Below, piece after piece: positions 1-27,308 of a stretch of 27,308 nt of DNA. The stretch covers positions 1 to 27,308 of IMG/VR virus record IMGVR_UViG_3300031578_009556. The stretch is one strand, 5' to 3'. The number at the start of each line of letters is the position of its first letter. Within the stretch, counting starts at the first letter, position 1. A program made the position numbers and the translations under genes. Source of the stretch: a virus. Lineage: Duplodnaviria > Caudoviricetes. The notes beneath the pieces were generated by a model that saw nothing but the letters and a program-made list of their open reading frames with translations, was not told the origin of the DNA and ran no database searches.

Positions 1-1773
1 GGTCAACCAAGTGGGGCCAGCAATTTGATGATAAATAATATCTATCCCCGTTCTGCCAGCCAGTCCGGCACCAAAAGCGGGCTCCGGGCCAGCCCACTCA
101 AACCCAGAACCATCATCAATTCCAAGTTTCTCTCGGATAGATCCGGCTGCATTTTTAAATCCCCACTTGTAAGCAGGCTTATACAAACCATCCAGAACAT
201 GAATAAAAACAACTTGGCTTCCTTTCTCAGATAGAAACTCACTTTTTGTCGGAGAAAAGGGAGAATGCCAAAAGCCAGAAATTGCACTATTATTGACAGA
301 TACAATATTGCCAGCAAAGTTAAAATCGTCACATGCATAACCAAACCTGGCAAGGGCAACCAAAGTCCCCTTATCTGTTGCGGAAAACATCCCAGTAGGC
401 AAGGTATATTCAAGTATCGAATGCTCTGCCGCCCGATAATTGCCATATTCCTTTAAACTGAAATTATCAAAATCACCGCTGGAATTGACAGAGTTTGATT
501 TTAGTTCCAACCCACCGCTTGTCGGATACAGGGTAACAAAGTAAAAGACGTTTGTGCCATTCTCCGTGACCATGCCAAGTTTGTTTGCCGTGGCATAATC
601 CGTCAAATACCAACTGCCAACAATATTCGCAACATCAAACTGAATCCGATAAACCTTACACCGAGACATAGGAGCGCTTGCACCAGCCACATGACAGGAT
701 TGCAACCTCGCATCTGCTGTAATACTCAAATCTCCAGTTTCATCGTAGGCAAACAGCGGGTCAAAAATGTCATTTGACCAATTAGATGGAGCACTGAAGT
801 CTCTATCTGCCTGAACAATTATTAACTCAGCCCCTAATGCAATCCCATCATTATCAATATAACTGGTAGGAGCCAAAAGAGGAGCTCCATGAATGCCTGA
901 TGCAACTGTTCCCCATCCTTTTTCTAATTGGGGACAGTCGAAAACGGCAGAACCAATCGGGGTTCCGTCCGTAAATGTAGAACCGTCTGTGCTAATTGCA
1001 GCAGCCAAATTAAAAACAACCTGATTATTTCCACCTGTGTCTTTGTGAGCAAGCCAAACACGCCAAAAATTACCCGCATCCCTAATGCCGAAAGCATCAG
1101 GAACAAAACCAACCCGGCCCGTAACCACTCCCGTGTTAGTATTAACAATTATCATTACATGCTTAAAAACACCTCCCCAGAATTCAATGGCTACACAGGG
1201 AAATGATGTTGCCCCAACCGTCTTTTTGATATAAACAGAACCAATATAATTTTCATTCGACGGATCGATATCAACAACTTGACAACGTCCTTCATTGTTG
1301 GCTGCACTATCATCCTCAAGCGTCCATGCCTTATTTGCTGCCCCGTCAACCCCCATTTCGTTTTGTGTTTCCGTGCAAGTCCCCGCCCCTATCTCTGCCC
1401 AGGGAGCAGTTGTAAAATTCCTAGATTGCAAAAGAAGGTTAATACTGTTAGGCTCCAACAGCAACCCTGCCGGAGGTGCAAAACTATAATCAATCACAGG
1501 GGCATCGGCCCCGGCAACCTTCAAAAGACCATCCTCGTCAAGGTAAGTCCTCGTCAAACCCGCATAGGTCAACGCCCCCTGATCCAACCCCTTACAGCCA
1601 AACCAGGGGACAATCTGGCGAAAGAATGGAAATAGTGCCTTGAGGCCAGGCGGCTTGCGAAAGGCATTCAGGGTCACGGGGTTTGCCTGCGTCTCTGCAT
1701 CTATATCCATATAGGCTCCCCGGTTCCCAAATTGAGGCTCGGCATTAACTGAAAGATTATGCATTGTGTGCAT
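1..1773 (-). CDS. Virion head-spike/fibre-like protein, partial (at least 591 aa, runs off the left edge; not in the ORF track)
   Basis: Manual translation from the ATG at 1773 (TAATG overlap with the upstream stop) is open to position 1. It contains TRTYLDEDGLLKVAGADAPVIDY...GLLLEPNSINLLLQSRNFTTAPW and QLEKG...PTSYI, motifs typical of phage head-spike-fibre/carbohydrate-binding-fold virion proteins. Confidence 0.8.
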   Translation of the reverse strand, partial: MHTMHNLSVNAEPQFGNRGAYMDIDAETQANPVTLNAFRKPPGLKALFPFFRQIVPWFGCKGLDQGALTYAGLTRTYLDEDGLLKVAGADAPVIDYSFAPPAGLLLEPNSINLLLQSRNFTTAPWAEIGAGTCTETQNEMGVDGAANKAWTLEDDSAANNEGRCQVVDIDPSNENYIGSVYIKKTVGATSFPCVAIEFWGGVFKHVMIIVNTNTGVVTGRVGFVPDAFGIRDAGNFWRVWLAHKDTGGNNQVVFNLAAAISTDGSTFTDGTPIGSAVFDCPQLEKGWGTVASGIHGAPLLAPTSYIDNDGIALGAELIIVQADRDFSAPSNWSNDIFDPLFAYDETGDLSITADARLQSCHVAGASAPMSRCKVYRIQFDVANIVGSWYLTDYATANKLGMVTENGTNVFYFVTLYPTSGGLELKSNSVNSSGDFDNFSLKEYGNYRAAEHSILEYTLPTGMFSATDKGTLVALARFGYACDDFNFAGNIVSVNNSAISGFWHSPFSPTKSEFLSEKGSQVVFIHVLDGLYKPAYKWGFKNAAGSIREKLGIDDGSGFEWAGPEPAFGAGLAGRTGIDIIYHQIAGPTWLT

Positions 1774-2168
1774 TACCCCACTTCCTGTGTTATTGCCCAG
1801 CCGGAAATCTCAATGCCATAAACATTTGTCGCCGACATTGGCATTGCAATTGACAGAGTATCGCCAGGATGAAAAAAACGAGGAGGATGTGCTTGGTAAA
1901 GCAGATCTCGAACCCCCAGCATAGCCTGAGAAATTATGATCTCATTATATGCGCTGTCAATATGATGAGAAAGAGTAACGACAAAACTCACAATAGAAAC
2001 GTGTACTGTTGATAGATGCAAACGGATCTTATCCAATATGAAAGCATATGAAGGGGCAAACTGTTCATCCATTGTGTCATCCCAGGCGGCAATAGGGTTT
2101 CCATCAGTAGCGAAAAATGAGAAATATCTATGTCTTGAGACTGGCAAATATTTCGATTCGAAGGTCAC
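1773..2168 (-). CDS. Hypothetical 131-aa beta-rich protein, possibly a virion spike base or decoration protein
   Basis: GTG start downstream of GGGGAG; translationally coupled to the fibre gene; alternating hydrophobic beta-strand pattern. The function is inferred from position only. Confidence 0.6.
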   Translation of the reverse strand: MTFESKYLPVSRHRYFSFFATDGNPIAAWDDTMDEQFAPSYAFILDKIRLHLSTVHVSIVSFVVTLSHHIDSAYNEIIISQAMLGVRDLLYQAHPPRFFHPGDTLSIAMPMSATNVYGIEISGWAITQEVG

Positions 2169-2244
2169 ATCATTATCTCCCCTATTAAAATTTAATTCTC
2201 CACTTTATAATTATATAATGAAAATCCCGAAAAAATTAAGTTTG

Positions 2245-2799
2245 TCAAGAAAATTCATCCCCAAACTCCTCAATGATTAAATCCTTCAACCCCGAAATCA
2301 TCAGGCTCACATTAGGAGGGGAGCAACCTCTCCAATCTGCAATCTCCTTTCCCAGATATCCATCCATCAAATAGGCAAGAAAATCATCCACTTCCTTCTT
2401 TCTCTTCCTTGTTCTGCCTTTATTTTTAAGTGAATTCTCTCTGACAAAATCCAGAATTTTGCAAACCAAGTCTTTATTGCAAAGCATCTGCTCTGTGCCA
2501 TCAGAAGCCAAATCAAGAGAATTGGAATAGTCATTAATATCAACCATAATTGGCATACTCCAAACCTCCTCTTTAATAAAGTTCATCACTACAAACTCAA
2601 CATTTCTAACAATCCACGTCTTTAATGTAGCCCCGAGGGTCTCATCATAACTATCAATTGCTGCAATCAAGGTTTCAGCAGCAACAGATAAGCAATCATC
2701 AAAGAAATGAAAAGGGAGGTTTTTGCTCCAACAAAGATTGAAGGCAATTCCCCTGGCATAAGGGAGGTGTTCAAGGATAAGGTCTTGTCGAGTAGGCAT
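2245..2799 (-). CDS. Phage-encoded sigma-70-family RNA polymerase sigma factor (regions 2 and 4)
   Basis: LILEHLPYARGIA...DDCLSVAAETLIAAIDSYDETLGATLKTW resembles region 2; GYLGKEIADWRGCSPPNVSLMI resembles the region 4 HTH. Confidence 0.8.
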   Translation of the reverse strand: MPTRQDLILEHLPYARGIAFNLCWSKNLPFHFFDDCLSVAAETLIAAIDSYDETLGATLKTWIVRNVEFVVMNFIKEEVWSMPIMVDINDYSNSLDLASDGTEQMLCNKDLVCKILDFVRENSLKNKGRTRKRKKEVDDFLAYLMDGYLGKEIADWRGCSPPNVSLMISGLKDLIIEEFGDEFS

Positions 2800-2814
2800 C
2801 TGATTGGTCCCTCT

Positions 2815-3462
2815 CTATGAGACTACCTTGCCGATTTTGGATGCCATTTCAAGTAATTTGTTTTGATCAAACCCACTCGATGCCTTGGCCTGAGTGTTCT
2901 TGTCCACAGATCTGGCAAGAGTGTAACCGGTAAAGGAAGTCATAAAAGCCCCCCAAAGAGTTGCGCCCTGCCACAATATCATACTCGTGATCAGTTTCAA
3001 CAATTCTGTGTCAACCTTCAGCCATCCCATAAGACAGACAAGAACAGGAGTTCCAATTGTATAACTTATGCTCGTCTTACCAAGCAAAGTCATCATCTTG
3101 GGCCTGGCCTGCCGAACAACAGGGTCGTCACTCAGTAAAGCTGTCTTGATAACGTCCCGGCCCCCGGCCACATCATCATAATCAAGTTTCTTTTCTTTGT
3201 ACCCCAACTCGGCCAAACCGAGCTTTGTATCAGAAGCAATCCTTTGTTGCTCAATCTGCTGTTCTGGGGACAGGGGTTGTTTTGCAACCTCTCCCATGCC
3301 TTCAGTGACTTGAGCAATACCAGACTTGATCTTGGCCCCTGCGCTGCCCCCAACCAAATCTGCTATTGCATCTACCCCCGTCAAAATTGGTCCTAACCCA
3401 GGAACAAATTTCATAGCAACTTTCCCAGCCACCCCTAATGTTTTTAAAATGTCAAAGCTCAT
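2815..3462 (-). CDS. Putative holin (3TM/GTA-holin-like)
   Basis: Amphipathic N-terminus, a coiled segment, DDVAGGRD...SDDPVVRQARP, then two hydrophobic segments; AGGAG RBS. Confidence 0.6.
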   Translation of the reverse strand: MSFDILKTLGVAGKVAMKFVPGLGPILTGVDAIADLVGGSAGAKIKSGIAQVTEGMGEVAKQPLSPEQQIEQQRIASDTKLGLAELGYKEKKLDYDDVAGGRDVIKTALLSDDPVVRQARPKMMTLLGKTSISYTIGTPVLVCLMGWLKVDTELLKLITSMILWQGATLWGAFMTSFTGYTLARSVDKNTQAKASSGFDQNKLLEMASKIGKVVS

Positions 3463-3495
3463 GGTGTTTTCTCCTTTCTTTATTTCAATTTAAAA

Positions 3496-3630
3496 TCAAT
3501 AACTTCGCTGTCTATCAATCACTTTATTGCTTTTCCATCTTCTAGAAGTATTTTTCGCTAAACATCTTTTTAAATATCCAGCAAATCCCCACTTGCCTTT
3601 CCATTCTCGATATTTCTTTTTTGTTTTCAC
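3496..3630 (-). CDS. Small basic hypothetical protein (44 aa, not in track)
   Basis: GTG start after AAGGGA; MKTKKKYREWKGKWGFAGYLKRCLAKNTSRRWKSNKVIDRQRSY; fills the terL-holin gap. Confidence 0.45.
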   Translation of the reverse strand: MKTKKKYREWKGKWGFAGYLKRCLAKNTSRRWKSNKVIDRQRSY

Positions 3631-3654
3631 AATTAAATCCCTTAACAAAAATGT

Positions 3655-5076
3655 CTACCTCAAAGGCAGGGAAATTCCCGGCCTTCTCCTCCCCGGTTTC
3701 AAAACCTCATACCCAACTATTTGATCTTGATCCCATATCTCGATTACTTGCTCCCCTTCCTTTACATTGGCCGGGGGCTCTGGCCTGACATCCCTTGACC
3801 TATCATGATCAACGACTGAAATGCGGGGGGCAACTTGCATCTGCGGCATCTCGCCTTCTAATGCATAGCGGATATCATCAATATGATGATTATCTTTATC
3901 TGTAGGCACGTTCGTAGTCTCCCCCGTCCGCAACTTCTTCCATTGGTATTGCTGAAACTCATTTATAGTCTCCTGACAATTTCGGTCAATAATAATCTCG
4001 TGTTGCTGAAGGAATTGAATACCATGATGAACTGAATCCTTCCCTTTCTTTGCCCCTATTGCATTAATGTTATGATTGCGCAATTCCTGAATTGACTTTG
4101 GCTCCGCTGAATCGCAAACAACAATCTCCTTTCCAACAACCGGGGACAACCATTCAGCAATCATCGGGTTTGTGTACCCGTATTCATGCATCTCTTCAAA
4201 AATATAGATCTTCTTCCTCATCTTATCATAATGCAACCGATTGAAGGCCGCTGGCTCATCGGCAAAGCCAAAGTCTAGGCCATTCTTGATGCTGTCAAAA
4301 ATAGGGATCATACTGGAGAGGTCTTCAATCTTCCAATTAGTGAAGATAACCCCGCCGAGCACACCCCATTTGCCCAAAGTATAGACATCATAATGATAAG
4401 AACTTTTCTGGTTTTCAAGAATATCTTTGTCTGCCTGCTCCAAGAAACGGTTATCTTTATAAGTGGTATGCAAAATCAAAAGGCCGTCATCATGATAAAC
4501 TCGATCTCCCTCATGAAAACGGCCTTTGAAGTATTCTTGATGAATCCAGTGTGATTGTAATATCGGGTTAAACAGCAATGCCAGTCGCTTGGGTTTCTCT
4601 GCTTTCCCCCGCAACCGGATTTGAAGTTGTCTTATATCGTCTTGCTTGGTCTCCGTTGCCTCCTCAACAACAACATCGGTAATAACCCCCTTCTGAGGCA
4701 AAACGGATTTTAACTTTTGAACATCGTCCAGCCCCTCAAACAGTATTTGATAACCATTAATGCAGGTAATAGTCAACGTGGAGAGATTGATTCTGAAAAA
4801 CTTATTGAGATTCCAACTATCAATGATTTGTTTGACCTGGTTGAAAGTAGATGTGCTGGAGGTACGGGCAACATTCCTGATGATCAGATAATTGCGCCCC
4901 CCTTTGAGAAGATCCCTGACTGTCCTTTGACCAACAACAAAAGCAGACTTTCCGGCAGAAGCCCCTCCAAAGAAGATTTGTACACGAGTGTTATCTTCCA
5001 GATACGGAAGGTAAACTTCGTTAAAAGATTTCCTATCAAAGTTTATATTAAATTCTTGAATTTTTTGTTCTGCCAC
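3655..5076 (-). CDS. terL: Terminase large subunit, PBSX family
   Basis: Walker A GGASAGKS, Walker B VVVEEATE, FNP motif, and nuclease motifs GLDFGF, DSAEP and DNHHIDDIRYALE. Confidence 0.95.
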   Translation of the reverse strand: MAEQKIQEFNINFDRKSFNEVYLPYLEDNTRVQIFFGGASAGKSAFVVGQRTVRDLLKGGRNYLIIRNVARTSSTSTFNQVKQIIDSWNLNKFFRINLSTLTITCINGYQILFEGLDDVQKLKSVLPQKGVITDVVVEEATETKQDDIRQLQIRLRGKAEKPKRLALLFNPILQSHWIHQEYFKGRFHEGDRVYHDDGLLILHTTYKDNRFLEQADKDILENQKSSYHYDVYTLGKWGVLGGVIFTNWKIEDLSSMIPIFDSIKNGLDFGFADEPAAFNRLHYDKMRKKIYIFEEMHEYGYTNPMIAEWLSPVVGKEIVVCDSAEPKSIQELRNHNINAIGAKKGKDSVHHGIQFLQQHEIIIDRNCQETINEFQQYQWKKLRTGETTNVPTDKDNHHIDDIRYALEGEMPQMQVAPRISVVDHDRSRDVRPEPPANVKEGEQVIEIWDQDQIVGYEVLKPGRRRPGISLPLR

Positions 5077-5171
5077 TGAAAAACAACCTTTATATTTGGC
5101 CTACAATCAATGATCTCTCCCCCTTTAATATAACCCTATGCAGAAAGAATTTCGCATTGTTATTTTAAGGA

Positions 5172-5271
5172 TATAAGTTATTGATATCATTAACAAATTC
5201 AGCCCTACCCCTTTTTCTTAATTCTAACATGTCAAATAGAAAAATATATTCAATAATATCAATAAGTTATA
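5172..5271. promoter_or_regulatory. Pair of inverted IHF-consensus sites
   Basis: 5174-5186 (minus strand TATCAATAACTTA) and 5257-5269 (TATCAATAAGTTA) both match WATCAANNNNTTR; they are the cores of an 18/21 inverted repeat. Confidence 0.55.
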
Positions 5272-5347
5272 CCCTTTCTTTTTTACTTTTTTCTCTGTGT
5301 TCCCTTGCTTTCCTTTAATCTCTTCCCATTCTGTCATACAACTCATT

Positions 5348-5578
5348 TCAATGGCAAGAATACTTTGCCACCGGGTCTGCATCAATAGCAAAGTTCCGGC
5401 CATTCAACTGACGAATCTCTGATACTGCCAAGAAGGTTTCATTATCATTGTTGTCTTTAACGATTTCTCCTGTTGGTTCAAAAAGTCGAAAGCAATCCCC
5501 TTTCTTTAAACTTTCAAAACTGCACTCAATCCACTTCCCATCAACAACCTTTTCTGCCTTTCTAAATGATGTTTCCAT
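5348..5578 (-). CDS. Hypothetical protein (76 aa)
   Basis: Starts 1 nt after the terS stop (TGAAATG) with a GAGGAGG RBS; protein-like composition. Confidence 0.75.
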   Translation of the reverse strand: METSFRKAEKVVDGKWIECSFESLKKGDCFRLFEPTGEIVKDNNDNETFLAVSEIRQLNGRNFAIDADPVAKYSCH

Positions 5579-5579
5579 T

Positions 5580-6254
5580 TCAATCCTCCTCCTCTACCCA
5601 CCCAACATTGATCTGCACCGGGGCATTGAAATTGAACTTGCCCCCGCCGCCCTGCTGTGCATTATCTTTTTCAAACATCCCTAGGTGCCGGGCAAGGGAG
5701 TCGAGAGTTTCTCTCTTGTTCGGGAATTTTATATCTTGCAAGAACATTTCTGTTGTTTTCTCCCCCTGTTTGGAAGTAGATGTGGATTTGCTCTTCATGT
5801 TCTTAAAACTTTGAATGGCATACAGGGCATTCTTAGGGATTTGACTCAAAGGTTTTAAATTACCCTCCTCATCATAGATCTCATCGATGTGAAATTCAAT
5901 CAACCGTTTGTATCTTTCAATAACCCATTCTTGAGTAACCTCTGCCTTGGCTTGCAACTTGTCACGTTGGTGTTGGACTGCTGCTTGAACCTTTATTAAA
6001 CTTAATAGTTGGGATGCTTTCGATTCAGCACTCTTTGGGGCATACCCCGCTCGAATTGCAGCCTGTTTTCCATTCAAATCCTTCAGGTACTCATCAACAA
6101 ATTTAGCTTGCAAAAACGTTAAACTTCCATTCCCATTCCCTCTCCCCCCATTATTGTCATTGGAAACAGTTATCGTTTTAATCTTTGAAGTGTCATTAGC
6201 AGGCTTCTTATTGTTGGGGGCATTGGGTGGGGCAGTGCGTCTAAAGCGTGGCAT
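5580..6254 (-). CDS. terS: Terminase small subunit
   Basis: LTFLQAKFVDEYLKDLNGKQAAIRAGYAPKSAESKASQLL is the classic TerS HTH; SLARHLGMF near the C-terminus; lies upstream of terL. Confidence 0.95.
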   Translation of the reverse strand: MPRFRRTAPPNAPNNKKPANDTSKIKTITVSNDNNGGRGNGNGSLTFLQAKFVDEYLKDLNGKQAAIRAGYAPKSAESKASQLLSLIKVQAAVQHQRDKLQAKAEVTQEWVIERYKRLIEFHIDEIYDEEGNLKPLSQIPKNALYAIQSFKNMKSKSTSTSKQGEKTTEMFLQDIKFPNKRETLDSLARHLGMFEKDNAQQGGGGKFNFNAPVQINVGWVEEED

Positions 6255-6429
6255 ATGTATTGTGTGAATCCTTTGTTAAAGGTTCCCTATAGTCCCTATT
6301 TAAATATATTTTGGGGAAAAAATAAAGGAAAAATAAAGATTTTTTTTAAAAAAAATAGAGGGGGTCTGTAACTTATTGAAATCATTGTAATGTTTTTTTA
6401 TCTCTTTTTACTTTATTCCCTTTTTTTTC

Positions 6430-6458
6430 TTGACTTTCTTATTTAAAGATATTATATT
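6430..6458 (+). promoter_or_regulatory. Sigma-70-type promoter for the rightward early operon
   Basis: TTGACT (6430-6435), 17-nt spacer, TATATT (6453-6458), with an AT-rich upstream tract and GGAGGGAG RBS at 6501. Confidence 0.7.
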
Positions 6459-6512
6459 ATAGATAACATGTTTGAAGGACTATTTTATTAATCTTAAACT
6501 GGAGGGAGAGAG

Positions 6513-6761
6513 ATGAAAAAATATGATTTTATGAACGAAACAGTTGCTATTGAAAATTATGAATTTCCAAAAAACAGCAACCAGGAGGTAATGGCCAAAA
6601 ATCTTGGAGCCACGAGAATTTTACATTGGTCCCACGACAGCAGAGGCCGCCTACCGAACTATGTCATGACGTCAATCAATGCTCATGGATATACGGTAGA
6701 AAAAATTGGATATACTACCTATGTATCCAATACATTTGGTTTAATTCCTAAAAAATCGTAA
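6513..6761 (+). CDS. Hypothetical early protein (82 aa)
   Basis: Strong RBS; first ORF after the promoter. Confidence 0.75.
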   Translation: MKKYDFMNETVAIENYEFPKNSNQEVMAKNLGATRILHWSHDSRGRLPNYVMTSINAHGYTVEKIGYTTYVSNTFGLIPKKS

Positions 6762-6800
6762 CCCCCAGGCCCGCCGGAGCCTATCCGGCAGGGAGGGAAG

Positions 6801-7106
6801 ATGAGAGTATATAAAAACAAATACTACATTTTAAGGGAACATCCAGGTATCTCAGGTTTTCAGCAATGGGATAAATGGGAATACAGAGTAGCAACAGGTT
6901 GGAAAGCCACTCATTACAAATTAAGCATAGTGGAACAACTTCTCGCTAATGGCCGAGGCCAATTTCGATTAGAAAATGGGTACTTCCCGGAATATCAGCC
7001 AGTAGTGAAAGAGAAAGAAATATATGATTGGCTTGATAAAGAAAGATATGCAACGGCCTACATTTTGAATCCTGAAGTTTATGGTTTAAAAACAACAATC
7101 AAATGA
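6801..7106 (+). CDS. Hypothetical protein, paralog A of 9812-10141
   Basis: GGAGG RBS; 62/98 aa identical without gaps to the ORF at 9812. Confidence 0.9.
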   Translation: MRVYKNKYYILREHPGISGFQQWDKWEYRVATGWKATHYKLSIVEQLLANGRGQFRLENGYFPEYQPVVKEKEIYDWLDKERYATAYILNPEVYGLKTTIK

Positions 7107-7390
7107 AAGGAAGAGAAAACTTGACAGAAAATGAGCAAATGAAAAGACTGGCTGAAGCTATGATGGCCAGAGACAAGGTTTTCAAACCCGTCATCACAGA
7201 AACCCAAATCAAAGCAAAGGGCGTGTTTTGGTGCTGCCGCAATACAGAACGAATCTATGCTAAAGTCTGCATCAATAGGCAAGAGCAGGAAACAGAAGGC
7301 TGCATCAGATGCCAGCAAGGGAAATTAGTCAAAAGGTTAACAATCGAGAAATTACAATCCTCAAGACCAAAGAGGAAAAGAACAATATAA
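7103..7390 (+). CDS. Hypothetical Cys-rich protein (95 aa)
   Basis: ATGA overlap with the upstream gene; FWCC...VC...GCIRCQQG pattern. Confidence 0.75.
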   Translation: MKGRENLTENEQMKRLAEAMMARDKVFKPVITETQIKAKGVFWCCRNTERIYAKVCINRQEQETEGCIRCQQGKLVKRLTIEKLQSSRPKRKRTI

Positions 7391-7404
7391 ATAGGAGGAA
7401 GAAA

Positions 7405-7791
7405 ATGAGAAAGAAAATGAGACGAGAAACAGGGACGAAAACAATAAAAGAGATGGTTGATGCATTGATAGCCAACAGAGGCAAAATTAGGGCTCGACAA
7501 AATGAGATCATGGCGGCATTACCAAAAAAAGAACAAAACAGATATTGCCGCAATAGAGGGTGCCATGGAGGTTGGGTTACACCTGGAAACGGAGCATGGA
7601 CGCAAGCAGTAAATCGTACCCCTGGTTTTTACTCTGATAATTATTGGAGCGGATCAGCCCCCACTCCAAGTACTCAATATGAGTTAGCAGTAGCCGAATT
7701 TTTAGAGTCATTTTGTGAAAAAGGAAAAAACAAAGGACACCATACCAAACATATCAAAAAGGCCCAAGGAAAGGCCAGCCAAAAACACTAA
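7405..7791 (+). CDS. Hypothetical protein (start re-called at ATG 7405)
   Basis: AGGAGG RBS directly precedes ATG 7405; the low-complexity tail after 7720 may be out of frame (see findings). Confidence 0.7.
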   Translation: MRKKMRRETGTKTIKEMVDALIANRGKIRARQNEIMAALPKKEQNRYCRNRGCHGGWVTPGNGAWTQAVNRTPGFYSDNYWSGSAPTPSTQYELAVAEFLESFCEKGKNKGHHTKHIKKAQGKASQKH

Positions 7792-8012
7792 CAGACCAGG
7801 TCATTCGCCACCTAACAGAGGGGTTAAAGAAAACTGAACTGCCCTCCAAAAATAGATACAGAAAATTCACTGGCTCCGGCCCCGACTCCTTCTACTGGGT
7901 TGGCAAGAATGGGGCCGTGCGGGCAGGCAAGAACGCATCTGGATCGGTTAGCTTAACTGACAAAGTTCATGCCAATATGAGATTATGGGAAAAGGCAAAC
8001 GGATTATCATAA
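7719..8012 (+). CDS. Start-less 97-codon ORF in the -1 frame of the upstream gene (frameshifted gene or recoded extension)
   Basis: Open from 7719 to TAA 8010-8012, protein-like (KFTGSGPDSFYWVGKNGAVRAGKNASGSVSLTDKV); no ATG/GTG/TTG in frame before 7917. Confidence 0.6.
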   Translation, partial: KRKKQRTPYQTYQKGPRKGQPKTLTDQVIRHLTEGLKKTELPSKNRYRKFTGSGPDSFYWVGKNGAVRAGKNASGSVSLTDKVHANMRLWEKANGLS

Positions 8013-8043
8013 CCACTTAACAATCAAAAAAAGGAGAACAAAA

Positions 8044-8244
8044 ATGAAAGCACCAGAAACAAAACCAGAGGTCAAATTAGTAGGTGAAGACGGGAACGCT
8101 TTTGCCATTATGGGCAGAGTACAACGGGCATTAAAACAGGCCGGAGCAGACAAAGAGTACATAGAGCAATACCTCAACGAAGCAACGAGATGGGACTATA
8201 ACCATCTGCTCCAAGTCACAATGAACTATGTCGAAGTTGTTTAA
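8044..8244 (+). CDS. Conserved small phage hypothetical protein
   Basis: VKLVGEDGNAFAIMGRVQRALK...DYNHLL is a pattern I recognise from small phage proteins; AGGAG RBS. Confidence 0.85.
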   Translation: MKAPETKPEVKLVGEDGNAFAIMGRVQRALKQAGADKEYIEQYLNEATRWDYNHLLQVTMNYVEVV

Positions 8245-8310
8245 TTTTTGCCTTGCCCTTTCAGCAGAGAGGGTTGGGTTGAAATTAAAACTTAAAAGGA
8301 GGGAAAGGAA

Positions 8311-8460
8311 ATGAAAGGGACAAAAAGAAATGAAAGACGAATTCAAAAGGCAATTGATGAACTAATCAAAATCTGTGACGATGGAAAAGCTACATCTGAA
8401 GTTTTGCGTGTGCTTGACAGGTTGAGGGAACTAGAAACTCATTATTCAATGGAGGAATAA
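8311..8460 (+). CDS. Small helical hypothetical protein (49 aa, not in track)
   Basis: GGAGGGAAAGGA RBS; MKGTKRNERRIQKAIDELIKICDDGKATSEVLRVLDRLRELETHYSMEE. Confidence 0.65.
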   Translation: MKGTKRNERRIQKAIDELIKICDDGKATSEVLRVLDRLRELETHYSMEE

Positions 8461-8462
8461 AA

Positions 8463-8621
8463 ATGAAAATAATCTGCGCTTGGTGTAAAAAAATCATCGA
8501 AGAAGGAAAGGAGCCTGATGAAGAGTCAAGCCATGGCATCTGCCCTGAATGCTATGACAAAGAATTAGCAAAACTTAAAAAGGAGGAAAAGTATGAGAAT
8601 CTCAATTGGGGGGAAAACTGA
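8463..8621 (+). CDS. Small zinc-binding protein (52 aa, not in track)
   Basis: GGAGG RBS; MKIICAWCKK...SHGICPECY (CxxC...HxxCxxC). Confidence 0.8.
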   Translation: MKIICAWCKKIIEEGKEPDEESSHGICPECYDKELAKLKKEEKYENLNWGEN

Positions 8622-9264
8622 AGATGCCATGAAAATCCTCAAAATAAAGTCTTATCCTTTTTCACCAGAGAAATTAAGTAAAAACTTCCGAATCCTTATA
8701 AAAGTCAACCACCCAGACGTCAGCAATGATCCAAAAACGGCCAATGAAAAAACGCGCCAGATCATAGAGTCCTACAAACATCTCAAAAACCTGGCCATCT
8801 CATTTATATCTGGAGATGAGATAAAAGCAGCACATCAGAGATTCGAAGAAGACAAAAACATGTTTTCCTTATGGGATATCTGCCCAGATTGTAAAGGAGC
8901 AGGCAAAATAGTGAGGATAAGACATCTATTCGATTATGAAGGCTGTCCAAACTGTGACCCTCTTCCTTCTAGAGGTTTATTCAGATTTCTTTTTGAAGCA
9001 AGAGGCTCTGGAAGGAAAACATTGAAATGCAATGCCTGCAAAGGAACAGGAAAGTTTAAACAGAAGAGTGGAAGAATAGTAGATTGTTATAAATGTAACG
9101 GATCTGGCGTTTTCAGGATTGTAAGGTGCAACGTTTGCGGAGGAACCGGACAAGTGCCAAGCACCAAAAGGATAGAAGAAGCCTGTGACAAATGCAAAGG
9201 GCTAGGCAAAATTGAACTTAACCTTTTTAACCCCGTTATCAAAAAAGGGGCAATTCTATTTTAA
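8593..9264 (+). CDS. J-domain protein with DnaJ-type zinc fingers
   Basis: HPD motif in a helical N-terminus; five CxxCxGxG repeats plus one CPNC. Confidence 0.85.
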   Translation: MRISIGGKTEDAMKILKIKSYPFSPEKLSKNFRILIKVNHPDVSNDPKTANEKTRQIIESYKHLKNLAISFISGDEIKAAHQRFEEDKNMFSLWDICPDCKGAGKIVRIRHLFDYEGCPNCDPLPSRGLFRFLFEARGSGRKTLKCNACKGTGKFKQKSGRIVDCYKCNGSGVFRIVRCNVCGGTGQVPSTKRIEEACDKCKGLGKIELNLFNPVIKKGAILF

Positions 9265-9281
9265 AGAAAGGAGACAACTAA

Positions 9282-9815
9282 ATGACCATGCATAATTACA
9301 CTGATTACCAGGCCATGATCTTGAAATTAGCCCACATCTGGACAAACAAAGGAAATGGAAGAATCGAATTTGAAGAATTGGTTGCAGAAGGGAATCTTGC
9401 CTTTTGTATTGCTGATCAAAAATTCAGACCGGACAACGGAAATCAATTCTCAACCTACCTTTACACTGTTGCCAGCAATGCCATGTGCGATCTTGCCATG
9501 GGCAACTGGCGCAAGATGCAATTTGAATCATCAACAGAAGAAATAGACGTTCTCACCCTTCCTGATTCACAGACCCCAGAGACACAAACACGACTCAAAC
9601 AGTGGACTGAGAGCCTGTCAAAAGAAAGCCAATTCCTGATCAAATTAGTATGGGAGACCCCCGGAGAGATAGTTCAATGGGCACAAGAGGAAACATATCA
9701 CCCCAGAAACACACAAGATCGATTAGCGCGTTACTTACGTGGCTTAAATTGGAAGTGGGCTGATATACAATTCTGCTTCCAAGAGATTAAGGAAGCATTG
9801 AAGGAGGGAATATGA
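9282..9815 (+). CDS. Sigma-factor-like protein (region 2 clear, divergent C-terminus)
   Basis: MILKLAH...IEFEELVAEGNLAFCIADQKFRPDNGNQFSTYLY matches sigma-70 region 2. Confidence 0.75.
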   Translation: MTMHNYTDYQAMILKLAHIWTNKGNGRIEFEELVAEGNLAFCIADQKFRPDNGNQFSTYLYTVASNAMCDLAMGNWRKMQFESSTEEIDVLTLPDSQTPETQTRLKQWTESLSKESQFLIKLVWETPGEIVQWAQEETYHPRNTQDRLARYLRGLNWKWADIQFCFQEIKEALKEGI

Positions 9816-10141
9816 GAATCTTTAAAAACAAATATTACATACTGCAAAGCATCCCTGGCATATCAGGTTTTCGACGTTGGAATGAAAGAGAATATCGTGT
9901 TTGCACTGGGCATAAAGCCCAATTACACAAACTACATATTGTAAAAGAATTCAGAGAAAATGGCAGGGGCAAATTTTTACTGGGGGATGGCCACTTACCA
10001 GAATATCAACCTCAAGCTAGAGAAAAAGAGATTATTCCTTGGCTTGATAAACAACGATATTCAACAGCGTTCATTCTAAACCCTGAAGTCTACGGCCTTC
10101 AAACAGTAATCGATAATAATCAAATAAAGGAGGGAATATAA
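9812..10141 (+). CDS. Hypothetical protein, paralog B of 6801-7106
   Basis: GGAGG RBS, ATGA overlap; 62/98 aa identical to paralog A. Confidence 0.9.
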   Translation: MRIFKNKYYILQSIPGISGFRRWNEREYRVCTGHKAQLHKLHIVKEFRENGRGKFLLGDGHLPEYQPQAREKEIIPWLDKQRYSTAFILNPEVYGLQTVIDNNQIKEGI

Positions 10142-10142
10142 A

Positions 10143-10318
10143 ATGATAGTAAAAGAAATGATAGGAGATGTTAAAAATCTCGTTATCTATTATGAAGGAA
10201 CTGGCGATCCAAAGATGATCACGAAATCATAGGAATTGCTTTTATAAGGTCTGGTGAAAACGGAGAAACCAGAATCGGCAACCATGAAAAAATGGAAAGA
10301 TGGGAAAAGAGCGATTGA
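10143..10318 (+). pseudogene. Possible small gene split by a 1-nt frameshift near 10211
   Basis: The ATG 10143 frame stops at 10232; the -1 frame continues DDHEIIGIAFIRSGENGETRIG... to TGA 10316-10318 with no start in its 5' part. Confidence 0.35.
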
Positions 10319-10362
10319 AGCAGATAAGAAACTACTAACCTTAAAAAAAAGGAGTATAAGAA

Positions 10363-10533
10363 ATGAAGTGCAAAATATGCCATGATAAACTCGATCCAGA
10401 GCATCCGGATTCTATTCGAGGACTCTCGCCCCTCACTTTCAGAGAGGCATGGATGCATTACAATTGTTACAAGGACGCATATCAAGAACTTTCAGAAGAT
10501 AAAAAGGATCGCTATGATCAAAAAAGTGCATAA
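10363..10533 (+). CDS. Small zinc-finger protein (56 aa, not in track)
   Basis: AGGAG RBS; MKCKICHDKL...WMHYNCY (CxxC...HxxC). Confidence 0.7.
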   Translation: MKCKICHDKLDPEHPDSIRGLSPLTFREAWMHYNCYKDAYQELSEDKKDRYDQKSA

Positions 10534-10578
10534 TGATAAAACCAAACCAAAAAAACACAAACCAGAAGGAGAAAGAAA

Positions 10579-11244
10579 ATGAAAATTGACATTGATGTTC
10601 CCGATGGGAAAAGTGGTGATTGGAGCATTGAATCCTTTACCGTTTCCCAAAAAGATGAAGAATTAGGCCGCATGCGTGCCCTATTTAGCTTTAGCAACCG
10701 AGGACGTTATGTCCCGGCAGGAACGTATAAAGCGCTCAAAAGAAACAATGAAATTATTATGTCCAATACTCCTGATGAAATTTCAGACTGTTTAGATTTT
10801 ATTCGGAAAGCCCGGAAAAGCAAAAACATCCTTATCAATGGCCTCGGTTTAGGAGTTGTTCTTAAAGCTATCCTTGACAACGAAATAGTAGAAAATGTGA
10901 CAGTAATTGAAAAATCGTTTGATGTAATTACTTTGGTTGCCCCATCATTTGCAAATAAAAAAGTAACAATAATTCATGCAGATGCTTTTAATTGGAAACC
11001 GCCCAAAGGAATTAAATACGATTGTGTCTGGCATGATATCTGGGATTATATTTGTGCAGACAATCTTGAAGACATGAAAAAACTGCATCGCAAATATGGA
11101 AAGAGAACTATTTGGCAGGCTTCATGGTGCAGATATGAATGTGAAAGGAAAATAGATAGAAGAAACAATTTTAAATTTCAACCGTTTTTCAGTATAATAA
11201 GGAAGAGAGGAAAAATAATATGGCCTTACATAAAGGAGAGCTAA
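10579..11244 (+). CDS. Class I SAM-dependent methyltransferase / spermidine-synthase-like protein
   Basis: ILINGLGLG, VTVIEKS, IHADAF and YDCVWHDIW Rossmann motifs. Confidence 0.8.
   Translation: MKIDIDVPDGKSGDWSIESFTVSQKDEELGRMRALFSFSNRGRYVPAGTYKALKRNNEIIMSNTPDEISDCLDFIRKARKSKNILINGLGLGVVLKAILDNEIVENVTVIEKSFDVITLVAPSFANKKVTIIHADAFNWKPPKGIKYDCVWHDIWDYICADNLEDMKKLHRKYGKRTIWQASWCRYECERKIDRRNNFKFQPFFSIIRKRGKIIWPYIKES
11175..11201 (+). promoter_or_regulatory. Conserved promoter-like motif, copy 1
   Basis: ATTTCAACCGTTTTTCAGTATAATAAG; 24/27 identical to 25552-25578; contains TATAAT and is followed by an RBS and ATG 11220. Confidence 0.6.
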
Positions 11245-11450
11245 ACTACATGGGACAGTGCTTCACTCTCTATACTCATACAAGCAAGAGTCCCATAAAC
11301 AATTTTTCTTATCAAATAGCTAAAAAGCTATACCCTAATACCACTCCTCAAGAATTAAAAGTTGCATCTAGGCCCATAAAGATGCATCTGTTGGATGGGT
11401 TCGACAGGCACCGAATAACCAAAGTAAAGGAGAAACGAAATGACAACTAA
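11220..11450 (+). CDS. Hypothetical protein
   Basis: GAGG RBS; in the operon orientation. Confidence 0.6.
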   Translation: MALHKGELNYMGQCFTLYTHTSKSPINNFSYQIAKKLYPNTTPQELKVASRPIKMHLLDGFDRHRITKVKEKRNDN

Positions 11451-11637
11451 TAAACAATTTATTGCCCATAAAGGATTTATCGATGCCTGTCGTAATGCAG
11501 GCATTCCAACAACAACCAGGCAAGCAAGCAAGTTCCAAATGCAAAAAGGACTCGCCTTCAAAGTATCAACTGGAAAAGCCAAAGTCTTGAAGAATTCAGA
11601 TGGAAAATTCATCAAAATTACAAATCAAATATTATGA
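11440..11637 (+). CDS. Small basic phage hypothetical protein
   Basis: AGGAG RBS; FIDACRNAGIPTTTRQASKF..KGLAF. Confidence 0.75.
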   Translation: MTTNKQFIAHKGFIDACRNAGIPTTTRQASKFQMQKGLAFKVSTGKAKVLKNSDGKFIKITNQIL

Positions 11638-13004
11638 CATTAACCCTCACAATAAAAAACCAAATTAAGATTCCATACGTCAATGAGCCATTAGATGAAT
11701 TTCTCTATAGCTCATTGACAATGCTCAACCCGAAGTGGCTGGAAAATGAGAGAATGAAACGATGGAATCGGGATACTCCAAGAAAACTCTACTTCTATAA
11801 TGAAGAAGGGGAAAATGATCTTTTTGTGCCCAGGGGTTTTTTAAAAGGCATCGTTGAATATTGTGATGAAAACCAAATTGAATTTGAAATTAATAATCAA
11901 ACCCACATATTCGAAGACATAAATTTTGATTTTTCTGGTGTCCTTCGCCCCTTCCAAGAAATCGCAGTTGAAAAAATGCTGCCTGAAAACGAAGGAGTAT
12001 TATGTGCGCCAACTGGATCAGGCAAAACAGTTATTGGAATTTACATGATTGCAAAGAGAAAACAGCCCACCCTCATAATCGTCCACACAAAAGAATTACT
12101 TGATCAGTGGACGGACAGGATCAAAACCTTCCTGAACGTCTCCAGTAAAAGAATTGGTCATATAGGCAACGGATACCTTGATGAAGATAAGGACATAACC
12201 ATTGCCCTGATCCAAACCCTGAGTAAATACCCTGAGATCGTAAACGATTATGGATTTTTGATAATTGATGAGTGTCACCACACACCGAGTCGAACGTTCA
12301 CGGCAGCAACAAAACTTTTTGAAGGAAGATATATTCTTGGTCTATCTGCCACGCCTTACAGGAGGGATGGCCTTTCCAAAATCATAGAATGGTATTCAGG
12401 CCCAATCAGGCACAAGATCGATCCACGAGACTTGATAAACAGCGGCCACATTACCTCTGTTGAAACAGTAATCAGGAAAACAAATTTCATTGCCTCAATG
12501 CCAGACCCCTCAGCAGAATATTCTACGCTGCTACAAGAATTATCTCAAAATGAGGAACGCAACCAGATGATTGTCAGTGACGTATTAACTACCGTTGCAA
12601 TGGGAGAAACTTGCCTTGTGCTAACAGATAGAAAAGCCCATTGCCAGGAATTGAAAGATATGGTCCAGGCAAAATCTAAAATCAAAACAGAAGTTCTGAC
12701 AGGGGATGTTCCTGCCGAGCCAAGAAAAAGGATCGTTGAAGATATAAATTCAGGCAAGATAAAGGTCTTGATCGCAACTTCTCAACTTATCGGCGAAGGA
12801 TTCGACTGCAAAAAACTATCGGCTTTATTTTTAACATTGCCAATAAGGTTCCCTGGCCGGGTCATTCAATATTTGGGAAGGGTATTGCGGCCAGCCAAAA
12901 ACAAAGACCGGGCACTTGTGTTTGATTATTTCGATCAGAATGTTCGTGTTTTATATGCAGGAATGAAAGCCCGGAAAAGGGAATATGAAAAATTAACAAT
13001 TTAA
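11634..13004 (+). CDS. SF2 DEAD/DEAH-box helicase (ResIII/UvsW-like)
   Basis: LRPFQ, APTGSGKT, DECHH, LSAT, EGFD and QYLGRVLR motifs. Confidence 0.92.
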   Translation: MTLTLTIKNQIKIPYVNEPLDEFLYSSLTMLNPKWLENERMKRWNRDTPRKLYFYNEEGENDLFVPRGFLKGIVEYCDENQIEFEINNQTHIFEDINFDFSGVLRPFQEIAVEKMLPENEGVLCAPTGSGKTVIGIYMIAKRKQPTLIIVHTKELLDQWTDRIKTFLNVSSKRIGHIGNGYLDEDKDITIALIQTLSKYPEIVNDYGFLIIDECHHTPSRTFTAATKLFEGRYILGLSATPYRRDGLSKIIEWYSGPIRHKIDPRDLINSGHITSVETVIRKTNFIASMPDPSAEYSTLLQELSQNEERNQMIVSDVLTTVAMGETCLVLTDRKAHCQELKDMVQAKSKIKTEVLTGDVPAEPRKRIVEDINSGKIKVLIATSQLIGEGFDCKKLSALFLTLPIRFPGRVIQYLGRVLRPAKNKDRALVFDYFDQNVRVLYAGMKARKREYEKLTI

Positions 13005-13016
13005 AGGGAGAAGGAA

Positions 13017-13256
13017 ATGGAAAAAATTATCACTAAATTTCATGAAAACAAATCACACTCAAGAGAATTTAATCAAACATTTAACACCAATCTCTCCAAT
13101 TTTCTTAATCCTCTAACTGGATTTGACATTATTGCCTTTGATGACCGTCTTAAAAATCAATATGGAAACTATGAGGATGGTAAAACAAGCATGTCAGATT
13201 TCATCAAGAAAAAGTTTGGTGAAAATGCAATCAAACTGATAGATAAACTGATTTAA
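13017..13256 (+). CDS. Hypothetical protein
   Basis: GGAG RBS; 79 aa. Confidence 0.75.
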   Translation: MEKIITKFHENKSHSREFNQTFNTNLSNFLNPLTGFDIIAFDDRLKNQYGNYEDGKTSMSDFIKKKFGENAIKLIDKLI

Positions 13257-13289
13257 ACAAAGAACAAAAACATTTAAAAGGAGGAAGAA

Positions 13290-13481
13290 ATGGAAGCAAA
13301 TATTAAAATTTATGATGAAGATGTTTATGATTTGTTGAACAAAATAGATCAGCACTGTCGAGAAGTAGATAAAGGAAAATATGGTCTCCCTCCTAAAGAT
13401 AATGCAATCAAAAGTATTGTTTACCACTGGCTTTATCAAAAAAATCAAAAAAAAATAACCCAAATCTCTTCTGGATTATAA
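13290..13481 (+). CDS. Hypothetical protein
   Basis: AGGAGG RBS; 63 aa. Confidence 0.7.
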   Translation: MEANIKIYDEDVYDLLNKIDQHCREVDKGKYGLPPKDNAIKSIVYHWLYQKNQKKITQISSGL

Positions 13482-13525
13482 AATGTCATTCAATGCCAAG
13501 CAATTTAAAAAAAGGAGACCTCAAC

Positions 13526-13906
13526 ATGGAAAATTTTGATAGACATATATTTCTATATGCAAAAGGGCACTACAAAAAAACCAATGCAATAGAGGATATG
13601 AAGAAAATCTTAGGTAAAAGAAGCGGTCTTTCTCCAGAGCATATTTCTGATGAAGATATAAATTATGTTCTCCTTGACCTCATTTATTCTTACACCAAGA
13701 AAAAAGATTCTTTCATCCGTTTCATTTTTACCCTCCACCCGCACAATGCATGGGAGCACGGTTGCCCAATAAAAGCATCATACGATTTTGAAAAAGTTTT
13801 AATCAGCGCTTGTTTATCAGTGCTAAGGTTTCAAGATATAAAAGATATTCCTTTTGGCCTCGGAAGACCAGATCCAACCATCTTGCCACTAACAAAGAAG
13901 AACTAA
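13526..13906 (+). CDS. Hypothetical protein (start re-called at ATG 13526)
   Basis: AGGAG RBS before ATG 13526; ends 1 nt before the primase start. Confidence 0.75.
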   Translation: MENFDRHIFLYAKGHYKKTNAIEDMKKILGKRSGLSPEHISDEDINYVLLDLIYSYTKKKDSFIRFIFTLHPHNAWEHGCPIKASYDFEKVLISACLSVLRFQDIKDIPFGLGRPDPTILPLTKKN

Positions 13907-13907
13907 A

Positions 13908-14798
13908 ATGCCATTTAATGCCCAACAGTTTTGTGCAGATCATAATCTCCCCACTGCCCCTGCCGGACACCAGCACTTCCGGCAGGGCTGGGTCAACATA
14001 AAATGCCCTTTTTGCAGTGGCTCCCCCGGCTGGCATCTCGGTTTGAATATTGAAAAGGCATATTGCACCTGTTACCGTTGTGGAGGCCACTGGTTACCCA
14101 AAGTCGTTTCAACTATACTTAAAATATCCATCAGTCAGGCAAATGCTGCTCTCAAACCCTATCTATCCGGGGAACAAACATACGAATTCAGGGAAAAACA
14201 CTATGCAGAGAAAATCACATACCCTCCAGACACAGGCCCCATGACCCCCAGGCAAAGGGCATATCTAGAAAGCCGTAACTTTGACCCAGACAAACTTGAA
14301 CAAGAATGGAGCCTACTTGGAGTTGGCAATTTTGGAACATACAAAAATCGAATTCTTGCCCCAATATACCTGCATAACCAATTGATCAGTTATCAGACAA
14401 GAGATATAACTGGTAAACAACATGCAAAATACATGGCCTGTCCCGAAGATGAAGAAGTCTATTGCCACAAATATACATTATATGGAATCGATAATTGCCA
14501 TAGCAAAACTGTAATTGTTGCTGAGGGAATGTTTGATGTGTGGAGATTAGGATTTGGTGCAGTGGGAACTTTTGGAATTAATTATTCACCACAGCAAATC
14601 TTAATGCTTGCACATCAATTTGATCGAATATTTGTCTTTTATGACAATGATGAACAAGGGCAACAAAAAGCAAATGAGATGGCAGAAGATCTGTACAAAT
14701 TTGGAAAGGAATGTGAGATCATCACAAATCCAAATGGAGATCCCGCAGATATGAAAGAAAAAGATGCAAACAATTTAATGAAGGAGATCGGATTATGA
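13908..14798 (+). CDS. DNA primase (zinc finger + TOPRIM)
   Basis: CPFC...CYRC zinc finger; IVAEGMFD and YDND TOPRIM motifs; GDPAD. Confidence 0.9.
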   Translation: MPFNAQQFCADHNLPTAPAGHQHFRQGWVNIKCPFCSGSPGWHLGLNIEKAYCTCYRCGGHWLPKVVSTILKISISQANAALKPYLSGEQTYEFREKHYAEKITYPPDTGPMTPRQRAYLESRNFDPDKLEQEWSLLGVGNFGTYKNRILAPIYLHNQLISYQTRDITGKQHAKYMACPEDEEVYCHKYTLYGIDNCHSKTVIVAEGMFDVWRLGFGAVGTFGINYSPQQILMLAHQFDRIFVFYDNDEQGQQKANEMAEDLYKFGKECEIITNPNGDPADMKEKDANNLMKEIGL

Positions 14799-15472
14799 GA
14801 ATAAATAGAAAAACAATAGTTATTTTGACCATGACATTTTTATTAATTTTAGGATTTTCAATCAAGAATGCCCAAGGCAAAGGAAAAGGTTTTCTTGACT
14901 TAATTCGGCAAATTGATAACAGAGAATCAAGAGATAAAATAGTAGGCCAAACCTACATGTGCGGAGGCAATACCGACTGCGTAGGATATTTCACACTAAT
15001 TCAATTTTACGAGCCGGATTCCCTCATCTTTTCCTATATTATCCCATCCTATACCTATTATAGATCAAGGCGAGGGTCACGAGGAATAAGGCTCCCTCCT
15101 AATATCAATGATCCCAACTATACACGTCGACAATGCGACGGAGTATTTCCAGATGGAACTCTTATAATGATGAAAGTCCCAAAAGAGATGTTTGAAAAGG
15201 CAAGAAATCAATCCTCAGCAATCGGCGAGACTAAAATACACCAAATCAACTGGTGCAAAGAATTTGAAGCCAAGTGGGACATTGACATAGACACACAAGT
15301 TTTTCTTAGTGATCTTTACGTAGTGAAAGATATCATCAAGATGAAAAAAACAGATGGATCTATCATAGTAGTACCAGTAATAGAGCATTATAAATTCGGG
15401 GCTACACCAGAACAACTTGAATGGCTCAGAAACATTGGAATAAAATGGAATGAGTGGAGAAAGAATCAATAG
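14795..15472 (+). CDS. Hypothetical exported or membrane-anchored protein
   Basis: Basic N-terminus plus hydrophobic stretch (TIVILTMTFLLILGFSI) then KNAQG, like a signal peptide; ATGA overlap. Confidence 0.7.
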   Translation: MRINRKTIVILTMTFLLILGFSIKNAQGKGKGFLDLIRQIDNRESRDKIVGQTYMCGGNTDCVGYFTLIQFYEPDSLIFSYIIPSYTYYRSRRGSRGIRLPPNINDPNYTRRQCDGVFPDGTLIMMKVPKEMFEKARNQSSAIGETKIHQINWCKEFEAKWDIDIDTQVFLSDLYVVKDIIKMKKTDGSIIVVPVIEHYKFGATPEQLEWLRNIGIKWNEWRKNQ

Positions 15473-15502
15473 AAATTTATTTAAAAAAAATAATTTTTTT
15501 CC

Positions 15503-15531
15503 TTGACCTTTTTTTAAATTTATTTTATAAA
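15503..15531 (+). promoter_or_regulatory. Sigma-70-type promoter upstream of the initiator leader
   Basis: TTGACC (15503-15508), 17-nt spacer, TATAAA (15526-15531), preceded by A/T tracts. Confidence 0.55.
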
Positions 15532-15580
15532 GTAAAAGATACGAAGCGAAAAGGCTCCCTGCTTTCTCCTTTCGTGATAT

Positions 15581-15651
15581 GGCTGCCATGTGGGCCAACA
15601 TGGTTTCCGGGGGTGAGTACCTTGTCTACTCACCCTCAGCCCTTTTCTTTT
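15581..15651 (+). ncRNA. Structured leader RNA (three-way junction, C4/CI-antisense-like architecture)
   Basis: GGCTG/CAGCC closing stem, CCATGT/ACATGG hairpin, GGGGTGAGTA/TACTCACCCT hairpin, then a U-rich tail. Confidence 0.6.
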
Positions 15652-15679
15652 AACCTTTGACAAGGGGAGGTGCCAAAAA

Positions 15680-16978
15680 TTGGCTGAATATGATATCAAA
15701 AATGAGCCTATTGTTGTCTCAAAACTTCTTCTAGACATTTTCTTAAACCCCAAATCAATTAAATACCATAAATCAAATTATCCTGCTGATCTAATTTCTC
15801 TTTATATTTTCTACTATTATACAGCAAAATGGCAAAAGACAAACTCCGTCCGGGCAACAACAGAATATGTTGCAAAAGGATTAAAGTGGTCTGCTGATCG
15901 AGTTCGTCAAAGAAAAAAAGAGCTAATAGCACTCGGTTTGATAGAAGATCGTATTTCAAAGGACCCAGAAACCAAACAGATCAAGGGACATTATGTTTTA
16001 GTCAAATTCATCTGGAGCCATAATACAATTGATTCCCAGACTCTGGAAAAGCCTGAGTCTGGGAAGACCCCTAGTCTGGAAAATCATGAGGGAAATGCTT
16101 TAAGTAATAATAATAGAAATGCTCTGAAGGTTACTTTAGTAACCTTAACGGATTCTTGCGAATCCGAACAAGGATTATTAAACTCTTCAGGTAATGAACC
16201 TCTCATATTAGAATCAAAGAAAATCCCTCCCAACTCCCTTCAATATAATCTCCTCAACTTTTGGAACAATCTTCCAGGCATCCCCACCAAACATGTCAAA
16301 CCCAATACCAAAGTGCGGTTAACCGCAGCAAGGTATTTTACCCAACTTGCCTCTGGTCGCTTTGCTGATGGCAAGAAATTTAAACCAGGTTTTTTCAACG
16401 AACATAAACTTTCCTCATCTATACTTGCTAAGCAATGGACAAGGGAAGAGATAAAGTCAGGGCTAAAAAGACTTAGTAACATTTTCATTGAGGGGTATTG
16501 GCCCCGGAACAAAGATACCTTGCCAAAGGATCTTGCAACCCTACTTTATAACCCCGGCAATCAAAATAGCTGGTTTCTGATGGTCATAGGACAGGAGCCA
16601 GAGCTATTGGATAACTCTGTCAATTTTAAACCCGAAAACCATAAAGCAGCAAAACAACACCCGGATATCATCTGGCAGATAATAAAGCAGTTCCAGGACA
16701 AGCAAGTTTTTGATCATGATATAACTGCAAAGACAATGGATGAAATCAATTCAATAATCGAGTATCACTCGCATATGGACTTCTCCAATAACATGGCAAA
16801 TTATAGGTGGGGCAACCTGCGACAGATGATTGATGACTTCTGTAATTTTATTATTTCTAAATCTTACCTAGAAAACAGTATAATAAATATATCAGCAGAA
16901 GGAAAACTTTTTCAGGCCTTTATTGACGAATGCGAGGATGAATTGTATGGACGGGCAAGATTGAGGCCGAAGGGATAA
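15680..16978 (+). CDS. Putative phage replication initiator (N-terminal winged HTH)
   Basis: TTG start after GGGGAGG; ATTEYVAKGLKWSADRVRQRKKELIALGLIE HTH; repeat-containing linker; located between primase and DnaB. Confidence 0.7.
   Translation: MAEYDIKNEPIVVSKLLLDIFLNPKSIKYHKSNYPADLISLYIFYYYTAKWQKTNSVRATTEYVAKGLKWSADRVRQRKKELIALGLIEDRISKDPETKQIKGHYVLVKFIWSHNTIDSQTLEKPESGKTPSLENHEGNALSNNNRNALKVTLVTLTDSCESEQGLLNSSGNEPLILESKKIPPNSLQYNLLNFWNNLPGIPTKHVKPNTKVRLTAARYFTQLASGRFADGKKFKPGFFNEHKLSSSILAKQWTREEIKSGLKRLSNIFIEGYWPRNKDTLPKDLATLLYNPGNQNSWFLMVIGQEPELLDNSVNFKPENHKAAKQHPDIIWQIIKQFQDKQVFDHDITAKTMDEINSIIEYHSHMDFSNNMANYRWGNLRQMIDDFCNFIISKSYLENSIINISAEGKLFQAFIDECEDELYGRARLRPKG
16033..16166. repeat. 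Iteron/palindrome block inside the initiator gene (candidate origin)
   Basis: TCTGGRAA at 16042, 16058 and 16075; perfect inverted repeats 16033-16043/16055-16065, 16127-16135/16138-16146 and 16149-16155/16160-16166; AT-rich tract between. Confidence 0.6.
16941..16971 (+). repeat. 31-bp direct repeat, copy 1 (3' end of initiator)
   Basis: AATTGTATGGACGGGCAAGATTGAGGCCGAA; 29/31 identical to 18639-18669. Confidence 0.9.
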
Positions 16979-17004
16979 AATAATATAAAAGAAGGAGAAA
17001 AATT

Positions 17005-18051
17005 ATGAGAATTGAAGTAAAAAAGATTAAACCAAACCCGTTTAGAGACTTAACAAAGTACAAGATTGACTCCTATAAAGTAGATGCCCTTGTCACCTCT
17101 ATAAGAGAGACTTCCTTCTGGGACAATATTCTTGCCCGCCCTATGGATGGAAAATATGAAATTGCCTATGGCCATCACCGCCTTTTTGCCATTCAAAAGG
17201 TTGGGCTGGAAAAGGTGGATATCCCTGTTAGAGAATTGGATGATGCCACTATGATCAAGATCATGGCTAATGAAAACCTTGAAGAATGGAAATTGAACCC
17301 TTCCGTTATAAAGGAATCAGTAAGAGTGGCTAAGCATTATCTGGATGGCGAGCTGGCGAAGTGTGAGAGCTGGGAGAAATTAAAGAAAACCAATTTTAAT
17401 CTAATAAAAATATTAGATTTAAAATTTGACAAGCAGCCAGAAAGAGGATTCCAAATCCTTAAAGGAAAAGGTGTCGGCCAGACCACAATCCTCAAGTTCC
17501 TGGGAGGAAATTGGAAACAGTGGATGGTACAGGAAGCTCTTGCTCAGTTGAAGGAATCTGAATCTATGCAAGAGGCTGTTGAGGTTTTTGATACTCAGAC
17601 AGATGCCACTGAATTTAGGAAGATTATCAAAAAGGAGTTCAAAGATAAAGTCCCTAAAGGAAAAGAAAAAGAAGTGGCAGAGAGGGTGGCCGAAAAGGTA
17701 AGGGAAAAGAAAGGCCAAATTAAGAAGGGAGAAAAGACAGGCAGACATGATTATCGCCAAGACATGAAAACCTTTACTCGTATGGCTGTGGAGAACATAC
17801 CGGAAAAGGAGGCCAAACTAAAAGATATTCAATCAGAGATTGAAAGGTTTAATGAGCGGATAAGGACGGCCTACATAGGATCAAGAGACTTAAATTCGCT
17901 TCTTCAAGAATTGGAAGTTAAGAAGATTGAAGGGGTGAAATCTTTGTTTATTTTGGATAGTGTCTTTGATTTGTTACAAGAATTAAAGAAAACATTAGCT
18001 TTTTTTGGGTATGATTACCAACATTTACAATTGAAACAAAAGGAGGAATGA
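17005..18051 (+). CDS. ParB/Srx N-terminal-domain protein
   Basis: PNPFR...LVTSIRE...YEIAYGHHRLFA...ANENL ParB-N motifs; helical charged C-terminus. Confidence 0.85.
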   Translation: MRIEVKKIKPNPFRDLTKYKIDSYKVDALVTSIRETSFWDNILARPMDGKYEIAYGHHRLFAIQKVGLEKVDIPVRELDDATMIKIMANENLEEWKLNPSVIKESVRVAKHYLDGELAKCESWEKLKKTNFNLIKILDLKFDKQPERGFQILKGKGVGQTTILKFLGGNWKQWMVQEALAQLKESESMQEAVEVFDTQTDATEFRKIIKKEFKDKVPKGKEKEVAERVAEKVREKKGQIKKGEKTGRHDYRQDMKTFTRMAVENIPEKEAKLKDIQSEIERFNERIRTAYIGSRDLNSLLQELEVKKIEGVKSLFILDSVFDLLQELKKTLAFFGYDYQHLQLKQKEE

Positions 18052-18052
18052 A

Positions 18053-18637
18053 ATGGACTTTTTAGTAAAAAATGGAAATAAAGAAGAATATTGGAAGAGG
18101 ATAAAAGATGTCGCCCAGAAGCTTCATGAAAAGGCAGATGATCTCAGAAAAAAAGGAGAGACTTCTTTGACTCTCACCTGGGAGACCTTTTCCTTTGATG
18201 ACTATATGAAGGCAGGGCAGCCCTCAAGCCCCTTAGAAGAAAAATATTGGAAAGAGAAAAGGGCTAATATGTGGAAAGATGATGTTAATAAGGAGTTTTG
18301 TGATCGTGGATTTTCCGAATGGCTATTTGTTGAACCTGCAAAAGGGATTAGATTAGAAATTGACAGAATTGCAGATATGAAGCTTGTGCTCCAATCTATA
18401 AAGAAAATCTGTAGCACAAGCGATGGGAGAAGTGAACTTTTGATGCAAGCAAGCGAGCGCTGCACAGGAAAGAGGAAAAAGAGATTACAACAAGTAGCAC
18501 ATCTTTTGGGACCAGAAACATTACTGCCATTTATAGCAGGGTCGATTCAATTAGAGCCCTCCCTGACAATTTCGCAGAAAAACGAATTGTTGAATATGAT
18601 CGGGGAATATTCTTCAGACGAAGACGAAGAGAATTAA
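18053..18637 (+). CDS. Hypothetical protein coupled to the ParB-domain gene
   Basis: AGGAGG RBS; starts 1 nt after the ParB stop. Confidence 0.8.
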   Translation: MDFLVKNGNKEEYWKRIKDVAQKLHEKADDLRKKGETSLTLTWETFSFDDYMKAGQPSSPLEEKYWKEKRANMWKDDVNKEFCDRGFSEWLFVEPAKGIRLEIDRIADMKLVLQSIKKICSTSDGRSELLMQASERCTGKRKKRLQQVAHLLGPETLLPFIAGSIQLEPSLTISQKNELLNMIGEYSSDEDEEN

Positions 18638-18638
18638 A

Positions 18639-18669
18639 AATTATATGGCCGGGCAAGATTGAGGCCGAA
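18639..18669 (+). repeat. 31-bp direct repeat, copy 2 (orphan initiator C-terminus LYGRARLRPK*)
   Basis: AATTATATGGCCGGGCAAGATTGAGGCCGAA followed by ATAA (in-frame stop). Confidence 0.9.
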
Positions 18670-18696
18670 ATAATATACGGTCTGTTAGGAGGCGTA

Positions 18697-18867
18697 ATGG
18701 CAAAGATTATCTATCAACTAAGCGAAGAGGATAGATTAACAAACCACATACCAGAAGGGGTATGGCAATTAACCCATGAGCATGATGTTTTCATAGAGGA
18801 TTTCAAAACAAAAGAACTTATATCTGTTTTAGATTTGTGTTCGCCTAACAAACCAAACAAGGATTAA
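18697..18867 (+). CDS. Small hypothetical protein (56 aa, not in track)
   Basis: AGGAGG RBS; MAKIIYQLSEEDRLTNHIPEGVWQLTHEHDVFIEDFKTKELISVLDLCSPNKPNKD. Confidence 0.65.
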   Translation: MAKIIYQLSEEDRLTNHIPEGVWQLTHEHDVFIEDFKTKELISVLDLCSPNKPNKD

Positions 18868-18934
18868 CCTTGACCTACCCCTACAAAATAGTATCCCCCA
18901 AGAAAAGGGGGGATAAAAAGGAAGGAGAGGTGAG

Positions 18935-19207
18935 GTGATGGATGAAAAACGATTAAGAACACGATGGCGTAGATGGTTAGGAAATAAAACGGCTACTAAT
19001 AAACCGTATTGGACCGACCTTTTAGATTCAAATTGGTCTAGTTGGTGCAGACGTGTCTGCCAGAATCACGGAATCGGAATTGAATATGAAATGGGTTGGA
19101 CAAAAGAATCTGTAAAATCTATGTATCGTTTTTGTATAGATATTGCAACAATAGAAGAATTGATGAATCTGGATGGTATCTATGCTGCTGAGAAGGCTGG
19201 AATTTGA
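18935..19207 (+). CDS. Hypothetical Trp-rich protein
   Basis: GGAGAGGTGAGG RBS region; start may be ATG 18938. Confidence 0.7.
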   Translation: MMDEKRLRTRWRRWLGNKTATNKPYWTDLLDSNWSSWCRRVCQNHGIGIEYEMGWTKESVKSMYRFCIDIATIEELMNLDGIYAAEKAGI

Positions 19208-19244
19208 AACACTCCGGAGCCCTCGCAACCAGGAAAGGAGAACC

Positions 19245-19649
19245 ATGACCCACGAGCAACAAAACGATTTTCTGGCAACTGAGGCAATGGATTGGCATCT
19301 CATAGATCTTGACGGATGGACACCGGTATATCAAGACATCCCTACAGTGACAGGGGTTTGGTGGGCAGATAAAGAAAATAAGCTCATCATCTTATACAAG
19401 GACTGGAACCCTACCTCAAACTTCGAGCAGGCGATGATGGTAGCCAAACAACTAAGGATAAAGCATTCATTATGGCTGACCCTACATCAAGTACCGAGCA
19501 AAACCGCTGAATGGCATGCATATTTTACTTTTGGGGGTATGGCAGTTGGGAATAGGATGCGGGGAGAGGCTTATTCCTCGAAGGATGAGCCCGCCCAGGC
19601 CATATGTGCCGCCGCTATCAAAGCGAAGGGGGGGGAGTATGTTTTTTAA
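19245..19649 (+). CDS. Phage ABA-sandwich/BC1872-like protein (start re-called at ATG 19245)
   Basis: AGGAG RBS; LATEAMDW...WNPTSNFEQAMMV...PAQAICAAAIKA pattern. Confidence 0.7.
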   Translation: MTHEQQNDFLATEAMDWHLIDLDGWTPVYQDIPTVTGVWWADKENKLIILYKDWNPTSNFEQAMMVAKQLRIKHSLWLTLHQVPSKTAEWHAYFTFGGMAVGNRMRGEAYSSKDEPAQAICAAAIKAKGGEYVF

Positions 19650-19842
19650 TCGTTGCTGCCCTAACTGTGACAAAGAATGGAATTATTATCGTGGTGCTGT
19701 TGAACATGGCCTAGGTGGTCAGCAGTTAGAACCGGATGAGGCCGATTGCCCTCATTGTGGGTTCTACTGGCAACAGCGCGTTAAAAACCCACCGATAAAA
19801 GAAATGGTTGAGAGGTTCAGGAAGGCGAAAGGGGGTGAGTAG
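19639..19842 (+). CDS. Small zinc-ribbon protein (start re-called at ATG 19639)
   Basis: CPNC...CPHC; G-rich RBS. Confidence 0.7.
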   Translation: MFFNRCCPNCDKEWNYYRGAVEHGLGGQQLEPDEADCPHCGFYWQQRVKNPPIKEMVERFRKAKGGE

Positions 19843-19989
19843 GTGAGACCAGAAAAGTTATGTCTCGGAGAAAAAGGACGTTATAAGCGTTATCTGAAAA
19901 AAATTGCTAACCGATGGAGACGCAGGACAGAGAAAAAATTGCTCGACAACGCTCCGAAGAAAAATGAGTACAAGGGGTGGAGTTTATAA
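19843..19989 (+). CDS. Small basic protein (48 aa, not in track)
   Basis: GTG directly after the previous stop; MRPEKLCLGEKGRYKRYLKKIANRWRRRTEKKLLDNAPKKNEYKGWSL; TAATG coupling to the next gene. Confidence 0.65.
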   Translation: MRPEKLCLGEKGRYKRYLKKIANRWRRRTEKKLLDNAPKKNEYKGWSL

Positions 19990-20186
19990 TGCCCACACGA
20001 GAGCAAAAGAAATGCCCCATTTGTGGTAGCCCAATTAATTATGTATATGAACAAGGCAAGGGTTTCACAGTTTACGAATGCACAGGCAATGATTGTCTGC
20101 CATGGCCTGTCGGAGGGGCAAGGAAGAGACGAGAGGCAGGGCTGCCACCAATTATACCAACAAGATTTGAAAAGAGAAATATATGA
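19989..20186 (+). CDS. Small zinc-ribbon protein (start re-called at ATG 19989)
   Basis: CPICG...YECTGNDC; coupled on both sides. Confidence 0.65.
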   Translation: MPTREQKKCPICGSPINYVYEQGKGFTVYECTGNDCLPWPVGGARKRREAGLPPIIPTRFEKRNI

Positions 20187-20740
20187 AATTAAGAAAAGAG
20201 GATTGTTGGATTCAAACCTATACAGGAAAACGATTCTTTCTCTTTAACCCAACTCCTGAAGCAATTGATATAATCGACATTGCCCATTCTCTTGGAAAGA
20301 AATGCCGATTCAACGGCCATACAATCAATGGAAATTACTCAGTTGCTGAACATAGTTTGTTGGTTTGCAAACTTCTGGAAGATATTTGTGAATCGGCTGC
20401 TTTATGGGGACTGTTGCACGATGCCTCAGAAGCATACACTGGAGACATACCTAGTCCAATCAAACCTTTTTTAAACGGATTCAAAAAGATCGAAAGAGAT
20501 ATTCAAAAATGCATCGCTCAAAAATTTAACTTACCCTGGCCGATGCCAAAAATTGTGAAATGGGCAGATATTACTCTTCTAACAAATGAAGCGAATGTTG
20601 TTATGAGAACCCCTCATCCTGCAAAGTGGGGAACAATCCAGAAATGGCTCCCGTTTGGAATCAAAACTAATAACTGGAATTGGCAGGAAGCAACTGAAGA
20701 ATTTTTAAATAAATGTGCTTATTTTGGTATAATTAAATGA
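20183..20740 (+). CDS. HD-domain phosphohydrolase (YfbR/YfdR-like 5'-deoxynucleotidase)
   Basis: DIAHSL..CRFNGH, YSVAEHS, LLHDASEAYTGDIPSPIK, VKWAD. Confidence 0.9.
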   Translation: MKLRKEDCWIQTYTGKRFFLFNPTPEAIDIIDIAHSLGKKCRFNGHTINGNYSVAEHSLLVCKLLEDICESAALWGLLHDASEAYTGDIPSPIKPFLNGFKKIERDIQKCIAQKFNLPWPMPKIVKWADITLLTNEANVVMRTPHPAKWGTIQKWLPFGIKTNNWNWQEATEEFLNKCAYFGIIK

Positions 20741-20982
20741 TCCGCTGTAAAAAATATCCATACAAAAATAGAAAAGAGGCCCAAGCAACGTTGAAGTTCC
20801 GACAAGAACTTCCTTTTGGTACTCCGTATCGTTGCCAAATTTGTGGATACTGGCATTTAGGGCACAAAAACAAGACTCCAAAAAAGAGTCCCTTGGGCAG
20901 AATCTATAGGAAAAGGGCAGTTGAAAGGCGGCACCTGAACAGATTATTTCAAGCGATTGATGAAATGTGTGGGGTTGAATAA
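20737..20982 (+). CDS. Small zinc-finger phage protein
   Basis: CKKYPY...EA...YRCQICGYWHL. Confidence 0.75.
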   Translation: MIRCKKYPYKNRKEAQATLKFRQELPFGTPYRCQICGYWHLGHKNKTPKKSPLGRIYRKRAVERRHLNRLFQAIDEMCGVE

Positions 20983-22346
20983 TGGAAGATTATGATCGGT
21001 TTTTAGAGAGGAAATCTCAGCTCGGTTCCAATTTTGGATTTGATCCTATTTTTATGCCGGATTTTCTTTTTGATTTTCAAAGGAGCCTTGTTGATTGGTC
21101 AATTAGAAAAGGGAGGTCTGCTATCTTTGCTGATTGTGGAATGGGCAAAACACCAATGCAATTAGTCTGGGCAGAGAATATTGTAAGAAAAACTAACAAA
21201 AGAGTATTGATCGCAACTCCATTGGCAGTAGGCTGTCAAACAGTTCGAGAAGGGGAGAAGTTTGGAATTGAGGTAATAATGTCAAAAGATGGAACCCCGA
21301 AGGAGAAAATAACCGTCACAAATTATGAAAGGTTGCATTTATTTAACTCCTCTGATTATGAAGGGTTTGTATCTGACGAGTCTGGCATTCTTAAAAATTT
21401 TGATGGAGCACGTCGAAAAACAATTACAGAATTTGTAAAAAAAATGCCTTACCGTTTATTGTGCACTGCAACGGCGGCTCCTAATGATTACATCGAATTA
21501 GGGACCTCTTCAGAGTCCCTTGGAATAATGGGTTATATAGACATGCTTAACCGATTCTTTAAAAATGACAATAATACCTCAGCCCTAAATAGATTCCATG
21601 GACAAGCTAAACAATGGAGGTTTAAAAGGCACGCAGAACAACCGTTTTGGGAATGGGTTTGCTCATGGGCAAGGGCGATTAGAAAACCGTCAGATATGGG
21701 ATTTGAAGATGGAAAATTTATTTTGCCCCCCCTTATAGAAAAGGAAACCATCATTCATTGCTCAAGGCCCTTAAACGGGGGGTTGCTTGTTGAACCTGCA
21801 AAAACTTTGAAAGAGCAAAGACAAGAGAGAAGAATGACCCTTAGAGAAAGATGTGAAATGGCAGCTAGCAAAGTTGCTGATGACAAAATTGCAATTGTTT
21901 GGTGTCATCTAAATGACGAAGCAGATTTGCTCGAAAGAATTATACCTGAAGCAAAACAAGTAAGTGGACCGATGACAGACGACAGGAAAGAGGAAATTCT
22001 TGTTGAATTTTCCGATAGCAATTTGCGGGTTTTGATTACCAAGCCCCGCATAGGAGCCTTTGGATTGAATTGGCAACATTGTTCACACATGACTTTTTTC
22101 CCATCTCATTCATTTGAACAGTATTATCAAGGGACAAGAAGATGTTGGCGATTCGGTCAAAAAAAGCCCGTTACAGTTGATATTATAACAACAGAAGGAG
22201 AATTGAGAGTGTTAAAAAATCTTCAGAAGAAAGCAAAGGCCGCTGATAAAATGTTTTCTTCTCTCATCAAATATATGAACAACTCAGTTGAAATAAAAAA
22301 AGAAGAAGGCTACAACGAAAAAGAAAGGATTCCATTATGGATGTAA
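20982..22346 (+). CDS. SNF2-like SF2 helicase
   Basis: DCGMGKT, DESG, TAT, GLNWQ and QGTRRCWRFGQ motifs. Confidence 0.9.
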   Translation: MEDYDRFLERKSQLGSNFGFDPIFMPDFLFDFQRSLVDWSIRKGRSAIFADCGMGKTPMQLVWAENIVRKTNKRVLIATPLAVGCQTVREGEKFGIEVIMSKDGTPKEKITVTNYERLHLFNSSDYEGFVSDESGILKNFDGARRKTITEFVKKMPYRLLCTATAAPNDYIELGTSSESLGIMGYIDMLNRFFKNDNNTSALNRFHGQAKQWRFKRHAEQPFWEWVCSWARAIRKPSDMGFEDGKFILPPLIEKETIIHCSRPLNGGLLVEPAKTLKEQRQERRMTLRERCEMAASKVADDKIAIVWCHLNDEADLLERIIPEAKQVSGPMTDDRKEEILVEFSDSNLRVLITKPRIGAFGLNWQHCSHMTFFPSHSFEQYYQGTRRCWRFGQKKPVTVDIITTEGELRVLKNLQKKAKAADKMFSSLIKYMNNSVEIKKEEGYNEKERIPLWM

Positions 22347-23293
22347 TAAATCAAAAAATTGAAGACAAATATGCAATTTACCAAGGGGATTGTATTGATG
22401 TTATGAAACCCATTCCTGATGAGAGAATTCACCTTTCTGTATATTCTCCCCCGTTTGGAGGGTTATATCATTATTCATCTTCTGAACGAGATTTATCAAA
22501 CTGCAAAGATTATAAGCAGTTTTTTGAGCATTATGGGTATGTAGTTCAAGGGTTGTTCAGAATAACCTTGCCGGGGAGGATTACAGCGGTCCATTGTATG
22601 GATGTTCCGACTGGTAATAGCGGTAGAGATCATCTCACTGACTTCCCAGGGGATATAATTCGATTACATGAAAAAATCGGTTTTGAATATATCTCCCGCT
22701 ATTCAGTATGGAAAGAACCCCTTGGAGTTCGCAATCGTACAATGGCTAAAAACCTTGCCCATAAAACGATTGTTGAAGATTCTTCTTTATGTAGTGTCGC
22801 ATCGGCAGATTATCTTGTATGTTTTCGTAAAAAAGGAGAAAATAAAATTCCTATAGCCCATCCCCAGGGGTTGACAGAGTATGCAGGGGCAAGAAAGATT
22901 CCACCAGATCTATTGAAATATAAAAATTACAGAGGAAATCAAATTGAAAATCGTTATTCACATTGGATTTGGAGGCAATACGCTTCTGCCTTTTGGGATG
23001 ATGTTCGGATTAAAAACGTTCTACCTTTCAAAAGATCAAAAGACGAGAAGGATGAAAAACATATACACCCTTTACAACTCGATGTAATCGAACGATGCAT
23101 AATTCTTTGGAGCAATCCGGGGGAAACAGTTTTCACTCCATTTATGGGGGTCGGGTCAGAGGTCTATGGAGCAGTTGTCAATAATCGAAAAGGGATAGGG
23201 ATAGAATTGAAAACATCATATTATCGGCAAGCAGAAAAAAATCTTTTACGGGCTGTTGCTAATGTAGGTGAAATTAAGGGGTTTGGACTATAA
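22337..23293 (+). CDS. DNA methyltransferase, N4-C/N6-A family (beta class)
   Basis: GDC, YSPPF catalytic motif, HIHPLQ, PFMGVGS, GIELK. Confidence 0.9.
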   Translation: MDVINQKIEDKYAIYQGDCIDVMKPIPDERIHLSVYSPPFGGLYHYSSSERDLSNCKDYKQFFEHYGYVVQGLFRITLPGRITAVHCMDVPTGNSGRDHLTDFPGDIIRLHEKIGFEYISRYSVWKEPLGVRNRTMAKNLAHKTIVEDSSLCSVASADYLVCFRKKGENKIPIAHPQGLTEYAGARKIPPDLLKYKNYRGNQIENRYSHWIWRQYASAFWDDVRIKNVLPFKRSKDEKDEKHIHPLQLDVIERCIILWSNPGETVFTPFMGVGSEVYGAVVNNRKGIGIELKTSYYRQAEKNLLRAVANVGEIKGFGL

Positions 23294-23937
23294 TGTTAAC
23301 CCCATATTTTGAAACTAAATTAGGCAAGCTATATCACGGAGACTGCCTTGAGATAATGCCGCACCTTGATCCGGTGGACTTGGTGTTGACTGACCCGCCG
23401 TATGGAGTCGATAAAGCAGAATGGGACACCGGATATGTTTCGGTTGAACCGATGCTTATTCAAAAAGCCGCCGGGGTAATTATAAATTGTGGAGAACAAA
23501 ACATCGCTACCTGTGTCAATGCCCTTGGCGACAATTACAGGGGTCTTTTTTATGGATGGAACATGAACGGAATGACAAGGGGGCCGCTTGGATACATGAA
23601 CATAATCCTTGCTGTTTGCGGTGGAAAATTAAAGCGGGGCATGAATATTTGTAAGTTTACAATAAAAGACCTGACTCGCAAAAACCATCCGTCACCAAAA
23701 CCGATTGAATATTATCGTGAAGTTTTGTTTCGGTTTTCAGATGAAAATCAATCTATTCTTGACCCCTTCCTTGGCAGCGGTACGACCGCCGTAGCCTGCG
23801 AGTACCTTAACCGCCGATGGATAGGAATTGAAATTGAAGAAAAGTATTGTGAAATAGCAGCAAAAAGGATTGATGAAGTAAATTTCGGGTTGCAACAAGT
23901 ATCAGAAGGGAAGCCACCAGAAGGATTGATATATTAA
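23293..23937 (+). CDS. DNA methyltransferase, N6-adenine type (beta class)
   Basis: HGDCL, TDPPY, HPSPKP, DPFLGSGTT, GIEI. Confidence 0.93.
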   Translation: MLTPYFETKLGKLYHGDCLEIMPHLDPVDLVLTDPPYGVDKAEWDTGYVSVEPMLIQKAAGVIINCGEQNIATCVNALGDNYRGLFYGWNMNGMTRGPLGYMNIILAVCGGKLKRGMNICKFTIKDLTRKNHPSPKPIEYYREVLFRFSDENQSILDPFLGSGTTAVACEYLNRRWIGIEIEEKYCEIAAKRIDEVNFGLQQVSEGKPPEGLIY

Positions 23938-25527
23938 ATGACAGAAATCATCCGCCGGAAACCGGCAATTGATTCTCGCATCGAGAGGTCTATCCTTACA
24001 GGCATGATTACATCGGAAAGGTTTCTCACTGAGATTCAATCTTTCTATCGCCCAAATATTCTCCGCAGTGATTTTGCCAACACTGTTGCTGAATGGTGCC
24101 AGGACTATTATCAACGATACAAAAAACCGCCTGCAAATGCAATCGAGGACATTTTCAGAACACACCGAGAAAGGCAACTTGAACCTGCACAAGCAGAATT
24201 AATCGAGACTTTTCTTTCCAGCATCAGTCAAGAATATGAAACAGGAGAGAAATTTAATGCTCCTTATATTCTTGATCAAGCGGAAAAGCATTTCAGACTT
24301 TCTGCATTAGAGAATCATAGGTTTGAATTATCTAAGTGCATTGCCGGGGGGAGAATCGATGATGGAGAAGCATTGGTTGCAAACTTCAAAAGGGTAGCCA
24401 GGCAAGAAATCAAAGGTATTGACCCTTTTGATGAGAAATCAATTATAAATGCCTTGGATGAAAACAGAGGAGATGTCCTTTTTAAATTACATGGTGCCCT
24501 TGGTAAGGCCGTCGGCAGCCTTGAGAGAGGTCACCTTTTCGCTGTTGTCGGAGCCTCTGGAATTGGGAAAACGTGGTGGTTATTATATATTGCTCTAAGG
24601 GCTTTGTTCAGTGGATACCGGGTCTTGTTTGTGAGCCTGGAAATGAGCGAAAGACAAATAATCCAGCGTATTCTTCACTGGCTCACTGGATTGCCAAAGG
24701 AGAAATATGCCGGGCAGGTATTGATACCTGTTTTTGATTGCATAAAAAATCAGACAGGAGAATGTGATGATGGCTGCAAGGTTTCGCTAATTGAGAAAGG
24801 GGCAAAAGATAAATCCTATTTCAACAGGCCAGATTTTAAGCACGCTCCAAAAGGCTATAAACCGTGCACTGAATGTATGGGGACAGCGGCTTTTCAACCA
24901 ACCTCGTGGTATAAAGAAAGGGAATTTTTGGATAAAGAGATTAGAAAGATGAGGAAAGAAAGCGAAAGAAAAGTCCATGAATTTCTTGAAATTCCAACAG
25001 CAATAAAAAAGAAAAAGGCAATTGAGCGGCTTGCAGCCGTCCGTAATAAACGTCTAAAAATTGCTCAGTTTCCTTCTGGCGAATTAACTATGCAAGGGTT
25101 TGAAACTTACCTGGACAACCTGGAATATTATGAAGGTTTTGTTTCCGATGTGATTATAACTGATTATGCAGATAAATTCAAACGATCAGAGCGAGAATAC
25201 CGGCATGGAATAAATGAAATTTGGGAAGGCCACAAGGCAATCGCCCAGAAAAGGCATTGCCTGGTGGCAACTGGTAGCCAGTCCAGTGCAGCCCGGAGCG
25301 GAAGGGATACTAAACGAGGAGATTGGGCAGAGGATATCAGAAAACTGAATTTGATTGATGTCGGTTTTGCAATCAACCAGAATGATTGGGAACATGATAA
25401 TCATATTTACAGATGTGGAGTTGCAAAACAGAGACATGACGAATTTTCCTTGGTCGGGCAGATAATGGTTTTAAATCAATTGAGGATTGGAAGACCGTAC
25501 ATTTCATCGTATCAGATGATAGGATAA
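23938..25527 (+). CDS. Replicative DNA helicase, DnaB/SF4-like, with a Cys-rich insertion
   Basis: Walker A GASGIGKT, FVSLEMSE, IITDYAD, ATGSQ, AED, KQR. Confidence 0.85.
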   Translation: MTEIIRRKPAIDSRIERSILTGMITSERFLTEIQSFYRPNILRSDFANTVAEWCQDYYQRYKKPPANAIEDIFRTHRERQLEPAQAELIETFLSSISQEYETGEKFNAPYILDQAEKHFRLSALENHRFELSKCIAGGRIDDGEALVANFKRVARQEIKGIDPFDEKSIINALDENRGDVLFKLHGALGKAVGSLERGHLFAVVGASGIGKTWWLLYIALRALFSGYRVLFVSLEMSERQIIQRILHWLTGLPKEKYAGQVLIPVFDCIKNQTGECDDGCKVSLIEKGAKDKSYFNRPDFKHAPKGYKPCTECMGTAAFQPTSWYKEREFLDKEIRKMRKESERKVHEFLEIPTAIKKKKAIERLAAVRNKRLKIAQFPSGELTMQGFETYLDNLEYYEGFVSDVIITDYADKFKRSEREYRHGINEIWEGHKAIAQKRHCLVATGSQSSAARSGRDTKRGDWAEDIRKLNLIDVGFAINQNDWEHDNHIYRCGVAKQRHDEFSLVGQIMVLNQLRIGRPYISSYQMIG

Positions 25528-25551
25528 AAAAATATTAAAAAACTCTTCAAG

Positions 25552-25578
25552 ATTTGAACGGCTTTTCAGTATAATAAG
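25552..25578 (+). promoter_or_regulatory. Conserved promoter-like motif, copy 2
   Basis: ATTTGAACGGCTTTTCAGTATAATAAG, intergenic, upstream of the RBS and ATG 25625. Confidence 0.65.
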
Positions 25579-25624
25579 TTAAAGGATAAAATAAACAATC
25601 AAACAAAAAAAAGGAGAAAGAAAG

Positions 25625-26161
25625 ATGAAAGCAAAAGACATTACCAAAAAATTATTTGCAGATGCCTGCGACGACCTGAATGCCGTCATGAAACTGGACC
25701 CTCCCATTCCAACCGATCCAGAGGCCAAGGAAGTGACCAAGGCCACATTGGAAGCTGACTTGAGAGAGGCAGCAGCAGAATTGCAGGTGGACGATGTTTT
25801 AAAGCCCAAGACGGTTGAAGTGCTGGAGACATTGGGGGTTGAGGTACCGAAGGCAGGGACAGTGGAAGCGGGAGAAGAAAAGAAGGAAGAGAGAAAGGAA
25901 GAGAAAGAGGAAAGTCCTCTGAAAAATCAATCTACCAAACAGCCCAAATTTACACGTATTCAGGCAGTTGGTCAAGCCTTCCTTGATGCCCCCAAAGATG
26001 GCATCAGTCGAGATAATCTGGTTACTGCGTCAGATAAGATTTATGCTGATAAAGGCGGCAAATCCAACTCCAAGGAAGCAAAGTGGTCAGTCAAGCTATT
26101 TTTGGATGTTCTCGGTTCAGTTTCCTTGATTAAGGAAGTTGAAGGAAAGTTCAGTTCATAA
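25625..26161 (+). CDS. Hypothetical protein (acidic N-domain, charged linker, small C-domain)
   Basis: AGGAG RBS; 178 aa. Confidence 0.85.
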   Translation: MKAKDITKKLFADACDDLNAVMKLDPPIPTDPEAKEVTKATLEADLREAAAELQVDDVLKPKTVEVLETLGVEVPKAGTVEAGEEKKEERKEEKEESPLKNQSTKQPKFTRIQAVGQAFLDAPKDGISRDNLVTASDKIYADKGGKSNSKEAKWSVKLFLDVLGSVSLIKEVEGKFSS

Positions 26162-26165
26162 GAAA

Positions 26166-26831
26166 ATGGGACACGGGCTAACAGTGCGAGGGGACAGAAA
26201 GGGAGAAAAGAAAAATTTCTCCCTTCTCCCCTTCTTTCCATATCTTGAGTCTAATCTTCCTGGTGAAATTTGGAAACCAATTTCCAGCTTCCAAGGATAT
26301 TCTGTTTCAAACAAGGGGAGAATTAAAGGCAAAAGTGGATTGTTGAAATGTCGAGCTAAGGATGGTTATTTCTATTTCAACTTGTATTCGAATAGCAAGG
26401 CAGTAACTAAACAAGTTCATAGAATTGTTGCTACAGAATTTCTTGGTGGGAAAAGAAATAGTTATAAATATGTTCCAAACCACAAGGATGGCAATGGGCT
26501 AAACAATGACGTTGAGAATTTAGAGTGGCTCACATACTCTGACAATACAAAACATGCTATTGAAATGGGATTGATAAAGTTTAAATCAGGCAAAGAGCAC
26601 CATGCATTTGGAAAACATCAATCTGAATCTTCCAAGCAGTTAAAAAGATTGGCGATGAGAGGAGAAAAAAATCATAGAAGCAAATTGAAAGAAAATGAAA
26701 TTTGGTTGATGAAGAAAATCCTACAAGCTAAATTGGCAAACCTCGCTTATGCTGTAATAAGCAAAATGTTCAACATTAGTAGAGGATATGTCAAAGATGT
26801 CAATACTGAGAAAACTTGGAGATGGGTATGA
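26166..26831 (+). CDS. NUMOD4-HNH homing endonuclease (start re-called at ATG 26166)
   Basis: EIWKPI...YSVSNKGRIK (NUMOD4); VHRIVA...NHKDGNGLNNDVENLEW...N (HNH); NUMOD3-like FGKHQSESSKQ segment. Confidence 0.92.
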   Translation: MGHGLTVRGDRKGEKKNFSLLPFFPYLESNLPGEIWKPISSFQGYSVSNKGRIKGKSGLLKCRAKDGYFYFNLYSNSKAVTKQVHRIVATEFLGGKRNSYKYVPNHKDGNGLNNDVENLEWLTYSDNTKHAIEMGLIKFKSGKEHHAFGKHQSESSKQLKRLAMRGEKNHRSKLKENEIWLMKKILQAKLANLAYAVISKMFNISRGYVKDVNTEKTWRWV

Positions 26832-27308
26832 GACACGGATTGTCCATTCGTGGTGATTCTTTATACTGTCCTCTCGCCTTATCATTAGATACATATTCAA
26901 ATTGTCTTTGCGATTGTTGGCATTGTTATTTGCGAAGACTAAACTATGTTTGGGGAGATGCTTTGAACCCGGTTAATCCAGAAGATCTAAAACGCAAATT
27001 GCAAAACGGCTTGAATAACCCAAAGCCAAAATCCAGTCTCGCATGGGCATTGAAAAGAAAAGTCACCATTCGATTTGGCAATAAATCAGACCCTTTTCAA
27101 CCTATTGAAGAAACATATAGATCTTCTGAAGCGGCATTGCGAGTGTTATCCGATTTAAAATGGTCCTACGTGCTCCAAACTAGAAATACACACATCCTCA
27201 TACAATACGAAGAGATCGTTGTAAACAACGTGGGAAATTTTGTTTTCCTGCCGATCATAAGCCCAGGGGCAGAGATGGATTGGGAAGTTTTAGAGAGGAA
27301 AAGGACTA
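26828..27308 (+). CDS. Radical SAM protein, spore-photoproduct-lyase-like, partial (runs off the right edge; not in track)
   Basis: ATGA overlap; MRHGLSIRGDSLYCPLALSLDTYSNCLCDCWHCY has CxxxCxxC; IRFGNKSDPFQPIE; open to the window end. Confidence 0.85.
   Translation, partial: MRHGLSIRGDSLYCPLALSLDTYSNCLCDCWHCYLRRLNYVWGDALNPVNPEDLKRKLQNGLNNPKPKSSLAWALKRKVTIRFGNKSDPFQPIEETYRSSEAALRVLSDLKWSYVLQTRNTHILIQYEEIVVNNVGNFVFLPIISPGAEMDWEVLERKRT

Follow-up and report, generated by a model that had tools for sequence, protein, structure and literature searches.

A conserved leader RNA with a co-varying loop–target pairing at the ribosome-binding site of a putative phage replication initiator gene

In this paper we looked at a folded leader RNA that precedes a putative replication initiator gene in a stretch of 27,308 nucleotides from a phage (hereafter the window, whose leader is the reference for all coordinates, on the + strand). 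The leader contains a three-way junction, and the loop of one junction hairpin is complementary to a target next to the Shine-Dalgarno (SD) sequence of the first gene. The folded leader and its loop pairing are real and go beyond chance. Judged by sequence comparison, the element is a conserved RNA class with covariation support that is absent from Rfam 15; the leader is a new structural class, and the kind of regulation is already known. The mechanism that we favor, to which we give an even chance, is that in this ~140-nt leader the pairing of the junction loop with the loop of a hairpin at the ribosome-binding site (RBS) keeps the RBS closed and lowers translation of the first gene, at least in cis. 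The direction of this effect is one that we infer, and it is the likely one.

The + strand RNA between 15538 and 15682 is predicted to form, in this order, a 5' hairpin, a three-way junction and a small hairpin in which the RBS is buried. The three-way junction is the minimum-energy fold (RNAfold), with folding z scores of -3.5 (15575-15652) and -3.9 (15538-15700), and 0 of 200 shuffled sequences folded equally well. The junction is closed by the stem P1, with the 5' strand GGCUG (15581..15585) and the 3' strand CAGCC (15637..15641). Within it the fold places hairpin 1 (15586..15603), which has a 6-bp stem (CCATGT 15586-91 and ACATGG 15598-603) and the loop GGGCCA (15592-97) with the GC palindrome GGCC, and hairpin 2 (15609..15637), which has 9-11 bp (15609-19 and 15627-37) and the 7-nt loop CCUUGUC (15620-26; loop 2). 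After P1 come a U/C-rich linker, CUUUUCUUUU (15642..15651), the anti-SD sequence AACCUU(U) (15652..15658), the loop-2 target GACAAGG (15659..15665) and the SD, GGAGG(U) (15666..15671). A sequence-only reading of this DNA had listed the promoter, stems, loops, U-rich run and target, and all of these coordinates were correct in the sequence; the closing stem with two hairpins that it had drawn is borne out by the minimum-energy fold, the z scores and the covariation in relatives.

Eight sequence-related leaders from uncultivated phages were compared: the window, L245, L002, L235, L237, L008, L004 and L220. L013/L022 is a structural analogue outside these eight. In viral contigs, a 15-base pattern gave at least 120 stretches, with AACCTT at the right distance in 4 among the matches listed, and a 21-base pattern gave 4 matches, 3 of them real and the fourth (L205) coding DNA. 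The 21-base pattern also gave 41 metagenome matches, 8 of which are leaders (6 distinct sequences, 4 of them new); the other 33 were judged by eye to be unrelated, as they have neither hairpin 2 nor the AT-rich promoter context. Covariance model R1 missed L004, and model R2, run on 98 sources, recovered the 7 training leaders and L008 (E 5.5e-4), its 5 weak matches at E>=1.6 being ignored. Because the search pattern through which four of the eight leaders were obtained fixed 21 bases, conservation of those bases is no evidence in these four rows.

The junction and loop-2/target counts come from two alignments fitted to the covariance model (A9 and A10). In A9 (eight leaders), 96.8% of 156 junction cells are paired and both sides have changed in 15 of 20 pairs. 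None of 500 shuffles matched the A9 score, and slid controls gave 27-45% paired cells with 2-3 both-side-changed pairs. Cells are paired at 92.3% in P1 (both sides changed in 3 of 5 pairs), at 95.8% in hairpin 1 (3 of 6) and at 100% in hairpin 2 (9 of 9). Natural variants of hairpin 2 in run X7 include T15618C together with A15628G, which turns a U-A pair into C-G, and T15636C, which turns a G.U pair into G-C. Based on the G.U pairs and these compensatory natural variants, the fold belongs to the RNA of the + strand. Among the sequencing runs that carry this sequence, no RNA run was found.

Upstream of the junction, a sigma-70-like promoter is predicted at 15503..15531 (+), with TTGACC at 15503-08, a 17 nt spacer and TATAAA at 15526-31 (10 of 12 consensus matches). 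A consensus promoter scanner did not list 15503-15531 because the second hexamer ends in A. Promoter-like boxes lie 46-49 nt 5' of P1 in the window, L002, L235 and L237, and L008 has TTGACC-17-TATAAT, an 11/12 match, 30 nt 5' of P1. A few nucleotides past the predicted transcript start, the minimum-energy fold has a 5' hairpin (hairpin A, 15541..15575) of 13 pairs with the loop UCCCU. A counterpart is predicted at the equivalent place in L002, L235, L237, L004, L220 and L013, with different stem sequences, and none is predicted in L008. The sequence-only reading had included neither this hairpin (15541-15575) nor the RBS hairpin (15653-58 and 15666-71) with the target as its loop. We also considered the hairpin A loop (CUCCC) as a second anti-SD and rejected this as unsupported; it fits the five closest leaders, does not fit L004, fits L220 weakly, and L008 is without hairpin A.

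One possible role for the junction is that of a sensor, either a riboswitch or a site for a protein such as the initiator itself, that decides whether loop 2 is available. A three-way junction combined with SD pairing resembles the translational pseudoknot riboswitches preQ1-II and SAM-II, in which pairing of a loop to the 3' tail likewise covers part of the SD. Those riboswitches have conserved ligand pockets and pseudoknot sequences, whereas here the junction strands vary and the pairing sequence differs between close relatives. The strand J2/3 reads UUUCC, UUUUCGG, UUAA or CAUA across the family and the remaining junction strands have 0-2 nt, leaving the junction almost without unpaired bases; conserved unpaired pocket nucleotides were not seen, and the variable J2/3 argues against a ligand pocket. 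None of the riboswitch families of Rfam matched, no tRNA or tmRNA was found, and nothing indicates a ligand. The five closest leaders have an identical hairpin 1, and the hairpin 1 loop has a GC palindrome in every case (GGCC in the window, L245, L002, L237 and L008; GCGC/CGCG in L235, L004, L220 and L013), which could be a protein or dimerisation site. However, the hairpin 1 stem is wholly different in L008 (ACGGUU/AACCGU) and is replaced in L013 as well, and on balance we consider a sensor improbable.

The sequence-only reading had also described a U-rich tail after the junction. Such a run is present in the window (15642-51) but is found in only three of the eight leaders (window, L245 and L004); it is missing from L002, L235, L237, L220 and L008, and natural variants in run X7 carry 4-5 nt deletions there. 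The linker, 2 to 10 nt long in relatives, is thus not a conserved terminator tail, P1 with a U-run was rejected as an intrinsic terminator or attenuator of the family, and the family as a whole therefore does not share a 60-70 nt RNA released through termination. A leader peptide was rejected too: L002 and L004 lack the ORF that spans the junction in the window (ATG 15579), and loop 1 and J2/3 have indels of 1 and 2 nt that break the leader frame.

The central observation is the pairing of loop 2 with its target. The loop and target are CCUUGUC:GACAAGG in the window and L245, CCAUUAC:GUAAUGG in L002, CCUAUUU:AAAUAGG in L235, CCUGUUU:AAACAGG in L237 and CCUGUUA:UAACAGG in L008, with shorter 5-nt pairs in L004 (UUGCA:UGCAA) and L220 (CUGUG:CACAG) and the pair CCGACAA:UUGUCGG in the analogue L013/L022. 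This gives five distinct 7-nt pairs, two 5-nt pairs and one more in the structural analogue, and the loop-2 target is kept in all eight leaders. Own loops match own targets over 7, 7, 7, 7, 7, 5 and 5 nt and foreign targets over 3-5 nt, except that the window and L245 share one pair. In A10, which was fitted with the pseudoknot, both sides have changed in 6 of the 7 pairs of the loop-2/target helix, a count that understates the pairing because the rows of the window, L245 and L220 are shifted by one column. Leaders of the initiator family are enriched in loop/target pairs, with 17 of 73 loci having one, compared with 1 of 73 per control region. The complementarity of loop 2 (CCTTGTC) to a GACAAGG overlapping GGGGAGG, first seen in the bare sequence, is thus exact and co-varies in relatives, and the homologous leaders, which that reading had named as a check, show co-variation of both the stems and the loop-target pairing.

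It can be asked whether this complementarity has nothing to do with RNA pairing and reflects chance, or an inverted repeat in the DNA such as operator half-sites or part of an origin. Two repeat arms that change together would mimic compensatory change, and initiators often bind repeats close to their own genes. Yet the spacing between the two arms varies from 23 to 32 nt across the leaders, one arm always lies in the apical loop of a covarying hairpin while the distance of the other to the SD and the start codon is fixed, and the G.U pairs in the stems fit + strand RNA only. With regard to chance, a 7-nt complement of loop 2 within 42 nt before the start occurs in 0.19% of shuffles; the probability of a 7-nt match per leader is 0.0013-0.0031 by shuffling and 1e-4 for two random 7-nt loops, an expected level of 1e-4 to 3e-3 per leader. 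We regard both explanations as very improbable.

A second pairing had been proposed, nested in the same arrangement, between the hairpin-1 apex GGCCAA (15593-98) and TTGGCT (15680-85). The complementarity does exist in the window, with one G-U pair, but it is found in that one leader of the eight and was rejected; TTGGCT in the window is a start codon followed by an Ala codon and no more. Since this pairing is absent from the other seven leaders, the nested two-site picture fails.

The target lies directly 5' of the SD core. Its 3' end lies 10-14 nt ahead of the start codon, adjoining the SD (in seven leaders; L008 is not in that table), and in most members it reaches two G's into the SD core; in the window its final GG are the first G's of GGGGAGG (15664-70). 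In the window, L245, L002, L235, L237, L008 and L013 the first two bases of loop 2 are CC and pair with the first GG of the SD core, and the pairing therefore takes SD bases from the ribosome. Moreover, AACCUU pairs with the SD and so makes an RBS-sequestering hairpin whose loop contains the target, with the predicted pairs A15653-U15671, C15654-G15670, C15655-G15669, U15656-A15668, U15657.G15667 and U15658.G15666. Local folding predicts this RBS hairpin in 9 of 9 leaders, with energies from -3.7 to -6.0 kcal/mol for eight of them; the value of -10.1 kcal/mol in the window counts a second hairpin across the start codon. AACCUU occurs in 8 of 8 leaders, where it was fixed by the search pattern in four and is independent in the window, L002, L004 and L008, and its partner reads (G/A)AGGU(U/G).

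Based on this arrangement, a possible mechanism for RBS occlusion is as follows. The transcript would begin at the predicted promoter and the junction would fold first, with loop 2 (5'-CC and 5 variable nt) capturing the target as the target emerges. Loop 2 and AACCUU:GAGGU together would cover the whole SD, the bulky junction would lie within the 30S footprint (-21 to -10), and the outcome would be a low, set-point expression of the DnaD/O-like initiator. The pairing may be modulated by a protein on hairpin 1, or by free leader RNA from other genome copies. Some points weigh against such a simple lock. The linker from P1 to AACCUU has only 2-4 nt in L002, L235 and L220, where a cis loop–loop complex with a closed RBS hairpin looks too strained; on steric grounds, cis pairing with such short linkers needs an open RBS hairpin, which frees GAGGU. 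The predicted RBS hairpin is a weak one, and in some folds it has competition for the SD from other pyrimidine runs.

A further point against occlusion comes by analogy from plasmid ColIb-P9, where a pseudoknot immediately 5' of the repZ SD activates translation (PMC4705826). The alternative would be that loop 2 acts as an activator pseudoknot, as in ColIb-P9 repZ or IncB and IncL/M repA, opening the RBS hairpin, since the two could not exist together in cis, and freeing the SD; the closed AACCUU:GAGGU hairpin would then be the default, and a competitor for loop 2 would repress. The gene class and geometry are the same, as in the IncI-alpha (ColIb-P9), IncB and IncL/M rep switch a hairpin loop some tens of nt upstream also pairs directly 5' of the initiator SD (PMC4705826). 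The window has a weak TTG start codon, the 2-4 nt linkers of L002, L235 and L220 require, by steric reasoning, an unpaired AACCUU in cis, and the shortest linker together with AACCUU (8 nt in L002) is about the span for an 11-bp hairpin 2. On the other side, L002, L004, L220, L235 and L008 start with ATG, and with an RBS hairpin as weak as -4 to -6 kcal/mol and an SD as strong as GGAGG there seems to be no need for an activator. In most members, the first two G's of the SD core are themselves paired with loop 2. In the plasmid switch the target is part of the inhibitory stem and forming the pseudoknot activates, whereas here the target makes up the SD-hairpin loop, so that there is no competition for the same bases, and it extends into the SD. 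The plasmid switch also depends on a leader peptide and on an antisense Inc RNA, and has a conserved GGCG:CGCC core; here the helix is a hypervariable one of 7 bp, the small junction ORF is not kept as a conserved leader peptide, and a conserved antisense promoter was not found by the scanner or by eye. The sole minus-strand promoter-like site (15835-15806, 9/12) lies in a non-conserved coding region, the number of sites in the region equals the chance expectation, and no conserved antisense -10 box was seen by eye in four leaders. We therefore hold activation to be rather unlikely.

Another hypothesis is that processing or partial termination frees the junction, which then works chiefly in trans in the manner of C4 (P1/P7) or CI (P4), a reading that we consider possible though doubtful. 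Loop 2 would kiss the closed RBS-hairpin loop on other transcripts, with loop and target as a specificity code. More genome copies would then mean less initiator, or a superinfecting relative would be shut off. A pair of 7-nt hairpin loops with exact complementarity is the classic design for intermolecular kissing, as in ColE1 RNA I and RNA II, whose 7-nt kissing loops lie on two RNAs from opposite strands. There too the loops are fully complementary and sequence variation sets the specificity; here, in contrast, a single transcript carries both. Among the five closest leaders, variation falls mainly on three parts, the upper stem of hairpin 2, loop 2 and the target, with 4-5 versions as against one version of P1, hairpin 1 and the lower stem of hairpin 2. 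Such a pattern would be expected, as far as these sequences go, of a trans-acting specificity determinant rather than of a purely cis element, and the match of 7 nt to own targets and 3-5 nt to foreign ones fits this as well. The linker of 2-10 nt suggests that no cis geometry is kept, and short linkers would disfavor kissing in cis while the RBS hairpin is closed.

The comparison with C4 bears on the same question. C4 of P1/P7 has a closing stem P1 with hairpins P2 and P3, and its loops a' and b' target the RBS region of the first downstream gene; RNase P processing yields an RNA of ~77 nt that acts in trans, and a second target copy (a1/b1) lies upstream (PMC5320573). Our leader shares with C4 (RF01695) its architecture, being sense-encoded in the leader of the controlled operon, with a closing stem and two hairpins, here with covariation, and with an RBS-complementary loop (compare PMC5320573). 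The differences between loops and targets mirror those in a'/b' that separate P1 and P7, and the P1 stem begins with GGC, near the GGW RNase P site of C4, which is a weak indication (both from PMC5320573). Nevertheless, Rfam searches at the gathering score gave 0 matches in the window and 0 in 20 related loci, and at E<=10 the region 15350-15850 gave 6 weak chance-level matches, none of them to C4, the model that had been named for this check. In addition, a single loop has a conserved target here (8 of 8, as against 1 of 8 for loop 1), no upstream decoy like a1/b1 is present in this leader, the target lies inside the SD-hairpin loop 1-11 nt past the junction, and the controlled gene is a replication protein with a strong SD in uncultivated phages, while that of C4 is an antirepressor. 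The proposed analogy with C4 and CI thus holds for the way of working (a leader-encoded junction RNA, a loop that can pair with the RBS region of gene one, and matched, hypervariable loop/target changes between related phages) and fails for membership.

Other observations speak against action mainly in trans. No conserved terminator follows the junction, given a U-run in three of eight leaders that is deleted in natural variants. One leader copy was found in 4 of the 5 phage records searched and none in the fifth, that of the analogue L013. GACAAGG occurs 6 times in the window where 3.0 are expected, the other + strand copies lie inside ORFs, and no extra target was found at another gene start in the window; the target occurs once per locus in the L244, L002, L245 and L008 sequences. 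Finally, the cis loop, 23-32 nt from the target, should outcompete a trans copy where the geometry allows.

The first gene (15680..16978, +) encodes 432 amino acids from a TTG start, fixed by homologues that begin with MAEY.. or MAKQ... It is plausibly a DnaD/O-like replication initiator, judging from a weak match to PHROG 186 (DnaD-like, E 4e-4), from look-alike proteins that carry HTH_36, DnaD_N or Phage_rep_O, and from the position of the gene inside the replication module. Pfam and PDB profile searches of the protein gave nothing useful, and the GenBank phage collection held no DNA or protein match. Of the suggestion that a leader RNA controls a replication initiator, the structured leader and a loop that pairs with the RBS region of the initiator operon stand, and the identity of the initiator is plausible and weakly supported.

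Replication initiators are needed in small, controlled amounts; antisense RNAs and pseudoknots serve this end in plasmids, and leader-derived RNAs do so in P1 and P4. To our knowledge, very little has been described of similar RNA control of initiators in other phages, and this leader class precedes a widespread phage initiator family. We tentatively suggest that a hypervariable loop with its matching target in an expression-blocking hairpin forms a phage-specific, sense-encoded code that would have arisen in at least three leader architectures, and by which the leader RNA of every genome copy counts copies or excludes related phages. The blocking hairpin would be the RBS hairpin here and a terminator-like hairpin in a sister class. 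If true, phages would have, without an antisense gene, their own counterpart of plasmid antisense copy control and incompatibility. The natural pairs with the targets GACAAGG, GUAAUGG, AAAUAGG, AAACAGG and UAACAGG are ready-made specificity swaps; should they work in trans, they would define incompatibility or immunity groups among uncultivated phages and would provide orthogonal RNA lock-and-key parts in a compact set.

The source of the window is an AT-rich, uncultivated tailed phage, represented by a fragment only, with terminase genes on the minus strand and a long replication module (11634 to 25527) on the plus strand that encodes helicases, a primase (13908-14798, +), a ParB-like protein, methyltransferases and a DnaB-like helicase. 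The gap that holds the leader RNA lies in this module, between the end, at 15472, of a 225-aa ORF and the TTG start of a 432-aa ORF (15680-16978, +); it is 207 nt long and has a GC content of 0.53, compared with about 0.2-0.44 in its surroundings. In PHROG the 432-aa protein matches DnaD-like helicase loaders weakly (E 4e-4, over residues 43-150), and its N-terminal domain, with a FYYYTAKWQKTN motif, is common to hundreds of phage proteins, some of which also bear Phg_2220_C or HTH_36. Its look-alikes by language model, a lead only, carry HTH_36, DnaD_N or Phage_rep_O. A replication initiator or loader is therefore a plausible but putative assignment. Further downstream, the 529-aa DnaB-like ORF (in 23938-27307) fits the DnaB_C profile over residues 188-257 only; after it come a 178-aa ORF and an HNH/NUMOD4 endonuclease (26139-26831). 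A mobile endonuclease may interrupt the helicase gene.

The sequence-only reading placed a three-way junction in this gap, and its coordinates were all right when checked against the sequence. The lowest-energy structure predicted for 15575-15652 is the junction (-30.9 kcal/mol, z -3.5), and the full leader, 15538-15700, folds with a z of -3.9. Two predicted plus-strand hairpins had been overlooked: a 5' hairpin, A (15541-15575), and an RBS hairpin formed by ACCUUU (15653-58) and GGAGGU (15666-71). The latter has as its loop exactly GACAAGG, the complement of loop 2, the apical loop of junction hairpin 2. The loop of hairpin A (CUCCC, 15556-15560) is itself complementary to the Shine–Dalgarno (SD) bases GGGAG (15665-15669) in the five closest leaders; in L237 both sides are altered (GCCCU with AGGGU), in L220 the pairing is weak, in L004 it is absent, and hairpin A itself is missing from L008. 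The match may reflect chance or a second anti-SD.

No Rfam family matches the leader. In viral contigs, 79 loci that encode the N-terminal domain of the initiator came up in a protein-guided scan, and nhmmer detected the leader in L002 (E 5e-20), where an inserted 188-aa gene separates it from the initiator, and weakly in L004. Viral and metagenome collections were then scanned with one pattern built from three conserved blocks. Among the 41 metagenome matches, 33 were unrelated DNA and eight were leaders (six distinct sequences), four of them new: L220, L235, L237 (identical to L244) and L245. With a covariance model from seven leaders, an eighth was detected in L008 (E 5.5e-4); its hairpin 1 stem differs, and it carries a strong promoter-like site, TTGACC-17-TATAAT. 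The same architecture occurs without sequence similarity in L013/L022, a structural analogue.

In the model-fitted alignment of the eight leaders 96.8% of 156 cells are paired, and both partners have changed in 15 of the 20 pairs, including all nine of hairpin 2. None of 500 shuffles equalled the observed values, and slid controls reached 27-45% pairing. Natural variants of the window leader in contigs of sequencing run X7 include T15618C with A15628G, turning U-A into C-G, and T15636C, turning G.U into G-C; the contigs with stem variants also have deletions of 4-5 nt in the U-run. The G.U pairs assign the fold to plus-strand RNA. An operator acting at the DNA level is unlikely, since the spacing between its two arms, loop 2 and its target, varies and G.U pairs are compatible with RNA only, and a riboswitch is unlikely as well, since the junction strands are short and not conserved. 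The leader is a real, conserved RNA outside Rfam.

Loop 2 had also been proposed to pair with the RBS region, and this is strongly supported by co-varying matched pairs, shuffling and both-side changes. The window (CCUUGUC, 15620-26, with GACAAGG, 15659-65) and L245 share one pair; the others are CCAUUAC with GUAAUGG (L002), CCUAUUU with AAAUAGG (L235), CCUGUUU with AAACAGG (L237), CCUGUUA with UAACAGG (L008), UUGCA with UGCAA (L004), CUGUG with CACAG (L220) and, in the analogue L013, CCGACAA with UUGUCGG. A loop 2 and its own target match over 5-7 nt; with foreign targets the match is 3-5 nt long. Shuffling gives P of 0.0013-0.0031 per 7-nt case and about 0.12 per 5-nt case, and a full match between two random 7-nt loops came up in one of 10,000 trials. 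In the helix-fitted alignment six of the seven pairs are altered on both sides, despite a one-column misregister in three rows. Loop 2 and the RBS-hairpin loop of the five closest leaders are fully complementary 7-nt hairpin loops. The 3' end of the target is always beside the SD or two G's into it, 10-14 nt from the start codon in the seven leaders measured.

Between junction and target all eight leaders carry AACCUU, an invariance that is informative only in the window, L002, L004 and L008, as the search pattern fixed AACCTT together with GGCTGCCAT and ATGGTT. This motif complements (G/A)AGGU(U/G), the SD and the next one or two bases, and RNAfold predicts the RBS hairpin locally in 9/9 leaders; in some fold contexts other pyrimidine runs contest the SD. 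In most members the 5'-CC of loop 2 would occupy the first GG of the SD core, AACCUU could cover the remainder, and the junction would be anchored at -21 to -15, within the 30S footprint. From the fold, the co-varying pairing, the SD overlap and the anti-SD, occlusion of the RBS would be the most likely mechanism, and we give about even chances to its lowering translation of the first gene. The linker from P1, the closing stem of the junction, to AACCUU is 2-10 nt long, and only 2-4 nt in L002, L235 and L220, where loop-loop pairing in cis to an RBS hairpin that stays closed looks strained for steric reasons. By analogy with ColIb-P9, for which PMC4705826 describes an activator pseudoknot, cis pairing of loop 2 would open the RBS hairpin in these short-linker members, a reading that we keep alive beside occlusion. 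At the 3' end of hairpin 1, AUGGUU (15600-15605) is able to pair with the anti-SD AACC(UU) (15652-15657); for L008 and L013 a similar 4-nt match lies in the 5' arm of that hairpin. Spotted post hoc, this pairing may offer an alternative fold in which the SD would be freed. The five closest leaders are identical in P1, hairpin 1 and the lower stem of hairpin 2, and vary mainly in its upper stem, loop 2, target and linker. Since this is the pattern of a specificity determinant, as for the C4 a'/b' loops (PMC5320573), it favours some trans action of the leader RNA.

Two parts of the sequence-only reading did not hold. Pairing of loop 1, the hairpin-1 apex, with the start codon (GGCCAA:UUGGCU) is confined to the window, as L245, L002 and L237 have the same loop 1 without the site; TTGGCT in the window is the start codon plus an Ala codon, locally paired with GCCAA (15672-76) in the predicted fold. 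The resulting 5-bp hairpin GCCAA-AAA-UUGGC (15672-15684), enclosing the TTG start codon, was not seen among the relatives. The U-rich tail occurs in only three of eight leaders. Loop 1 (15592-15597 in the window) holds a GC-only 4-nt palindrome in every case, GGCC (window, L245, L002, L237, L008) or GCGC/CGCG (L235, L004, L220, L013), which might serve in self-kissing (dimerisation) or as a protein site.

Behind the leader SD the genes preceding the initiator differ: T5orf172-like in L002 (419-985), GIY-YIG-like in L245 (150-659) and a TnpB-like C-terminal remnant in L244 (reverse strand, about 907-1161); one X7 contig departs from the window directly after the SD, at 15670. The site just 3' of the SD looks like a landing site for selfish genes using its expression signals. 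L235 has an ATG 7 nt past the SD, and the equivalent place is ATT in L245 (about 170-175) and ATA in L237/L244. In L245 and L237 a canonical start codon was not seen near the matching position; either these are rare start codons or the genes have decayed.

Like C4/CI, the element is a junction RNA encoded in a leader with a loop complementary to the RBS region, but the C4 model gives no match, one loop only has a target and decoy sites are absent. It shares with the IncI/IncB rep pseudoknot a loop pairing beside the SD of an initiator, but its target is a loop and not a stem, and neither a leader peptide nor an antisense gene was found for it. For these reasons it belongs to neither class. A narrow full-text search of the literature did not find such a leader described, although one may be published.

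In 17 of 73 loci, the 320 nt upstream of the initiator homologue contain a hairpin loop that is exactly complementary to a stretch of 7 nt or more (3 or more G/C) 8-90 nt further downstream; the figure is 1/73 in each of three control regions, and the shuffle mean is 0.7. Among them is a second class (L014, about 1335-1440; L026, about 1353-1470; L070; also L027, L030, L047, L062 and L057/L058), in which a terminator-like hairpin has an apical loop that matches the loop of a hairpin upstream of it. A conserved AGUAGGUG-N7/8-(U/C)ACUGAAA hairpin lies inside a longer stem, followed by a U-run, and the complementary loops differ in sequence from phage to phage; the members among the 20 loci scanned, which did not include L070, have no Rfam match. 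A third, GC-rich class (L010 and L018, about 1365-1420) has its own co-varying pair, UCAUGGC:GCCAUGA in L010 and CCACGGC:GCCGUGG in L018, with the target located away from the SD. From these comparisons, loop-to-target leaders appear to be a general trait of the initiator gene family. The window leader is a new structural variant of replication-gene control by leader RNA, with a mechanism that we infer.

Follow-up and report, generated by a model that had tools for sequence, protein, structure and literature searches.

The window analysed here, a stretch of 27,308 nucleotides, is a fragment of the genome of an uncultured phage, and a 51-kb record of the same phage (L001) extends beyond it. Towards its end the gene order is DnaB-like helicase, a 178-aa gene, an HNH endonuclease gene, a radical SAM gene, a PLP enzyme gene and a second radical SAM gene, and the endonuclease gene opens with ten codons that closely resemble the first ten codons of the radical SAM gene behind it. 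The locus raises the question of how one gene came to carry the start of another, and which of the two starts is native. The three genes concerned are the following.

25625..26161, + strand: upstream gene, 178 aa (unnamed phage family), which usually precedes the radical SAM gene
26166..26831, + strand: NUMOD4-HNH endonuclease ORF, 221 aa, I-HmuI-like, frame intact (Pfam, PDB 1U3E)
26828..27308, + strand: radical SAM gene (the longer record gives 354 aa), first gene of a module with the PLP enzyme and the second radical SAM gene downstream

The radical SAM label is based on a CxxxCxxC motif and a weak Pfam match (E 0.0027, below the cut-off). The gene family is widespread and unstudied in phages; no relatives were found in the cultured-phage collection, and four genome-bin contigs came from unrelated taxa, so no host is named from them. 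In 97 of 116 distinct loci, a member of the upstream-gene family lies at most 900 nt 5' of the radical SAM gene. The upstream gene itself has no Pfam or PHROG match, and its look-alikes in the Atlas are unnamed viral clusters.

The HNH ORF contains a NUMOD4 domain (aa 34-74) and an HNH_3 domain (aa 82-128), both above the Pfam cut-off, matches I-HmuI (PDB 1U3E) with an E-value of 6.5e-13 and terminates at the usual C-terminus of its family. Active-site residues are kept, N105, H106, N118 and N127 being invariant across 30 aligned homologs; the residue aligned to D74 of I-HmuI is N, as it is in all 30. By domains and active site the product is a predicted I-HmuI-like NUMOD4-HNH homing endonuclease, and its sequence points to an I-HmuI-type fold. 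Among near-identical contigs the HNH gene varies at four sites only (two silent and two missense), which are too few to judge selection.

A preliminary description of the window had proposed that the HNH ORF captured the start of the radical SAM gene, aligning the leader MGHGLTVRGD (26166-26195) with the radical SAM start MRHGLSIRGD (26828) at 7/10 amino acids and 19/30 nucleotides, and these positions and counts were reproduced. The HNH stop overlaps the radical SAM ATG at 26828 (ATGA). As had also been reported, there is no in-frame ATG, GTG or TTG between the leader and NUMOD4 (codons 11-33). An in-frame GTG at HNH codon 7 lies within the captured piece and is the start in three of five cluster members, and an in-frame TTG for the HNH ORF occurs at 26139, inside the upstream gene. 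The proposal required that the leader be foreign to HNH proteins and that radical SAM homologs conserve HGLxxRGD. None of 119 other HNH homologs carries the leader and a search with HNH residues 1-45 returned its own cluster only, by which the leader was ruled out as a native HNH feature; the radical SAM family keeps xGLxxRGD. Scored with a profile of 107 family N-termini, the two copies reached 30.2 and 28.2 bits, whereas among 36,258 nine-mers (six frames) none of the others exceeded 7.3 bits, so their likeness is not due to chance. Nor is the layout an assembly artefact, because it recurs with 0-1 differences in contigs from two runs outside the set flagged as possible sources (X4 contigs span the left and right junctions, X3 contigs the right junction).

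If the nuclease gene had entered the 5' end of its host gene, the 25625 gene of an HNH-free relative should be followed at once by the radical SAM start. This predicted layout is present in two overlapping contigs that represent one allele (L095/L098; 84-86% protein identity), in which the upstream gene, two bases and the radical SAM gene follow one another. The first 30 bases of this empty allele agree with the displaced copy (from 26166) at 28/30 positions and with the working copy (from 26828) at only 19/30. Past the junction the next bins agree with the window at 27/30 and 28/30, and the remaining bins at 23-28/30 (840 nt compared). At the RGD-ending codons, the divergence of the working copy from the empty allele has a P of 0.006. 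Because the empty allele sides with the upstream copy while its adjoining codons match at 27-28/30, we take the upstream copy to be native and the working copy to be foreign. The best crossover register, by fit to the empty allele, falls after base 27-29. In addition, a short contig of a relative in run X7 (~87% identity, depth 2.3) omits exactly 662 nt (26197-26860), while HNH-bearing contigs at ~99% are also present in that run. The cassette is optional at a fixed site, being missing in one relative (the two overlapping contigs L095/L098) and in this one short X7 contig, which together make up the empty-allele evidence. Both of its junctions map to a single host position with no loss of host sequence. 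The claim that the insertion lies within the 5' end of the host gene was borne out, the cassette having entered near codon 10, and the radical SAM gene is left whole, as a chimera with its boundary at the insertion site. The locus can be divided as follows.

26166..26194 (may reach 26197), + strand: displaced native radical SAM start, codons 1-10, in frame with the HNH ORF (28/30 to L095/L098)
26195..26856 (about), + strand: inserted 662-nt cassette with hairpin leader, HNH body and replacement start (absent from L095/L098)
26828..26856, + strand: replacement radical SAM start, codons 1-10, likely foreign (19/30 to the empty allele; P 0.006)

A displaced start might also be the real start of the enzyme, if the 662 nt were removed or skipped by a self-splicing intron or by ribosome bypass. 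The enzyme would then begin with the peptide MGHGLTVRGDSLY, in place of the MRHGLSIR of the two-start model. Joining at the matched registers does give an in-frame enzyme, and a hairpin stands at the 5' junction, as in bypassing of T4 gene 60 as far as the available text on that system describes it. Against this, no Rfam match attains the gathering score and the small-RNA matches are at chance level, no register has U...G or GUG...AY ends, there is no stop behind the putative take-off codon, and the interval codes almost throughout, with no space for a ribozyme core. Rfam, small-RNA and splice-end checks on the DNA found no group I or group II intron or intein flanking the HNH gene, whose ORF ends in a stop. 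Skipping is also unnecessary, since a complete second start exists, and we regard such removal as extremely improbable.

The boundary 5' of the radical SAM gene has been occupied more than once. A nuclease lies directly 5' of the gene in four clades (two HNH and two GIY-YIG), which are separate by the branching order of a FastTree tree; the profile search for HNH genes covered all 173 loci and the Pfam comparison 31 of 79 candidate upstream ORFs, so that the nuclease count is a lower bound. The second HNH (L025/L026) is 45% identical to that of the window, has the best E-value among 126 homologs, with its bit score tied with one other, and is the nearest to the window HNH by tree path, with weak support. 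Its ORF at L026:3556-4002 overlaps the stop of the upstream gene and has a UUCG-loop stem within its first codons. It begins MGR, as does the nearest radical SAM relative (P0061, 74%), a match of three residues that we note as a lead. A GIY-YIG/NUMOD3 gene (L154:280-969) begins exactly at the ATG that the radical SAM gene uses in the empty relative L048, and a frameshifted GIY-YIG/NUMOD3 gene (L138:2736-3011) stands at the same gene boundary. A DUF1643 gene (L147:2423-2974) occupies the first three host codons by comparison with L045, and the enzyme restarts downstream. This DUF1643 insert matched no nuclease family, and since it did likewise, start capture at the radical SAM gene needs no nuclease. 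Among 50 pairs at 70-97% DNA identity, which are not independent, the three most diverged RGD-ending 27-mers are all nuclease-versus-empty comparisons (P 0.002-0.006); the next most diverged pair has a P of 0.010, and the DUF1643 pair is not significant (P 0.12). Spacers of 280-360 nt precede the radical SAM gene in four other loci (L019:3688-3960, L020:3730-3960, L027:3660-3975 and L166:2715-2985), the first 60 bases being common to L019 and L020. ORFs from these spacers that were sent to Pfam gave no match, and the spacers are possibly non-coding RNAs.

What the hairpin at the left junction does is a further question. The 10-bp hairpin that had been pointed out there (26199-26208/26216-26225) is real, and the 27-kb window has just one other perfect hairpin of at least 10 bp with a loop of 3-10. 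A short stretch rich in T comes after it (26232-26237; 5 T in 9 nt), and a terminator scan lists it on the minus strand only, not on the plus strand. The 80 nt behind the upstream stop fold with a z of -3.2 in the window. In the empty allele a stem lies in radical SAM codons 7-17 (-16.2 kcal/mol, z -3.6), whereas the replacement start of the window has no such stem at the same codons (-4.0 kcal/mol, z +1.0). The insertion point is the end of the 5' arm of this coding hairpin, so that the locus now holds two elements:

26190..26231, + strand: junction hairpin, core 26199-26225, in which host GGGGA pairs with cassette TCCCC (-23.7 kcal/mol)
26868..26877, + strand: orphaned 3' arm of the host coding hairpin, whose 5' arm (26186-26194) is left in the displaced copy

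Among 99 nuclease-free representatives the codon bias fits the stem, with GGG in 52/95 versus 28%, CCY in 79/99 versus 54% and CTY in 62/99 versus 28%, while the TGT codon has no bias; compared with synonymous shuffles, 60 of the 99 have a fold stronger than z -1. The stem depends on the layout of the locus. When the loci are divided into those whose radical SAM gene abuts the upstream gene and those with a spacer between the two, leaving out the four nuclease loci and 17 representatives with no visible upstream gene, a coding stem of -10 kcal/mol or stronger is found in 47/58 abutting loci versus 7/24 spaced loci (Fisher P 2e-5), and 20 of the 24 spaced loci have an intergenic hairpin that passes the T-tail filter. 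On the tree, 17 changes between the two layouts are counted. Directly behind the upstream stop, 80 nt reach z below -2 in 58/86 loci, versus 3-13 of 83-86 in seven flanking windows. From the abutting/spaced split and these counts it follows that the sequence behind the upstream gene retains a hairpin, which lies either in the spacer or in the codons of the next gene. It is likely the terminator of the upstream gene or a stabilising stem at its 3' end; the T-tails in the family are modest (4.2 of 9 versus a background of 2.4) and partly forced by the codons. In loci L015-L185 a coding repeat (for example L022:4016-4051 and L018:4016-4051) forms up to 15 bp in two pairing registers and excludes, and is excluded by, the intergenic hairpin behind the upstream gene.

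The coding hairpin is absent from all four nuclease-adjacent alleles (z 0.1 to 1.0), and likewise from the empty relatives of L154. Behind the upstream gene, L026 has a hairpin with z -4.3 (inside HNH codons) and L154 one with z -1.8, and L138 has no significant one (z -0.2). In the window, the junction hairpin is likely a stand-in for the conserved host hairpin that the insertion broke, and this reading explains it better than a junction or splicing signal does. Two other roles for such hairpins were considered and rejected. By pairing with the start codon, the leader could dampen translation of the HNH gene, and the AUG is indeed paired, yet 145 of 300 shuffled tails do as well and 23 of 300 shuffled-tail folds leave the start codon as occluded. 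The L154 hairpin could hide the ribosome site of its nuclease, but it belongs to the upstream gene, because the empty relative L048 has it in common. A 7-pair stem at 26834-26852, inside the replacement start, is listed as terminator-like by the scan.

The preliminary description had called the replacement start a recoded N-terminus; that it is a replacement stands (19/30), but import from a relative fits better than recoding. Under local recoding, the first ten codons would have been duplicated and the working copy then changed in place to escape the nuclease, and the difference of 8/10 codons from the empty allele with conservative protein changes is what escape selection would give. The change stops abruptly at codon 9-10, though, the adjoining codons being 90% identical, the same peptide is found in the HNH-free lineage L102, and the replacement is without the coding hairpin, like the alleles of spaced lineages. 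Recoding in place is in our judgement very unlikely, and the replacement start looks to have been imported from a divergent relative. Its donor was not found, the closest DNA spellings agreeing at 21/27 (L102 and L099). Among 115 distinct 5' ends, 90 of them with at least 800 nt upstream, a displaced RGD copy occurs once, in the window itself, and 20-mer and degenerate scans of viral contigs matched this phage alone, with no second case of a displaced copy.

Import from a relative could also be an ordinary module swap at a recombination hot spot formed by the radical SAM start, in which the HNH gene was a passenger from a related phage that arrived with no cleavage. The DUF1643 gene of L147, which took the same position, and the 17 layout switches, mostly with no nuclease, speak for such a swap. 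But four of the five recognised inserts that take or abut the host start are nucleases, and they belong to two unrelated families; the two HNHs at the site are mutual nearest relatives, with weak support; and it is mostly the nuclease pairs that diverge in excess at the RGD codons, the DUF1643 pair remaining at P 0.12. A passive swap is on this evidence unlikely.

The observed layout, the empty allele, the sharp boundaries and the conservation of the hairpin point to an intron-free homing element, and we consider it likely that the 662-nt HNH cassette near codon 10, with the native start before it, a foreign start behind it and the hairpin rebuilt, is such an element. In the series of events that we infer, a donor phage of the spaced type would have carried the upstream gene, an intergenic hairpin, the HNH gene and the radical SAM gene in that order, and in a mixed infection its HNH would nick a recipient of the abutting type near the conserved RGD-SLYCP codons. 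Repair at the right end would use homology from about codon 10-11 onward, and at the left end a short match would join the GGGGA of the recipient to that arm of the donor hairpin which is rich in purines. Translation of the HNH would then begin at the old start of the recipient, 4 nt behind the upstream stop, and that of the enzyme at the imported start through ATGA coupling, for which splicing is not needed. The cassette leader would rebuild the hairpin where the host coding stem was split, and the displaced 29 nt may serve as left-hand homology in later rounds of homing, as in the WHO model discussed below.

A more far-reaching reading, which we put forward tentatively and hold to be rather doubtful, is that of a natural phage 'home-and-rescue' element that rescues two overlapping host functions, the enzyme start and a terminator or attenuator. 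The term is reportedly the name of an engineered drive. Here the HNH would target the hairpin-coding RGD-SLYCP allele and the foreign start would be resistant to cleavage, while the cassette would rebuild the terminator or attenuator encoded by host codons 7-17. Owing to the in-frame old start, ribosomes would traverse the new hairpin, and translation-coupled read-through into the HNH gene and the radical SAM module could be kept.

Related arrangements are described outside phages. According to the available part of one report (PMC7282813), WHO elements at the FBA1 gene of Torulaspora and Lachancea yeasts consist of an endonuclease gene with a divergent piece of the target, the old piece being left behind; the target gene stays whole with no splicing and the old end remains as a fragment, as in the window. 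WHO elements replace the 3' end and encode a LAGLIDADG protein with a zinc finger, whereas the window has a replaced 5' end and a NUMOD4-HNH protein. Allele-specific cleavage is demonstrated for WHO in the same available text and the fragment need not be translated, whereas the 29-nt fragment of the window, known from sequence, is in frame as the putative HNH start. The window element works like WHO and is not a member of the WHO family (HNH, 5' end, phage gene). Gene hybrids made by mobile ORFs in fungal mitochondria, namely atp6 of Allomyces macrogynus and atp6, atp9, cox2 and nad3 of Glomus, resemble the window, as far as the accessible portion of their description goes (PMC3630166), in that the displaced native end matches a close relative and the working end is foreign; they differ in that C-terminal pieces of 50-300 nt are involved, in organelles rather than at a 5' end in a phage. 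The window element is not a member of this family either, but is a 5' mirror of the WHO and hybrid layout. Excerpts of a fungal survey mention a free GIY gene duplicated together with the atp9 N-terminus (PMC7487136).

In phages, the available sections on T4 MobA (10.1101/2022.08.31.505936) describe an HNH cassette in the coding region of the topoisomerase large-subunit gene, with a divergent homologous replacement (HomR) of host codons and a new start for the part downstream, as in the window. There, by contrast, the protein ends up as two pieces, the host bases that were replaced are lost, and extensions and a bypass cassette are added, while in the window the enzyme remains a single chain with no deletion, and features of bypassing were not seen. 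According to the same sections, nicking was not blocked by the divergent replacement segment alone. As a precedent in phages T4 MobA is partial, and this nicking result is a caution for the idea that a replacement confers resistance. Free-standing seg and mob genes of T4 are, in the accessible part of PMC2988022, credited with 'intronless homing', in which an intron-free nuclease gene beside its presumed target has co-converted flanks and start/stop overlaps like those in the window; they lie between genes with start codons of their own, and the part consulted describes no displaced host start. No description of 5' start capture in phages was found in the literature searched, which lies mostly outside subscription journals and includes the available parts of PMC10448857, PMC12724721, PMC7344957 and PMC3296691. 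Replacement of a gene end is established for 3' ends in fungi and yeasts, and its 5' version in phages seems to be undescribed in that literature.

Besides introns and inteins, replacing the end that is broken off would be a third way for a selfish nuclease to sit inside a phage gene. Since the full sequence of both alleles is known here, the locus lends itself to a direct test. The conserved RNA hairpin in the first codons of the radical SAM gene constrains how inserts land there. For annotation, the N-termini assigned to such HNH ORFs are false, and the host gene has first codons that differ in history from the rest.

Several minor features were recorded around the locus. In the longer record the module (L001:4001-8394) comprises the radical SAM gene, the PLP enzyme gene, a small ORF, the second radical SAM gene and a 274-aa ORF. 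An in-frame insert with C...HN-C ends, presumably a mini-intein from its look, is present in the second radical SAM gene at L002:5838-7634. Within the window, an adjacent pair of N6/N4 DNA methyltransferase genes lies behind a helicase-like gene (22337-23937), and two alike ORFs of ~100 aa (6801-7106 and 9812-10141) appear by eye to be paralogs.
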